Positions 1 to 64,000 of a stretch of 64,000 bases of DNA are shown in pieces. Positions within the stretch are counted from its first letter, which is position 1. Each line of letters starts with the position of its first letter. Below the pieces are notes generated by a model. The model was not told the origin of the DNA. It did not search any database and saw only the letters and a program-made list of their open reading frames with translations. Origin of the DNA: Lobosporangium transversale (lineage: Eukaryota). The position numbers and the translations under genes are program-made. The DNA lies in the NCBI RefSeq assembly GCF_002105155.1, contig NW_019028993.1:744001-808000 (forward strand). Direction: 5' to 3'.

Positions 1-127
1 TAAGGTATACAGTCCTCGTCAGAAAGTCGTTGACAAATATACTTTCAAGATTTTTAAATCAGATAGAGTTTCCTCCATTCCAGACAATCAGCCACCAAAT
101 CACGACTTTCTGGCAGGAACTCGATAT

Positions 128-1795
128 TCAAAAACGACTTGTTTCTACAGCGTATTCTATTGCACCCATACCTCCGCCCAAAATAATGACAATTGGTGCA
201 GGGATATCCAAATATCCCGAGGCTACAAAAGCTGCACTGGCAATCACAACATGGTAGCCACTGTCTCCACCCAACAGATTCGTCTGGATCCACAGCAGCC
301 ATGTTGCGGAAAACACCAATCCTAGCGCACAGGCGTTAACACCTCTGAACACCATTTTGACCGAGGGATGCTCGCGAACAGATTGCCAGAATGGAATGAT
401 TGCGTTCTTGAGGATAAGGCCAGGAAAGAAAATAGCCAAATAGCCTAGAATTGCTCCTGGGATACCACTCCGACCAGCATTGACCATGGCAACTGCGCCC
501 AAAAAGCATGCAAAATTAAAATTAGGCCCTGGCATTGACTGAATAAGAGCGAGTCCCACAAGAAATTGTTGATCCGTCATCCAGCCAGGGTCAACCATGT
601 ATGTTCTTAACAAAGGGATGATGACTGGGCCGCCACCGAAAATGATGGAGCCCGTAAAATAGAATGTTGCGACTAACGGACCATACTCTGCAGTTTGAGA
701 GATAGGCACGAGGGCGCGGACGAGGATTGCAGCGATAAGGAGGGCCAAAAACACCAAAAAGAAGAAGAAGCCTAGTTTTTTCGAATATGAGAAGGCCTTT
801 CGTGTGGTGTCGTGCTGCTAGAGAAATGGGCGAAGCACGAGTGTTAAGGTTTGTTTAAAAGTCATATTTTTTTTCTTTTAAGAAAATAGAGTATACCTTG
901 ATGTCATCTAAATATTCTTCTGTTTTAGAGGCCCCTATCTTTTCTCGACTCCTAATTGAACCTTTGATGCTGGCGGGTTTTTGTACACTGACTTCAGATT
1001 GCACCAACTCAACATCGCGAGGTTCACCGCAGCCATCTGTAGTTTCAGAATTAGATGGCACCTTTGCGGTCTCCCCTTTCTCCACATCTTTGTCTACGGT
1101 TAGTAGCTCCTTTCCCTTGGGCTTGGTTTTCTGTGCTTTCCGCTGGCTACCAAACGGTGCCAAGAACGCATCAAAGATATAGCTGACAACGCCGCCGGCA
1201 ATCATCACGACAGGCAACAGCCATGGTGCAGTATAAAGAGCTGTAACGCCGCCTGCTACCAATGCCAAAACCCTAGTCAATTTATCCGTGGCTAGCGTTG
1301 TCGACATTCTGTACGCAGCAAGCCCAACTAATCCCAGTGCAGCGGAGGCAAGCCCCTGCTCCAGCCGCGTTGCCCATAAAGGGATTTCCCCTTTAATACT
1401 ACCGATTAAAGTTCCTACGACAGTCATTACAATGGCTCCTGGAATACTATAAAAAAATAAAGATAGTTAAATTCGGTTTAAGGGGCATGTCTGGAAACCT
1501 AAAGACAGCTGTGATTGTACCTCCAAAGAAGAAAGGCTACAATGGAGCAAAGAAAGCCAGATCGGACAAGTGCCAGGCTATAGGCTAATTCTGTGCTTGC
1601 TGGCCCAGGTAGGGCCTGACAAATAGCGAAAAGCTCTGTAAATTGCTCGCTGCTAATCCATTGGCGCTTGACAACGATATCATCATAAAGGATGGCGATA
1701 TGGGCTGCGGGGCCTCCGAAAGTCGTGTAACCAAGCTTGAAATAAGTTTGGATTGTTTCAGTGAGGCGATCCCTTAATGGAGGAAAAGATGCCAT
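128..1795 (-). CDS. Chromate ion transporter (CHR family, two-domain); exons 1795-1521, 1446-897, 817-128
   Basis: Duplicated CHR motifs (TTFGGPAAH...QALPGP and IIFGGGPV...QSMPGP); GT-AG introns join three ORFs in frame. Confidence 0.9.
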
Positions 1796-2239
1796 GAGTA
1801 AAGAGAAATGAGCTGGCGGGACCGCAGCAATAGAGAGAGAAAGAGAGAAAGAGAGAGAGAGAGGGAAAGGAGAGAGAATGAACTTGGTGGGAGAGAGATG
1901 AGCGATTCAAGAGGACAATGGAGTCAACATGGAGTGCGAGAATAAAATGTTTAAATAACATTTTCAGGCAAACAAACTTTCCGTGTTTTTCAGATGCAAC
2001 GTGCGTTCTCTCCGACACCTTGTTGGCATGAGAGCCAAACATCTTTTTTTTATGAGCTAAAATGTTCCTTGGAGCATTAATTTGACGCAAAATGAATTTA
2101 GACTTCAACACCCTGGAGGCTTTAGACCATTATGAGTACCGCTGTGGTTAGACAAAGTTGGCAGACACCATCCTTCACGCAAAGAAAAACGATCCTTTCT
2201 TTTTTCCATTGCCTTCCATCATTCTAGAATTGCGTGATA

Positions 2240-5200
2240 ATGGCATCGATTGACTCAGTATCTAATACTCAGACCCCTTGTCCGCATCCAGATAGATTCT
2301 CGTCACTACGTTCCTGCTCAGACTCAGTATCTTCACATACTGGTGACAGAAGTAAAGCCAATACTCCGTCGCCTACCAACGCATCGATCACAGGCCGATC
2401 CAAGGCGTCGGGGCCATCTTCGTCCTCAAAACACTCAAATAGCTTTATAGCAGCAGTTGTTGAAGGCCGTGGTACCAGAGCGGAAGTTGGCTTATGCATT
2501 TGCGATCTTAAGACAAGCGAGGTTGTTCTTTCACAGGTAGTCTAAAAGCGCTATTACATACATTTCCTAAAGTTCATCCTAACTTAGCAGAAAAAAGCAA
2601 TGATAGATTGTTCTACCAATTTCTAATAGTTAGCTGATTCCTCAACTTACGCGCTGACACTGGCAAAACTGAGCGTCCATGCGCCCTTCGAGGTAAAATG
2701 GAGCCTGTGTCACAAACTTATTGACATACCACAAGATTATTATAGTCTTTCTAATGATTGCTTAGTAGATCCTGGTCCCCGCAACAGCAGTAGGCCCGGT
2801 AAAATCCAAGCTCGTCGTTGCTATTGAAGAGTATTTGCCATTCAGTACGATCACGCCAGTTTCGCGACAGCTTTTCAGCGATACAACCGGTAAAGCTAAG
2901 CTTATGCGCGAGGTCTAAGTACCTTTCACCTTTTTTTTAGTAAAATAACATATTTTTGCATTGGCAATGGTTACAACAGGTTTACAGTACATCCAAAAAT
3001 ACAATGTCAAAGAGGATTCCGCGTCTTTACTACTTGGAATCCCGACGAAGTACTTTTGTTTAGCCGCTACTGCGGCCGTCTTTCACCATATTGAGGAAAT
3101 GCGCAATGCAACTTTCTTGAGTCATTCAGTCCTATTCAAGTACCAGATCTGTTCGGAATTCATGATCATGGACTGCACTACCACTAAAAATCTTGAGCTC
3201 ACTGTCAATTTATCAGGTCGAAATGACAAAGAGACGCTGTTTGGGGTTCTGAATGAGACGTTGACCCCCATGGGGTCTAGATGTTTACGAACTAATATCT
3301 TGCAGCCGCTCTGCGACCAGAAAACTATCAATACGCGCCTAGATTGCGTCCAAGAGCTTTCTCAGAATGAAGACACATTCTACGCCCTTAAAACTGGACT
3401 CAAAGCATTTAGAGACACTGACCATCTTATCACCTCGTTTATTCAAGTACCAACTAAGCCAAGTATCAAGCACTCAGAGCAGAGCGTCAATCGCATCATT
3501 AATCTAAAGCATACATTGCATTCCTTTGCTGCCGTTACAGAGGCATTGAATCCATGCAAAAACAGACTTCTAAAGACAATCCATCGGCTTTTGAGCGATT
3601 TTCGTCTAGCCAAGTTTATGGAGCTGATCGATAATGTCATCGAGCCAACTGTCGTTTTAGAAAAAACTGCCTTGGGACTCCGAAACCAACGATGTTTTGC
3701 TGTCAAAGCTGGATATAACGGGCTCCTTGATGTTGCGCGCCAGACTTATAAGGAAGCAATTAACGACATTTTTGATATAGTAAACCGCTATGTAGAGGAG
3801 TATGACATTAGCCTCAAAATCCAATTCAGCGTAACGATGGGATATTATCTCTCAGTGACAATGGACCAGCTCACAGGGGCCGAGCTACCACTAGCATTCA
3901 TCAATGTTGTCAAGAAAAACAAAACTTTAACATTCACGACACTCGAGCTTGTCAAGAAAAACGCCAAGATTAATGACTCCTTGATGGAAGTCTACTTGAT
4001 GTCCGATAAGATCGTCAATGATCTTTCCAACGAGATCCAGTCTGACATCGTGGCCCTCTACAAAGCTTCGGAAGCCATCGCTTTGCTAGACATGATATTG
4101 TCATTCGCTCATCTGTGTACAGTGAGGAATTATGTCCGACCAGATTTTGCAGATACTCTCGTCATTAAGCAAGGCAGGCACCCGGTAGTTGAAAAGATCC
4201 ACTCAACACATTTCGTGCCGAACGATACATATGTTAGTGCGGCAAATACATTTCAAATCATTAGCGGTCCGAATATGAGCGGCAAATCGACTTACCTGCG
4301 ACAAGTAGCTCTATTGACGATTATGGCCCAAATAGGATGCTTGTAGGCCTTTGATATCGGTTTAACAATACTTGTGGTTATTTAACGGTATCCGTGATTA
4401 CCATATCTGATCTTTTTTTTTTGTTCTCACCATTAAAGTGTACCTGCTGAATATGCTGCTTTTCGAATTACAGAACAGGTATGATGCCTACAAATTTTAT
4501 TTTGACCGTTATTTAATGATATCGTTGCCTTAATAAAGATATGTTTTTGCTCTGTCATAGCTTTTCAGTAGGATCTGCAGTGACGATAGCATTGAGCTCA
4601 ACGCATCAACCTTTATGCTCGAGATGAAAGAAATGGCTTATATCCTTCATAACGTCAACGAGAAGAGCCTTGTCATCATTGACGAACTTGGTCGAGGTAG
4701 GCTATTGAGTTCGTTACGCTGAAACATTTACTCAGTACCTCCTGATCATGAACTCTTTAATACATTACGGATAGGAACATCCACGCATGATGGCCTCGGG
4801 ATAGCGTTTGCAGTCTGTGAAGACCTGATTCACTCCCGAGCCTTTGTATTCTTTGCCACTCATTTTCAAGAGTTAACAAGAACACTAGCCGTGTATCATA
4901 ACGTTGCCAATCTGCATCTGGAAGCTGAGGTCAGAGATATCAAACTCAGAAGGGGTCCCGGTAACCTGTATTATATGCAAATGGCATGCTTATCAAACAA
5001 ATATATTTTCTTATTCTCTGTATTTTAGATATCAGGTGTTTGTAGTACACCTCGAGTCGTTTTCAAGTATCATCTAGCCCAAGGCTATGCAAAAGAAGAA
5101 CATTATGGCAAGCTCTTAGCATAGAAAATCCTTGTTGCTCTGCATTATGGGCCAATAATAACTTTTTTTTTTTTATTTTTTAATATAGGCCTCTCTTTGG

Positions 5201-5564
5201 CAAAATCTCTTGATCTCCCACCTGATATCATATGTCGTGCAGTACAAGTCTCGGTGGGTTTGGCCAGCCTTCAGGAGAAAGCACGCCAAGGGTCTGAGAG
5301 CGAAAAAGTTGTTGCTCGTCGACGTGTCCTGGCTCAGGTTAGGATTAATATTGAATACTGTGTATTGTTATGCTTCGCTTGCAGATCTTGAACGTCGAGT
5401 AATTTGTTTAGATGGTTAACGAGTGGTCTTTTTAGATTGCTCACGAAGTCGTGCTGATTCAACAGGTATCAGAGCGTATGTCCCAGAAGGAGCTCATATT
5501 GGCGTTGCAGGACACACAGCAACGAGCCATCGCGCAGATGCTTGCGATCCGTGGGCGGGGTTGA
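2240..5564 (+). CDS. MSH4: MutS homolog 4 (meiotic), multi-exon
   Basis: P-loop [32 protein letters not shown] and HYGLSLA motifs; MSH4-type N-terminal VVEGRG..EVG segment; no mismatch-binding domain apparent. Confidence 0.85.
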
Positions 5565-5743
5565 GAGCAAAAGTAACACACGACATTTGCATAAAGCTAA
5601 CTAAAGTTCCAAGGGTTGCAATCGACAAATCACATTCCACGTAGCATAAACCTAAATAAAATATTCTGGCTCGACAGAACCAATTTTCATCTCATTTCAC
5701 CATTTTTCACCACTAACGGCAATCAACGGAAAGAGTATCCTAC

Positions 5744-8700
5744 ATGGCATATCTCAGCGATTTTGTCAAGTCAACTCTTTCCAGGGTTGTTCTCGGCAAA
5801 GAAATCCCTTCCTTTCCGTACACAATTGGCGAGCGCATTGACTCATTTGATTCCACTATTTGGTCATTACACAGAGGCATCAAACGAGTAAGAGGATGCA
5901 GGAAAATGAGGTCGAAAGGCTATTCGGCCCGGAAAAATCAATTGTACTCTAGTGACATTGAATTCTTAATATGCAGACATTATGTTCGATACATTTCTTC
6001 TAGGAGGATAATTCTCCAGTGTCAATTCTATGCTTTGACTGTGTCCGCCAACGCGACAAACTACCACTTGCAAGGAATGCCTTCAAAAAGTTTCGAACCA
6101 TTCGCCATCCTGATCTGATCAAATACATCGATGGTGTAGAGGTACAATTGCTACTCCATGGCGGCATGAATAGAAAATAGAGAGACATAGAGACACAAAC
6201 AGAAGAGCCATTGATTTTAAGAACCATGACATTAGCCGGCTGTTAACCATTCTATTATTCAATATTTAGACAGAGTCGCACATTTACATTGTCACAGATG
6301 CTGTCACACCTTTAGAGACTCATCTCCGTGCCAACATTAATCCCAATTTGATCCGCTGGGGCCTCTACAAAGTTGCTGTATGTCTGGCTTTTTAGGCTTT
6401 CCAGGTTATCCATGTCGCTAATCAATTTATCAGCCAATTCATCACAGTTCGCAATTCTTCGATAACAATACAATAGAACGTTTTAAGATTTCTAACTGTT
6501 GACGCCTCATTTATTCATGGAAATATCCGGACCTCATCTATCTTTACCACCAAATCTGGAGAATGGAAAGTTGGAGGGTTTGAAGTGCTTTCCTCACTCA
6601 AAGAAGATCAGCCTGCTATTCTGGTAAGTTGTGGATAGTGTCCATCAAAAGAACCCACATTTATGTACCTGATTTTGGTCATGGATTTCTACTGAGGCTC
6701 CATGTTCTCGCTCGCAATAGACTTTTGCAGGATTAATTCCAGATTCTAATCGCTATGCTCCACCCGAAGTCAAGAAGAAGTCGTGGAATGTTGTGAAAGA
6801 GTAAGTCAACGAAGTGTTTGATTGTTGGTGAGCTAAAAAAAAAGAAACTGACGTGGTGCTATTGCTTCCATTACCCTATATTATAGATATGAGTTGTGGT
6901 CAACGGATACTTGGCACTATGCATGCTTAATCTATGAAGTTTACAATGGAGCTTTCACTTCTCCAGATCAGCTCATGACGCCAGGACAGATTCCTGCAGA
7001 GATGGTGCCATTTTATAAAAACCTGCTTCGACCGGACCCCAAGACTCGGCCCAGTGTCGGCGACTTCTTGGACAAGGGCTTGCAGGCAAAAGGATTTTTT
7101 CATAATGATCTTGTGCAAGTGGTTCTCTTCCTTGAGAACTTTTCTGTCAAAGAGTCTCTGCAGAGGGATACATTCCTCAGGAAATTAGATATGCAGATCG
7201 ATAGATTTCCACAAGAATTTTGTCGATACAAGATTTTACCAGAGTTGATCCATGCACTCGAGTATGGGTCAGGTGGAGCCAGAGTTTTACCACCGATTGT
7301 AAAGATCGGGGCAGGGTTAGATGAGCAAGAGTACGAAACTTTGATAAGCAGTGTGCTCGTGAAGATGTTTGCGTCAACAGACCGTACCATCCGCCTGAGT
7401 TTATTGGAGAACTTGGGTGGCTTTATTAACAGGATTAACAAGAAAGTTGTCAACGACAAGATCTTTCCTAGCATGGTAGGCTCAATACGCCGTGTTAATG
7501 TATTGAGATAAACGGAGGATGTAATCTTTATCAGCATTCTTACTATCTTTTTTTTTTTTTTTTTTTTTTGCATTTTAATAGGCATTGGGATTCACAGATA
7601 CGGCACCTATTATCCGTGAGTGGACGGTAAAATCGGTCTTGTTGATTATTAACAAGCTATCTGACAAGGTTATCAACTACGATTTGCTGAGATACCTCGG
7701 CAAGCTTCAGACAGATGAGGAGCCGGGTATTCGCACCAACACAATCATCTGTCTCGGAAAGATTGCAAAATACCTTAACGACAATACTAAGGGCAAGATT
7801 CTTGTCCCTGCATTCACACGTAGTTTGCGTGACCCATTCGCTCATGCTCGCATTGCGAGTTTGATGGCTTTGAACGGTTAGACGTGTGTCTCGTTGTGTG
7901 AAATCATGAGGCAGTTATTGTAATACTTGTGTTTCATTCATCTTTTTTGTAATTTTATATATTATAATAGCCACGTCAGAATCCTATGACAAGAATGATA
8001 TCGCGGTGCGAATTATACCCTGTATCTCACTAACACTCGTGGATACCGAAAAGTAAGCAAATATCAGTATGATACATCTTTCACTGGAAATGCTACGTTT
8101 TAGAATCTGAAATAAGTTTATTGACTAGTTGCTGTCGGATTTCTTACTGAAACTAAGAATTGTGCGTGTGCAAGCACTGAAATCGCTGGATACTTTCATA
8201 AAGCGGATCGAGAAGTTGATTGAGAACATGGTATATTTTAAAGGCCTTTATGTATTGTAAAGTCACCCGTACAAAGAAATCGATTTTGGTACTAATCACT
8301 CCTTCCCACAACAGCCTGATTCAGCCATTGTCGATGCAGGTAGAGACAGTCCCAATGGAGGGTCACGCTCTGCCACACCATCCACACCTTCGTCCGAGAC
8401 CTGGGCTGGTTGGGCAGTGTCATCCATCACTAAAAAACTTGTCACTGGTGAGATGCAGCCTCAAGCCGTTTCTCCTCAGCTCGGAAATGATAGTCCATCG
8501 TCTGCCAACATAGCACCTTCTACTGGCAATGGTATGTCCTTGTCCAGCGCATCGAATTCGTCCAATGGCTTACAAATCGCTGCGCAAGGTGGATATGCAG
8601 GCGCAAGACCAGCAGATGGATTTTCTGTAAACCGATACTCCTCCGCATTAGCAGCTATTGAGAAAGACGAGGCTACTAATAGTGGCGGATTAAGTGGATG

Positions 8701-9327
8701 GGGTGACGGGGATGAAGATTTATTTGCAGACGAGGGTTTCGAGCCTATGGAGCCCACCACACCTTCACCAATGGTTAGCTCAGGAACAATCAAGCCTACA
8801 ACTTCGACCACTATAACCAAGCCTCTGAGAAACGCAAATTCAGCCATGTCTCTGGGGCCTAAACCTTCAGCCCGACTTGGTTTTGGAGCTGTAGACGATG
8901 GCAGTACAGGTAAACTTAACTTTTGTCTTTTTATTATATTTTTTTATTCTTATTTTTGTTTTTATGAACAAAAAATTAACATGTATTGCTCCTTTGGTCA
9001 CCGTTCACTTTAGACGCATGGGATGGTGATGATGATCTATTCAAGAACTTAAACTTGAGTAATGGTGGCGGTGGAAGCACCAGCACTGGTGCTAGCAGAC
9101 CTTTGTCCTCATCCCTGAAACCGCTCAGCAGATCATCATCTACATCCTCGAACTCTATAACAGCATCATCCTTTACAGGCACGACGCCAGCCTCTGGGAC
9201 TGCCGGCTCCGCACGCAAGGAAGAAAAGATGGCTGAGCTCGCACGGAAACGAGAGGAACGTCGTCAACGGATGGCCGAGGCCAAAGAGCGGAAAGCACAA
9301 TCCACACTAGGCGCGAAGAAAATATAG
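5744..9327 (+). CDS. CEX1: SCY1-like pseudokinase with HEAT repeats (SCYL1/Cex1)
   Basis: RNAFKKFRTIRHP, GEWKVGGFE, GFTDTAPIIREWTVKS, DEEPGIRTNT, RDPFAHAR; C-terminal LGAKKI. Confidence 0.85.
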
Positions 9328-9477
9328 CGAAAATAGTGATAGTTTCTAAAAGTCAAAAATAATGCCTTTCCCCCACTTATTATTGATTACTACTCATTAA
9401 CACATACGTTAAATGGACAAATAGTATGTAGGATGATGACAAATGTTTTTTTTTTTTTTTTTTTTTTGTGGTTTTCT

Positions 9478-12077
9478 CTATCGCCGCTCTATCTCAGCGT
9501 CCTCACCCTCAAGGCGTCTGGCAGCTCCACCTAGGACGCCAGTAGCGGTTCCGCTAGCCTCCGCCTCTTCATGGTCATCCTCCAATTTTTCTTCCGCATA
9601 TGCAGGCAGCCCTGTAGCCTCAATGACGCTCTCATACGTTGGAAGGCCAGCTTCTGTCTCTCCTGCAGCCTGTGCCAGCGTCGAAGCGTCCACGAGCGCA
9701 GTCGAAACCACGCGTACAACTCGTACAGGGATCTCTTCTGTTGCGACTGAGCATGTGTATGAGGAAGACGCAGATCCTGTGGATAAAGCCGACAAGTGCA
9801 CAAGGTTTTTCGGCCTGGAAAGTAAAGATGGTGGTGGCGGAAGGTCTAAAGGCTGGCCGGAATCTTGCACAACTGGGGAAATATCGGTATAGACTTGCGT
9901 TGTTGAAGAACCAGTGTCATCACCATCTGTGAACATCTTTTTTTCATCTAGTTTCCATACAGGCTGCTCAAGCTCAAGGTCAGCTTCACTTTCAGACTCT
10001 ATATGGGCAATTGATTCTGTACCATCGGTTTCTATTGCATCGCCTTCCTGGTCCCATAGTGATGGTAGAGAATGCTGTTGCTGTTGCTGCTGATATTCTA
10101 TTGCGAGTTGTGACATTTGCAGTTGTTGTTCCTCCTGGGATAATTGTTGTTCATCCTGTCGTTGCTCCCGTTCTTGGGGAGCAGGCTCCTGTTGTTCTTC
10201 TGAAGGTGCTATAGAAGGAGGTACGACGATATACGACTCATCATCAGCTGTATATTCGACTTCGACTCTAACTGTGTGGCTGATTTGAATCCAATTACTC
10301 TGCACATCCACACAAAGGTCGGGAGAAAGGACTAGCTGAAAATTTAAATTTTGAGTCTGTAGTTCTGATGTTGGCTCTTCGAATTCAACCTCAAGCGGCT
10401 GTGCAATTGCGCGGGTTAAGAGCCGAGGTGCTGGTGGTGGTCCTGAAGTGCTAGGAGCAGGTTCTGGTACTGGTGAACGGGCATAGCCCCATGGAGGTGA
10501 TGTTGCTGAAGCAGAGGGATGAGTAGGCGTTGCGGGCGAAGCAAGAGGTACGATGGCCTTAGGTATGCTTATTTGAGGTGATGATGTTCGCTGGTATCTA
10601 TTTTTAAGATATATAAAAAAAGAATATATATTAATAGTGTCATGATAAATAACCCAAAAGAATAAGAAGACTATGAACCAGGGCAAGTCCATTGAACGGG
10701 TAACGCATTCTTTTCATACCGATCTGTCTCAATTTGTTCAAATACGACTTTAGCCTTGCGTAGCTTGACATTCCGTGTCCTTGGCTTTGCGTACAGCTCC
10801 ACGGCCAACAGCGTATTTTCACAGTGTAGCAGCCTAGGTACCTTGATCTGGATCTCGACTCCACCGCTGTCTAACCCTTGGACGACTCTGGGCTGCAAAT
10901 AGGATGATGGATAGACAATCCTGTGGATTAACACGGGTCGACGTAGGATAAAACGTTCTGTTAATGCATCGGCGGTACCCTGTGCAATGGTGATCTCCAA
11001 GCTAGCTTGAAGTTCGTATCGAATCTTGCCAATTGCTAAATCAGTACTATCTGGCAGATGGCCTGGTAATGTCAGATCAATGGGTAATGATTCATGGTGC
11101 TTTGATTGCGTTTTATTGCTAGCTGTAGCTGCTGTGGTCCTAGCAGAGCCAGTAGTTATTCCTGTTCCTGTCCCTGTTCCTACTTCTCTTCCCGCTCTTA
11201 TTTCTACTTCGGTTCTAGTCTCCGCTATAATTTCTGTCCCTGCGTCTGCTTGCGGTTTTGATGCTGATATTGTCATTTCTAGTCCTTTATCCGCACTCGT
11301 CCCTACGAGCACATCAGTAGATGATGAAGGTGCATGAATAGGCGGTGGACCCAAAACTAAGGGGGTGGGGATATAATCATGGGTATGATGAACAGGTGTT
11401 TCTGTCGTCAGCGACGATCCCTCTATGCCTGATTCATATCGAAGAACGACAGTATCCTAAATATATTACAGCAAAAGTTGAATGCCAGTTTATGAGCAAG
11501 AGAGAAAAAAAATATGAAAAAAAAAAGGTTGTCGAGTGTCAATAGCACGTTCATCATCTCCCCGACTGTTTCTTCTATGTCCTCCCCTATAATACACGAT
11601 ATGTTACTTTACCGCATATCCCATAAAGTCTATCCGGGCATCTTTAAGTAGTATCTCCGATTCACTGACCCAGTCCAGGCTGATGCTACCCTTGAGAGAA
11701 TACTGGAAGCTATCGTTGGATCGATCGTAGATCTCAATTGTATCTGACTCGAGTTCGAGAGCGGCTATCAAGCCCCAAGCGGTGGTGTAGGAATCAGGTA
11801 CAGATAAGTTAACAGGGGGAAGTTGGTGTGGGTTCTGGAACAGACGGCATTGGGGTGGTTGGTAACCAAAATGCGGTTGTTGAGAAGAAATGGTGATCAC
11901 ATCCTCTGTTGTTTGCGCTACAGCAGAATAAGGTGGCTCTAAGTCATGAATTTGTGGCCGACCATGACCTGGGTCGAAAGTAGTATTAGTAATATGATGA
12001 ATGTCAGAGTAGGATGGGGTTCTTTCCTCGGAGTATGCATTTTCCGCAGCGTCTTTAGGTTGGTAGGTACTTGACAT
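9478..12077 (-). CDS. Alpha-arrestin-like protein (3 exons)
   Basis: Arrestin-like segments (LPGHLPDS...GKIRYELQA; WIQISHTVRVEV) and PY-type motifs (PPY, LPTY, LPAY). Confidence 0.65.
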
Positions 12078-12598
12078 TGGATGAAGAAGGAAGAGTGGGG
12101 TGGTTAAATGTCTGTATTATTTTTTGTTGATGTATATTGCAGATGTTGACTTTTGTTCTTATGTGAGCAATGGTGAGTGTCAATTCTTAAAATCCTTTAT
12201 CGTTTAGTGCGTATTGAGTAAAAAAAAAAAAAGCGTGCAACAGTGCAACAACAGCGCAACAGTAAAAGTACAGAGTTGTGTGCTATTCATTATTGGCGAG
12301 TAAAGTAACGGAGGCGTGCTTGCAGCTTGATCCTTTCCTAACGCATATTTTCGCAGGCTATTTTTTTGTCTAACCCTAAATCGTAATCATGACTCTTATC
12401 ATGGATGCTTCCAGCATGCTTTCTCGCCTTGAGTTCTGTTGTAAAGCACATATTTCTCAAAGATTCACGTTTTTGTTGACGCGTTGAGCTCCGAAGCACA
12501 GCCACGCATCACGCCTTGTGACCGCTTTGTGCGTGTTTATGAATGTTTACATGTTCTCTTACCCCATAGCAACTTGTTCTCCGACGACTCCATTCGAC

Positions 12599-13846
12599 AT
12601 GCCACTGTTACCTTTTAGCCATATTATCTGCCACCCTACCAAGGATGTTATTGTCTTATCCTTTGGCGAGCACCTACAAGCCGTTGATGCCAAGTAAAAA
12701 AATAAAAAAAAAAAAAAAAGAAAAAGAGAAAAATAAAGAAAAAGAATAGGAAAAAAGAAAGCGGTTGCAGGAGGCTGGATATGCTTTCGATAACAAGGGC
12801 AAAAAATGACACATATTCATAAACGACATTTTGCATTGTATCAAATACAAAATACAAAATTTTTAAAAAAAAAAAAATATCCATAGAAGCGGACTGATAA
12901 TTGCTAGTACTGTCGAATTGGAGGAACGCGATTCAAGGGGCTTGCAACCTCAGCCCATCACCAATACACCTGATGCTGCTCAGGAGAACAAGGCTTGTGT
13001 GCAGGTCCTTGCTTTCAGTCCGGATGGCGCATATCTGGCAACAGCTGCTGATGATAAAATCTTGAAGATCTGGGATACAGAGTCATGGAAATGTCTTGGA
13101 ACAAGGTCAGAGGTTAACTTCTTTATTTATTTTATTTATTTTTTTTTAGAAAAAAAAAAAAAAGAGAGAGTAGAATGGATTTTATTCAGAAATTAATTTA
13201 ATCGAGATTTTTTTTTTTTTTTTTTTTTTTTTCGAATAGAACACTCGTTCGTCGTTCTAATGCTCTCCAGTTCAGCAAGGATGGAGCTCACGTTGTCACC
13301 GCTGATAAATTTGGAGATGTTTATAAGTAAGTCTCGCAGTCTGATATGACTGTAGCTCTGAATGAAATGATCAAGTCTTTTAGTAGTATTGTGACATTGA
13401 ATGAAAATGAGAGTAGTGTTGACACAGCCGTTGCTTGCATCACATAGTATGGTCCGTGATCTGCCCGATGTCATTCCTATAAAGACAAGTGATACCAAAA
13501 TCACAGACGATGGTGATGATGACGATGATGACGATGAGGGAGAGCAACCCATCCTTGGACATGTCTCCATGGCAACTGATCTTGTAAGGCTGCAGTTGTA
13601 TGTTATGACTTGTCTTTTCCAACGCTCGGATAAGGGCCTACTCTGCTGACTCTTTTTTTTTTTTTTTTTTTTTTTTTCTAACTTTTCAACTCGCATTCGG
13701 ATCAGGCTTTGACTAAAGATAACAAGTATATCATTACCTCAGATCGTGATGAGCATATCCGTGTCAGTCAATACCCTAAGGGCCACAACATTGAGACTTA
13801 TTGTTTGGGACACACGAGGTAGAGGGCAATTTAGAAGGAAACGATC

Positions 13847-13877
<31 letters not shown>

Positions 13878-14743
13878 CAGTGCTTCTAAGATGGAGCAAG
13901 ATAGATTATATTAATTCAGGCGGCTTGTTGCATTTATAGTTTTGTGACCAAAATTATGGTCCTACCAGGAACAGAGGAAACTGAAAAGTATTTGCTTTCT
14001 GGAGCTGGCGATGCCACGATCCGCGTGTGGGAGTTTCTGAAGGGCAAAGAGATCCAAACATTCGATATCCGTGAGGCATTAGGTTTGCCCCCAGCAGAAG
14101 AAGATGCTGAAGAGGATCTGACAGTCTTCTCGTTTTCCATCTGTAGTATCAAGAAGCATATTGCTGTCATCATGGAAAAGTAAGAACTTGGTCGTTTAAT
14201 TTTCTTTATACTCCAAAGCAAGGAAGGCACTAAGCGGCTGAGCAACCGATACAGCCACTCACCTTGGCCATTCTTTTCTCTACTCTATGGTAACGTACCT
14301 CATGATCTTGTAGAGAGTCTAGATTATTGATCTTGCAGTGGAATGAGGAAGCAGCCAAGGTTGAGCTGTTCAAGATCCTAGAGCTCGAGGGAAAGCCATT
14401 ATCTGTTGAATATGACCGCTCAGGAAATTTGTGGACGTCTGTTGTCCCAGAAAAAAGCAAGACCGATCTCGTCTCCGTGTTCAACAGGGAGTACATGCAG
14501 CAGGAAGATATTACAAAATATATCAACGTCTTTGGTTCGAAAACTGTTCAAACTATTCCAGATCTGTTCAACACTGAAGAACTGAGAAAACATACGACTG
14601 ACTGGCGCGAGTTAAAGAAGGCTCGCGAAGAAAAAGAGGCAGCTCGTTTGGCAGGAGATCCTGATGCACCATTATCCAAGAAGAGAAGAAAGAACAAAAA
14701 TTCCAGAAAGATTCCTGAAACCACACCAACAACTTCAGCATAA
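12599..14743 (+). CDS. TRM82: tRNA m7G46 methyltransferase non-catalytic WD40 subunit (Trm82/WDR4)
   Basis: [39 protein letters not shown] and [12 protein letters not shown] across exons. Confidence 0.9.
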
Positions 14744-14805
14744 ATAAATCTTTTTTTTTCTGTATTTGTAATTTTGAATTATCAATGTTCTATCCAGCAA
14801 AATAG

Positions 14806-14836
<31 letters not shown>

Positions 14837-14937
14837 CGTAGACGATTTTTCTTTATTTTGTTACTGTAGGAAGGTTCAAGGGAGTGGAGCAAGAGGGGAA
14901 GGTTACAGAGATGAAGTAGTCTTAAAAGAGAACCACT

Positions 14938-15617
14938 TTAAACATTGTGCTTGTGATCCTCCTCAGCAGCCCTGATGAACTCGCGGATGAAGGCTGCCTC
15001 GTCCTGGGAAGAAGCATGAATGACGTTAGCAGGAGCCTCCTTTTTAGTCATCTTCGAGGCAATGATGGGGGTTGCAACGGCAGCATAAGTGGCAAGGGCC
15101 AACTAAAGATATAAACAGTGAACAGAATAGAAAAAAAAATGCGTTAAGTGAAAGGCGGCTCAGTTGAGAGGACATATTGAGCTAACTCAAGGGTGTACGC
15201 TTCAGATAATAGTAACGTTGCATCCACTGTAAGTATAGCTATTATTTGTCCTGCTTTCATGGAGCATGATCTGTCATATTTCATATTGCATATAGGACAT
15301 GTGTATTTTTGTGGACATGTTCAAGAGTTTGAGACATTGCACATTAATTGGATCATCGAGAGAGGATAACAACCGCTCTTCCAGAGTTCTTTTTGATGCT
15401 GCATTAAGGGTTGGAGTGTCAAGCATCTTTTTTTTTAATAAAGTGCTACAGATTGTGATCCGAGATTATCCGTTGAGGTTGATCCATGTTGTGAAAAGCA
15501 AAAAAAAAAGATCACAGTAGTAAGTGATATTATGGGAAGAGAGAATGAAAGAGAGAACAGGAAAGATACCTTGTAGGTGGGGACGGCACGACCAAAGACA
15601 ATGTATTCAGCTCCCAT
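14938..15617 (-). CDS. ATP19: Mitochondrial ATP synthase subunit k (70 aa); exons 15617-15570 and 15102-14938
   Basis: Spliced product MGAEYIVFGRAVPTYK|LALATYAAVATPIIASKMTKKEAPANVIHASSQDEAAFIREFIRAAEEDHKHNV fits the Atp19 pattern (MGxxY.. start, hydrophobic helix, DExxFI end). Confidence 0.8.
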
Positions 15618-16473
15618 GGTGATGGTTTGGATGGATGAATGAAGGATAAGTTTGATGGATGGAGGATTGGCCCTGACATCATCCTGTCACCGCTTTATTT
15701 TCGTCACGGTAGTTAAGGGTTTTAAATCAAGCCACACAGACGCGTCTCGAATCAGTCTTGACTATGGAAAAAATATTCGTCCTCGCATCCACATTTCTCT
15801 GTCTCTCTATCTGCCTTGCTTACCACAACTGGGAGCCGTATTTCTCAGTGATATTCCCACCTTTCTTTATTTCCCTTCCCAATGTGCCACTTCAATCATT
15901 TAACCCACTTGGGCAGGCTCCAGAACTCAAGGGAAGGAAAGTCCACAACAGATTCTTCCGAATAACCCACCCCAAGGTACCATGGGCATATCGGAAGGCG
16001 ATGGGCACTGGTGTTCGCTACTACTTCATCTACTTATCTCTTTCTTTTGAGCTTGAACCCTTCACATCGTCATATGGCTAGATAGAGGAGCTATTATCAA
16101 CTCCATAGCGCTTTCATGCCTATGGCATGTCACTTCAATGCATTATTCCTTCATCATTGGGTAAGGCAAACGAAAGCCTCTATTTAGAGCATTATCCTCC
16201 TTTCCCTAAATGACCTAGTTGAGAGTGAGCTAAGGCTAGTTATGATTTTAGACACATGAGCACAAGTAGTTGGCTATCAACTTCGAAGGCCGCTATTGAC
16301 GATAGAACATATGAGGCTACTATGGCAATATCCCCTTGTAGTGAGCGACAAACGTATTTGAAGATGAGACATTCAGTATGAACGCAAACATGTGGTGTCA
16401 TATAAAAAGTATATGCTGTTGGAAAATAAACATTTGCACAGCATCTGCTTGTGGTTACACAAGTTGGTCATGA

Positions 16474-16510
<37 letters not shown>

Positions 16511-16587
16511 GCAAGAGCTGCCGTTAAAGCAATGGACATTAAAAATGATTTAATTTATTCTTGAAAATGAAAAGAACCTGATGCTTA

Positions 16588-18111
16588 TCATACTTCTGTT
16601 CTTGAATGCAAAACGAATGCATCTAGACGTGACCCACAATCAGCATCATAAACTTCCCAGATCAACCGACGATCGCCAGTGACCTTCATGAGGACATAAT
16701 GGTGTCGAAACTTGGTCTTGCCAGCCTTCCAAACTGAATAATCCTCGACTTGCTCTGTGTCTAATGCGCCACCGGCACCACCAATGACAGTATAGACCAT
16801 GTAGTCATCTTGACCACGCATGTAATTGTGTTGATGGCCCGAAATCACCAGGTCAACATTATGCTGCTGAAATAGAGGTACATATCGTGTTCTAACGAAT
16901 GATCCCCATTGCTTTTCTCCCTTGTTCTCCCAGGCATTCTTCTCCCAGTACTGTGTGTAAGGCGAAATATGGACCAAGACCAGCCTGAACCATGCTTTTC
17001 TAGAAGCCTCTGATTTGAGCTCCTCTTCCAGCCAACGATCCTGTTCACGGCTGTCAAGGTTTGAATCAAGAACAATAAACCGAATGCCAGCAACAGTATA
17101 GGCATGCCATGTACGCCTGCCAGTGTAATGATAGAGTCCCTGAGGATCATAATCATGATTACCATGGGTGTAGATCAGAGGTGTCGTCTGACCAATTTTA
17201 AAGTACGAGAGTGGCGAAGCAAAATCTGTCTGCCAATTGTCGAGTGAATTGTAGTCCTGTACGGCATCGCCAGCATGGATAAGATAATCTATTTTGTGAT
17301 GCTCTGTCATGGCCTTGAGAACTTTGATAAACTGAGCGACTTCACATTGATTGTCGGACACGGCCCCAAAGCGAGCGATCTCTCGATCAGCCAGCAGAGG
17401 TGGGTTAGGTAAGTGTGAAAATGTATAAGATCGGAAAAGGTGCGACATAGCCCTCGGAGGATTGATGGAGTAAGTGATATTACTGTTGACGGAGGGCATT
17501 CCAGAAATTGTGGCAGTGTAAACAACATGCAGTTTGTCGATAGAAAGAAAACTGGTCATGGCTTGACCGACATTCCCGATGTTGCCACTGTCCATACGAT
17601 TTGACGAAGTAGAAGAGGAGGAGACCCAAGTAAGTCCCATGTCAGGCAATTTGCAGTTCATCTCCCAAATCACCAAAACTGTTGAAGTGTCCTTGACGAA
17701 CAGCATCGGGTCTTTACGATAAGAACAGCGCTTGACATCCCAATTAAACGCCCAGTTCTTGATCTTGAAGCCAGCGATGGCAGACCAGGTTGACATGTCC
17801 TGAAAATAAAGATAGACCAAGAATGCGTAGAGACCAAGGCCTAAGATGATGGGGTAGCGGATTTGGCGACGCCTCCTTGGGATAAAAGAAAGAATCTTAT
17901 CAATCCGGTCTGAGAGGGTGCTGTTTGGTCCATGGAGCATCATTGGATGACGGCTATGAAATCTAGCACTCAAGCCCGTCCCCGTTGCTGAAGGAGGAGT
18001 TGCAATGATGGTTGGTTGGACGTTGGTGGAGATGGGCGCCGGTGCAGGCATGCTCTGCCGTCGCTGATGTTGCCTCCCCATGCCAGTTTTGCTCGCACTG
18101 ATGTTTGACAT
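16588..18111 (-). CDS. Membrane-anchored metallophosphoesterase (purple acid phosphatase-like), intronless
   Basis: SDNQ, HAGD, GNHD, VH and SGHQH metal-binding motifs; N-terminal TM segment. Confidence 0.8.
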   Translation of the reverse strand: MSNISASKTGMGRQHQRRQSMPAPAPISTNVQPTIIATPPSATGTGLSARFHSRHPMMLHGPNSTLSDRIDKILSFIPRRRRQIRYPIILGLGLYAFLVYLYFQDMSTWSAIAGFKIKNWAFNWDVKRCSYRKDPMLFVKDTSTVLVIWEMNCKLPDMGLTWVSSSSTSSNRMDSGNIGNVGQAMTSFLSIDKLHVVYTATISGMPSVNSNITYSINPPRAMSHLFRSYTFSHLPNPPLLADREIARFGAVSDNQCEVAQFIKVLKAMTEHHKIDYLIHAGDAVQDYNSLDNWQTDFASPLSYFKIGQTTPLIYTHGNHDYDPQGLYHYTGRRTWHAYTVAGIRFIVLDSNLDSREQDRWLEEELKSEASRKAWFRLVLVHISPYTQYWEKNAWENKGEKQWGSFVRTRYVPLFQQHNVDLVISGHQHNYMRGQDDYMVYTVIGGAGGALDTEQVEDYSVWKAGKTKFRHHYVLMKVTGDRRLIWEVYDADCGSRLDAFVLHSRTEV

Positions 18112-19365
18112 TGCAAACTATATGAGAATGTGTTGAAAAGTAGGCAGGAAAAAAAAGGAGAGGGTGAGGGAGTTCCAAAGAGAGCGCAATGTTCTCTGAA
18201 GGAATGAGAAAAAAAAAAAAAAAAAAAGATCAATACGTTCGGATCGCCATCTGCATCGTTTTCATTCATTTTGATAAACTAGTGAATAAGGTTCGGCATT
18301 TTTTTTTTTTTTTTTTTTCCTCAGATGTTGGCTCTTACCCTTGGTTGATGCTGATGAATGTGACAAGAGAAAAAAAAAAAAAAAAAAAAAAAACCAGAGA
18401 TGGAGAATAGAGCGAAAGAAAGGGAAGGAGCAGTTGAACGAAAAGAACAAAGAAGGTACAGAGAGAGAGCATGAGAGCCCCCATCCTCTGGGAGATTGGT
18501 GCATGTGTCTAGTGGTCTAGTGGTACAGCAATGTCAATCTGTATGAGAAATTATCTGTGAAAGAGGCTTTGAGCCATTTAATAACATTTATTGTACTCCC
18601 AATGTGTAAAAAGAATCATCCTTATTAACTTTGTTTTTCTCTTCATAATTCATACTCACAGCTAGAGTAGATACAAGTCATCCTTCAGCTTACCACAATA
18701 CCGCAATTCCCAAAGGTCCTGCTGGGGGAATGTGGCCAGATCTATGTGGGCAGTATACCCATAGAGCCTTAAAGCTGTAAAGCGATCTACTTTTGGTGGA
18801 TGGGATATCAAGTACATTTTGGGCTGGATAGTTTTTCAGTTTCAGATGTATCACCTTGAGACATTTTGGTGTTCCACCACGTTGAGTCTCGGACAGAGAA
18901 AAGAGACGCGTATTTCAGACTAGGCACAACCAACGTTGACAGACTCCGCAATCACTACAATTGTGATGTTCAACGCTCGGTCCCTGTCCATTTCTTTCCC
19001 TTTGCTGTGCCTTTTTCTTTCTTTCTTTCTTTCTTTTTGTACCTTGGAAAGTAGATTGACATATGCTAGAAATAACACAGATGAAATGATGTAAACAAAG
19101 CATGATCCGCTCCTTGTCCATGTGCTCCTAGTTGGACATTCCCTTCTCTTCTAATCCTTGAATCTTTGGAATGGCCTATTTCGCGCAGAAGGTTGTCCCA
19201 AAATCAGCTCCCCCTACTTCACTCCTTTTCATATTAAATATTCATAGATCTTCTTCATCTTGTGTTGATTTCCTTGCTCCTCTTCTCTCTTTCTCTTTCT
19301 CCTGGATTTTTACCTGCCTTCCTTATATCCTTTTCGCTCTATCAGTCGTACTTTTACCGTCAAAC

Positions 19366-20522
19366 ATGTCCGTCAGTCCACAAACAGCTCTCATCATGCA
19401 GTCCATGTCTCAACCCAAAAGACGTGGTACGCTCGCATTTCCCATTCGTAACCTGCGTCGCTATTTGCACCTAATCTCCCAGCAAATCACTGTTGGTGCG
19501 TCTTTAATCATCAAACATCCATTCACGCCACCTCCTTGCCCTACATGGCCGTTACATTTGATACTTTTCATAGCCATGGTAAAAACCGCTACCGCTATGA
19601 AAGAGCATATTGCCGAGGATGTTCCGGATATTCGCAGGGCGCTCGACACATTCTTTTATTACCTGCCCAAACTGCCCCAGATGAGGATCGTGCCATTCAA
19701 AGTGCCGATCCCCACTCATGGTCGTGGATTACCCAGCATGCTAGAGCCGTTGGAACAATTAGAGACAGGCCACCGTATCGTCCCCGGTCAGTGGGTCGCA
19801 GACCGGGCAGTCTGGGATAACGTCATGGCGATGCCATTGGCTAGCTCGGCAAAAAAGTCCAAAGATCCATATGCGGCACGGGAGGGGGAAAAAATCATTT
19901 ATTTTACGCATGGAGGTGGATATTTCATCTGCAGCTCCGACACGCATCGTGAGATGCTCTGGAGGATATCTAGAGCCACTGGAAGGCGTATCTTTGGTAG
20001 GGACAAAATCTTTATGGTCTTTGCTTTTCACAATATCATGTTTACGAAAGACTGATATTTTTTTTTTCCTTCCATTCGATCATACATGCATATGCTGTTG
20101 ATGATGACAGCTGTGGATTATAGACTTGCTCCAGAGCATCCATACCCGGCAGCGGTACAGGATGCTTTGCATGCTTTTCTCCATTTGACCGATCCAAACG
20201 GGCTAGGGTTTAGTCCTGAGAACGTTACAGTTTCAGGCGATTCAGCAGGCGGGGGACTTGCCATTGCAATGATGATGTACCAACGCGACCATGGTTTGCC
20301 AATGCCTTCTAAAGCCATCTTACTCTCTGTAAGTTTCAACTCGGTTGGAATAGAGCTCCTAAAAAAAAAAAAAAGAAACCAAAGACAAAGTGTGGGAGAG
20401 TGACGCATTGATTGATTGAATAACAAGCCACATTCTAGCGTCCATTTGATGAAGAAGTGGATTGTAGGAATTGTGATACCCCTGGATAAAAAGAACGATA
20501 TAGCATTTTAACATGTCATGCC

Positions 20523-20554
<32 letters not shown>

Positions 20555-21255
20555 CACTTCCTTAGCCATGGCTTGATCTTACCATGACCTGCGAGTCGTG
20601 GGCCAGTGATTCATTAGACTACTTGCCCGCGCGATTTAATATGGACCATAGCTTCAATCCAATTTTATTTTATTGTTCAGGACGTGACAAGATCAAGACA
20701 CTTGCCAAACACCCATACCTTTCCCCACTTTGGGGCAATCTTGAGGGCCTCCCGCCACTTTTAATTCAATGTGGTGAGGCGGAGCGGCTCCTAGATGAAT
20801 GCATCCTATTCACTTTCAAAGCTGGTGGATGGTTTGGCTCATATGACAAGCTTCCATTCCAACCAGAGTCCATAGGCCGAACTCAAGATCGAAAAAAAGT
20901 AGAGCTTGAGTTGTATCCACACATGGTCCATGTTTTTCAGATAATCCCATTTCTACCGGGTACAGAACTGGCCTTACAAAGGATGTTGGAGTTTATGCAG
21001 CGCCATGAGTCCACGAAGGATGAGAAGATGCGGATGCAAGGATTGACATATAACGCGAATATCTCAGTACCAGTATCGACGCAAATTGTAATGAATGAAA
21101 CATTGGGGATGATGGAGGACAGTGAAGAAGATACCTTGACCAAATTGGCATTATGTCCTTTGGATAAGCTTCCATTGCTTCTTCAATTGCACGAAGATGA
21201 TGCTCGATTGGAGGCATTCGAAGGCATAAACGATATTGTGCCGTGCGAGGCATAG
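19366..21255 (+). CDS. Alpha/beta hydrolase, hormone-sensitive lipase family (3 exons)
   Basis: HGGG oxyanion motif, DYRLAPEHPYPAA, GDSAGG nucleophile, HVFQ. Confidence 0.9.
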
Positions 21256-21961
21256 AAATCATATTGTTGCAGGAGTGATGTACTTGCGTCAATATACCAA
21301 CTGTAGAACTGTATAGAAAGACAAGAGCGTAAAGTGCTACCTTTAAATATTAAAAAGTCAATGCGTCAACCTTTACGCGCGTTTGAGAAAAATTTATGGT
21401 TTCAAATGCTGTCTCGTGTGACAAGTGACAAGTGGCAATTTATAATGCAATTCTTTCATCACTGGGTATTGTGGGTATTGATTTAGGACTGAAAATGAAG
21501 CCATTCGACCCCACTTTGTCCATTTTGATCTAACGAAAAAGAAAAATGATCTAAACTTTTTGCTTCCTGCTTCTTGCTTCTTGTTCCCATTGTTTGTCTA
21601 AATTACGTTGTTCTACGCCGAAATGACATTTTCATTATCGAACAAAAAGGGTAAATGAATGCTTCACAACGAAGCTTTTAGGCTGTGAACTAAAAAATGC
21701 TAAAAACGACAGTTGTTTTTATTGACTTTACCTCAGGTGTAAAAGGCCTATCGGCTTTTGTTGCAACTTCCCCAGCCCTGTCGTTCAATTCGTTCAATGT
21801 CAATTATGCATGGATCACAAATAAAGTTTTATTTGTGTTCACATCCACTCATCTATCCCACTTCTTTTTTTTTTTTTTTTTTTTTTTTCCTCTTATCTCT
21901 GCTCTCCTCTCCTCCTCTCTTTTTTACTTTCATTTACCATCCATTTTCATCTATTGTAACA

Positions 21962-23518
21962 ATGACTTCTCCCATCATTCCTCTCATCGATGACATCTCT
22001 ATTCTCTATTCTGAGCCAAAGTTAGACGCTGCTCGCGCTCGTTGGGCCGACCTTGTCTCTCAGTTCGAACAACTCTATGGTCGCGTGCCTGATTTCATTG
22101 CCCGCTCGCCTGGTCGTGTGAACCTCATTGGTGAACATATTGACTATGCTGGTTTCGGCGTCTTACCCATGGCTATCGAAAATGACTGCCTAATCGCTGT
22201 CGCGGTCGATCATACCAATAACAAGGTCCAACTCGCAAATGTTAACAGCAAGAAATATCCTACGCTTGAATTCACACCGAAACCTAGACAGGAAGGCTAT
22301 GTCTCTATTAATCCTGAAGAACACGTCTGGAGTAATTACTTTTCTGCTGGTTATCGTGGTATCCTTGAGGAACTTCGTATTGAACAGCCCAAGGGAATGC
22401 TTTGCCTTATGAGCGGAACTGTCCCTACAGGTGCAGGACTTTCCTCTTCTTCTGCCTTTGTCTGCTGTGCTGTCAATGCTACTGTCAAGGCTCAAGAGTC
22501 CCTACTGGAGAAGAGTAAGATGCCTTCGGCGCATGAGCTCGCCATTATTTCTATTCGCTCTGAACGTTACGTCGGCACTATGGGTGGCGGCATGGACCAA
22601 GCCTGCTCTATTCTCTCTAAACCTCAATCAGCTCTTTTCATCGAGTTTCATCCTGTCCTCAAGGTCACACCTGTCTTTTTCCCTACAACTCAGCCACCCA
22701 TCGCTTTTGTGATTGCAAACACAATGGTCACCTCAGATAAGGCAGTGACAGCTCCTGTTCGATACAACCTACGAGTAGTCGAGACACGAGGCGCTGCCAG
22801 AATCCTGGCACTTGCGTTAGGTATCCCAATCCCAGCCTCAGGAAAATTGCATTTGAAACAGGTCTTGGATGCACATTTTGAGAACATTGGTTACCAAGCT
22901 GCAGGCAAGACCGAGGCGGAGGCCGAAATCGAAAAGCTGGCGGAAATGACCCAGATTGTTGAGCGTGTCTTGGGAACAGAGGAGATTCGATCCGGTATCA
23001 GCTTTGAAAAGATGTGTGAATTGGCCGATATTAGCAAAGATGAATTCACTAGACTATATATCCATCAACAGATCCGTGCGGACACATTCCATTTGTATCG
23101 CCGAGCCAAACATGTCTACAGTGAAGAGAAACGTGTAGTACAGTTTAGGGATACCTGTGAAAAATCCATGAAAAACCAGGATTTGGCTTCAGAGACTCTT
23201 TTTTCACAGCTGGGTGATCTCATGAATGCTTCGCAGGATTCTTGCCACAAACTGTATGACTGCTCATGCGATGAACTTGAAGAGCTGACGGCACTGGCGC
23301 GTCGCGCAGGCGCCTATGGTTCAAGACTGACAGGCGCAGGGTGGGGCGGTGCAACAATCTCGCTGATCACAGAGGACAAAGTACCAGCGTTTATCGCGTA
23401 CTTGAAGAAGGAGTTCTATGCTAAGCACTATCCTGACCTGGGAGGCGCCGAGCTCGATCGCGCAATTTTTGCCACCGCACCCTCCAGTGGAGCTGCAACC
23501 TTTGTTGGACGCATTTAA
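21962..23518 (+). CDS. GAL1: Galactokinase (GHMP family), intronless
   Basis: PGRVNLIGEHIDY, PTGAGLSSSSA, GGMDQ, GSRLTGAGWGG. Confidence 0.92.
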   Translation: MTSPIIPLIDDISILYSEPKLDAARARWADLVSQFEQLYGRVPDFIARSPGRVNLIGEHIDYAGFGVLPMAIENDCLIAVAVDHTNNKVQLANVNSKKYPTLEFTPKPRQEGYVSINPEEHVWSNYFSAGYRGILEELRIEQPKGMLCLMSGTVPTGAGLSSSSAFVCCAVNATVKAQESLLEKSKMPSAHELAIISIRSERYVGTMGGGMDQACSILSKPQSALFIEFHPVLKVTPVFFPTTQPPIAFVIANTMVTSDKAVTAPVRYNLRVVETRGAARILALALGIPIPASGKLHLKQVLDAHFENIGYQAAGKTEAEAEIEKLAEMTQIVERVLGTEEIRSGISFEKMCELADISKDEFTRLYIHQQIRADTFHLYRRAKHVYSEEKRVVQFRDTCEKSMKNQDLASETLFSQLGDLMNASQDSCHKLYDCSCDELEELTALARRAGAYGSRLTGAGWGGATISLITEDKVPAFIAYLKKEFYAKHYPDLGGAELDRAIFATAPSSGAATFVGRI

Positions 23519-23694
23519 AATTAATAATGATAATGATAAATTAAATCACGTGCATCCATTTATGTTTCACCTCTGTTTGTGTCTGAGAAAAAAGAAACTT
23601 GGCTTGTTCCTGACAATGACCAATCTTTCATTTATGCCTCCATTTTATTTTTTTTTTATTTTTCTATTCATTCTCCTAAAATTCTACATTAGCC

Positions 23695-24331
23695 ATGGAT
23701 TTAAAACGTATCAATGCTCTTATCCGAGACATTCCCGACTTTCCAAAACCGGGTATTCTGTTCAAGGACATCTTTCCATTGTTTCAGGATCCAATCGCTG
23801 TTGAAATGGTGATCACTCATATTGTGAACCATATCAATACATCCTTTGACAAGAAGATTGATGTTATTGTAGGTCTGGATGCTCGTGGTTTCCTTTTCGG
23901 TCCTATTATTGCTATGCGTCTTGGTGCCGCATTTGCCCCCGTCCGCAAGGCTGGCAAGCTTCCTGGCACCACTATCCAAGTCGCATATGAGAAGGAATAT
24001 GGCACTGTAATTCAACACGCACGATTTTTTTTTTCTTTTTTTCTTTTCATCTTTCGTTTATACTGTCTTTCAGTATCCTTCTAACTTTTTTTTTATATAT
24101 ATTATTTTTTTGTAGGACTTATTCGAGATGCAGTGTGACTCAATTAAGCCTGGTCAGAATGTGATTGTGATTGATGACTTGATTGCAACTGGTGGAAGCG
24201 CTAGGGGTGCTCAGGAACTGATTGAAAAGATGCGCGGCAATGTCTTATCTTTCATCTTCTTGATTGAACTTGAGTTTTTAAAGGGCAAGGACATCCTTAA
24301 AGCCCCTGTCTACTCCATGATCAAGGCTTGA
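23695..24331 (+). CDS. APT1: Adenine phosphoribosyltransferase (2 exons)
   Basis: PDFPKPGILFKDI, GLDARGF, VRKAGKLPG, VIDDLIATGGS. Confidence 0.95.
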
Positions 24332-24387
24332 AATGACATTGAGAATATAGAGGACATAGAAGACGTTGAATGTTGAAAGGGTACAAG

Positions 24388-24426
<39 letters not shown>

Positions 24427-24571
24427 AAATGACATAAAAGCATTGAGTGCAAGTGCAAAATGCAAAAATAAACAAAGATATAAAATAAAAAAATAGTGAA
24501 AGCTGGCGCTGGTAGACTCTTTACTATTGCTGAAGCTGTGTCGAGATCTAAAAAATTTTATGCCCCCATCT

Positions 24572-27500
24572 CTACTTTTTACGAACATAAAACAGGGTAT
24601 ATCCATGCTCGGACTAATGGAAGATAAAAGAAAGAGAGAGATAAATATGAGAGTCATTAGTATTTCATTTCAGTGCAAATGGAACACACAAACAACCATA
24701 GCCTACAAAGATGTTGAAGAAAAAGAAAAAAAAGAAAAAAATCCTCTACCACTGCTACACTCTTGTCACATGGCGATACTCGCGAGTCATCAAAGTTAAT
24801 CCAGCTATTAGGGGTCTCTCCACGGACACATGCTGTATAATGCCCACTACTGACTTCTCCTGAATGATTCGATACTGCATAGAGGTCATAGATCGCAGGT
24901 TCCGAAACTAGTCCATTTGCGCTTGGTCGCTTTGGCAGATATGGGGTTAAATCAAGATCCTGAATAGGATATTGCACCATGGTCTTGATCTTGTTTTTAA
25001 ACGGACCATCGGATGAAAACCGCTTGAGCTGGATAAGCAACACATCTGGCACGCGACTGATGGTCAATTGCTTGGTCGCTTTGCGTGGTTTCTTGCAATT
25101 CGGACAATTCCATGCGTTGTCACCATCCATCACCTCTGCCTCCACGAATGTATTCAAACATGACATTAATGTTTGAGGTTGCCGTCCAGTGGTCTTTGCC
25201 TTAATTGGCAGTGCAAGGTACATAAATGCATTATAGGTAGTCGAGGTCTTGCCACATTTTGTGCAACAGAGGCGATTCTTGAACTGCCCCTGGAAGAGCT
25301 TGACCACGATCGAATTGTCCCGTCTCAGATATCTCTGCCATGCTATGTCAGAAGCCTCGTATTCTGGTAAGGATTCCATCCGTGCATCATCCGCCTCTGA
25401 GCCTTCATCATCCCCTGGTGGTGGTGGTCGAGGTTCTGCTTTCAAATCCTCATGAAGACCATCCAACAAAAACGACAAAAACTCTTGTGAATCATGCTGC
25501 TCCGTGCCTTTGAATTGGGGCGCAAATCCTCCAATCGCTAGTCGGAAACTCGTTGGCGAGACCACTAACGACTGTCCACTCCACATGCTACTGATCAGGT
25601 CATAAAACGCCTCTGCAAGCTTCCCTTGTGTTCCTAAAGGATTCTTTATATTGATGTTGCGCTTAAAGCTTCCATCCAAGAAATAACGCGAAAGGGGGGG
25701 TGTTGCAATCAAGCACTGAATGACAGAATTCATAAAGCAGGTGTTGCCCAAGTTGGTCAACCCAGTCTTTCCGAGCTGTGAGCCACCAATCTTTGAAAAC
25801 CCAGAACCAAATTTGGTATAGTCCTTGAGATCATTCATTCCTGGGGGTTGTGGGAGTGGGCGCATGGGTTTGACTGGAATAGGAGGACGAGTAGCACCAT
25901 TAGGTGCAGGAGCTGGGAGACCAGGTCCCGAAGGAGTGTTACTATCAGTTGACGGAGGGCCTAATATGCTTGTACCAGAAATAGGAATCTTGTCTGGGAT
26001 CGGTGGCAACATTGGATTGCCTGAATGGGGTTTCTCAGACGCGCCAAAATTGTTCCAATGGTTATCATAAATGGTTAATCGTCTTTGAAGTCCTGCTGCA
26101 GATTTGTCCCGTTGACGCATGCCACCCAATTGCTGCCCCATATCCTGAGCTCTCAAATCATAAATATTATGAATTCCATTCGGTTGATTGGAAATTGTAG
26201 CGCCGTGAGAGCCGGAAGTAGGGGGAATAGAGTTGAGACTTGATGGAGGTGGGGAATAAGATGCGTTAACACTACTGTAAGGCGTTGCTTGTGGGGGATA
26301 GGCTGGGTTTGACAGGTTTGACGGATTTGATCCGATCCGCGGATTCACCATCGATTGCGGACCATCATCACGCTTAATCTAAAATCCAAAAAAGCAAGAG
26401 ATATTATTATTTTATCACTTAGACGCCAATAAATTTGATCATATACCGTATAGTAAAGATGTATTTTATCCCATAAGCGACCTACATATTCCCCAATGGT
26501 CCTGCGGATAATCCTACCATCATGGCGGTTAATGCCCCCCCCTTGTGAAAGTTTAGCGAATAAAGCATGGCTTTGTGGCTGAAGACCAGGTTGGTTCTGA
26601 AGGCTCTCCCGAGAGTTAATTGAAGACACATCGCTACTATCCGATATTGGTGGTGGAGTCTGTCCAATTCGCTTTGCAGCATCCACGCCAGTACCCTTGA
26701 CCCAGTTCATTCCCGCACAATCAAGCCATGCATTAAAACCACCGACTAACAATACCGGTCTTTTTTGCAGCGGTGTCCCAAATTCGAGATCAACTAATGC
26801 TCTGCACAGGTTGCAAAGTGGTCCAGAGGTTGGTATCTCCATGCTACTTTGATCGTAGTATATAACAAGGGCGAACTTTGCTCGCTCCGCAAATAGCGCC
26901 CTTTCATCTGGTGGGTTATTGAATAATCCTTGTTCATAGAGAATTTTTGCCGATACACTATAGAGCACAAACAAGGTTATAATCAACTTCTTTATGTATA
27001 TGGATGTTGGTGTAGGAAGGATATATATGTCCAAACATTAGTCCCACTTACCCATCTCGAAGGGCTGGCGGCTCAATATTGATGACGGAGGGTGCTTTGA
27101 TACTGGCGTTAACATATTGAACTTGCATACGAACATCAATCAGCAATAATGCTGGAGGATTTGGTTGCCGCATATACTCCAAAAGCCTTTGGGGTTTAAT
27201 TGAAAGGGGGTATTTGTATTCTTCAGTCTTACTCCCGTTACTTGTTGCACTATTGGGTTGTACTTTGTTAGTGGAAGGAGGCGTGTTATCAAGACTCATC
27301 CCAACTTCATTTATTTTTCCATTGGTAATAGCCGCGGGTGTAGGTGCGGATGCTGGTGACGTTATCGTATGGACTGGCCGTGGCATAGGGATTGGGCTGG
27401 ACGAAAGTTGTGATGAATAACTTGAGCCTGAGAGTGCGGATGTAGAGGCTGGATATGCTGGATATGCTGTTGATCCAGAGTTCCCCGTACTGCCAGTTGA

Positions 27501-29035
27501 AGATACCATGGTAGGTACAACTACAGGCGATGTCGATGGACTACTATTGACTGTAGGCATAAGAGGTTTGTACGAGGCGAGTGTGGTGGATAATGGAGCA
27601 GAAGTCATACCATTCGGTAGAGACATTGACATGGATGTTATCGGCGCTTGAATTCCCGCCATGACATTTGATCCAGAGCTGAGGATTGGTTGCTGTGATG
27701 TCGTAGAAGGATGGGACACAGAGAGAGCCCCTGGAGTAGGAGCAGAAGACGAATGTATACGTGGTGAAGCCGAGGGAATCGGTGCTTGTCCATCATATCT
27801 TGACGAAGACAAGAAGTCTGGTTTGTTTGGGCGAGGCGGTGGTTTTGGACGTCCCGCCTTCGCTGCAGCGACAAGAGCGTTTGCCTCGACATCCTGAATA
27901 CTTTCATATTTTGCCATTAGTAGGTCTTTAATCTTTTCTGTGTCTGAAAATAATTCCACGATCCGCTAAATGAGTAGTATATGAAAAGTTAATGTTAATA
28001 AAATTCTGAACTTCTTTTTTATTTTTTATTTTTTTTTTTCTTTAAAAAAAAAAAAAACTAAGGCCAAGCTGGATATGTACCTTTTTGATCGCCACGTATT
28101 CTTGATCTGTCTTATACTTTTCAAAGTCTTTGTCATGCGTCACAACCTCAAGAACAATGCTGAAAAAGATAAAAAGTGACATAATTTCAAAAGACCAATT
28201 AGACATGTCACATCAACCATTAAAATGTGGTCTATTCTTACAACTTGCTTTTGCTGCTGTCTAATCCATGTCCTATACAAATAGCAACCGTATTTTTTTG
28301 ATCTCACATATTTTTATACAATGACGTGTTGGGAAAATTAAAATTTGGTATTTGAAGGTAGTCCGTGCTCATATGATATCAATCTCAGACGTTAGCTTTT
28401 TTTTGTTGTTTGTTGCTTGCTGCTTGTTGCATGTTACATGCTTTCTGCTGCTGTCAGTGGTGACATGAGGACGACAATGTGCTGTGCCATGCTGTCATAT
28501 CCCTTACTCATATTAGGCCCTTTTTTTTTTTTTTTTTTTTTTTAAATAATACTCACGTTGAAGCCTTGACATAAAGGACAAATGCTTCTTCCATGTCTCC
28601 TCTGACTCGTGCAAAGTGAGCCTAAAGGTATCAGGGAAGATGGAAATATCACCAGTAGTTAGTTATGTCATTCTTGTCATCATGGAAGTGTGCATTTCAA
28701 GCATGCAGGGGCCACAGCAGCTGATAAAAGCGTGCAATTCTGTGCAGAGAAAGTAAGAGAGGAAACCAAAAAAAAGTTTTTTTTTTTTTTTTTTTGAAAG
28801 GAAATAAGCAACGACCTGTTAAACTGGTGCTTGGTCAATACAGAGGGAAAACAATGTTATCAGGACATACAGAGTTGAGGATTTTTTCAGCGGAGCGAAC
28901 ATATTGCTTGGGCGAAATGCTTGGGTCTCGGTCGACCTTTGCGGCGACTACAAGGTCACGGATCTTCTTTTGGGGCGAGTCCAAGACAGTAGCAGTAGTC
29001 GTAGTGGTGGAGGAGTTAGCAGTTATGGGTAGCAT
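24572..29035 (-). CDS. DOA4: Ubiquitin-specific protease with rhodanese domain (Doa4/USP8 family)
   Basis: GLTNLGNTCFMNS Cys box, QHDSQEF, NHSG..SSGHY His box, rhodanese LLIDVR; last exon SEHGYTLFYVRKK*. Confidence 0.85.
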
Positions 29036-29118
29036 GGAATTACTCTGGAATAGCAAAATAATTATGTTCAGGCACAGTTTCCTTGATAAGTTGAATAGAC
29101 AAAATGAGCGAGAGAGGA

Positions 29119-29151
<33 letters not shown>

Positions 29152-29553
29152 TAATAATTAAGATGAAAGAAACTAAAGTTCAAAGAAGTCAAGGATGATA
29201 GAGCGATTAATGAGGAGGAATGGCGAGGAAATGAGGAAGGAATGGGGAATGACTGAGAGTGAGGTGTGAGAGAGAGAGAGACAGAGAGAAAAGCATGCAA
29301 TAGAGGTACAATGAGACAAATAGAACAGGATGTGTCGGTTCTAAACTTTTTTTTACTCCTTTTTTCTTACTTGGGCTGTGGTAGGTAAGACTGCTTTTAT
29401 TTATCTAACTAATTTTCACTACCTTTCTATCATCTCTGTCACATATCAACAGCAACTTGTTATATTTCCTTGCTTTCATTCTCAACATCCTTACACTGCA
29501 TACAGAGACTAAACTACATCCTAGATTATATAATGGTATCCATAAATAATCCT

Positions 29554-29995
29554 CTAGTGGTGGGTTATCTTCCATGTCTTCACACATGCATCTGCTCCTG
29601 TAGTCACAATTCGGTCTTCCTCCACAAACGCTGTTCCAGAGACACTCAACGCATGCGCGTTCAGGATCGCAATACGCTTCGTCGGGTTCTCTAAGTTCCA
29701 CACATACACATTGGTATCTAAGGATCCACTGACAGCATGTTTACCACTAGGGGACCATCCGATCGAGGTCACACGGGCAGTGTGGAAGACCCACTGCTGC
29801 ACCTTAACCTCACCTGATGCAACGTCGTACACAAAAATCTTGCCAACACTATCACCTGCAGCCAGCAGATTACCCTCAGGGTTGAAAGATAGCACAGTGA
29901 TGGCTCCCCTGTTCTTGGATAGAGTATGAACATCCTTTAACTTTGTGCCTTCCAGGCTCATAATATATACTTGACCTTCCTACTCGATGAAAACA

Positions 29996-30040
<45 letters not shown>

Positions 30041-30067
30041 GTAATATCACTGAGCACTGTGATCATG

Positions 30068-30100
<33 letters not shown>

Positions 30101-32337
30101 AAACAGCTGTACCTGACTACCAATAGCAACAGTGGTTCCCTGTGGGTTAATTGCAATTGACGTGGCACTGTATCCAACTGAATGTGAGTCAACTTTCTTA
30201 TCGCCTTGCACGATCTGGATCTCATTCTCCGTCGCAATGACAATTGTCTGATCGTCACTAATAGACACGCTCTTTGGAAGTGCATTGGTCGAAATAACGG
30301 ATACATCGTTTGATGTGCTTCTGTCCAGCACTCGGACGACATCATCCATGCCTGCTGAAATAAGTTTAACGCCACTAGAAGCCATTTGCATCACCTGATT
30401 GCTATGCTGAGCATACTCTAGAGGCGTGGCGACGCCGGAGCTTCCGTCCCATGAGACCACGCGTCCATCATAACTTCCAGTTACAAATGTCTTCTTGTCC
30501 TCAGGCACAGTAAAGGCCGTGATAGCTTTTTGATGGCCCTAGGTATTAATAATTGAAGTAACAGTTTAGGTAATTGAATGCAGGCTGTGTTAGAAAAACA
30601 AAAAAACAAAAAAAAAAAAAAAAAAAAAAAAAGAGAGAGAGAGTGGTGCACTAACCTTGACAATACGAGATGCCTTGCTGGTACTAGGATCAAGGTAGTT
30701 AAGATCACCTGAAAGAGACAAACTAATCAAATGGTCGCCCTTCCAGATATTTCCGACCTGGTGACCCATGAATGCAGATGCTTGACCAGAAAAGTCAAAC
30801 GTACTAGTCAATTAACACAGATGATACAGAGTTAACGATCCATTTTCTTTCTTTCTTTTTTTTTTTTAACATCAGTCTGGCACAACCTACTTGACAACGT
30901 TGGAAGTCTCTACGTCCCAGATCTTGGCGGTTTGATCAGCTGAGGATGTCAGGAGACGCTTGCTATCGGCAGACCAGGAGAGGGCAAAGATACCTCCAGT
31001 GTGGCCATGCTCCGCAGTCGAAAGCTCCTTGAGCTTATCGCCGGTCTTGGCGTCATATAGAAAGATCTGATACGAGAAAGGAATGATTTTTAGTATAAAA
31101 TGCTAGTTTTAAGGCCCCAATATCGGATAGTAAAGTGTATTGGGATTTAGAACAGACATACGATTCCGCACCTTTCCATCGGATCCGACTGAAGCAAACA
31201 TTTCGCCATCAGTACTGAACTTGACTTCCTGAACAAAGCGCGTATGGTCCTGGATGGTTTTGTTGTACACAAATGGTACGCCGTTGGAGAATACTAAAGT
31301 ATTGTCATCAGCTCCAGTGACAGCGCGGAAAGGACGCGTCTGACGAATAGCGACCGTGTTGGCGGTCTTGGAATGGCCCATGATTTCTCCACATGATGAG
31401 CCAGTGTCAGCTAAGAAAGCGTGCCCGAATCTGTTATAAGAGCGTAATGGGGTAAGATCTCTAGGTATGGCGGCGATACAACAACAATTCTCTAATTTTG
31501 ATTTTGGCTTCTGATAATAAAATGAAGTTATTTATACTTTTCCCTTCCGTCGCCTACAGCGACAATGCGCTTGCTCTCTCCGTCCCATGCGATATCATTG
31601 ACTCTACCCCCAAAGGTCTATAGTCATTATTACAAGCAAATACAAACATAATACGATGTTAATGAGGACATTTTGATATATATATATTAAGAAAAATAAA
31701 AAAATAGAAAAATAAAAAAAAAAACAATAGCAGCAGCAGCAGGAACGTAATTTTTACACGACTCTCTAATTTAAGGATTTGTTCCTCGCCGACAGTATCC
31801 CAGACTCGGACGTTGCCACGTTCATCTAAGAATAAAGAGCAAATCCAGCATGTCAGTTTCATGATCCGAATAGTTTCAGATATTGTACCTTGATATATAT
31901 ATTACCTCCTGAGGCAATATAATATCCAGAAGGAGCATATTTAGCTACGGTAACATTGCAAGAGTGCTGAGTATATTCTTTCGCAATATGAGGTTTCTAT
32001 AACAAATATCAATAGTCACCGAATACAGAGTCAGTGCATGCACGTTAAGAAGCGGAAATTATAGGATTCAAGTCAATTGCATGGGATAGGCGCGTTACCT
32101 CGATATTACGGATGAAAACAGTTTTTCCATTAGTATAAAGGATATTTTCGCCCTTGGGATCAGTGTCTAAATGAACAGCCTGCCCACGAGTGGTTGCAGG
32201 CGAGGCTGCAAAAATGGATTCTAGTGGTGACGAAAAAAAAAAAAAAAAAAATAAGAGAAAGGTTGCTGTGATAACCAAGGTCTATTGTAGACTTACTTTT
32301 CCTTAAAAACAAAAAGCATACCACGAACAGCGGACAT
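29554..32337 (-). CDS. AIP1: Actin-interacting protein 1 (WDR1)
   Basis: [49 protein letters not shown] across multiple exons. Confidence 0.92.
29997..30044. repeat. (TAA)n microsatellite in an AIP1 intron
   Basis: Direct reading of taa repeats. Confidence 0.9.
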
Positions 32338-32668
32338 CGTATCGAAAAATCAATGATAAAATGATAAAATAGGGATTTATGCAAACGATGGAAGAGATGA
32401 ATGGAGCAATGAGATAAATAAAAGTGGCAAAGGTCCACTCTACTCACGAAACACGAGTGTCCTAATGTTCACCCCCACTGCGGCTTGGGCTTTCTGAAGT
32501 CTTATTTCCCAGAAATAGTTCTTCCAATAATAATGGACTATGTTGTTATTTCCATTCAAAATTCCAGGATACTAAAAAATAATAGTGAAGAGAACACCGT
32601 CGCGAAGCTAAATGCAGAAATATAGTCACTTCAAATTCATGCGTCATCGCTCCGTCTCCACCATTACC

Positions 32669-33746
32669 ATGGTTGTTGCAACAAGAGCTGGCTTCATAAC
32701 TGAAACTGACGAACAGGAAGAACTTATGGAACAGGGAAATCAATATGAATATCAGGAAGCAGAAGAGCCAGATGGCTTACGCATGACTCGACTACGTGAG
32801 GTCCTTGAGAAATCTCTACAGGAAACCCTAAAGGCCTGCAATCTTAATGCCATCTGTGAATGCTTCCCTCTAGCAGCAGAGAAAAATCAAGATGCTTTAC
32901 GTGATGCACACGAGAAAATCTGTCAGTTCCTGAGCATAGAAGTTAATGTAAAGAGGCAAAAAAAAAAGATCCAGAATCACATTAAGGCTCTCAGTTGTCA
33001 AGCTCGACTCACTCACTCTTTTGTCTCTATGGATATAAAACACGCAGAATGAGTTCGAGCAGATTATTGAGGAGCGGAATGTCGCTTTCAAGCTAAACGG
33101 CCTTGATCGACTTATTGCAGACGCCAAGAGCAAAGGCATTACGGCAGGGTCGCGCACGCTACCGGATTTGTATGTCCTCTATTTTTATCCGCATTTGGGA
33201 TAGAACCATGGCACCTGTAATAGACGAACCTTAACAGTAGTGTCATTTTTAATCCTCGTTCCTAATAGGTCTCCAGAAATGGCTGTCCGAGCTCGTACCG
33301 CACCGACAAAAGAAGCTGAGATTGAGCGACTGAAGGCATTACTGGAAATGGTAAAAAAAGTGAAAAAAAAAAAATCAACGTCATTACTTGATTAGAAAAC
33401 TAAAAGCAACGTCCTGGACCATTCCCATTGCCACTCTTATAGACTCAACTTGATAACCGACGACTTGGCAATGCCCTGAACCGTTCGAGTGCGGAGCAGA
33501 GAGTTATTAAGGATGAAGTGTCGGAAGCATTTTATGAGCTTCAAGAGGTAAATCGCTTTTGCATCTCATGATATTTTCTTCCTTTCTAATTTTTGCTCTA
33601 GTAGTATGTTGCGCTTTCTTCTAACCATTTTTTCATGCCCTCCTCCCATGTTTTGTGCATAGAGCACAAATATTGCAGCTCGTATGCCCAAAGAAAAAAT
33701 GAATATGCTATTGTGCATGATAATTGATCAAATTCGAGATCCTTGA
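32669..33746 (+). CDS. NNF1: Kinetochore MIND/Mis12 complex subunit Nnf1/PMF1
   Basis: R..RL...L...L, CFP, EFEQIIEERNVAFKLNGLDRLI pattern; C-terminal coiled coil; 5 exons. Confidence 0.8.
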
Positions 33747-34519
33747 TGATTGGATGCTGGCCATCCAGACTTGCGCTCTTACATCTTTACTTTACATCAT
33801 AATATCCCATAGTATTCCATAATTCCAGCTTCAATATATCGTAGTAGTCTTGTCACTTAGTTTAGTCAAGCAGAGATTAAATGACCTTATTGTTCTTTTA
33901 TCGGTTAACGGGAAGGAAGAAAACATGACTGAATATCTTTGCAATCAGGCAAGGCAAGCAAACATGGATAGCGTCTGTATCAATCTTTTTTTTTTTTTTT
34001 TTTTTTTTTTGTAAAGTTAATGGTGAATCCTATCCAAAAAATCGAATGGAACTCCTCCCTGAAATTTCTCTCAGCCTATTTCACATCATGCCCGGTAATA
34101 ATATTTTTTACTATTTCAGTAATAAGTGACAATGGTGACAAGGGGGTCAAAAAATCATACGGCTTGCAACCGATAGATTGTTCAGAATCCCTCTCTACAC
34201 TGGGTGGACGAAGCATCAGCATCGTTAAAATTATTTTGTATAATACATCCTTAACAGTGGTGGCAAAAAATACGTACAATGACTTCTAAAAATAAACGTA
34301 CATATTCGAAAATATTCAAAGCACGTCACACCCAAATTTGTGGTGTAGCACAATCTTGGCCCAAAAACAAAGGGATCAGCTGATTTGTTACTTTTTATAG
34401 TCAATTTGTTCAGGTGCTTGAACACCCCTTTCTGTCATTGTACGGATTACATTCCTCAGTCCTGCTATTGAGTCTTGCATATCCTACAATGTGCACTTAC
34501 TTTTCTACCTATTATACCT

Positions 34520-34594
34520 CAAGACATTAGGGCCTGCCAGGAGTAAAAGTAGAGCTGGTCGGCCACGGAAGTTCGATTACCGGAATGCATATTA
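34520..34594 (+). mobile_element. Fragment of a Tc1-B transposase copy, cut at a TA by Tc1-A
   Basis: Near-identical to the reverse complement of ~39736-39810. Confidence 0.8.
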
Positions 34595-35487
34595 CAGTGG
34601 TCATCAAAAGTCATTCAATGATTTTGAATTTTTAACATTCTCATTCCTTTTCTTCATTCTCATCTAGCATGTGGCTAGTATATTTGGGGTAGTGCATTTG
34701 TTCCCCAGACCTCATGATTACTTTCATGTCTCATCCCTAATTATGACTTCATTGTGAAATAAGACCAATTTCAATTTGACCTGCCTATTGAATGACTTCT
34801 GCTGAATTTCAATGTTGATTGCAAAAAAAACTTTTTCACTTCTCTTTTTTCTACCAAGGTTACCTTCAGCTATATCTTCATACACCTCTACTTACAATTA
34901 ACATTCCACATCGCTTAGTATTTATTATGAGGAGGCTTTTTATGGAAAAGGTACAAAATGCTCAGGCCTTACTTCGACAAGGGAAGTCTACAAGCGAAGT
35001 GGCAAGGCAACTTGGTATCTCTATTTCATCGGCAATAAGGATCAGGAGTGACGTCAAGGACAATATTCCTAAACCCAGAATGGGCAGACCCTCATTGGTT
35101 TCCCCTGCTACCAAGAGGGTTATTGCACGCGAGGTTGATACGGGGAAACTTAGATCCATTCTGGCAGTTCAAGAATACATCAGATCGAGCCATGGAGTGC
35201 ATGTCAGTGTAGAGACTGCCCGACGCTATGTAAAATCAGAGGGTTTGAAAAACTATGTCCGCCCATTCAAGCCTAGGCTGACAAAAATGCAGATTGCGAA
35301 AAGGAAGAATTTTGCCCTCAACCACCTTGACTGGACTGTTGATGACTGGAAGCGAGTGATGTTCTCGGACGAAAAGCTTTTTGAAAGGCTTGGGTCCTTA
35401 GGAGGAAGAACACAATATAGGCGACCCGGCCACAGGACTTTAGAAGGTCGAGATGTTAGAGAGAGATCAAGGGGAGCACATAACAAA
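34595..35487 (+). mobile_element. Tc1-A, 5' part only (truncated by Gy1)
   Basis: TA|CAGTGGTCATCAAAAGTCATTCAATG terminus; near-identical to the copy at 59872-61475. Confidence 0.9.
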
Positions 35488-35576
35488 TGTGACAGTATAT
35501 AGCCTTAAGCCTATAAAAAGGCTTGTTTTAATAATTATAATAAAATCATCTTTTGTCCCTCTTAATTATTACATGG

Positions 35577-35674
35577 CAGTGCTCCTATTCGGTTTAAAAT
35601 TTTGTCAATTATGATGTTTCAGATTAAAAAAATAAATATCACTTGACAAAATTTTAAACCGAATAGGAGCACTG
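35577..35674. mobile_element. hAT-type MITE (short form)
   Basis: TIR CAGTGCTCCTATTCGGTTTAAAATTTTGTCAA; same family as 59175-59275. Confidence 0.85.
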
Positions 35675-36036
35675 TAATAATTAAATAATACATGGTAGCA
35701 AAGCTACTCTGATCCCCGACCTTCATCCCTGTCCCTGCCCCCCTGCCCCTGGTTTCCCCGTCCCCTACCCCCTGCCCCTGGTTTCCCTGTCCCCCTGTCC
35801 CCTGCCGTACCACCCTATCCCCTCGATTTTACTTTCAACCTGCTCTCTGTGGAAGATTTAGCCCTAATCCTTGATTCCATGACGCTCACTACCGACAACC
35901 CTGTGATGACCCCCGCTTTCAAGTACCCCCAACCCGACAAGTTCGAGGGAAAGCGCGATGGCTTCTCAGCCAACACCTGGTTGCGCTCTATGCGTCGTTT
36001 CTTCGTTGGTGCCTCTGTTCCTGCTTCGGCACAGAC

Positions 36037-36539
36037 TGTCAGAGAAAGCTAATCTCTGAGTTCTCATCTTCTAGAAATTCCATCTATCCAATGTGCAAGT
36101 CATGTAAACAATGGTCACTCACCTGGACCGATAACGGAGATTGGGAAATAGATGACATCATTACGCCAAGAGTCTACGCCGAACCTAAATGTAATCGAGT
36201 GTCCAACGCAAACAAACAAATGCTGCGCAATCCGCAGCAAGACCAGATGACTCATCCGCATGACCCTAACTTGACCAATGATATTCCAGAAGACAAGCGC
36301 GAAGAGAGTACCCTATCAGATGTCAAGACTCCGATTAGTAATCAATCATCAAACGAGGATGACTCTGTCACCTCAACCAAAACATATAAATAGTCTAGTA
36401 GTACCATGTCAAATCAGCAGCAATAAACACCTTATCTTTACTATACTTGCTTCCTCCATCCTTGCCCACGTACCTCTCTTGATCCCTTGCACACCAACTG
36501 GTTAGTTACCTAGTCTTCCTCTAGTCTGGCTTTATTACA
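36037..36539 (+). mobile_element. Solo LTR (503 bp) inserted in Gy1 gag
   Basis: TG...CA ends, perfect 5-bp TSD CAGAC, TATAAATA and AATAAA; the gag frame resumes after removal. Confidence 0.9.
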
Positions 36540-36822
36540 CAGACGGTTGTAGCCATAGCCTTCCTCGGGCCTGACGCGGCCCGATGGTTTAACGGCGCAG
36601 GCATCTCTGACGATGCATCGTTCGACACCTTTGAAAAAGGGTTCCGGGATGCGTTCGTCCCCAATGATTTCTCTCAACTCATCCGATTTCGCCTGTCCTC
36701 CCTTAAGATGAGTATTACTGTCACCGATTACGTTGCCGAAGCCCGCGAACTCCTCACGGCACTCTTAGCTGATGAGCCTTCGGCAGGAGGACGCAAAGCA
36801 ATCGAAGACTTCGCTTTCATCT

Positions 36823-38645
36823 TGCAAAAGTCAAGGTAGTGTTCTAGGGGGATCTAAGGGTGCAATAAAGGTATCTTTATTCAGGGGGAACTATGCTACA
36901 GAACTAGATAGAAAAGTAGACCTATTTATACTAGTTAATGTCCTGTTGCAAGGAATGCTCTAGAAATATGGGCGAAATACTATGTTGCACAAAATTATTA
37001 TAGTGATTTCGCTTGCATCCTTCCCGTCATGAAGAAACCTATTATCTTGTTTTTCTTGAAGCCTCAAAGACGGCAAGCGCCTCTTTAGCGTTTGCGAGCG
37101 AAGATTTTGTTTCCCAAGTAGCTTCATCTAATGGATAGCCTTTCCAAAGAACGAGCCACTTAGGAGTTTTGCCAAACATTTTGAAGTCAATGATTTTGTC
37201 GACTTCATACTCCTCTTCTCCATCTACAAGCTCGGGGGCAGGGCGTGGTGGTGAGCGGTCGCCGAATTCACGAGGTGACTCAATATAGGGGCGAAGCAGA
37301 TCGGCATTAAAGACTGGATGTTGATGCATGTCAGGCGGTAGTTCCAGCTTGTAGGCATTTTCATTGACCTTCGAAATGATCTTGTAAGGGCCTATGTACT
37401 CAGGTTCCAGTTTCTGCGACGGCCTATTTTTATGTCCCGCGACAGAGATGTTTTCCGAGCTTAAGAGCACCATGTCACCCACAGCAAACGTAGCAGGCCT
37501 GCGAGTTTTATCCGCTTGGGCCTTTTGCCTATTCTGCGCTTCGATGATGGCATCTTGAGCTAGCGCCAAATTCATCGACTGGGTTCGAACAAAATCACTG
37601 ACAGCCGGAACATTGGTATCAGGTGGCTTTAAAAGAGATCCAGGGACTAGTGGATGGTGACCATAGTTCAGAAAGAATGGGGAGAAGCCTGTCGTAGGGT
37701 TGACAGAGTTTTGTATGCGAACTCCATCATAGGCAGTAAAAGATCCCAGTCGTTTTGCTTGTACGATATGTAAGAGCGGAGCATTTCTTCTAATGTTCTG
37801 TTGGCGCGCTCTGTTTGTCCGTCTGATTGTGGATGGAAGGCAGTAGACATGTTAAGTTTAGTGCCCATGAGCTACATCAACGTTGTCCAGAACTTGCCGG
37901 TGAAACGTGAATCTCTGTCTGACACAATTGTCCGAGGCATGCCGTGCAGTCTAAAAACATTGTCGAAAAAGAGTCGTGCAACATCAGAGGCAGTGTCGGT
38001 AGTTCGGCTAGCGCAGAAATGAACTTGCTTGGACAGTTTGTCCACAAAGACCGTGATCGCGTCAAAACCTCTGGCTGTCTTCGGAAGCTTGACAATGAAG
38101 TCCATTGTTACAGTATCCCTCGCCATGCGTGGCCAAAAATATGTTCGTCGCATGCTACTGTACGTTTTATCGAATCCCAAGTGGCCTGATATAGGAGCGT
38201 CGTGAGCGTCATGCAAGAGTTGTGAACGGAGTCCGTCGTCCTTGGGTATACAGAGGCGAGGGCCTTGTCCAGCGTTGATCCAGAGTAGACCATCCACCAC
38301 GAAGTAACGATCCGAGGTGGAGGCATCCTTATACTGATGCACGAGGGGACCTAGAATTGGATCGTGTAGGTAGCAACTGGCTAGTTGTTTTCGAATGCCA
38401 GGGTCTAGATTGATATCCAAGGAGTTCAAAGTAGTAGGTGTAGCCTCCAAGTCCTTGAGGTCCGGTCTTCGTGAAAGAGCATCAGGGACGACGTTATCTT
38501 TACCAGGTTTATACTTGAATACGAAATCATACTCTTGAAGCAACTCCATCCATCTTGCTTGTCTGCGAGTCAAGTTCGGCTGGCTAGGAAAATGTTGTAG
38601 AGTGGCATGGTCGGTATAAACGACAAAGTGAGAACCGTCAAGGTA
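36823..38645 (-). mobile_element. Gy4: decayed chromovirus 3' half (RNaseH-integrase-chromodomain, PPT, 195-bp 3' LTR at 36823-37017)
   Basis: Homologous to the pol at 53351-57103; premature stop at 37872; internal integrase deletion; PPT GACGGGAAGGA. Confidence 0.9.
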
Positions 38646-40261
38646 CAGTGGCTTCCAATATTGTCCAAGTGTTTCATTCTTCCAAAGGAAGACTATAAGT
38701 GTTCAACAGTGAGCAGCGCTTGTGCCCTTGGATCCTAGCTGGGAGCAACCTGGAAGACATACATTATTTGCTCAAAACCTATTAGCGCTCCTGCTTGTTT
38801 CTGATAGCTTTTCACTACTTTGAAATTTTCCTCTCATTTGGACAATTTTTTAACCATCGTTTTTTTTCACCTATCAAAACCTCGTATTGCCCCTTTCGCC
38901 CTTATGACTGCTAACATCCGCTCAGGCATACTTCTTATCAGATTGCGGCAGACCTCCTTCGGTGTCTCCTCCTCCCATATCTGGCTCACTCTTTCCCAGA
39001 GTTCCAGCATGCCTTCTGGAATGGTCCCATGTTCGCGAATTTTTTTTTTTTAAATGATCCCACAAATGCTCAATAGGGTTTAGGTCTGGTGAATTGGCAG
39101 GCCATGTCAGTATTCTACCTGACGCTCTTGTCAATCCAATAGAGGCAAGGTAGGTTGTGACTCTCTTAGCCGTATGCTTAGAATCATTGTCTTGTTGGAA
39201 GATAAATTGCTCTGGATCAATGTTGTACCAATCCACAGTATTCAATAACTCGTCCTGGAGGATACGAATATACAGCTCGGAGTCCGGCGTGGAGTCGATC
39301 TTGGCCAAGTAGCCTGGCCCATCCCACGTCATGCAGCCCCAAACCATGATCGAACCACCACCATGTTTGACTGTGGGCGAAACTAACTTTGGGTCAATAT
39401 CGGCCGCCTTCACCTTTGGTTCTTTATTTGTTTCCACCCAAACATAGCGCATGCCATCAGAAGATATCCTACAAATTTTGGACTCATCGGACCAAATTAC
39501 TCGCTTCCAATCAGCTTCAGTCCAGTCTTTGTGCTGGAGAGCAAAGTCCAGTCGAGCTTTCTTTTGACGTTTTGTTAACCTAGGCTTCTTGACGGCTTTT
39601 TTAGTTTCCATGCCTATATCTCTCAGCGCCCGACGCACCGTATTAGCTGACACCGGATCTTCGTTCTCATCGTTATAGAGTCTGGTAGCATCGACAGCTG
39701 ATGAGACTACACCACGGTGAAGCAACAATCGAATATAATATGCATTCCGGTAATCGAACTTCCGTGGCCGACCAGCTTTGCTTTTACTCCTGGCAGGCCC
39801 TAATGTCTTGGAGATATTATGGACTGAGGACTTGGATATGCCTACTTCTGTGGCAACCTGACGGATGGACTTGTGCTGCTCGAGTAAATGGAGAGCATCC
39901 TCAACAACGGAAGCTTTGATTGGCTTCATCTTTGGAGTGTTTAGAAAGAGCAACGTAGGCTCCTAGAAGAGTGTAGGTGAAGAGTATCTACTCAAGTGTG
40001 TGGGAGATAATTTGAAAAAAATTCAGCAAAGGTGCGTAAAATAAGTGATGGTTATATAATTGTCCAAATGAGATTAAATACTTTTGTCAATGAAAAACCA
40101 TGGTGAATGAGACTAGAGATATTTTAAACTGAACCAGTCCACGTATCATTGGCATACTTGTTTACTCTGATAAAAATAAAAGTGCAAGCAACCATCGCTA
40201 TTATTCTAATCAAGACGGAAAACATGAGCGTGGAACATTTGGACAAATTTGGAAGCCACTG
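38646..40261 (-). mobile_element. Tc1-B transposon; transposase 39929-38874 with a +1 frameshift in an A12 run
   Basis: TIR CAGTGGCTTCCAA..TTGTCCAA, TA flanks; WSDESK, FQQDND and SPDLNPIE motifs. Confidence 0.92.
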
Positions 40262-41526
40262 TATCTTAAGAAGATGAAAGTTAAACACCGGCTCACCTCC
40301 GCGTATCACCCGCGCACAAATGGCAAAACCGAACGCACTAATGGCATCCTCGGCGCCGCATTAACAAAATACGTCGGTGATAAGATGAAGCACAAGTGGG
40401 ACCTCTTTCTAGATCAGGCACTTTTCGCCTGCCGCACCAGAATACATAGCGTATCTAAGAAGTCACCATTCTACCTAGTCTATGGAATCGAGCCCACGAT
40501 ACCTGGCGACCTCACTCGTCCTTATGTACATATTCGATGGAGCGGTTTTTACAGAGGTTCAAGCCGCGAGAGAGGCCGAGCTTGAAAGATTGAGACTTGA
40601 GAGGCTATCAAACGAGGAGCGGCAACAGGCAGCCGCAAGGCTCATGGAGGAAAGGTATAATGAGAGACATGACATCGACTCCGAAGCTCCGAGGCAAGTG
40701 TACGAGATTGGCCACTGGGTTTTAGTAAAAAACATAGCGAAAAGGAAATTTGAATACCCTTGGTATGGACCATTGCGTGTCGAGACGATTACCCCTTTTG
40801 GCGCTTACAAGCTTATCTGGCCCGATGGAAAAGCGAAAATGGACCTTGTGCATAAAGACCGTCTGAAACCGGTGAATCTACCGGCGGGTAGTCCAGAACC
40901 GACGCGCGCATGGTATAAAACCCGCAACAGTCGCGATGAACTCACCATCCCCATGGAGACCATTCAAGAAGAAGACGAGCGAGGACCTCAGTCGGAGCCA
41001 GAAGTAGGTACAGCAGTGCAACCCATACCCCTCGAAGGTTCATCGCGTACAACGGCCCCATCATCATCAGCAAGGCCCGCAGCTACCGCATCGCCCCCTC
41101 CTGCGCGACCACCACGTTCCCTCTCAAGGCCCAATCCAAAGATTGACGCCGCAGGGGCGGCTTGGATTTCTCGTGGGGAGTCTGTCCTAAATCGAGGCAA
41201 CTTAAGCTCACGTCCTATAACAAGTGACGTCATGGTAGGTAGGACCAGAGGTATACCTATAGTGGTACCCTCAAACCCACCCCGCCCTGCCTGGACGTGA
41301 GCTCAGCCACCCGATCCTCCCCGCTATAATAAATAGTGGACTCTCCGTCCCTGAAGTGTTCCTTACCTTTATCTTGGTACAACACTTCAGGTATGCAACC
41401 TCATTCATCTCAGCACTAGTTACTTGTATAGTATTATATGTATCATAAACTAATAAAGACCTTTATCTTGGTACAACACTTCAGTGTGTTCTATGTATTT
41501 GCGTCTTGCTGCGGTTTTTAAGGGCA
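40262..41526 (+). mobile_element. Gy3: Gypsy 3' remnant (integrase end, PPT, 344-bp 3' LTR at 41183-41526)
   Basis: TSAYHPRTNGKTER integrase motif, frameshifted; C-terminus resembles Gy2; LTR TGTCCTAAA...TTTAAGGGCA. Confidence 0.85.
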
Positions 41527-41982
41527 TCTCAGTATAACCCCCGGTTCTTAAGACAGTGATTTTTTCACACAAATGTCGTAGAGCATCTACTAGTGATCTC
41601 TGGAAACTAGTAGGTAATGATGAAAAATGAAGAATTGGGCAAGAGCCTCGTGGTTTTGGGATACGATAGTGATCCTAAGTAATGCTTTGAATGATTTTGA
41701 GGATGCTGCAAAAGGGCATCGATAATAAGAAGAGAGATGCCGTTTTTGCAGTGAAGGAAAAAGCTACTTAAATACTATTTAAAAATGGTAGTAAATAGGA
41801 TGATAGGAAATAAATAAATTGAAAGGAAATACATATTTAGGTAAATGAATAGGCGTCATTTACGACACCCCTCCATTCGGATTGGCACTACTCCTGGAGT
41901 GCCTGGATAAACGCCGTAGCTCTCTCAGATAAATCTCAGCAGCATTTGCTGGAGGAATGATAGGAGAAGGAGGAGCTACAGC

Positions 41983-42292
41983 CAGTGCTCCTATTCGATT
42001 CGAACGGATCGAGTTCGAATAGCTTCGAATAAGCCATATCCTGGTTCGATTCGAATGGTTCGAATGGTTCGAATGGTTCGAATAGGACCACTGGTTACGC
42101 GTAGTGAAAGTATGATCCTTGTACTTTACACCCAATCAAAAAAAAAAAAAAAAAAAAAAAAAAGTTTAAAATTATCATTTACTATTGTTCCAATAGTTCG
42201 AATAAATCGAAGGCTCGAATCATTCGAACCATTCGAATAGCATTCGAATTTTGTTATCTAATCGAATTCGAATGGTTCGAATAGGAGCACTG
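41983..42292. mobile_element. hAT-type MITE (long form) in the Gy2 pol 3' end
   Basis: TIR CAGTGCTCCTATTCGA, 8-bp TSD GCTACAGC, many TTCGAA motifs. Confidence 0.92.
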
Positions 42293-45200
42293 GCTACAGC
42301 ATCACGATCAGCGATGAACTGCTCTTGAGCTACACGTTGTCGTGCAGCATCTTGAATTTGTGCCGTTACTGGATCAAGTTCAATGGGTGATCCGTCCATG
42401 GAATTATCCATAGAAAATTCATCAGAAGCGCTTTTTGGTCTATACCAAGGCGCCTTAGGCAACTCATTATTGACTAGAACAGCCTTCTTCAATCTATCTT
42501 GATGGACTAAGTCAGCTTTTATCGTACCGTCAGGCCATGCAAGCTGAAAGGTATGTAGAGGCGTTGCTCGAACAATACGTAGGGGACCATAAAAACTTTG
42601 ATCAAATTTCTTCTTAGCGAAGTGCTTCACAAGGACGGCGTCACCTGGAAGAAATTTATTTTCGTCGATTTCATTCTGCTTGTCATAGGTAGAAGCCATA
42701 AGACCTGCTGCTTTCTGTTGTAGACCATGTGCTTTGCGACGTATTTCATCAATCTGATCAAACTGTTGTTGTCTGTAAGCTGAGTAATCATCTTCCGTTA
42801 TGAAGTCGAATAAATGAGGGTGAGAAGTATCTCCAGGGATAACTGGATCTAGACCATAAACCAGTTTAAAAGGTGACACTTTAGTGATAGAGTGTATACG
42901 AACTCGACATGCGAATAAGGCTTGTAAAATGTATCTGTCCCAAGCTGTACGATGATTTCCGACAAACTTGTTAATCATTGTGCCTAATAAGCCGTTAAAT
43001 CGTTCGCACTTTCCGCTGGCTCGGGGATGGTATGCAGATGTTAGTTGATGGTTCGTACCCATCCGATTCATATATCGCTGTAAGGTCGCTGCCGTGAAAT
43101 TTGATCCACGGTCTGTGACAATTTCAGATGGACATCCAAACTGCATAAAAATTTCCTCATAAATAAAGTCAGCAACTGCCGATGCAGTCGCTTCATGCAC
43201 AGCACGGGCTAAGGGCCAGTTGGTAGCATAATCAATTGCGGTGATAATCCAACGATTGCCATTCTTGGTTTTCGGTAGGGCTCCTATGAAGTCCATTCCC
43301 CAGCGCTGAAAGGGCAAGGTAGGCTCTAGAGGATGTAGAGGTGCAACAGTGGCATCTTGACGGGCTAACAGCTGACATTCAGGACAAGCTGAGACCATTG
43401 TTATAATATCAGCACGAAGGGTTGGCCACCATACACGAGTTGAAACCAGATCGAATAAGCCGTTTCGGCCAAGATGACCAAAGCCAGCATGATACATATA
43501 TAGAGTATCAGCTCGATTGACGAAAGGAACAAATGGGACTGGGCCGTGTTCTGTTATACGACACAAAGTATCGTGATCGACTTGGAAATGAATTGCTTCA
43601 TCTCTTACTAGTTTAGCAGATTCATCATCTTCAGGTAAGGATCCATCCTTGAAATAGGCATAGATGTATAAAGGCCAGTCAACATTATCAGCGGCAAAGT
43701 CTTTTATAGATGAAGTAGTTGCAAGAGAGGCAACTGTTGGTGTAGATAAACGAGACAAAGCATCTGCGGCTGAGTTATCGACACCTCGACGATATTGAAT
43801 ATCAAGATTGTAGGGCGCCAAAAATTCAATCCATCTGGCCATACGACCGCTCAGATGAGGTTGATTAAATAAAAAGCGTAGGCTAGCGTGATCAGTGAAG
43901 ACGGTTACTACTGATCCTAAGAGGTAAGAGCGCCATGCTCCACATGCTCGGACTATGGCCAATAGTTCCTTTTCATGGACTGGAAAATTTTTCTCAGAAT
44001 TAGAGAGCTTGTGTGACACAAAAGCAACCGGGTGAAGACGGTTATCGATCATTTGTGAAAGAACTGCTCCTGTAGCAATGTCAGAGGCATCAGTTTCCAC
44101 AAAAAATGGCTTAGAAAAGTCTCCGGGGTAAAGAACTGGTGTTGAGGTAAGCAATTGAATCAACTTGTCCATGGCTGCTTGATGGCTAGGAGTCCATTGT
44201 GGTAAAGGTCTCTTTTTGGCATTGTTTTGTCCTTCTTGCTTTAATAAATCAGTCAAGGGGCTTGCAATCTTGGCGAAGTTGCGTATAAATCGCCTGTAGT
44301 AATTTGTGAAGCCTAAGAATGAGCGTAATTCTTGAACATTGGATGGAGTGGGCCAATCTTTAAGGACTGCAACCTTGTCTGGATCGACTTCAATACCTCG
44401 AGAGGATATGACATGACCCAAGAATTTGACTTCAGATACACCAAAGGTACACTTGCTGGGCTTTGCGTGAAGGGAAGCCGATTTCAAAGCTTCTAGAACC
44501 AGCTTGAGATGTTGAACATGCTCTTTCATAGAAGAAGAGAAAATAAGGATGTCGTCTAAAAAGACAACAACGAACTTGTCCAAGAATTCCTTTAAGACAT
44601 CATTGGTTAAAGTCTGGCATGTAGCAGGTCCTCCTGTGAGACCAAAAGGCATGACTACGTATTCGAAATGGCCATATCTTGTATTGAAAGCAGTTTTTGG
44701 AATGTCTGCAGGGTGAATACGCACTTGATTAAAAGCACTTTCTAAGTCTAGCTTGGAGAAAACAGTAGCACCAGTAAATCGATCGAAAAATTCTTCGATC
44801 AAGGGAAGTGGGTACCTATTCTTGATTGTGATTGAGTTCAAAGCTCTATAATCAATACACAGCCGGAGGGAACCATCGCTCTTGGTCACGAATAGAACAG
44901 GGGATGCCCACGGGGAAATGGAAGGTCTGATAAAGCCTTTCTTAAGTAAATCATCAAGTTGTTGCTTTAAAACTAACAACTCTTTTGGGGACATCTTGTA
45001 GGCTCGCTTATAGATCGGGCGTGCGTCTACTGTATCAATGTGATGATCTTGAGGTCTCTGTGGTGGTAGAGTCGACAATGGAGTGAAGACAGAATTTTCA
45101 TATTCGTATAAAAGCTTCTGTAGTGTAGGATCAATATTGTTGTCTTTAATAACTTCCGCTAACGAAAGAGCAGAAATTTTCGGAGTCGATTGTTCATCTT

Positions 45201-46818
45201 GAAGAAAAACCAAACCCAGGTCTTGTTGATTTGACACAGCACGCTGGATGGCTCGATGAGTACACAACGAATCCATTTGAGGTTCCGAAGAAAGAACCTT
45301 TGGGGATGAGTCTTTGGAAGAAGCCTTGTATGATGCTCCATTCACAGTCCAAGTCAAAGTTCCTTGAACATAATCAGTATTTGGATTATACTTCTTTAAC
45401 CAAACCAGGCCAAGGTAAATGTCTTGACTTAGGATATCAGCCACGCAAAATTCCTCGTCATGAGTAAAGTTGCCGATAGTAAATACGAGAGTGACTAAGC
45501 TTGTCAACTTTACGTTACTAAGATTGGCTGTAGTGGCGATTGTTGGCCGATTGAGTTTTGTTTCTTTTTTTATGAGCGAAGGATCATATGCGCGGATCCT
45601 GTTAAGCGCTGTTGTAGAGATCGCGTTGCAATTGCATCCGCCGTCGATAAGGGCAATCAGCTCAGTTGAGCCGACGTTCGTTTTGATGAAGATCTGTTCA
45701 GGCAACATTTTGATGTGATCTTCTAGTGGTGCTGATTTATCTGTCATTGTAGTAGGCTCAACGGTATGAGCTTGTAATTGATTAACATGGGCAGATTTGT
45801 CAGGCTTATTATCAGGCTTTGTAGGGCAAGCGTACCCTTTGTGATCTGTCTTGCCACAGATATAGCATGACCGGGGACCATTGCCACCGTTTTTGTAGCA
45901 TTGTACCTCAGAATGGCCGTGCCTGCCACAAGTAGGACAAGGTGGACGTCTTGTTCTGAGGGAATCTATGTCCATAGTAGATTCCGCAACATGGTCATGG
46001 TCTTGATGACGGTCTTGATGACGGTCTTGGTGTTGTTGTGAATTATTTTGATGAGAATTGTTTTGATGAGAGTTATTTCGATGATAAGTGGTATGTGAGG
46101 TTGAATGTCTGACAAAGTCATTATTTTTGTAAGATGCTTGATGTGGAGGAGGAGTATGAGGTTTGTCATTGGATCTTGATGCCTTGTCTAAGAGTCTCTT
46201 TGCGTCCCAGTTATGAGATTCTGTGCGACAAACATCTAGGACTTCATTCCAGGTCGTGGCGTTCTCTTTCTGAAGCTTGCGCTGGAGCCATAAATCTGCG
46301 ACTCGACGGAAGTTCCATACTTTTTCTCCTTCGGGAATTTTATCACGAAGTGGATAGTATGCTGCCTCGAACTCACGGACGAATTCCATAACATCTGAGT
46401 TCGGTTTCATGGATAAATTGTCGTACTTGTAACGTAGCTCGAACTCATCATCCGCCTTGGCAAATTGTTCCTTAAAATCTTGAGCGAATTTTTTCCAAGT
46501 GAGGATATTCTTAGTCTCAAGATCGTCAATGTGTCTAAGACTCCAATCACGTGCGATCTTTTCCATATGTAGAGCAACACGAACTGTAAAGAAGTTATCA
46601 TTGACGTTGGAAATTTTGTACAAAGCGTCCATAGCGCGTAACCAGGATGAAACATCCGTCTTGCTATCGAATCGTTCAATTCCTGCAAGATTAAAATGCT
46701 GATTGGTTGTAGTTTCCATATTTACATCACCATCGGTGTCAAGAAAGGAATTGGAGGATGTGGTCGTGGTAGAGGAGCTTGCGGTGCTTTGAACGTTGAT
46801 ATTGGATGGGGGTTTCAT
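42220..46818 (-). CDS. Gy2 single-ORF Gag-Pol (2 CCHC knuckles, PR, RT, RNaseH, IN); original stop at 41860 before the MITE insertion
   Basis: CPTC..H..C and CYIC..H..C; LIDGG; LCIDYRALN; FLDD; ETDAS; HHCC and DDE integrase. Confidence 0.95.
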   Translation of the reverse strand: MKPPSNINVQSTASSSTTTTSSNSFLDTDGDVNMETTTNQHFNLAGIERFDSKTDVSSWLRAMDALYKISNVNDNFFTVRVALHMEKIARDWSLRHIDDLETKNILTWKKFAQDFKEQFAKADDEFELRYKYDNLSMKPNSDVMEFVREFEAAYYPLRDKIPEGEKVWNFRRVADLWLQRKLQKENATTWNEVLDVCRTESHNWDAKRLLDKASRSNDKPHTPPPHQASYKNNDFVRHSTSHTTYHRNNSHQNNSHQNNSQQHQDRHQDRHQDHDHVAESTMDIDSLRTRRPPCPTCGRHGHSEVQCYKNGGNGPRSCYICGKTDHKGYACPTKPDNKPDKSAHVNQLQAHTVEPTTMTDKSAPLEDHIKMLPEQIFIKTNVGSTELIALIDGGCNCNAISTTALNRIRAYDPSLIKKETKLNRPTIATTANLSNVKLTSLVTLVFTIGNFTHDEEFCVADILSQDIYLGLVWLKKYNPNTDYVQGTLTWTVNGASYKASSKDSSPKVLSSEPQMDSLCTHRAIQRAVSNQQDLGLVFLQDEQSTPKISALSLAEVIKDNNIDPTLQKLLYEYENSVFTPLSTLPPQRPQDHHIDTVDARPIYKRAYKMSPKELLVLKQQLDDLLKKGFIRPSISPWASPVLFVTKSDGSLRLCIDYRALNSITIKNRYPLPLIEEFFDRFTGATVFSKLDLESAFNQVRIHPADIPKTAFNTRYGHFEYVVMPFGLTGGPATCQTLTNDVLKEFLDKFVVVFLDDILIFSSSMKEHVQHLKLVLEALKSASLHAKPSKCTFGVSEVKFLGHVISSRGIEVDPDKVAVLKDWPTPSNVQELRSFLGFTNYYRRFIRNFAKIASPLTDLLKQEGQNNAKKRPLPQWTPSHQAAMDKLIQLLTSTPVLYPGDFSKPFFVETDASDIATGAVLSQMIDNRLHPVAFVSHKLSNSEKNFPVHEKELLAIVRACGAWRSYLLGSVVTVFTDHASLRFLFNQPHLSGRMARWIEFLAPYNLDIQYRRGVDNSAADALSRLSTPTVASLATTSSIKDFAADNVDWPLYIYAYFKDGSLPEDDESAKLVRDEAIHFQVDHDTLCRITEHGPVPFVPFVNRADTLYMYHAGFGHLGRNGLFDLVSTRVWWPTLRADIITMVSACPECQLLARQDATVAPLHPLEPTLPFQRWGMDFIGALPKTKNGNRWIITAIDYATNWPLARAVHEATASAVADFIYEEIFMQFGCPSEIVTDRGSNFTAATLQRYMNRMGTNHQLTSAYHPRASGKCERFNGLLGTMINKFVGNHRTAWDRYILQALFACRVRIHSITKVSPFKLVYGLDPVIPGDTSHPHLFDFITEDDYSAYRQQQFDQIDEIRRKAHGLQQKAAGLMASTYDKQNEIDENKFLPGDAVLVKHFAKKKFDQSFYGPLRIVRATPLHTFQLAWPDGTIKADLVHQDRLKKAVLVNNELPKAPWYRPKSASDEFSMDNSMDGSPIELDPVTAQIQDAARQRVAQEQFIADRDAVASAPIRTIRIRLDNKIRMLFEWFE

Positions 46819-46946
46819 TGTTGATAAATAAAAGGTCTTTGTTTGAAAAAAAGGGCAAATAAGGGGATGAATAAATAAAAATGTGTGTAAACAAGTAAAA
46901 AGGTAACAAATAAGGAAAGAGATAAATGAAACGGAAAAAGAAAGCT

Positions 46947-46986
<40 letters not shown>

Positions 46987-47564
46987 ATATGCGCGAAAAA
47001 TAAAAGTGTGTGGTGAAGGTAAAGAATTTGGTTGAGGAAAAGCAAAAAGTTTGTAATATGATCACAACAAAAGGATGAATATGTACAATCAAAAAGTGTC
47101 AAGAAGAATAATAATGGAGTAGTAACTAGGTCGCGTTAGAGGTTAAAAGAACCTTTGCTACCATTTGTCGTAGAGCATCTACTAGTGATCTCTGGAAACT
47201 AGTAGGTAATGATGAAAAATGAAGAATTGGGCAAGAGCCTCGTGGTTTTGGGATACGATAGTGATCCTAAGTAATGCTTTGAATGATTTTGAGGATGCTG
47301 CAAAAGGGCATCGATAATAAGAAGAGAGATCTTTAATAACTGCTAATTTTCTGAGAATTCATAATGAGAATAATGAAGATAAACTCACCTGCAAAAGGGC
47401 ATCGATAATAAGAAGAGAGATGCCGTTTTTGCAGTGAAGGAAAAAGCTACTTAAATACTATTTAAAAATGGTAGAAAATAGGATGATAGGAAATAAATAA
47501 ATTAAAAGGAAATACATATTTAGGTAAATGAATAGGCGTCATTTACGACAACATAAGCAATGTT

Positions 47565-47637
47565 GCTTTCCTAGCTCAGTTGGCAGAGCGTCAGTCTCAT
47601 AATCTGAAGGTCGTGAGTTCGAACCTCACGGAGAGCA
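47565..47637 (+). tRNA. tRNA-Met(CAT), elongator type
   Basis: Acceptor stem GCTTTCC/GGAGAGC, D-arm GCTC/GAGC, anticodon loop CTCATAA, T-loop TTCGAA, T5 terminator at 47641. Confidence 0.95.
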
Positions 47638-47647
47638 ATCTTTTTAT

Positions 47648-48051
47648 GGATCAATCTATTTGGCAGCCCATGCCAAATATAGTAATTTTTGCCTCTATTT
47701 GGCAGCCTAATTCTGGGGGCTGCCACTTAACTTCGCACTCTTGGGTGGCAGCTGGGCTGCCAAATACATTACTTTTTTTTTTTTTTTTTTTTTTGATAAA
47801 CAGGGTCATAACATCAGTGGTAAAACAAGCAGCGTTCTGTGGATACATTGCCTTGCACAGCTAATGCCGCCGGAGGTACTAAGGACAGCGGCGATGACAT
47901 CTTCACAAAACAGCCTTCAATGTACACGGTTAGGGAATGGTTTATTGAAGACGTCTAGGTAGTAGGTGAGACGCGTTTGCTCCGAGCGAAAACCTCTCAT
48001 AGGCATTGATCTCCAAATGGCACCTCCAAAACTGTATGAGCGACCTACTTG

Positions 48052-48088
<37 letters not shown>

Positions 48089-48378
48089 TTAGTTTTCTAA
48101 ATGAGACAAGACAATGTCACTACACATGACTATGACGTAGAAGACGGGAGCTGTATTAATTTAAAGTATGAGCGTTATATACATATACGGTTCCTAGGAA
48201 TGAAAAAAAAAAAAAAAAAAAAAATAGTTAGAGGCCAAATAACGCTGGGTAGGCTGCCAAGTAAATAATGAATGTTATTTGGCAACTGGGCTGCCAAAGA
48301 GAGTCTTGAAAGTTGATTATATTTGACAATGGGCTGCCAAATAATATTTAGCAACTAGGCTGCCAAATAGATTAATCC
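47648..48378. mobile_element. Non-autonomous TIR element (GG...CC ends) containing a Tc1-C TIR fragment
   Basis: TIR GGAT(C/T)AATCTATTTGGCAGCC at both ends; repeated GGCAGCC/GGCTGCC motifs; no clear TSD. Confidence 0.65.
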
Positions 48379-48381
48379 TTG

Positions 48382-48576
48382 TGCAAAAGTCAAGGTAGTG
48401 TTCTAGGGGGATCTAAGGGTGCAATAAAGGTATCTTTATTCAGGGGGAACTATGCTACAGAACTAGATAGAAAAGTAGACCTATTTATACTAGTTAATGT
48501 CCTGTTGCAAGGAATGCTCTAGAAATATGGGCGAAATACTATGTTGCACAAAATTATTATAGTGATTTCGCTTGCA
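48382..48576 (-). mobile_element. Solo LTR of the Gy4 family
   Basis: Appears identical to 36823-37017; no matching TSD. Confidence 0.9.
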
Positions 48577-48813
48577 CGTCTTCTTCTACGTCGTAGTTAT
48601 GCGTTGTGACATTAGCTTGTCTCATTTGGAAAGCTAATGACTTTTTTGTTCATTCAGGTCATTGAATCAGTTTCACATGTGGTCTAAAATGTTGCCCATG
48701 ACAACTGCTGGACGTCATTTAATGCAAGTAAAAAAAGGACTTTTCTCTCTTTCTTTTATGAACACTTGCTTAACTCTCTCTTAACTATACCTTCACAGAA
48801 TATGAGACCCACT

Positions 48814-49479
48814 CAGTGCTCCTATTCGATTCGAACGGTTCGATTCGAATGGTTCGAATGACGCGAATTATTCGAGTAGTGCGAGTGTCGAATGACGCGA
48901 ATTATTCGAGTAGTTCGAGTGTCGAATGACGCGAATTATTCGAGTAGTTCGAGTGTCGAATGACGCGAATTATTCGAGTAGTTCGAGTGTCGAATGACGC
49001 GAATTATTCGAGTAGTTCGAATGTCGAATGACGCGAATTATTCGAGTAGTTCGAGTGTCGAATGGTTTGTCACGAACAGCAAGCAATGTCTAGCTCATGA
49101 ATTGATGAATGACTTTTGTCTGATTCGAATCTGAAAAAGATCACGTGTGCTTGATTAATTTGTTCCGCTCATTTCCTTCACTCATTCCTCCATGCATAGT
49201 TTGCCTGTCAAGCCAAGTCGCGTCTCTTAGTTTTCTAGCTCCGTGAATAGCTCCAAGGATTCTAGAAGAGCTATAAACCAATAACCAAGACTTATAGTGC
49301 CAAGGAACCTTGAAATAAGATTGCACCAGATATCTTCCTCGGATCCTGTGTATTAAGTTAACTCAACACTTGGAGTTCCGCATATGGTAAAAGTCCTTAG
49401 GAAATATTTGAGTAAGCTTTATTTAGAATTCTTGAAGCGCGTCTCCGCTTCAGTCAAACAAGTATAAATATGATAGATT
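48814..49479. mobile_element. hAT-family element left end with subterminal tandem array
   Basis: Starts CAGTGCTCCTATTCGATTCGAACGG like 41983; right TIR not found. Confidence 0.7.
48854..49057. repeat. 34-bp tandem repeat x6 (TCGAATGACGCGAATTATTCGAGTAGTTCGAGTG)
   Basis: Contiguous units with no spacers. Confidence 0.95.
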
Positions 49480-50039
49480 TGTAACATAGTAAACCTCAGT
49501 CTGCAATAAAACTATTCTTGAATCTCCTAAGTTCATTCTTGTTCCTAAATCACTTACCTTCTCTTGCAATCGTCCTGTCAGTCCTTGACAGCGTCTCTAT
49601 TTATATGTTATTCATGGGCTATGCTTATCAGTGAGTCATAGGGCTGTACCTATCGATGACTCATGGGCTATGCTTATCGATGGGCTATGTTTATCAATGA
49701 GTCAAAGGCTATGCTTATCAATGAGTCATAGGCTATGCTTATCATTGAGTCATAGGCTATGCTTTCACATGCTACACTATCATGCAAAACTGATTCAATA
49801 ATTCATTCCCATGTGCATTTCTTTTTTTCATTCCTAGAAACCGTATATGCATACACCACTCATACTTTGGTTTAATAAAGCTCCCGTCTTCTTCTACGTC
49901 ATAGTGATGCGTTGTGACATTAGCTTGTCTCATTTGAATAGCTAATGACTTTTTTGTTCATGCAGGTCATTGAATCAGTTTCACATGTGCCCATTCGGTG
50001 GCCAAAGATCTTTATTCTTTTGTGAGGCATAACCTTACA

Positions 50040-51071
50040 TCAATAGATAGTATTCCAACCATGGGCATCACTGACAGCTTGGAGTCTCTTATGGATACCT
50101 ATGATGAGTTTGCGGCAGAAGTCCACTGGGATCCTGTACCATTCAACCGATATTCGCTCCCATAGTTCATCACAGCTCTTAGCTCGCTCCGGATACCTAG
50201 AGAGCCGCCTATCCAATTCTGCCCACATGTGTTCAATAGGGTTGAGGTCAGGGGATTGTGCTGGCCACTCTAGAAGTGTACCTTCCTCTTCTGTCAGATG
50301 TACTGACTCCAAATACTTCCTAACAATCTTCGCCGTGTGCTTCGAGTCATTGTCGTGCTGAAAGACGATATCGCTTTTAGTTAGGCCCCAGTCATCAAGC
50401 GACATCTGTAGATCCTCCTGCAGTAGTTTGATGTAAAGTTGTGCGTCCATATTATTGTCAATCTTTGCAATGTATCCAGGTCCGTACCATGAGAAGCATG
50501 ACCACACTTTAACATTACCACCCCCAAACTTGACAGTGCCTTGCACCGAACTGCGAGTGAGGCGTCCCGGATTGTCGCCCCAGATCCACTGCACGCCATC
50601 AGAGCAGATTCGGTTTATTTTCGATTCATCTGACCAAATAACCTTTTTCCAATCTTCCAGAGTCCATTCCTTATACTTATTGATAAAATGCAAACGAGCT
50701 TTAATATGTCGTCGACGTAAAGCTGGCTTATGTACACGCCTCTTTGCTGTCAATCCTAACTCCTTGAGCCGTCGTCTAACGGTGGTCTCAGAAACAGCCG
50801 CTGGTATGAGCTGGTTGGCTCTAACGGTGGCCTCAACTGCAGACTTGAGTGTACCTCGTTTCATGTTCACCTTAAGATACTGCATGATACCTCTAGGTAC
50901 TTTCCTTGGTCGACCGCCTTTATTGACTGGCATGTACTCCTTATTATGTGCATAGATCCTGGTGGCCGTCGCTATTGATATACCAACACTAGCAGCAGTT
51001 TCTCTAGTAGACATGCCTCCCATCATTAACCTCCTGGCTTCGTTGACTTTCCTTTGTGGAGTGGGTCTCAT
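50040..51071 (-). CDS. Tc1-C transposase (intact ORF)
   Basis: GRPRK, WSDESK, FQHDND, SPDLNPIE. Confidence 0.92.
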   Translation of the reverse strand: MRPTPQRKVNEARRLMMGGMSTRETAASVGISIATATRIYAHNKEYMPVNKGGRPRKVPRGIMQYLKVNMKRGTLKSAVEATVRANQLIPAAVSETTVRRRLKELGLTAKRRVHKPALRRRHIKARLHFINKYKEWTLEDWKKVIWSDESKINRICSDGVQWIWGDNPGRLTRSSVQGTVKFGGGNVKVWSCFSWYGPGYIAKIDNNMDAQLYIKLLQEDLQMSLDDWGLTKSDIVFQHDNDSKHTAKIVRKYLESVHLTEEEGTLLEWPAQSPDLNPIEHMWAELDRRLSRYPERAKSCDELWERISVEWYRIPVDFCRKLIIGIHKRLQAVSDAHGWNTIY

Positions 51072-52316
51072 ATTCTGTGAAGGTATAGTTAAGAGAGAGT
51101 TAAGCAAGTGTTCATAAAGGAAAGAGAGAAAAGACCTTTTATACTTGCATTAAATGACGTCCAAAAGTTGTCATGGGCAACATTTTAGACCACATGTGAA
51201 ACTGATTCAATGACCTGCATGAACAAAAAAGTCATTAGCTATTCAAATGAGACAAGCTAATGTCACAACGCATCACTATGACGTAGAAGAAGACGGGAGC
51301 TTTATTAAACCAAAGTATGAGTGGTGTATGCATATACGGTTTCTAGGAATGAAAAAAAGAAATGCACATGGGAATGAATTATTGAATCAGTGTTTTTAAT
51401 TGTTTTCGCCATTTTAAAAAATGGATTCGCTATTTTCAATTTGAGTTTCTCCAAAGAAACACAAGATTTATCCAATTTAAGCTAATATGTAAAATTATCC
51501 CACAAGTTATCCGAATGTGTCTAAAATATTATCAAGTTCTCCAAACTGATAACCGAACCGATTATTAGAATTATCCAAACATCATGTCTTTATTAGCAAG
51601 ATAGGCGACCAATTTGAGTAACTTTACATACATATTATCCTAAATATTAGCGTTTTTTTTTTTTTTTTTTTCACTGAACTCTCACAGACCTAGAGATTAT
51701 ATTCTCTGTTGAGAGACCTTGGGAAGAAGGTGGTTGCATGACGAATCCAACTTTGACAATCCTTCCGAGATATGGACTTGAATGCGTCCTGAAACCTAGA
51801 GCGCATGGTCTCACCAGCCTCAAGGCGGCTCTTCTTGAACGTGTTCTTAACTTTTGACCAGCATTCTTCAATCGGATTCAAGAACGGTGAGTATGGGGGT
51901 AGATATTCACAAAAATGCCCTGCTTCTTCTATGAGGTCCCTGACTAGCGGTGCAAACGTGTTATACAATACTGACTCAAACCTTTGAGGAGGGCTCAACT
52001 ATCACGCGCACCCCAGGCGCCAAGACGCCAAGCCCAAGTGCCAAGACACCAAGCCCCAACCCTATCAATTATCAGTATAAATAGTCCACTACGTTATAGC
52101 CAAATAAAGTATCCTTTGACCTTCGATTCCACCTAAGATCACCTTTGATTGTTACTATTTACATGGTAGCAAAGGTTCATCGAACCACCGACCCCGCCAG
52201 AAACCGCTTATATTTCCCTCTGATATTTTTCCCTAGATCCCTCTGATATTTTCCTAGATAAAATTTAAAAATTTACCCCTGCATTTGATTTTTTTTTTTT
52301 TTTTTTTTTTTTTGCC

Positions 52317-53288
52317 ATGGACAACCTCACCACTTCCTTGAAAGCTCTTAACCTTGATGCCAGTACCAGCCTATCCGTGCAGAACGCTGTGCAAACCTTC
52401 CTCGAATCCCGACAGGATAGTGCTTCTAGCGCTGCCGCCTTTAATGACCATGTCCGCACGGTGGCTGCTGTGATAAAACCTACCAAACCAGAACCATACG
52501 AGGGAAATGTCGACGCTGTCGCGGTCCTCAACTTCTTGGAGAACCAAGAAGAGTACTTCGAGATCATGGAGCTTAACCACTCCCGTTGGGTCCGATATAC
52601 CGTTGTCAACCTGAAAGGAGACGCCAAGGCATGGTGGCGAGACTCGGAAATGACAATTGATACACCATGGGACACTTTCCGAAGTAAATTCATCGAAAAC
52701 TTCACACCCCCTGACACGGCTTCTTCAGCCCAGAAAGCACTGGTTCAATTAAAACAAGGTAAATCCTCAGTAGCGGAATACACTGCCAAATTCCGCCGCC
52801 TCCAACGCCTCACACCCAAACTGGAGGAATCATGGCTTGTCCTCCATTATACCTACGGCCTTGTAGAAGACACAAGCAAGGAAGTCCTCCTTCGCCAGCC
52901 TCAGACTCTCAACCAGGCCATCAAGCAGGCTACGATGATCCACAGCATTTTACATTCCTCTAGACCCCCCATCATGACAAGCCAAACAAGCCAACCCACA
53001 CCGACCCCGATGGACCTAGACGCAATGCAGATGATGTTCAATAACTTCCTACTACAGAGTACAAACTCCACAGGCTTAGCGAACTTCCATCGCCCCCCCT
53101 CGACTAACAACAGACCACTCTCCAAGCTCACCGAAAATGACAGAACAAAACTGCGCCGCGCAGGCGCTTGCTTTCGCTGCAGAAAGAAGGGACACATGGC
53201 CAAGAACTGCCGCGTGACTAGGAACTTGAACAACCTGGAACAACAAGACGACTACGACGACTCGGGAAAAGAGGAGAGCGAGCTGTAG
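52317..53288 (+). CDS. Gy5 Gag
   Basis: AKAWW, LKQG..SVAEY, PTPMDLD, CFRCRKKGHMAKNC. Confidence 0.93.
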   Translation: MDNLTTSLKALNLDASTSLSVQNAVQTFLESRQDSASSAAAFNDHVRTVAAVIKPTKPEPYEGNVDAVAVLNFLENQEEYFEIMELNHSRWVRYTVVNLKGDAKAWWRDSEMTIDTPWDTFRSKFIENFTPPDTASSAQKALVQLKQGKSSVAEYTAKFRRLQRLTPKLEESWLVLHYTYGLVEDTSKEVLLRQPQTLNQAIKQATMIHSILHSSRPPIMTSQTSQPTPTPMDLDAMQMMFNNFLLQSTNSTGLANFHRPPSTNNRPLSKLTENDRTKLRRAGACFRCRKKGHMAKNCRVTRNLNNLEQQDDYDDSGKEESEL

Positions 53289-56200
53289 ACCAGGCCAGCC
53301 TCGCTCTCACCACCAACCCTCGAGTCCTGGGCTCTAGAGGGCGTAGTCATATGGATTTAAGTAGTAACAACAGTAATAAAAACTCTAGTTCTCCTAAATC
53401 CATGATTATGCCTTCTCGCTCCTCTCCCATATTTTCTCTATCCTCTCTCTTATCATTACCCTCTAAAAGCACCTTGCACCACACCACTTCCATTCCTCCG
53501 GATTCCCTAAATCACCTCTCCCCCGATTCCCATCCCGCGTCATCTGTCACTGAAATCAAATCATCTTCAAACCAAGACACAAATGAAAATTCACCTACCC
53601 CCTCTACTTCCCACGAACACCTTGCTAGTAAACCACCCCGTCGTCGTCGTCGTCATGCCACACACCTCCAATCCCTGTCCGCTGTCTACACCAATGCGAG
53701 ACGACTACTAACCTTCATTGGGGCCGTCAACGGACACCCTGCGCGAATCCTCATTGATGGTGGAGCAGAAGGAAATGTATTGAGTTCAAAATTTTGCAGA
53801 AAACATAACATTATCATAGACAACGCGAACCCTATCCCTATCATTCATCCGAATGGCACAGCAGTCATGTCCCCAGGAACCGCATCTGTTACCCTTGAAC
53901 GTGGTTCCTATGGTGAAAAGATTCAAAGTATCATCTACCCCTCGAAAAAATATGATCTCATCCTAGGGAAACCTTGGCTAACCGCAGTCAATCCCCAAAT
54001 CAACTGGCGCACTAACGATTTACACTTTGAACACGATGGTAAACACATACTATGGGAATGTCGAGGGCATACCTCCTCCTCCGCTCGTCAAAATTGCCTT
54101 TCTGCCATAAACTTTGCTGCATTAGCATTAGAACCCGAAACGACAACATTCTTGGCCCAAGTAAGAACCACTTCACCACCAACAAACCTAGACTCAACAC
54201 TACCCGAATCGATTCAACAAATTGTCCAAGTAGAATTTCCAGACCTCTTTCCTGACACACTACCGGACGGACTCCCTCAGGATCGTGGCGATAGCATGCG
54301 AATCGAGACTGAAAATAATACCGATCCACCTGTAAGACCAGTCATTCGCTTATCAATTGCTGAATTAGACGAACTAAAAACACAACTCACAGAACTACTG
54401 CGCAAAGGCTTCATCTCTCCAAGTACATCACCCTACGGAGCACCAGTTTTATTCGTTAAAAAGAAGGATGGCGGACTGAGGATGTGTGTAGACTACAGAG
54501 GATTAAACAAAATAACCCGTAAGAATCGCCATCCACTACCAAGAATCGACGAGCTAATAGATCGTTTCAGGACAGCACGATTTTTTACAAAGCTCGACTT
54601 ACTATCCGGATATCATCAAATGCGCGTTCATCCAGACGACCGACATAAAACGGCATTTCGAACACGCTACGGTCACTATGAGTTTAACGTCGTCCCTTTC
54701 GGACTCACCAACGCACCTGCCGCCTTTTCAGCCATGATGCGCAACGTGTTGGATCCTGTGCTGGATAAATGCACCGTAGTTTACCTAGATGATATACTGA
54801 TTTATTCTGATAACAAAGAGCAACATCTACAAGACATCAGAAACGTTCTTAGGCTCCTACGCAAGGCAGGCCTCTTTTGCAAGCTTTCCAAGTGTTCATT
54901 TATGCAAGAGGAGACAGAGTTCCTAGGCCATGTTATATCCAAAGATGGACTCAAAACAAACGGAGCACTGGTTAAGGCAGTTAGAGAATGGCCAACACCC
55001 ACAACACAGCGCCACGTCATGCAGTTCCTTGGATTAACAAACTTCTATCATCAATACATCGACCACTATGCTGATATCGCGCTTCCCCTTACTGATCTGT
55101 TAGGCTCAACTACAACATTCTACTGGAGCAAGCCTCACCAAGAGGCCTTTGAAAGACTGAAGCAGGCAGTCACCATGGCACCCGTACTCAGAATTTTTGA
55201 CCCTGCCCTAGCAACTTCCGTCGAAACTGATGCATCAGGTTTCGCCATTGGTGCAGTCTTGTTCCAAACAGATCACAAGGGCGAATCGCGCCCTGTTGCC
55301 TTTACATCACGAAAGTTGAGCTCTGCAGAACGAAACTACCCAACCCATGAGCAAGAATTACTAGCTGTCGTCCACGCCTTAAGAACATGGCGATACTATT
55401 TGGATGGATCTCATTTTATTGTCTATACTGACCATGCCACATTGCAGCATTTTCCAACCCAGCCAAACCTGACTCGGAGACAGGCCAGATGGATGGAACT
55501 CCTACAAGAATACGACTTCAACTTCAAGTACAAACCAGGCAAAGACAACATCGTCCCCGACGCTCTCTCAAGGAGGCCTGACCACAAGGCGCAGGATCCC
55601 GCCAGTGAGCAGATTAACTCCATAGAAATAAGTTTGGACCCAGGCTTACGGCAGCGCCTGATAAAGTGTTACCCATATGACCTTAAGTTAGGATCACTTT
55701 ACGAAAGCTGCCGCGAGGCAAGTCCCTCTGATCGTTATTTTGTTGCTGATGACCTATTGTGGATTAACATCGCTGGACAGACACGTTTATGTATCCCGAA
55801 TGATCCTAACATTCGCGCTCTCCTACTTCATGATGCACATGATTCTCCCATTGCTGGCCACCTCGGCTTCGAGAAAACATATGAAACCATGCGAAGGACT
55901 TTCTTTTGGCCACGAATGGCCCGAGACACCAAGACTTACATTGCATCATGCGAACAGTGCCAACGAAATAAACCACTGCTTCATCATCCTGCCGGATTAT
56001 TCAAACCTCTCGATATACCTCTTGAACGATGGGAAACTGTCACCATGGACTTCATTGGCCCTTTACCCAAGACGAACCGAGGGTTCAATGCCATAACTGT
56101 ATTCGTAGACAAGTTATCCAAACAAGTCCACTTCTGCCCTAGCCATACAACGGACACTGCTTCAGATATCGCGCGACTCTTCTTCAATAATGTCTTCCGA

Positions 56201-57103
56201 CTCCATGGCATGCCACGAGCTATTGTATCGGACAGAGACTCAAGATTCACGGGACACTTCTGGACCACATTGATGAAGCTCATGGGAACTAAACTCCATA
56301 TGTCTACAGCATTCCATCCTCAGACAGACGGACAGACGGAGCGAGCCAACAGGACCCTGGAGGAAATGCTACGATCTTATGTCTCGTACAAACAGAATGA
56401 CTGGGACTTGCTCTTACCAATGATGGAATTTGCATACAACAACTCCGTCAACCCCTCCACAGGGTTTTCCCCCTTTTTCCTAAACCACGGTCATCATCCC
56501 ATTGTCCCATCATCCCTCTTGAAACCACCAACAACAGATGTACCGGCTATCTCTACCTTCATTTCCACTCAAGCCTCTGCGTTGGCGCAAGCACAAGACG
56601 CAATAGCGACAGCTCAGGACATCCAAAAACGCCAAGCAGATAAAGCACGATCACCCGCCAGGTTCACTGTAGGCGATAGTGTCTTACTGAGTACGGAGCA
56701 TATCACTGTCGCAGCTCACGCAAACCGACCCTCCAAAAAGTTAGAACCAAAATTCATTGGACCATTCAAAATCATAGAGAAGATCAACGACAACGCGTAC
56801 AAGCTCGAGCTACCTCCGAACATGAAACAACACCCTGTCTTCAATACAGATTTATTACGACATTATCACGAATCCCCGGAGAATTTCGGCGAACGAGCAC
56901 CTGCCAGACCCCCACCAGATTTAGTCGATGGCGAAGAAGAATATGAAGTGGAAAAGATTCTGGATTACAAACTATTTGGCAGAACCCCCAAGTGGCTCGT
57001 GAAATGGAAGGGATATCCTGACGAAGAAGCAACATGGGAACGGAGATCCTCACTAGTTAATGCAAAAGAAGCACTGGAGGAATTTCAAAAAATGCAACAG
57101 TAA
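53264..57103 (+). CDS. Gy5 Pol (PR-RT-RH-IN-chromodomain), entered by -1 frameshift
   Basis: LIDGGA, MCVDYRGLN, YLDD, ETDAS, HHCC/DDE, GPF, EEYEVEKI..WLVKWKGY..EATWE. Confidence 0.95.
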   Translation, partial: GKRGERAVDQASLALTTNPRVLGSRGRSHMDLSSNNSNKNSSSPKSMIMPSRSSPIFSLSSLLSLPSKSTLHHTTSIPPDSLNHLSPDSHPASSVTEIKSSSNQDTNENSPTPSTSHEHLASKPPRRRRRHATHLQSLSAVYTNARRLLTFIGAVNGHPARILIDGGAEGNVLSSKFCRKHNIIIDNANPIPIIHPNGTAVMSPGTASVTLERGSYGEKIQSIIYPSKKYDLILGKPWLTAVNPQINWRTNDLHFEHDGKHILWECRGHTSSSARQNCLSAINFAALALEPETTTFLAQVRTTSPPTNLDSTLPESIQQIVQVEFPDLFPDTLPDGLPQDRGDSMRIETENNTDPPVRPVIRLSIAELDELKTQLTELLRKGFISPSTSPYGAPVLFVKKKDGGLRMCVDYRGLNKITRKNRHPLPRIDELIDRFRTARFFTKLDLLSGYHQMRVHPDDRHKTAFRTRYGHYEFNVVPFGLTNAPAAFSAMMRNVLDPVLDKCTVVYLDDILIYSDNKEQHLQDIRNVLRLLRKAGLFCKLSKCSFMQEETEFLGHVISKDGLKTNGALVKAVREWPTPTTQRHVMQFLGLTNFYHQYIDHYADIALPLTDLLGSTTTFYWSKPHQEAFERLKQAVTMAPVLRIFDPALATSVETDASGFAIGAVLFQTDHKGESRPVAFTSRKLSSAERNYPTHEQELLAVVHALRTWRYYLDGSHFIVYTDHATLQHFPTQPNLTRRQARWMELLQEYDFNFKYKPGKDNIVPDALSRRPDHKAQDPASEQINSIEISLDPGLRQRLIKCYPYDLKLGSLYESCREASPSDRYFVADDLLWINIAGQTRLCIPNDPNIRALLLHDAHDSPIAGHLGFEKTYETMRRTFFWPRMARDTKTYIASCEQCQRNKPLLHHPAGLFKPLDIPLERWETVTMDFIGPLPKTNRGFNAITVFVDKLSKQVHFCPSHTTDTASDIARLFFNNVFRLHGMPRAIVSDRDSRFTGHFWTTLMKLMGTKLHMSTAFHPQTDGQTERANRTLEEMLRSYVSYKQNDWDLLLPMMEFAYNNSVNPSTGFSPFFLNHGHHPIVPSSLLKPPTTDVPAISTFISTQASALAQAQDAIATAQDIQKRQADKARSPARFTVGDSVLLSTEHITVAAHANRPSKKLEPKFIGPFKIIEKINDNAYKLELPPNMKQHPVFNTDLLRHYHESPENFGERAPARPPPDLVDGEEEYEVEKILDYKLFGRTPKWLVKWKGYPDEEATWERRSSLVNAKEALEEFQKMQQ

Positions 57104-57183
57104 CACCAAAATTATTTTTCTCTGTTTCTTTTTTCTTTATTTTTCTTCTTTTTTTTTCTCTTCTCTCTTCCTTTCTTCTTTTA

Positions 57184-57831
57184 CTATCTCCTTTCCTCTC
57201 TTCCTCTCTTCCTTTTACCTCCCTTCTCTGCCCACTCCAGCATGGTAACAACCGCCATTTCCTCCATCAATCGACGACGTTCCCGTGCTCGCTCTTCTAC
57301 ACTCACATCCTGGGTCTGCAATGCACGAAACTCAAACGCTATCAGCGAAGAACACTCTCTTATCATCGACAGTCTCGGTCCCTCATGACGACTCCTCTTC
57401 CGTCGCCTCTCCGGCTCCTCAGGACCATCCTCTCCATCAACAGCTTCCCACTGTGCATTGTCACTCGTCGAACTTACAGAAGCCAAACGGACCCCAGCCC
57501 CCTCCACTCCCGACGTCGCTGAAGTACTCGACTCCACATGATCTCTGGCTTCCCTCACAGTTGGCGAATCGCCCACCTCAGGATACTCCTCCTTCGGTAG
57601 CATCCGCCCCAAGATTACAGGTGAAAGACGTGGAGACAATTCCAACCTCGTATCTAGCTCTTCCTCCTGAGGCACAGAATAAGGCTGTGTGGCGTCAGGG
57701 TCATCTGAAGAACCCTGGGAGCTTGGTACCGCCGACCGCTGTGTCAATACAACTTCAGAAAACACGCCACCAGAAGGAGCACGACCTTTACGCGGTGGCA
57801 TTGGATGAGAAGCCTTGCGTGAAGACATCAT
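57184..57831 (-). CDS. Hypothetical antisense ORF (~215 aa) inside the Gy5 3' region
   Basis: ATG-initiated open frame bounded by low-complexity AT-rich sequence; basic NLS-like clusters. Confidence 0.5.
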   Translation of the reverse strand: MMSSRKASHPMPPRKGRAPSGGVFSEVVLTQRSAVPSSQGSSDDPDATQPYSVPQEEELDTRLELSPRLSPVILGRMLPKEEYPEVGDSPTVREARDHVESSTSATSGVEGAGVRLASVSSTSDNAQWEAVDGEDGPEEPERRRKRSRHEGPRLSMIRECSSLIAFEFRALQTQDVSVEERARERRRLMEEMAVVTMLEWAEKGGKRKRGREERR

Positions 57832-59174
57832 GGAGACTTTTTTCCTTTTTTTTGAAATAAGCAAAGAGGAATGAGGAAAGAATGCAACACGAACTCACCA
57901 ACTCCATCGCCACTCATTCACCCATCCTCATCCACATGATCTGCATGAACCGCATGACCAGTAATTTTAACCAATCAGACATCACCACATCAATTTTTTT
58001 TTTATTTTATTTATTATTTTATTTATTTCTCCTCTCTTCTCTTCGTTTTCTTTATTTCCATCAATTTTTTTTTCTCTTTTCTTCTTCGATTTATGATCTC
58101 CTTCATTTTTGACGGGAAGGATGCAAACGTGTTATACAATACTGACTCAAACCTTTGAGGAGGGCTCAACTATCACGCGCACCCCAGGCGCCAAGACGCC
58201 AAGCCCAAGTGCCAAGACACCAAGCCCCAACCCTATCAATTATCAGTATAAATAGTCCACTACGTTATAGCCAAATAAAGTATCCTTTGACCTTCGATTC
58301 CACCTAAGATCACCTTTGATTGTTACTATTTACAAGCGGAGACTTGTGAATACGCGCATTATCCATTAGGAAAGTATATCCATGCATCTCTTTAGCCTCC
58401 AATATCTCAAGGACTTCACAAATGAAGTCCCTAAAATAGGCGCCCGTTGTTGAGCAACCAACTATACCGTCCTCGGACACCTGCGGAGGTCGTGCTGCAT
58501 TCCTACCACGGCCACGGCCCCCACGACCACGACCATGGCCACGACCACTGTTATCCGGAGCCTCAACTTGATCCTCTTCCCCCACCAATTCTTCATCATC
58601 AAGATCCACTGTAGTTACTGACATACAGATAATCCCAGTCGATGAAATTGCACCTACAACGCTGATATTCCTACCACGCGCGGTAGGACGCACAACGTTG
58701 ACAGGTTTTCCCTTTCGGGACCATCCGTACTCTCGAATCAAATGCAGGTTAAACCCTGCCTCATCAATGAAAATGGTCTTCTTCTCGAAGTCTTGGTGGT
58801 CCACAGGGTTCTGCATCTTCTCGGCAAATTTCTCTCTCGCTGTGAGCACGGCGGGGTCATTTCGTTTATCTGAGACCTTTCTGATGCGCTTGAGTGTATA
58901 CTCACACATATTTGTGACATAGTTGTAGACCGTAGAAAGAGACACTTGGACTTCAGGGAAACTGTCGTGGAGAGCCTTGTGGACTTCCATGAGCGTCGAA
59001 AGAGGCTTTTCGTCCAAGAAATCCTCTATGTACTTGTAGTGCTCTGTTGTCAGCTTTGGAACCACTCGGGGCTTCTTGGAAGGGAGCTTGCCTGTTTCCC
59101 TGTAATGCTTGATATACCTATAAGAAAATTCCAAATGAGCATAGCTAGCAATAATATTCCGAGGTGTTGTTTAG

Positions 59175-59275
59175 CAGTGCTCCTATTCGGTTTAAAATTT
59201 TGTCAATTGATACATTATTTATTTTTTAATCTGAAACATCATAATTGACAAAATTTAAACCGAATAGGAGCACTG
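59175..59275. mobile_element. hAT-type MITE (short form) in intron 2 of the Tc1-E transposase
   Basis: TIR CAGTGCTCCTATTCGG; 8-bp TSD TTGTTTAG. Confidence 0.92.
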
Positions 59276-59871
59276 TTGTTTAGTACAAATTGCCATCAAA
59301 CTTGATTATTACCTCCAAGCGGTCCTTGGATTCAGGTGCACCGCTCTAGCCGCTTCGGCTACTGTACACATGTGATTGGTCCAGTAGTCGATCAGCCTTT
59401 GGGAGGCCTCTTCCGGGACTTTAGAATACTCGGTAGGCCTGCTGCGTTTCCTTTTACGGCACATGTCTCTCAGACTTGGCTCCTCAAATTCGAGGGCAGA
59501 GTCATATTCAACCTGGTCAAAAGGAGCCCTAGGTGATTGGTTGAGCTCTCTTTCTAGTTCATCCTCGTCAAATTGGTGCTGGGAATAGATACAGGTCATC
59601 TTAGGTCCTTTCCCTTTGTTATTGTTTCTGTCAATAGGCTCGCTAGCGACAGATGAACCAATGACAGGGATTTCGGGAGCAGGCGCATCCACGGCAGGTG
59701 TACCAAAGTCAAGCTCGTGGCCAGTATATGTGGGAGGTGTCCAAGGATTGTATGGGTCTACCTCATCGTCGCTCTCTTCCTCTGCTATCAATCGACGAGT
59801 TCGAGTACGAGACTGTGATGAGGAACCTAGATGAACGAACGAAATGCCGCCATCATAAGCATGACGATATA

Positions 59872-61475
59872 CAGTGGTCATCAAAAGTCATTCAATGAAT
59901 TAGGAATTTCGACATTCTCATTCCTTTCTCCAATTTGATCTTGCTTGTCGCTAATGAAACTTACGTAGCGAGTTTGACCATCGACAACGTCACTCCTACT
60001 ACAATGTCAATGAGCTCCTGTTGCTAATTGAAAATTTAGATGAATGCCAATTATTGGCATCTCATTGAATGACATTTGAAGAAAATCAGCAGCTTTGCTT
60101 TATTTGTTTTTTTTTTCTGTTCTTCAGCAATGTGTACGAGATCCTTTCATGCGATGTAGCTCCTCTACCCTTCGTGGCATACTTTCATATAGCTCATCAA
60201 GGAAGTCAGGTGGAATAGATGTCCAGATATCCTGTAGTCTTTCCCATAGTTCATCCAGATCCTTTGGTACCTTCTCATATCCCTTGAGCCGATGATCCAT
60301 GTAGGCCCATACATTCTCGATAGGGTTGAGGTCAGGAGAATTTGGAGGCCACTCCAAAGTGGTAATGTGTGACTTAATTAAGAACTCTTTAACCATCCTA
60401 CTCGTATGAACACTTGCATTGTCCTGCTGAAAAATTAACTTTTCAGGGTCCTGGCCATGCCACTTCCATGAGCCGAGGACATAATCTTGTAGAACATCAA
60501 CATATAAAGAGGAATCAACTGTGACAGGGATCCTGCAACCATCGCCTACACCATGATAAGTGATACAGCCCCACCACATAAGTTTGTTATGTGCTCCCCT
60601 TGATCTCTCTCTAACATCTCGATCTTCTAAAGTCCTGTGGCCGGGTCGCCTATATTGTGTTCTTCCTCCTAAGGACCCTAGCCTTTCAAAAAGCTTTTCG
60701 TCCGAGAACATCACTCGCTTCCAGTCATCAACAGTCCAGTCAAGGTGGTTGAGGGCAAAATTCTTCCTTTTCGCAATCTGCATTTTTGTCAGCCTAGGCT
60801 TGAATGGGCGGACATAGTTTTTCAAACCCTCTGATTTTACATAGCGTCGGGCAGTCTCTACACTGACATGCACTCCATGGCTCGATCTGATGTATTCTTG
60901 AACTGCCAGAATGGATCTAAGTTTCCCCGTATCAACCTCGCGTGCAATAACCCTCTTGGTAGCAGGGGAAACCAATGAGGGTCTGCCCATTCTGGGTTTA
61001 GGAATATTGTCCTTGACGTCACTCCTGATCCTTATTGCCGATGAAATAGAGATACCAAGTTGCCTTGCCACTTCGCTTGTAGACTTCCCTTGTCGAAGTA
61101 AGGCCTGAGCATTTTGTACCTTTTCCATAGAAAGCGTCCTCATAATAAATACTAAGCGATGTGGAATGTTAATTGTAAGTAGAGGTGTATGAAGATATAG
61201 CTGAAGGTAATCTTGGTAGAAAAAAGAGAAGTGAAAAAGTTTTTTTTGCAATCAACATTGAAATTCAGCAGAAGTCATTCAATAGGCAGGTCAAATTGAA
61301 ATTGGTCTTATTTCACAATGAAGTCATAATTAGGAATGAGACATCAAAGTAATCATGAGGTGTGGGGAACAAATGCACTACCCCAAATATACTAGCCACA
61401 TGCTAGATGAGAATGAAGAAAAGGAATGAGAATGTTAAAAATTCAAAATCATTGAATGACTTTTGATGACCACTG
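59872..61475 (-). mobile_element. Tc1-A, complete; DD34E transposase 61143-60124
   Basis: 26-bp TIRs, TA TSD, FSDEK / FQQDN / SPDLNPIE, intact ORF. Confidence 0.95.
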
Positions 61476-62477
61476 TAGATTTTGAAGATGGGGCCTGGAA
61501 GAGCTACTGTTATACCCCGAGTCCTGTGCGCGCGGCTGAGGGGTGGCAATATCGCTATCTTTTCCTTCGGTTTTGATCTCACTAGCCTATTGTATATCGC
61601 GGAACGCAGAACAAATGTTAATAACCAAGAAGATGAAATATTTTTAGGGTTTGAAACTGACAAGATCACACATACACTAGAGCTATCATCCCAGTTCAAG
61701 ACGGCTTTCTGAGCCTCGAGGTCAACGTAGAACTCTTCGTCATCGGTGTCAACCAAGTTGATAATTTCAGGTTGGTTCTTGCTAGATGCCATAGTGAATG
61801 TGGTTTTGGTGATTTGGAGTGTTGAGGTGAACTTGATTGAAAAATCTAAGCGGTGGTAACTTTGGTTTTTTTTTTCTTTGAACCCCACTTCCTTTTATAC
61901 ATGGGTCCCTCAATGCAAGGAAACTACCATTGCCTTCTGGTATTGTGCCAACGCGCCAACGCGCCATGCTCTTTACAACGCGTTTTTTCTTTTTTTTTTT
62001 TTTTTGAATTCCAAGAAAAAAATTCAACGCGGTGGATAATTTTCAGGACGCGCCGATAAAATCACAAGGTTCCATGGTTGTTTCCGCATGACCTTCTGGA
62101 ATGTTTGAACTGCATGGTTGGACAAAATTTGTAAACACTCGGATAAATTTCTCCACCCTTTTCGGCTAACTTTTTAACTTAACTTTGGACAACTTTTTTA
62201 TTCATTGGAGAAATGTAAAATAAACATAGAGAAACTTTATTTTTACTTAGCGAAAACAATTAAAAACGCTGTAGTGTATAACGAGACAAGAATGAGGATT
62301 TTCATTTTCATAATAGAAAAGAGTATTTATAACTCTTTTCTATTATTGTATGTCACGGGGATTAATATTAATGTAAATTAGCTATATAGTAAAAGGTTTT
62401 AGGTGATTATGGCGCACCTAGTATCATGAAAGAAGATTTAATATCACTTTCTATGGGTTTTGTGCGGGTCAGTTTTT

Positions 62478-62597
62478 GTGTTAGTATCACTTGCATCTTT
62501 ATTTATGAATGCCGATGCTTGTGTTAGTATCACTTGCACATTTATTTATGAATGTCAACTCTTTTGTTAGTATCACCTGCATCTTTGTTTATGAATG
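62478..62597. repeat. ~43-bp imperfect tandem repeat x3
   Basis: gttagtatcacttgca..tttatgaatg recurs three times. Confidence 0.75.
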
Positions 62598-62761
62598 TCT
62601 ACAGTCCTGATGATAGGTGTGCATAGGACACTCCAAGCTGTCAATGCTGCGCATGGTTGGAATACCATTTATTGATACAAAGTTATGGCTTGTAAAAGAA
62701 TAAAGATCAGTGGTCCCCCAAATGGGCACCACCGAAAGGGAATGAGTGAGCTAATAGAGGG

Positions 62762-62794
<33 letters not shown>

Positions 62795-63332
62795 ACTTAG
62801 TTTGTCAAATGAGACAGGCCAATGTCACACTGCATAACTACCACGTAGAAGAAGACGGAAGCTTTATTAATGTAAAGTATGAATACTGTATACATACACA
62901 GCCCCTAGGAACGAGAAAAGGATTGAGCAATGGAGTGAATTATTCGTTCAGTTTGCATGTTAGTGTTTAATTGTGTTCGGACTATGTAAAAATTCTTGCG
63001 TGTAAATCGGAGGAGGGTTCATTACCTCAATACCTCCAAGACCATCCCATGATACACATCTCTATTTCGCGACACCCACATCTTCCCCTTCTTCTGCTTC
63101 CCCTTTATTCCTATCCACCCAGAGTGTACAGGAGAGGCGATTATTGGATCAAACATATTAAAGCTCTTCAATTGCACTACAAACAGTAAGACAGTAAGAG
63201 GATGTACATCTATCAAAGATCCATAGATCTCCTTCTGATTGCTAAGAAGACTTTAGCGTAGTGAATCGTGGATTTATTAAAGAACTTCTTAATTCCAATT
63301 GTCGTTGCCTTTTTTTTTTTTTTTTTTTTTTT

Positions 63333-63484
63333 TTATTGCTTCTTTTTCGCAGAAGCGGGTGATGAGGATCCACTGTTTCCTGTTGAAAATTTCGCAAGTG
63401 TAGCGGCAATATCAGGCATCTCAAAGTTCGGCATCTGGGCCGCATCCTGCATCCCTTGCATTTCCTGCATAGCTTCTGGGTCTA

Positions 63485-63523
<39 letters not shown>

Positions 63524-63845
63524 TCATAAAACAGAATAATGTAAGGTTAAAGAGAAGTCTGTTAGAGAACAAATCCGAAATATTTCAAACTTTTGTTCTT
63601 GAAATAATTAAAGAAGATGAATCCGTACCCATATTAGCCATCAATTTTGGCATGAGGAAAAGCATCAATACACTGAAGCCCATCATAAGCATCATTGGGT
63701 TAGCGAACAGGTGTGACAACTTGAATCCTTCACGAGGCTAATATCAGTCAATAATTTTATAATAAAAAAGGAGAGGATATTTATCATTAGTCTCCCAACA
63801 GCTCTTAATCTGATATTCATATCAATAATAACTGCATAGGTAGTC

Positions 63846-63876
<31 letters not shown>

Positions 63877-64000
63877 CTCTCTCTTCATCCTTACAATAAA
63901 GTATGACGCCGCAGCCCGTGGAGCAAGAGTTAGTGGAAACTGAAGACTATTATCATTGTTGGACCAATCGGCTCCCAAGCTGACCATGTATGCTCGGGAT
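63333..64000 (-). CDS. EMC7: ER membrane protein complex subunit 7, 3' exons (gene continues beyond the window)
   Basis: Spliced FPLTLAP...YFI|PREGFKLSHLFANPMMLMMG...MPKLMANM|DPEAMQEMQ...EMPDIA. Confidence 0.85.

Follow-up and report, generated by a model that had tools for sequence, protein, structure and literature searches.

Two Ty3 retrotransposons of a Mortierellaceae fungus carry an intron-like LTR segment that encloses a poly(A) hexamer and ends in a copy of the preceding repeat

Reverse transcription of a spliced RNA should strip a retroelement of its introns. In the foamy virus LTR, as described in excerpts of PMC3694450, a splice donor lies upstream of the poly(A) signal, U1 suppresses the 5' site, and a few U3 bases refold the 3' RNA and lessen access to the donor; a stretch of 13 U3 nt can change the fold of R, conceal the donor and allow polyadenylation at the 3' LTR. 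In the same excerpts, the RSV, MMTV and HTLV-1 LTRs carry the hexamer ahead of a short 3'-terminal R, while in HIV-1 a hairpin and a U1 site govern poly(A) choice between identical LTRs. The HTLV-1 LTR also contains splice sites, with no exon copy mentioned in excerpts of bioRxiv 2023.01.28.526022. Penelope-like elements have a spliced 5'-UTR intron near the start, in the pseudo-LTR, that survives retrotransposition (excerpts of PMC2377424 and PMC8557442), and long reads have revealed canonical introns within the LTRs of maize LTR retrotransposons, which the authors claim as the first such evidence (PMC13192763, a 2026 preprint, in excerpt). In intron gain by tandem genomic duplication, the 3' end of the intron copies the upstream exon (PMC3443670, in excerpt).

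Against this background we analyzed a window of 64 kb from a Mortierellaceae genome; all coordinates are relative to the window start. The window contains two non-chromoviral Ty3 elements, Gy3 and Gy2, next to a tRNA-Met gene, with the following features read from the sequence:

40262..40949, + strand, Gy3 integrase remnant, 5'-truncated and frameshifted, belonging with Gy2 to one non-chromoviral Ty3 clade, 41-44% identity to the Gy2 integrase
41173..41180, + strand, Gy3 polypurine tract, directly upstream of the Gy3 LTR
41183..41567, + strand, Gy3 3' LTR, 385 bp, TG...CA, with the intron-like segment; a contig from run X4 continues past 41567 into a primer-binding site
41574..41867, - strand, Gy2 3' LTR, 294 bp, with one repeat copy at 41706-41738, the 91-nt segment exactly missing and no AWTAAA
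41868..41878, - strand, Gy2 polypurine tract
41975..42292, + strand, MITE with an 8-bp target duplication, inside the end of the Gy2 ORF; joint 41974>42293 in runs X1, X2, X4 and X7
42220..46818, - strand, Gy2 gag-pol as a single ORF: gag, RT, RNase H and integrase, no chromodomain
47152..47163, - strand, Gy2 primer-binding site (TGGTAGCAAAGG), common to the chromovirus at 51951-58334
47166..47550, - strand, Gy2 5' LTR, 385 bp, with the intron-like segment
47564..47638, + strand, tRNA-Met(CAT) gene, called by ARAGORN, 13 bp from the Gy2 5' LTR

Gy2 has the gag, RT-RH-IN order, TG...CA LTRs, primer-binding site and polypurine tract of Ty3/gypsy (Metaviridae) elements. Among these hallmarks Gy3 has only the integrase end, the polypurine tract and the LTR, which is an orphan 3' LTR behind the integrase remnant. 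We rejected an assignment of Gy2 to the chromoviruses: it has no chromodomain, and its clade is separate from that of Gy1, the chromovirus of the window, and the metagenome locus L019 (100/100 support). No SH3_Tf2-1 or Chromo match was found in the Gy2 ORF end before the MITE interruption. A Ylt1-like fungal Ty3 clade (Yarrowia Ylt1) is named in excerpts of PMC3248453. Contigs of other runs carry other letters upstream of 40262 and a 4-nt difference at 40527 in the Gy3 remnant, and the MITE is missing from those of four runs. The Gy3 LTR with its segment is bridged by contigs of X2, X4 and X7, the X2 contig spanning 41183-41473 with one other letter, and is therefore not an assembly product of the window.

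We infer that the tRNA-Met gene was the integration target of both elements. Elements of the tRNA-gene-targeting Ty3 type have most copies 10-20 bp upstream of Pol III genes; here the distance of 13 bp comes from this one locus, and in other runs, LTR-to-LTR junctions lie 4-6 nt apart. Yeast Ty3 and Dictyostelium DGLT-A insert about 15 bp upstream of tRNA genes and lack a chromodomain, although they belong to other hosts and no LTR intron is mentioned in the excerpts of PMC5006619.

Both segment-bearing LTRs have the same order of parts, namely a TATA-like box, repeat 1 (26 or 33 bp), GT, AWTAAAG and repeat 2 ending in CAG:

41328..41336, + strand, Gy3 TATA-like box (AATAAATAG), 37 nt before repeat 1
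41346..41364, + strand, Gy3 hairpin 5' arm, pairing with repeat 1 and the first intron bases, putatively in U3
41365..41390, + strand, Gy3 repeat 1, 26 bp, putative first exon, with the predicted start site at its first base
41391..41484, + strand, Gy3 intron-like segment, 94 nt, CAG/GTATGC...CTAAT...TTCAG
41452..41457, + strand, Gy3 AATAAA, ending 1 nt before repeat 2
41459..41484, + strand, Gy3 repeat 2, 26-bp exact copy of repeat 1, putative 3' R region
47450..47457, - strand, Gy2 TATA-like box (TATTTAAG), 36 nt ahead of repeat 1, with another candidate box 9 nt upstream of it
47422..47438, - strand, Gy2 hairpin 5' arm, pairing with repeat 1 and intron bases +1 to +5
47389..47421, - strand, Gy2 repeat 1, 33 bp, putative first exon
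47298..47388, - strand, Gy2 intron-like segment, 91 nt, CAG/GTGAGT...TTTTGCAG
47332..47337, - strand, Gy2 ATTAAA, the sole AWTAAA in the Gy2 LTR, ending 1 nt before repeat 2
47298..47330, - strand, Gy2 repeat 2, 33 bp, exact match to repeat 1

The repeats, GT..AG ends and hexamers had been located in a preliminary description of this DNA, and all of these positions proved correct on rechecking. Its remark that the two LTRs lack obvious similarity also held, the longest shared alignment being at most 11 bp. Apart from a 34-bp tandem array, the two repeat pairs are the only exact direct repeats of at least 25 bp spaced 30-600 bp apart in these 64 kb, and not one of 5000 shuffled LTRs held even a 16-bp repeat. 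AWTAAAG stands directly before repeat 2 in both families (2/2); the word occurs 53 times in 128,000 positions and is present in all 4 LTR families of the window. The Gy3 TATA-like box shares its motif, TATAAATAG, with the two chromoviral LTR families of the window; in Gy1 this box lies 34 nt ahead of the end of AATAAAG. The chromovirus LTR of the window at 48382-48576 has a more HIV-like appearance.

As a host reference we used 20 introns obtained by spliced alignment of MSH4 and SCY1. The segments of 94 nt (Gy3) and 91 nt (Gy2) fall within the host range (75-128 nt in 20/20). Their donors score 10.0 and 7.5 and are host-like (host, -0.5 to 9.2), and the acceptors, CAG in both, score 3.2 and 3.0 (host, -2.2 to 9.1). 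Gy3 has the branch word CTAAT at -31, while Gy2 has only CTTAT and no YTRAY, a word found in 11 of the 20 host introns. Equally good combined donor and acceptor points occur at 3 and 4 of 60,960 positions, counted in the repeat-rich half with the test sites included. The copy of the upstream exon at the intron end spans 0-2 nt in host introns versus 26 nt (Gy3) and 33 nt (Gy2). Each segment is likely a spliceosomal intron that would be removed at the RNA 5' end.

Folding bore out the hairpins that had been proposed for both LTRs, with z of -7.5 (Gy3) and -5.2 (Gy2) and 0/200 shuffles reaching either. Upstream of repeat 1, an arm of 15 nt base-pairs across the donor, engaging intron bases that are absent from repeat 2. 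With U3 present, the donor is unpaired at 0.19 (Gy3) and 0.03 (Gy2), versus 0.47 and 0.32 with shuffled U3 (2/200 each), and no shuffled U3 (0/200) matched the hairpin energy. When the RNA starts at repeat 1, the hairpin is lost (z 0.39 and -1.03), with the Gy2 donor still partly paired without U3 (0.37).

Sequence and folding thus give both LTRs a donor upstream of the hexamer and a U3-dependent masking of that donor, as in foamy viruses. However, the foamy virus signal lies in one long R, with acceptors outside the LTR, no duplication and no intron to rebuild (PMC3694450, in excerpt). A single continuous R holding donor and hexamer was considered for Gy2 and Gy3 and rejected: the repeat is duplicated, and under our model only the repeat can be R. 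The AWTAAAG before repeat 2 recalls the RSV-type LTR, whose hexamer lies upstream of the start and is never transcribed at the 5' LTR, whereas that of Gy2 and Gy3 would lie downstream of the start and be spliced out. In HIV-1 the donor is downstream of the LTR and the hairpin hides the hexamer, while here it hides the donor (excerpts of PMC3694450 for both comparisons). Penelope-like elements are not LTR elements, show no exon copy at the intron end and have a retention mechanism stated as unknown (PMC2377424 and PMC8557442, in excerpt). The maize LTR introns are long (mean 1.3 kb) and belong to non-coding RNAs, and strand transfer, exon copy and rebuilding go unmentioned in the excerpts of PMC13192763. 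In tandem-duplication gain the whole intron is duplicated exon (PMC3443670, in excerpt), whereas Gy2 and Gy3 duplicate just the exon end and have 58-68 nt of unique sequence; we rejected this origin, since the intron 5' part does not copy the downstream exon. Our literature search turned up no account of the exon-copy layout itself; single parts of it are shared by foamy virus, RSV, Penelope and maize LTR introns.

The segment, or the layout, recurs with variations in other copies. In an X7 variant the 3' part of the segment differs, still ending in a CTGAT-like word and AATAA, and a diverged Gy2 relative (X1, X2, X4) has the segment in a 3' LTR, repeat 1 being covered over its last 8 nt only. 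Among 80 metagenome Ty3 loci, three (L019, with two copies; L021; L027) have an LTR of the form repeat/GT..repeat-AG, but none of these layout LTRs contains AWTAAA, and their repeats end in AAG. All three are chromoviruses in an integrase clade separate from Gy2. The two repeats of each element are identical over 21-37 nt, and they change together: between the two L019 copies both differ at the same 1/30 columns (unique part, 7/79), and between L019 and L021 at the same 7/31 (unique part, 33/85). Among 47 exact repeats in these metagenome loci, 5 end in sense AG/GT, 4 of them layout repeats, and 0 in antisense. Donor masking in this chromovirus family is non-significant (43, 153 and 43/200), with two hairpins significant (3 and 4/200). 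The layout was found in 0/5 loci of the Gy2 clade from other hosts (L104-L108, with LTR sequence visible in about 3) and 0/12 viral-collection Ty3 loci. Since the three chromoviruses have the layout without the hexamer, poly(A) suppression cannot be its sole role.

Taken jointly, these features make it fairly probable, in our judgment, that transcription starts at repeat 1, the 5' copy is spliced, the 3' donor is hidden, cleavage falls in repeat 2 and strand transfer rebuilds the intron. The core of this idea, a spliceable segment with an internal hexamer and a transfer to repeat 2, was already in the preliminary description and fits the host-like length and donors, the location of the sole Gy2 AWTAAA in the segment and the co-changing repeats. 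Its proposed start near the beginning of the hairpin is unlikely, since strong-stop DNA made from such a start would fit repeat 1 more closely than repeat 2, at the cost of the intron. We favor a start at repeat 1 because the TATA spacing fits (36-37 nt) and the hairpin would become a switch confined to the 3' LTR. Transcription would begin at the first base of repeat 1, giving a 5' transcript without the hairpin 5' arm. The cap-proximal donor would be free, the segment and its AWTAAA would be spliced out, and the RNA would begin exon 1-U5-PBS. RNA of the 3' LTR would include U3, whose last 15 nt would pair over the repeat 1 end and the donor, so that the segment is kept, AWTAAA is read and cleavage follows 10-30 nt on, inside repeat 2. 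Minus-strand strong-stop DNA would end in the complement of exon 1 and anneal to the part of repeat 2 that remains at the RNA 3' end. R would be short, as in RSV, both new LTRs would read U3-repeat1-intron-repeat2-U5, and repeat 2 would be recopied from repeat 1 each cycle.

The Gy2 3' LTR (41867-41574) differs from its 5' LTR by the exact absence of the 91 nt and at only 2 other positions, and the loss takes away every AWTAAA. This segment-less LTR went unmentioned in the preliminary description. One normal cycle cannot yield such a difference between the two LTRs of one element, which counts against the proposed mechanism. Since the segment has been lost there, either rebuilding is fallible or this copy changed once it had been inserted. 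The intron-less, hexamer-less LTR seen at the Gy2 3' end would result from a jump to repeat 1 or from a deletion between the repeats.

An unspliced, RSV-like LTR would start at repeat 2, with the hexamer in U3, repeat 1 a frozen duplicate from one aberrant transfer and the donor at most binding U1. It would account for the middling acceptors and for the fact that the segment-removed joints, 41390>41485 or 47388>47297, are not listed in four contig sets, whose contigs are not recorded as RNA. Gy1 has an RSV-like arrangement, with AATAAAG 27-34 nt behind the same TATA-like box, and Gy3 has TATTATAT 27 nt before repeat 2. Gy2, however, has no TATA-like word before repeat 2, and both elements place TATA-like boxes 36-37 nt before repeat 1. 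Top-range donors sit exactly at the end of repeat 1, segment lengths are host-modal, and the chromovirus-family repeats are identical and co-changing where a frozen U3 duplicate would drift; we regard this reading as unlikely. We put slightly less weight still on a real self-rebuilding intron that mainly serves expression (splicing-coupled export, translation, or evasion of the silencing that meets intron-less RNA), the hexamer being incidental or secondary. AWTAAA lies inside 2 of the 20 host introns and is missing from L019, L021 and L027, and a reporter deprived of the Penelope leader intron gave no protein at an undiminished RNA level (PMC2377424, in excerpt). The fixed AWTAAAG register at repeat 2 in both families, kept in the X7 variant, and the lack of any other hexamer in the Gy2 LTR speak against it. 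An expression role and the proposed mechanism are not mutually exclusive.

It is improbable that the layout is an accident, whether a short insertion flanked by a long target duplication, an intron-gain-type tandem duplication or an assembly artefact, with splice-like ends by chance, and for Gy3 this is largely refuted. Gy2 itself has an LTR without the segment, and the product of deletion between direct repeats is indistinguishable from that of splicing. But the segment 5' parts are unlike the U5 start, contrary to an AGGT tandem duplication (model in excerpts of PMC3443670), two independent repeats end on the rare donor/acceptor points counted above, the donor is covered by a complementary arm, and three other runs have contigs that bridge the segment, which is also present in a diverged relative. 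Splicing at the AAG just before repeat 2, with a doubled first exon, is hardly credible: these sites score 3.3 (Gy3) and 4.7 (Gy2), comparable to the CAG acceptors, and AAG acceptors occur in 2 of the 20 host introns, yet the resulting introns of 68 and 58 nt would be shorter than the shortest host intron (75 nt), and a doubled exon would give a third repeat copy on transfer, of which none is seen.

The layout offers a concrete, testable way for a spliced LTR element to keep its intron, and the same parts would settle the choice between 5' and 3' poly(A) sites. If true, it would be a fourth solution to the problem of two identical LTRs and a general route to splicing with intron retention; U3-R-U5 would be redrawn for elements of the Gy2/Gy3 type, and exact intron-less LTR variants would be explained. 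Whether a split R, with an intron after exon 1 that ends in its copy, genomic RNA spliced at the 5' end and polyadenylated within the retained 3' intron, an anti-donor hairpin in U3 in control of this, and regeneration by first-strand transfer in each cycle, evolved repeatedly in LTR retrotransposons of intron-rich eukaryotes we hold to be an even call. With short LTRs, canonical signals, a natural intron-less variant and a culturable fungal group, these elements are a convenient test case, and they would suggest a compact retro-vector design for fungi that need an intron for expression.

The left half of the window holds host genes, among them MSH4, whose protein shares 73-77% identity with Mortierellaceae proteins and no more than 63% with others among the matches listed, so that the host is probably a Mortierellaceae fungus. 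The right half, a nest of transposons, has the following features.

41183-41567, plus strand: Gy3, an orphan 3' LTR after an integrase remnant (segment 41391-41484, 94 nt)
41574-41867, minus strand: 3' LTR of Gy2
47166-47550, minus strand: 5' LTR of Gy2 (segment 47298-47388, 91 nt)
51951-52163 and 58122-58334: LTR family of the chromovirus Gy1, AATAAAG 27 nt behind the TATA box, RSV-like, without the layout
48382-48576 and 36823-37017: second chromovirus LTR family, AATAAAG within a short hairpin, HIV-like, without the layout
34593-35487, 38922-39962, 49786-51394, 58310-59170 and 60124-61477: Tc1/mariner-type DDE elements, nested in one another and in a chromovirus
41975-42292: TTCGAA-rich MITE with an 8-bp target duplication, in the ORF end of the Gy2 copy, its termini similar to those at 35576-35675 and 59174-59276
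48820-49091: 34-bp tandem array

Gy2 is a full-length Ty3 element on the minus strand with a single gag-pol ORF and no chromodomain. Its closest named integrases among the matches listed are from Entomortierella (55%), Calcarisporiella and Mucorales, and the integrase end of Gy3 is 41-44% identical to that of Gy2.

The layout common to the Gy3 and Gy2 LTRs (repeat 1, a GT donor, AWTAAAG and an exact repeat 2 ending in CAG) is confirmed. Repeats, segments and hexamers all lie where the preliminary description had placed them, its claim that the two LTRs lack obvious sequence similarity holds, since they cannot be aligned outside the layout, and the hairpins that it proposed in both outdo 200/200 shuffles in folding. 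Apart from the 26-bp (Gy3) and 33-bp (Gy2) pairs, the whole window has no isolated exact repeat of at least 25 bp at 30-600 bp spacing. The Gy3 repeat can also be read as AG|GT in antisense, a reading rejected for its poor donor.

As a reference, 20 host introns were derived by spliced alignment of MSH4 and SCY1 to homologues, two or three boundaries of which may be off. These introns span 75-128 nt, against 94 and 91 nt for the LTR segments, and the upstream exon end is repeated over 0-2 nt. The LTR donors score 10.0 (Gy3) and 7.5 (Gy2), at or over the top of the host range (-0.5 to 9.2), and the acceptors 3.2 and 3.0, in the lower middle of theirs (-2.2 to 9.1). Positions this good as donor and acceptor at once number 3 and 4 of 60,960, test sites included. 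The Gy2 segment contains no YTRAY branch word. Splicing might instead use an AAG acceptor just before repeat 2, which scores as well as the CAG site; the resulting introns, however, would be shorter than all 20 host introns, and we consider this reading very improbable. In the host set itself, one donor appears to be GC and two acceptors AAG (5108-5188, 4343-4438 and 8053-8157).

AWTAAA also lies within 2 of the 20 host introns, so that its mere presence in the LTR segments says little and its register is what counts. AWTAAAG stands directly before repeat 2 in both families, against a background of 53 per 128,000 positions. The Gy2 5' LTR has a single AWTAAA, within the segment, and the intron-less Gy2 LTR has none. 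AATAAAG is present in the window's two chromoviral LTR families too, which supports taking it for the probable poly(A) signal of these LTRs. One window thus holds three candidate poly(A) solutions: the Gy2/Gy3 layout, an RSV-like LTR and an HIV-like LTR.

Under the standard model of reverse transcription, the 3' end of strong-stop DNA must match repeat 2 to be extended there, so the predicted start of element RNA is the first nucleotide of repeat 1. If transcription started at the hairpin base, strong-stop DNA would fit repeat 1 better than repeat 2 and the intron would be dropped. Repeat 1 is preceded by a TATA-like box at 37 nt (Gy3) and 36 nt (Gy2), and each of the two repeats starts at a pyrimidine|A step; Gy1 has the same box 34 nt ahead of the end of AATAAAG. 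With a start at repeat 1, the hairpin 5' arm would belong to U3 and so be present in 3'-LTR RNA only. Caps favor the nearest splice donor. Folded with U3, the donor is unpaired at 0.19 (Gy3) and 0.03 (Gy2), compared with 0.47 and 0.32 for shuffled U3 (2/200 each); folded without U3, the hairpin disappears. Among the arm's pairing partners are intron bases +1 to +5, which follow repeat 1 only. The folding agrees with the arm acting as a 3'-LTR-only element that would mask the donor, and foamy virus uses 13 U3 bases in a comparable way (PMC3694450).

Taken together, the sequence makes it rather probable that the 5' leader is spliced, which would remove the segment from the 5' end of element RNA, that U3 gates retention of the segment and polyadenylation there in the 3' LTR, and that strand transfer would land on repeat 2. 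The preliminary description had proposed a 5' signal that is spliced out and rebuilt by transfer to repeat 2; that interpretation is supported in part and refined here. Among the alternatives, an RSV-like, unspliced LTR with a frozen duplicate is a possibility of distinctly lower probability, and a real self-rebuilding intron serving mainly expression is slightly less likely still. Accident or artefact appears unlikely, as in three other sequencing runs (X2, X4 and X7) contigs continue from repeat 1 into the Gy3 segment. A full-text literature search, with most subscription journals, supplements and Repbase-type records outside its scope, turned up no account of LTR introns whose end copies the first exon. 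A 2026 maize preprint presents LTR introns as new in themselves and leaves strand transfer unmentioned (PMC13192763).

Those contigs come from a comparison of region 40200-47560 in 4 of 8 runs (X1, X2, X4, X7), all of them contigs. In X1, X2 and X4 a 3' LTR of a diverged single-copy Gy2 relative contains the segment with 10 substitutions and 5 gap letters, although only 8 nt of its repeat 1 were covered. Among the joints of the compared contigs (four runs, none on record as RNA) no splice joint was found. One X7 contig matches the intron-less Gy2 form with zero mismatches (41574-41766) and reaches just 28 nt past the repeat. Contig depth in X7 differs about tenfold between U5 and U3/intron (525.6 vs 50.7 in Gy3, 136 vs 12 in Gy2), while X2 and X4 are near 1:1 for Gy3. 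This pattern is suggestive, being what spliced RNA would give, but that X7 is RNA is a guess and we do not count it as evidence, because parts cannot be ranked by contig depth, 31-letter words are too short to phase a 33-bp repeat, and the intron-less form exists as DNA. Another X7 contig joins unrelated sequence at 41458, exactly 1 nt before repeat 2, as captured strong-stop cDNA might; this was likewise not counted. In an X7 contig the 3' part of the Gy3 segment differs, yet still ends in AATAA.

A metagenome scan with general RT patterns kept 80 of 576 loci, mostly chromoviruses, with no close Gy2/Gy3 relatives among them. The preliminary description looked to related LTRs for the repeats, splice sites and hexamer together; repeat|GT..repeat-AG, 99-113 nt within the LTR, occurs in 3 of these 80 Ty3 loci, all without AWTAAA.

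L019, 348-494 and 7037-7185: two copies, GC-rich chromovirus
L021, 2144-2281: one copy, GC-rich chromovirus
L027, 1-120: one copy, GC-rich chromovirus

These eukaryotic elements form a family with many relatives at 72-93% protein identity; they have AAG acceptors, and donor masking is not significant. Within each, repeat 1 equals repeat 2; between elements the two copies change jointly and more slowly than the unique part, the pattern that recopying of repeat 2 from repeat 1 would be expected to leave. The L019 chromovirus and Gy2 fall on opposite sides of a 100/100 branch, in a tree that omits L021 as too short and whose two labelled rows cannot tell how often the layout arose. An AG|GT match in locus L026 was ruled out, as it sits in a tandem array. 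None of 5 Gy2-clade loci from other hosts and none of 12 Ty3 loci from the viral collection had the layout; many of these loci are partial, so that the counts are not rates. The former (L104-L108) are eukaryotic Gy2-clade Ty3 elements on small contigs in bacterial MAG records, apparently binning contamination. Viral scans with the Gy2 integrase and L019 pol gave no relatives, further ones gave 11 weak bacterial-type integrases, and the sole match of a viral motif search was an unrelated coding region. The prokaryote-genome scan that yielded the stray contigs L104-L108 gave otherwise weak matches.

A tRNA-Met gene lies 13 bp from the Gy2 5' LTR (gap 47551-47563), and 6 bp (41568-41573) separate the other end of Gy2 from the Gy3 LTR; LTR-to-LTR junctions of a few bases also occur in contigs of other runs. 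Such bunching beside a tRNA gene is as expected of elements inserting repeatedly upstream of tRNA genes, and suggests that the non-chromoviral Gy2/Gy3 clade has inserted more than once at a tRNA target, comparable to the tRNA-upstream insertion of DGLT-A and Ty3 (PMC5006619).

Relative to its 5' partner, the Gy2 3' LTR is missing precisely the 91-nt segment and differs at two other positions. The copy's flanks match at 4 of 5 bases, and at position 41792 the 5'-LTR base is present in every compared contig of X1, X2 and X4. Splicing followed by reverse transcription, deletion between the repeats and assembly collapse would all give an identical product. In this copy, whose ORF end also holds the MITE, the intron-less 3' LTR is most simply a change after insertion; progeny of such an LTR are predicted to lack a poly(A) signal.

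Follow-up and report, generated by a model that had tools for sequence, protein, structure and literature searches.

A conserved hairpin closing on a putative splice donor in the long terminal repeats of fungal Ty3/Gypsy retrotransposons

The window, i.e., the whole stretch of DNA that was analyzed, comprises 64,000 nt, with positions counted from its first letter. Judged by its sequence, it is fungal DNA; the galactokinase that it encodes shows 83% identity to a Mortierella protein, and the best 26 matches of this enzyme are almost all from Mortierellaceae. From ~34.5 kb onward, the window is occupied by a nest of transposons, among them two adjoining LTR retrotransposons, referred to here as Gy3 and, on the minus strand, Gy2 (Table 1). 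Gy2 combines the RT-RNase H-integrase order with TG..CA LTRs, a primer-binding site, and a polypurine tract. Gy3, whose own gag-pol is absent from the window, is recognized by an integrase remnant (BLASTP E value of 2e-25), a polypurine-tract-like stretch, an LTR, and a primer-binding site seen in contigs. By these sequence features, both are LTR retrotransposons of the non-chromoviral Ty3/Gypsy type; the closest named protein is the “putative transposase” of Entomortierella parvispora (P0006, 51%). The ends of the Gy3 LTR could be placed with the help of public DNA-run contigs, some of which begin at 41183, whereas others run past 41567 into the primer-binding motif TGGTAGC and thus fix its 3' end at 41567.

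Table 1. Features of the Gy3 and Gy2 elements in the window
Feature	Position	Strand	Basis and remarks
Gy3 integrase C-terminal remnant, Ty3/Gypsy, two frames	40133..41300	+	Two segments, 55% and 41% identical to Gy2 integrase
Polypurine-tract-like stretch, Gy3	41173..41182	+	Sequence; between integrase and the TG of the LTR
Gy3 3' LTR, 385 bp, multi-copy family	41183..41567	+	TGTCC..TTTCA ends
TATA-like box, Gy3	41325..41335	+	TATAAT at -40, TAAATA at -35 from repeat 1; AATAAA at 41328-33 within
5' arm of Gy3 hairpin, putative U3	41350..41364	+	Folding; arm shuffles reach observed energy in 0/1000
Gy3 repeat 1, 26 nt, putative exon 1 and functional R	41365..41390	+	A after pyrimidine at start, CAG end; holds loop and 3' arm
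3' arm of Gy3 11-bp stem, donor positions -10 to +1	41381..41391	+	Folding
Gy3 intron-shaped unit, 94 nt, GTATGC..CAG, putatively spliced	41391..41484	+	Repeat scan; homologues 91, 94, 101 nt
Gy3 CTAAT (branch-like), AATAAA, G directly before repeat 2	41450..41458	+	Sequence; hexamer at -7/-8 and G at -1 in 4/4 elements
Gy3 repeat 2, exact copy of repeat 1	41459..41484	+	Putative 3' splice site, poly(A) region, strand-transfer acceptor
Gy3 putative U5, GT-rich start	41485..41567	+	Sequence; ends at primer-binding junction
Gy2 3' LTR, 294 bp, without intron and one repeat	41574..41867	-	Otherwise 2 differences from 5' LTR
Gy2 gag-pol, single open frame, 1574 aa, no chromodomain	42220..46944	-	ORF and domain families
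Gy2 5' LTR carrying the same module as the Gy3 LTR	47166..47550	-	Repeat scan, folding
Gy2 repeat 2	47330-47298	-	Repeat scan
Gy2 ATTAAA	47337-47332	-	Sequence
Gy2 donor GTGAGT	47388	-	Folding, repeat scan
Gy2 repeat 1	47421-47389	-	Folding, repeat scan
Gy2 arm	47434-47422	-	Folding, repeat scan

The surroundings of these elements are a young and deeply nested cluster: Gy3 and Gy2, together with a Tc1-like transposon, a tRNA gene, and other fragments, all lie inside a chromoviral element with identical 195-bp LTRs (36823-48576). TTCGAA-rich word repeats with 9-nt and 34-nt periods lie within short inverted-repeat elements at 41983-42290 and 48814-49064, the former in the 3' region of Gy2 and the latter beside a solo LTR. 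The 5' LTR of Gy2 ends 13 nt before a tRNA-Met gene (region 47551-47638), and the Gy3 LTR ends 6 nt from the other end of Gy2 (41568-41573), so that both elements appear to have inserted at one site before the tRNA. In one contig, another Gy2 LTR lies ~13 nt before a tRNA-like start; a different contig joins the ends of a Gy2 and a Gy3 LTR across 4 letters. Ty3 targets tRNA genes, and this arrangement suggests similar targeting in the Gy2/Gy3 clade.

In the Gy3 LTR, CTGAAGTGTT (41351-60) and AACACTTCAG (41381-90) are exact reverse complements of each other. The first-pass annotation described this stem, together with an inner TACC/GGTA pair and an analogous stem in Gy2, and both stems were recovered, the former with one additional pair (C41350-G41391). 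The resulting perfect 11-bp stem (41350-60/41381-91) includes the first G of GTATGC, can be extended by three further pairs across the donor, and has a 3-nt pyrimidine bulge to one side; the inner helix (41364-67/41376-79) is present in the minimum free energy (MFE) structure. The Gy3 hairpin has an MFE of -16.7 kcal/mol (z score of -6.5), and its Gy2 counterpart, at 47380-47450 on the minus strand, one of -20 kcal/mol (z score of -4.2); none of 200 shuffled sequences was as stable in either case. Perfect 11-bp stems occur 16 times in the window, counted as 11-mer starts on both strands, and the Gy3 stem is the only one that ends on AG/GT. Likewise, the most stable local folds among the 48 CAG/GTR sites of the window are those at the Gy3 and Gy2 LTR donors (-22.6 and -20.0, against a median of -10.2). 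The hairpin is real, it exceeds what chance provides, and it is conserved.

Homologous LTRs were sought with an alignment of 50 integrases, which was used to fetch 78 metagenome loci and 12 loci from prokaryote bins. The two closest ones, L001 (62%) and L002 (50%), carry the same module as Gy3 and Gy2. In a quick tree of 109 rows, in which 80 of the 90 loci were kept, these four elements fall into a single 16-row clade (SH-aLRT of 93, and 99 for the part with Gy2, L001, and L002), the other 12 rows of which are proteins without DNA. The module was not seen in the remaining 88 loci; 49 of these have at least 500 nt past the integrase match, and 16 have the whole LTR bracketed by a rough rule. 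The 88 loci include the 12 from prokaryote genomes; two scans of viral contigs returned no relatives. Tandem matches in L004, L010, L018, L025, and L088 proved to be whole-LTR duplications or simple repeats and were rejected. Among relatives outside the module clade, L004 (4673-4985), L006, L014, L020, L029, and L076 show tandem LTRs or LTR-sharing tandem elements, with the polypurine tract, LTR, and primer-binding site in one stretch. The loci L079 to L090 encode fungal-type Ty3/Gypsy integrases in contigs that are filed under bacterial metagenome-assembled genomes, most likely as a result of eukaryotic contamination of the bins.

Within the window, a scan for exact repeats that end in AG and have GT after the first copy returned exactly two sites, the Gy3 LTR and the 5' LTR of Gy2; the module is absent from the three other LTRs of the window. 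All four elements, which are related, so that counts over them are not independent, share a common layout that consists of a TATA-like box, 35 to 36 nt, repeat 1 ending on CAG/GT, an intron-shaped unit with a poly(A)-type hexamer, a G, and repeat 2. Outside these shared marks, sequence conservation is low, with 16 invariant columns of 77. The repeats are 26 (Gy3), 33 (Gy2), 34, and 33 nt long, start with an A after a pyrimidine and end with CAG, while the units total 94, 91, 94, and 101 nt. With the donors CAG/GTATGC, GTGAGT, GTAAAC, and GTACTT and a pyrimidine-rich repeat that ends in CAG, each unit has the outline of a GT..AG intron; in L001, whose contig ends inside repeat 2, the acceptor copy was read from the 5' LTR. 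A shortage of internal AG in the repeats was not significant (joint value of 0.09). The hexamers AATAAA, ATTAAA, AATACA, and ATTAAA lie at -7 or -8 of repeat 2, and the CAG/GT motif is found 51 to 61 nt upstream of them in all four elements, which by motifs alone is the foamy virus-type order of donor before poly(A) signal. In each case, repeat 2 is directly preceded by AAG, and its last G contrasts with the pyrimidine before repeat 1, given that G makes up 12 to 15% of these introns.

Candidate branch points are less uniform. A CTRAY motif is present in Gy3 and in L001, where TACTAAT lies 13 nt upstream of the AAG; Gy2 and L002 offer YTNAY at best, and their motifs are weak. In the first-pass annotation, the overlap of CTAAT with AATAAA was proposed to make the spliceosome and the cleavage factors compete for one site. 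This overlap does exist in Gy3 (41450-54 and 41452-57), but it is found in only one of the four elements, with CTRAY 4 nt before the hexamer in another and absent in two, so a conserved competition device of this kind was rejected. Also rejected was the bridging of the U3 AATAAA at 41328 by the hairpin, in the manner of HTLV, as the other three LTRs have no such hexamer. From the hexamers to the end of repeat 2, the distance is 27 to 36 nt, more than the 15 to 23 nt given for the distance from poly(A) signal to cleavage (PMC12789967), so that cleavage at the CAG itself is doubtful. The 3' end is probably cleaved inside repeat 2, which would then be shorter than repeat 1, and hiding repeat 1 would be necessary in that case.

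In all four elements, identity between the two repeats stops sharply at a pyrimidine/A step, 35 to 36 nt after the TATA-like box. Such boxes are found at -35 or -36 of repeat 1 in every element and additionally at -40 in Gy3 and at -43 in Gy2, the set of TATA-like motifs having been chosen after inspection of the sequences. The TATA-to-start spacing in Cryptococcus is 35 to 40 bp (PMC9604717, cited there as unpublished), a value that may not be that of Mortierellaceae; a spacing of 25 to 30 nt from the TATAAT at 41325 would instead place the Gy3 start at the beginning of the arm. Given the position of the repeat boundary 35 to 36 nt from the box, the RNA would start at the first A of repeat 1, with the 5' arm in U3. 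The repeat boundary equals the cap site if each round copies repeat 2 anew from a capped first exon. A start at repeat 2 without splicing was also considered and rejected, since inspection of the introns by eye revealed no TATA-like box at -35 of that repeat. A start downstream of the 5' arm had been listed in the first-pass annotation as an outcome that would speak against the hairpin; that reasoning runs the wrong way round, because such a start would make the hairpin specific to the 3' LTR.

Most of the pairs in the predicted structures need bases upstream of the repeat start: 11 of 14 in Gy3, 15 of 18 in Gy2, 21 of 22 in L002, and 9 of 12 in L001. Consequently, the stem would form only in 3'-LTR RNA, where the putative U3 is transcribed. 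The predicted cost of opening the donor (positions -3 to +6) is 7.0 to 10.2 kcal/mol in Gy3 when U3 is included, compared to 1.2 to 4.1 kcal/mol when the RNA begins at the repeat; the respective values are 10.3 to 11.7 and 4.0 to 5.9 kcal/mol in Gy2 and 5.9 to 6.4 and 3.4 to 4.0 kcal/mol in L002. The extra cost that comes with U3 thus amounts to 4.8 to 6.5, 5.2 to 6.3, and 2.0 to 3.0 kcal/mol. In L001, the order is reversed (0.8 to 1.7 kcal/mol with U3 and 2.2 to 2.8 kcal/mol without it), so that the donor of this element is predicted not to be masked. The idea, already raised from the Gy3 sequence, that the 5' arm hides repeat 1 but not repeat 2 was borne out in the predictions: opening the whole of repeat 1 would take 17.1 (Gy3), 15.6 (Gy2), 17.6 (L002), and 9.2 (L001) kcal/mol, and opening the whole of repeat 2 only 3.6, 4.5, and 1.8 kcal/mol in the first three, the L001 value not being computable. 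The arm pairs with repeat 1 when at least 40 nt of U3 are supplied; with only 27 nt of U3, it sits partly (8.2 versus 3.7 pairs in Gy3) or equally (9.1 versus 8.9 pairs in L002) on repeat 2. Bulges, their geometry, and loops differ among the four elements. In sum, repeat 1 is predicted to be hidden in all four elements and the donor in three.

When the 27 nt before repeat 1 were shuffled 1,000 times to gauge the specificity of the arm, the observed energy was reached 0 times in Gy3, 12 times in Gy2, 0 times in L002, and 55 times in L001, the last result not being significant; other 27-mers of the same U3 fold as well in 0 of 127, 0 of 75, 0 of 251, and 1 of 66 cases, respectively. Compensatory changes, which had been named as a way to check the hairpin in homologous LTRs, do exist. 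Covariation was scored in a sequence-only alignment of Gy2, L001, and L002, with which Gy3 does not align in register. Of the 12 consensus pairs, 6 change on both sides, a result matched in 1 of 500 shuffles; slid controls gave 0 to 2 such pairs. By the reading of the alignment, five pair changes between Gy2 and L001 are compensatory, each of these two elements keeping 11 of the 12 pairs, whereas L002 breaks 7 of the 12 in the consensus register and forms its own longer stem instead. As it draws on three sequences and on a structure that comes from their own alignment, the covariation is suggestive rather than conclusive. Contigs of 4 public runs covering 40900-41900, which show presence rather than absence, contain no variant inside the Gy3-family hairpin, so that there is no covariation to score within that family.

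LTR elements face two constraints: the poly(A) signal has to be passed over in the first LTR yet used in the second, and introns that are spliced out are normally lost upon reverse transcription. The hairpin, which is conserved and probably functional, is part of an intron-shaped LTR module, and on balance we favor its being a position switch that folds only in 3'-LTR RNA. Transcription would start at the first A of repeat 1, giving an RNA 5' end that lacks the arm and has an open donor. In the 5' LTR, U1 would bind this donor, and the unit, including the poly(A) hexamer, would be spliced out up to the CAG of repeat 2, leaving cap-repeat-U5. In the 3' LTR, U3 would be transcribed, the arm would pair with repeat 1 and the edge of the donor, U1 would be kept off, and the hexamer would direct cleavage in or at the end of repeat 2. 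Minus-strand strong-stop DNA would then consist of U5 and a single repeat, to which a cap-templated C would probably be added, and would meet a closed repeat 1 and an open repeat 2 preceded by G. A jump to repeat 2 would rebuild U3-repeat 1-intron-repeat 2-U5, with repeat 2 re-copied from repeat 1 in every round; a jump to repeat 1 would instead yield two intronless LTRs without a poly(A) signal. The presence of exact repeats in four diverged LTRs implies continual re-copying, which this cycle would supply, and the G before repeat 2 in all four elements fits read-through of the cap by reverse transcriptase (RT). Layout, conservation, folds, and compensatory changes are the basis of this scheme, and from them we infer the start site, splicing, the cleavage site, the exclusion of U1, the jump to repeat 2, and the cap-copied G. 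A more specific proposal, which we put forward tentatively, is that the spliced 5' poly(A) signal is rebuilt in each cycle because the U3-templated hairpin and the cap-copied G force the first transfer onto the duplicate of exon 1.

The switch could be narrower in scope than this. The hairpin might serve only to hide repeat 1 from strong-stop DNA, with the choice between splicing and cleavage in the 3' LTR set by other means, such as kinetics or upstream elements, and its closing on the donor would then follow simply from the fact that repeat 1 ends there. L001 fits such a restricted role, as it keeps the stem over repeat 1 (9.2 kcal/mol, with the pairs that are compensatory to those of Gy2) and leaves the donor open, and the stems in general cover mostly exon-side positions. 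However, the predicted fold covers the donor G in three of the four elements and raises the opening cost by 2 to 6.5 kcal/mol, and the two best-folded donors among the 48 in the window are precisely those of the Gy3 and Gy2 LTRs, which makes this account unlikely. It is distinctly unlikely, too, that there is no splicing at all and that the donor binds U1 merely to silence the hexamer of the 5' LTR, with R spanning repeat 1 to repeat 2 and the repeats being a relic kept alike by template switching. Suppression in foamy virus is reported to be independent of splicing (PMC3694450), and the weak branch motifs of Gy2 and L002 point the same way; nevertheless, this account leaves unexplained why the second copy ends exactly at a CAG that matches the exon end, why identity stops at the putative start, why the length of the unit keeps to the narrow range of 91 to 101 nt, and why a G precedes repeat 2.

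A start at or before 41350 would place the hairpin in R at both ends of the RNA, as in a 5'-terminal TAR-like element that regulates splicing or the amount of packaging. The arm does begin at a distance of 25 to 30 nt from TATAAT at 41325, a 3-nt pyrimidine bulge is present in the Gy3 stem, and mixed starts are conceivable here, the choice of start site being what exposes or hides the donor in HIV-1 (PMC11998490). The chances of this arrangement nonetheless appear slim: repeat identity stops at +1 in all four elements, L001 and L002 have their boxes at -35, the geometry of the bulge varies among the four, and a search of Rfam with 41150-41900 gave no TAR match up to an E value of 5 and nothing near threshold. 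In addition, strong-stop DNA that carries the arm would presumably match the arm and repeat 1 better and would delete the intron in each round. The AAG before repeat 2 could itself be the 3' splice site, which would explain the G without cap copying and agrees with the presence of AAG in all four elements and of TACTAAT 13 nt upstream in L001; but the branch-like A of Gy3 is just 5 nt from that AG, and a spliced RNA with two tandem repeats should, in our view, add a repeat in each round, which none of the four elements shows. We consider this option very improbable. That the hairpin is a functionless product of chance or of a mechanical process, e.g., snap-back synthesis, is hardly credible in light of the z score of -6.5 and its recurrence with compensatory changes in diverged sequence, even with a weak stem in L001 and four elements only.

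The 3' LTR of Gy2 lacks exactly the intron and one repeat and otherwise differs from the 5' LTR at 2 of 294 sites. It could be seen as proof of splicing, an argument that we rejected: the unit is missing from just one of the two LTRs, the base at -1 in this LTR is still C rather than G, and the 5-nt flanks differ (ACAAA versus ACATA). Since the two LTRs and the flanks differ, and given the C at -1, a wrong jump fits less well, and a deletion between the repeats, recombination of two copies, or misassembly is a likelier origin. Two arm changes (41740 and 41742) are listed for a diverged low-depth contig with a Gy2-like LTR in the same intronless register. Contigs of four of the eight public runs, which show presence only, contained neither a joint of 41390 to 41485 nor a backward joint indicative of tandem units in the region 40900-41900; a transcript that starts at repeat 1 and is spliced would read the same as repeat 2-U5.

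Several other observations come from the same contigs. In run X7, guessed to be RNA, the U5 contig has a depth of 525.6 compared to 50.7 for the U3-repeat 1-intron contig, with none over 41439-41457, figures that were not counted as evidence because parts of a gene cannot be ranked by the depth of contigs and the kind of run is a guess; in DNA runs, the same two contigs are close to 1:1 (242.3 versus 237.5 and 247.4 versus 250). X7 also contains a variant of the Gy3 LTR that lacks 11 nt at 41267 and whose loose end at 41438 in the intron matches the end of a small transposon near 49774. In three runs, contigs join repeat 2-U5 to unrelated upstream sequence within 41458-41506 (loose ends at 41458 and 41466), and that sequence shares a 17-nt word between runs. 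Such joints could stem from an LTR that is truncated and located elsewhere, or from a related LTR whose intron is a different one.

If the position-switch model holds, a 130-nt module solves the choice of poly(A) site and the loss of introns at once: an intron would survive reverse transcription despite being spliced, and the poly(A) problem of identical LTRs would have gained a fourth or further solution. Donor masking that depends on U3 would extend from foamy viruses to retrotransposons, and the repeat boundary and the G at -1 would be marks, in DNA, of the cap site and the strand-transfer acceptor. The module is small, and the predictions are sharp (a start at 41365, cleavage within 41459-84, and a jump to repeat 2); it may also inform the design of vector LTRs. 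In a literature search that covered mostly open-access papers, no description was found of an intron or a masked donor inside the LTR of a retrotransposon.

The elements described here resemble other non-chromoviral Ty3/Gypsy elements of Mucoromycota in the RT-RNase H-integrase order of gag-pol, the absence of a chromodomain, and the TGGTAGC primer-binding motif, but differ from the sampled sister clades, whose LTRs do not contain the module. By analogy, the module would work most like the U3-dependent donor masking of foamy viruses. In prototype foamy virus, the major splice donor is in the R region of the LTR, use of the 5' poly(A) site is suppressed by U1, and in the 3' LTR, refolding of the donor by bases -13 to -1 blocks U1 (Schrom et al. 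2013, PMC3694450). As in the virus (PMC3694450), the donor motif of the fungal module precedes the poly(A) signal within the LTR. The bases just upstream of +1 that alter the fold of the donor solely in 3'-LTR RNA are -13 to -1 in the virus (PMC3694450); approximately -27 to -1 are predicted to do so in three of the four fungal elements, with the reverse predicted for L001. In contrast to the virus, the fungal module has its predicted acceptor inside the LTR and a second copy of exon 1 at the end of the intron, splicing would remove its poly(A) signal, and the masking helix is a simple stem of 11 to 15 bp. The foamy virus R is 193 nt long, with no such repeat mentioned in the parts consulted (PMC3694450); its host is not a fungus, and the element described here is a Ty3/Gypsy retrotransposon.

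In the LTRs of the RSV, MMTV, and HTLV-1 type, the poly(A) signal is in U3, and the R of RSV and MMTV is short (PMC3694450, PMC12789967). The fungal module is similar in that, after the predicted splice, the 5' end would contain no poly(A) signal and the functional R would be a word of 26 to 34 nt that follows the hexamer. It differs in having the promoter ~95 to 100 nt upstream of that copy of R and in that the signal would be removed by splicing rather than excluded by the start site. HIV-1 TAR, which is contained entirely within R at the RNA 5' end and recruits Tat, shares with the Gy3 hairpin a stable bulged stem-loop near the start of R, and R hairpins are located in the region of minus-strand transfer (PMC12789967). 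Nevertheless, the term “TAR-like” used in the first-pass annotation was not supported, as the stem described here depends on upstream, putatively U3 bases for 11 of its 14 pairs, ends on a donor, and has no TAR match in Rfam; moreover, the single frame of Gy2, the only member of the clade that is intact in the window, showed no Tat-like domain, its families being only gag, RT, RNase H, and integrase. Finally, read-through of the cap by RT, giving a G at -1, has been reported for HIV-1, AMV, and MLV (PMC11998490), and the G before the putative acceptor copy in all four fungal elements is comparable; in these elements, by analogy, it would mark which of two identical repeats serves as the acceptor.

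Follow-up and report, generated by a model that had tools for sequence, protein, structure and literature searches.

Reverse transcription normally gives an LTR retrotransposon two identical LTRs (PMC6894440, available text). The question raised by Gy2, a Ty3/Gypsy element within the 64,000-nucleotide stretch of Lobosporangium transversale DNA analyzed here (the window), is why its 5′ LTR carries a 91-nt segment with GT-AG ends that is missing from its 3′ LTR, and what such a segment might do inside an LTR.

Structure and genomic position of Gy2

Gy2 occupies positions 41574-47550 of the minus strand, as delimited by self-comparison and alignment, and all of its features are given on that strand. 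The 5′ LTR (47166..47550, 385 bp, TGTCGTA...TACGACA) contains the segment, and the 3′ LTR (41574..41867, 294 bp) is without it. The TG...CA LTRs are accompanied by a primer-binding site (47150..47163), whose 14 nt are shared with another element within the window and which is assumed here to match initiator tRNA-Met, and by a polypurine tract (41868..41878). A single gag-pol ORF (42220..46818) encodes Gag, reverse transcriptase (RT), RNase H, and integrase in this order (Pfam matches at amino acids 108-234, 686-845, 916-1044, and 1142-1306). No Pfam match to an aspartic protease was obtained between Gag and RT at E 0.001, with a DGG motif visible by eye in Gy2 and close relatives likewise without a Pfam protease match. 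No Chromo match was obtained in Pfam after the integrase, in contrast to two other elements of the window. Judged by its proteins, Gy2 is an ordinary Ty3/Gypsy element, and it belongs to a Mortierellaceae-associated, non-chromodomain clade; among its close relatives, the one named protein comes from Entomortierella parvispora and is 57% identical across the RT-to-integrase part. A host gene of the window encodes a product with 99% identity to a protein labeled Lobosporangium transversale, which makes the host a member of the Mortierellaceae. A Penelope-like identity was considered and is ruled out by the DDE integrase, the true LTRs, and the primer site.

The end of the ORF reads into a MITE (41983..42292, 310 bp), presumably hAT-like, which lies near the end of the integrase gene and has terminal inverted repeats flanked by an 8-bp target duplication; it also has internal 9-nt repeats, and a related sequence with a 34-bp tandem array is found at 48814-49091. 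The target-site duplication of Gy2 itself matches at four of five positions (ACAAA vs ACATA). A tRNA-Met(CAT) gene (47564..47638, plus strand) lies 13 bp from the end of the 5′ LTR and is the likely integration target of Gy2. A neighboring truncated element of the same clade, with its 3′ LTR at 41183..41555 (plus strand), ends 18 bp from the Gy2 3′ LTR, and both elements therefore lie just upstream of one tRNA-Met gene (47551-47638 region), which suggests that they share tRNA-gene targeting. Loose ends of contigs in two sequencing runs (X1 and X7) also join a Gy2-type LTR to the start of the neighbor's LTR elsewhere.

The surrounding cluster holds further elements. A chromovirus at 51951-58334, probably recent, has 213-bp LTRs that are 100% identical, gag and pol in separate frames, and an AATAAA right after its TATA box, and it shares the 14-nt primer site of Gy2. 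Identical 195-bp LTRs at 36823-37017 and 48382-48576, 11.6 kb apart, enclose the cluster and the tRNA gene, and the right one is probably a solo LTR because it is without primer site and purine tract. Remnants of Tc1/mariner-type transposases occur at 34593-35487, 38922-39962, 50040-51149, and 58310-61477, with one inverted pair 99% alike.

An intron-like segment bounded by a direct repeat

Alignment bore out the sequence-only reading that the two LTRs are separated by a 91-nt block and two substitutions, both of the latter (LTR positions 47 and 76) upstream of the block. The block is edged by a perfect 33-bp direct repeat, of which the 3′ LTR keeps a single copy (41706-41738). In the 5′ LTR, a TATA-like box, TATTTAAG (47450..47457), which would act as promoter, stands 36 nt before repeat 1 and is followed by the end of U3 (47422..47438), whose sequence complements the last part of repeat 1 plus the donor and which is predicted to fold onto them only where U3 is transcribed, at the 3′ LTR. 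Repeat 1 (47389..47421) starts C|A, ends CAG, and would serve both as R and as first exon. The 91-nt GT-AG segment (47298..47388) consists of a 58-nt unique spacer and repeat 2 (47298..47330), which is identical to repeat 1 and carries the 3′ splice site, and which would also be the RNA 3′ end and the acceptor of strand transfer; the putative U5 (47166..47297) completes the LTR. Some retroviral R regions are shorter than the Gy2-clade repeat. The R of Tto1 is reported as 100-125 bp (PMC3061985, available text), and the putative R of 26-34 nt in this clade is short beside that, a point against this role of the repeat.

Excision of the block as CAG|GTGAGT...TTGCAG| yields the 3′ LTR exactly, as had been claimed, and represents the last of 34 deletion registers, all of which give the identical 3′ LTR because the repeat is perfect over 33 bp. 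The two routes, splicing and plain deletion, yield one and the same product, and the sequence of Gy2 therefore cannot distinguish them. The segment, GTGAGT...CCCTTTTGCAG (91 nt), has a host-like donor, a pyrimidine tract, and a suitable length for a U2 intron. For comparison, six introns of doa4 in the window measure 94-397 nt, and one of the six has a GTGAGT donor.

A perfect CTRAY branch point had not been seen in the segment, which holds near the acceptor: none lies within 60 nt of it in Gy2 or in the relative L009, the nearest in Gy2 being 68 nt off, and TTAAA is found at -36. CTAAT is found in the neighboring element and in the relative L008. An ATTAAA (47332..47337), 1 nt before repeat 2, is the sole sense-strand match to A[AT]TAAA in the Gy2 5′ LTR; this hexamer is likely the poly(A) signal and may double as the branch site. 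The hexamer lies 32-36 nt from the acceptor and overlaps CTAAT in the neighbor, and it is possibly just a branch site, since one host intron carries ATTAAC at a similar position. The Gy2 3′ LTR contains no A[AT]TAAA hexamer, and the loss of the segment would deprive this copy of a poly(A) hexamer of its own.

The frequency of such an arrangement was assessed with exact repeats of at least 20 bp and a spacing of 45-500 in the window plus 103 loci (663 kb, 328 strand-views). Repeats ending in AG and followed by GT occurred in 3 of the 328 strand-views, all three being LTRs of the Gy2 clade, and the repeat-bounded AG|GT layout is therefore not a product of chance; at a threshold of at least 12 bp, the corresponding count was 5 of 1000 strand-views. 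Introners are introns that are themselves mobile and insert at unrelated sites (PMC12130899, available text), and this identity was rejected, as the segment was found in the window inside the LTR alone and not at unrelated sites.

Occurrence of the layout in related elements

The same arrangement is present in the 3′ LTR of the neighboring element, where repeat 1 (41365-41390) and repeat 2 (41459-41484), each 26 bp, bound a 94-nt intron (41391-41484, GTATGC...CAG) on the plus strand, with an AATAAA (41452-41457) that overlaps CTAAT and stands 1 nt before repeat 2; another AATAAA lies in the TATA region of this LTR. Among 148 metagenome loci, 80 were kept, and just two of these 80 exceeded 50% integrase identity to Gy2, namely L008 (66%) and L009 (54%). 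These two closest of the kept relatives share the repeat-bounded layout. In L009 the repeat measures 33 bp and the segment 101 nt, with the intron end seen in both LTRs, and L008 has a 34-bp repeat with a 94-nt period, in which repeat 2 is present in two parts at the contig ends and was recognized by eye rather than by the scan. The ends of L008 fit the predicted RNA and were considered as RNA evidence, which was rejected because they abut within repeat 2 as in a cut circular contig.

The layout was scored in these four families only, and its spacing is similar in all of them. The repeats (26-34 bp) are 50-59% alike between the four families and identical inside one LTR wherever both copies are whole. 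The TATA-like box lies at -36 (Gy2), -35, -35, and -35 from repeat 1, which starts Y|A in all four, and no TATAWA was found at the equal offset before repeat 2 in any of the four. GT follows repeat 1 in 4/4 families, so that the donor directly abuts the repeat, and the hexamer stands 1 nt before repeat 2 in three families and 2 nt before it in L008 (AATACA), being unique within the LTR in Gy2 and L009.

Seven relatives at a greater distance, judged by eye to show all or most of their LTR, lacked the layout, as did two chromovirus LTR families in the window. Similarly, scans of viral contigs gave seven distant loci, none with the layout, the genome-contig scan gave 16 loci, all with identity of at most 41%, and mismatch-tolerant scans elsewhere returned just scattered or tandem-array matches. 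An integrase tree of 33 rows places the four elements with the layout on one side of a 98/96 branch and the eight labeled negatives on the other; 1 of 500 label shuffles equaled this separation, in a test in which 21 rows are unlabeled and kin share labels. Two further features were seen among the relatives: two identical 153-bp LTRs stand in tandem at the 3′ end of one of them (L011:4673-4982), and integrase relatives occur on contigs of bacterial MAGs (L088-L098), which are of the retrotransposon kind where inspected (L088-L091) and are likely mis-binned eukaryotic DNA.

Evidence from sequencing-run contigs

Contigs from four of eight sequencing runs were examined, three of them DNA (X1, X2, and X3) and one guessed to be RNA (X7); X1 is perhaps the source of the window, and X2 and X3 share flanks and perhaps represent one strain. 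In 3/3 DNA runs, the depth of the intron piece relative to the mean of U3 and U5 was close to one (1.02, 0.88, and 1.07), and intron-plus is clearly the common form of the Gy2-family LTR. The depth of the LTR was about 50, 42, and 32 times single-copy in the three runs and that of the inner region about 6 times, values that are rough and, being contig depths, are not copy numbers. The intron-minus 3′ LTR is known from the assembly alone, as the run contigs cannot phase the 33-bp repeat.

Two diverged LTRs were also found. One, an intron-plus form, occurs in each of the three DNA runs, with 6 of its 14 differences listed. In addition, the contigs of all three DNA runs contain a diverged LTR whose U3 and repeat pass directly into U5-like sequence, and at its loose end (X1 and X3) 21 of 30 letters match U5 and 11 of 30 match the intron (hand count). 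Intron-less LTRs thus occur in DNA outside the assembly, although the family of this diverged LTR might never have had the intron.

In X7, one contig (depth 136) omits exactly the 91 nt, which read CT..AC on the plus strand; no intron piece is listed among the contigs of this run, and the joint that skips the 91 nt is absent from the contigs of all three DNA runs. Two upstream U3 pieces have depths of just 12 and 15 in X7, and the guess that the run is RNA agrees with how small it is and how unevenly its depths are spread (12 to 930). The joint represents missing intron words and not a spanning read, because overlaps of 30 nt give words shorter than the repeat. This evidence comes from one run of one study, in which a weak intron loop could have been cleaned from the contigs, and blanks in cover (the 5′ leader in X7 and the tRNA-side junction in X2 and X3) are uninformative. 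In X7 (records 25-26), the sequence runs on past the LTR end into a 1034-nt record with a depth of 930. The flank of this record is found in the X2 DNA too (loose end at 47166), and the record may be an LTR-driven transcript of a neighboring gene.

Given the host-like donor, the absence of the segment from the guessed-RNA run, and the layout in three more families, the 91-nt segment is very likely a real intron. The sequence-only interpretation is thus partly supported, without the LTR difference itself being proof of loss through RNA, because an identical sequence would result from a deletion by way of the 33-bp repeats.

A proposed cycle of splicing and rebuilding

The layout probably works as a self-rebuilding intron, which would be spliced at the 5′ LTR and regained at strand transfer. 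With R duplicated, transcription would start at repeat 1, and at the 5′ LTR the donor would be free, so that the intron would be spliced out together with the LTR's sole predicted poly(A) hexamer. At the 3′ LTR, the end of U3 would pair with repeat 1 and the donor and block splicing, and the hexamer would then be used, with the RNA cleaved at a putative site within repeat 2. Strong-stop DNA, the complement of repeat 1 plus U5, would anneal to repeat 2 as its putative target, and the pairing with U3 would also steer its jump away from repeat 1. Extension from repeat 2 would copy the intron, repeat 1, and U3, and both progeny LTRs would regain the intron. Since repeat 1 would be copied into repeat 2 in each cycle, the repeats would be identical within a family and free to diverge between families. 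Such rebuilding would explain the depth ratios and the X7 contig, and likewise the fixed spacings and why the repeats are identical. A broader claim, to which we lean only slightly, is that fungal LTR retrotransposons evolved, probably more than once, a duplicated-R LTR with a poly(A)-bearing spliceosomal intron that is protected by U3 and rebuilt every cycle.

The predicted fold was evaluated as the cost of opening the donor with and without 60 nt of U3, with 200 U3 shuffles per element. With U3, the predicted cost rises from 5.3 to 10.0 kcal/mol in Gy2 (2/200 shuffles reach this value), from 1.6 to 11.7 kcal/mol in the neighbor (0/200), and from 4.1 to 6.1 kcal/mol in L009 (2/200), and no masking of the donor by U3 is predicted in L008, for which 189 of 200 shuffles are as high. 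In all four families, the predicted pairing with U3 is 0.46-0.73 over the last 15 nt of repeat 1 and 0.04-0.14 over repeat 2, and donor bases +1 to +3 are predicted to pair with U3 at a modest 0.08-0.49. The complementarity between U3 and repeat 1 in Gy2 had been spotted by eye before it was tested. When U3 is transcribed, as it is at the 3′ LTR, it is therefore predicted to fold over the donor in three of the four families.

An improbable alternative to rebuilding is that the packaged RNA keeps both introns, that, as in foamy virus, the donor's effect comes from U1 binding, and that the intron is simply inherited, with splicing confined to some transcripts, for example, those from solo LTRs. 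Foamy virus provides a precedent, as it suppresses 5′ poly(A) by U1 binding and masks the donor of the 3′ LTR (PMC3694450, available text), and the X7 LTR contig continues into flank and may therefore derive from a solo LTR and not from a full element. However, simple inheritance offers no reason for the identity of the repeats within a family while families differ by 41-50%, nor for a repeat that starts 35-36 nt past a TATA-like box and ends at the acceptor. It is very improbable that the segment is not an intron at all and that repeats duplicated by slippage surround a hairpin, with the RNA starting at repeat 2 and the hexamer being a U3 poly(A) signal, for although a hexamer just upstream of R is known in RSV, MMTV, and HTLV-1 (PMC3694450, available text) and an RNA start at repeat 2 would also leave X7 without intron words, GT follows repeat 1 in 4/4 families as against 0/325 of the other long-repeat strand-views, and the spacing of the TATA-like box is set to repeat 1 and not to repeat 2.

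Origin of the difference between the Gy2 LTRs

The intron-less 3′ LTR of Gy2 is the exception and, on balance, probably a by-product, formed by deletion between the repeats after insertion. A later deletion is the simplest account because one event suffices. The sequence-only reading had offered two options, this one and a mis-jump of strong-stop DNA combined with intermolecular transfer; both give the same product, and the former is now favored over the latter. The Gy2 copy has evidently aged in place, as is indicated by one substituted letter in each LTR that is unseen in the run contigs (which drop rare variants), the mismatch at one of five positions in the target duplication, and the insertion of the MITE. 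That reading had also allowed for this 3′ LTR being the sole intron-minus copy without evidence of splicing, and this is not so: evidence of the splicing type is available, and a diverged intron-less LTR is present in the DNA contigs. The LTR difference is best regarded as a natural intron knockout and not as proof of the route of its loss.

A rather unlikely route is that strong-stop DNA jumped to repeat 1 and that the 5′ LTR was supplied by plus-strand strong-stop DNA of another molecule, or else that RT slipped between the repeats on one strand. Intermolecular plus-strand transfer is reported to occur in Ty1. A mis-jump predicts exactly the observed polarity, intron-plus at the 5′ side and intron-minus at the 3′ side, intermolecular first transfers are documented (PMC6894440, available text), and the diverged intron-less LTR in the DNA contigs is consistent with it. 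Against this, two events are required as compared with one for deletion, and the Gy2 LTRs have no subfamily differences, the one contig-unseen letter in each fitting mutation after insertion. Still less likely, a collapse of the 3′ LTR over the 33-bp repeat in assembly or polishing would agree with the intron-plus depth of about 1:1 in the three DNA runs and with the 91-nt joint being listed in none of them, yet one missing copy among 30-50 falls below the resolution of these depths, the window is gap-free over the nested repeat cluster (0 N), and its two other copies of the layout stayed uncollapsed. If the layout works as proposed, a difference in length between two LTRs need not date an insertion or mark it as a recombinant one.

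Comparison with known systems

The proteins of Gy2 are ordinary for Ty3/Gypsy, but its LTR design is without match in the literature searched. That literature yielded no natural LTR whose R is duplicated around an intron, and subscription journals, Repbase, or supplements may describe one. Introns spliced from the RNA of LTR elements are normally lost in the progeny, and retrotransposition assays depend on this loss (PMC2923131, available text). If the proposed cycle is true, the Gy2 clade would provide a design, occurring in nature, by which an intron is spliced and yet passed on, breaking the rule of progeny loss, and an LTR element could keep a spliced intron indefinitely; more speculatively, such elements might resemble intron-bearing host genes.

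The tRNA-targeting elements Ty3 and Tj1 resemble Gy2 in the Ty3/Gypsy domain order and in insertion upstream of a tRNA gene (13 bp in Gy2), and they differ in that the available text of PMC4600332 mentions no LTR intron; Gy2, in turn, belongs to a Mortierellaceae-associated clade without chromodomain. Penelope-like elements likewise keep a spliced 5′ UTR intron in or at the pseudo-LTR, near the start site, and the significance of this retention is called unknown by its authors (Craig et al., 2021; PMC8557442, available text). In contrast to Gy2, they have no integrase, a GIY-YIG nuclease, and pseudo-LTRs in tandem (PMC8557442, available text).

An intron is also spliced within LTR sequence in EF1alpha/HTLV promoters, through the donor and acceptor of the HTLV-1 LTR (bioRxiv 10.1101/2023.01.28.526022, available text). 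There, however, splicing is described in vectors, the accessible part of that preprint describes no repeat-bounded layout, and the poly(A) signal of HTLV-1 lies in U3 (PMC3694450, available text). Similarly, in split-intron retroviral vectors, reverse transcription gives the provirus an intron that the RNA template could not splice (Ismail et al., 2000, via the available text of PMC3182074). These vectors differ in being engineered and used one time, with the donor in the 3′ LTR and the acceptor inside the vector, and, as far as PMC3182074 describes them, they are without duplicated R and without renewal in each cycle.

The closest likeness in regulation is to foamy virus (Schrom et al., 2013; PMC3694450, available text), whose R contains a donor that keeps 5′ poly(A) suppressed, and where a fold dependent on U3 hides this donor at the 3′ LTR. 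Both systems have a donor in R that lies upstream of the poly(A) signal (R and signal being putative in the Gy2 clade), together with a U3-dependent fold that blocks the donor of the 3′ LTR, which is here predicted in 3/4 families. Foamy virus differs in its single 193-nt R and in suppression by U1 binding, and neither an LTR acceptor nor a duplicated R is described in the available text of PMC3694450. In the Gy2 clade, by contrast, the signal would be spliced out and then rebuilt, which, if true, would be a further solution to the 5′-LTR polyadenylation problem, beyond the mechanisms listed in the available text of PMC3694450.
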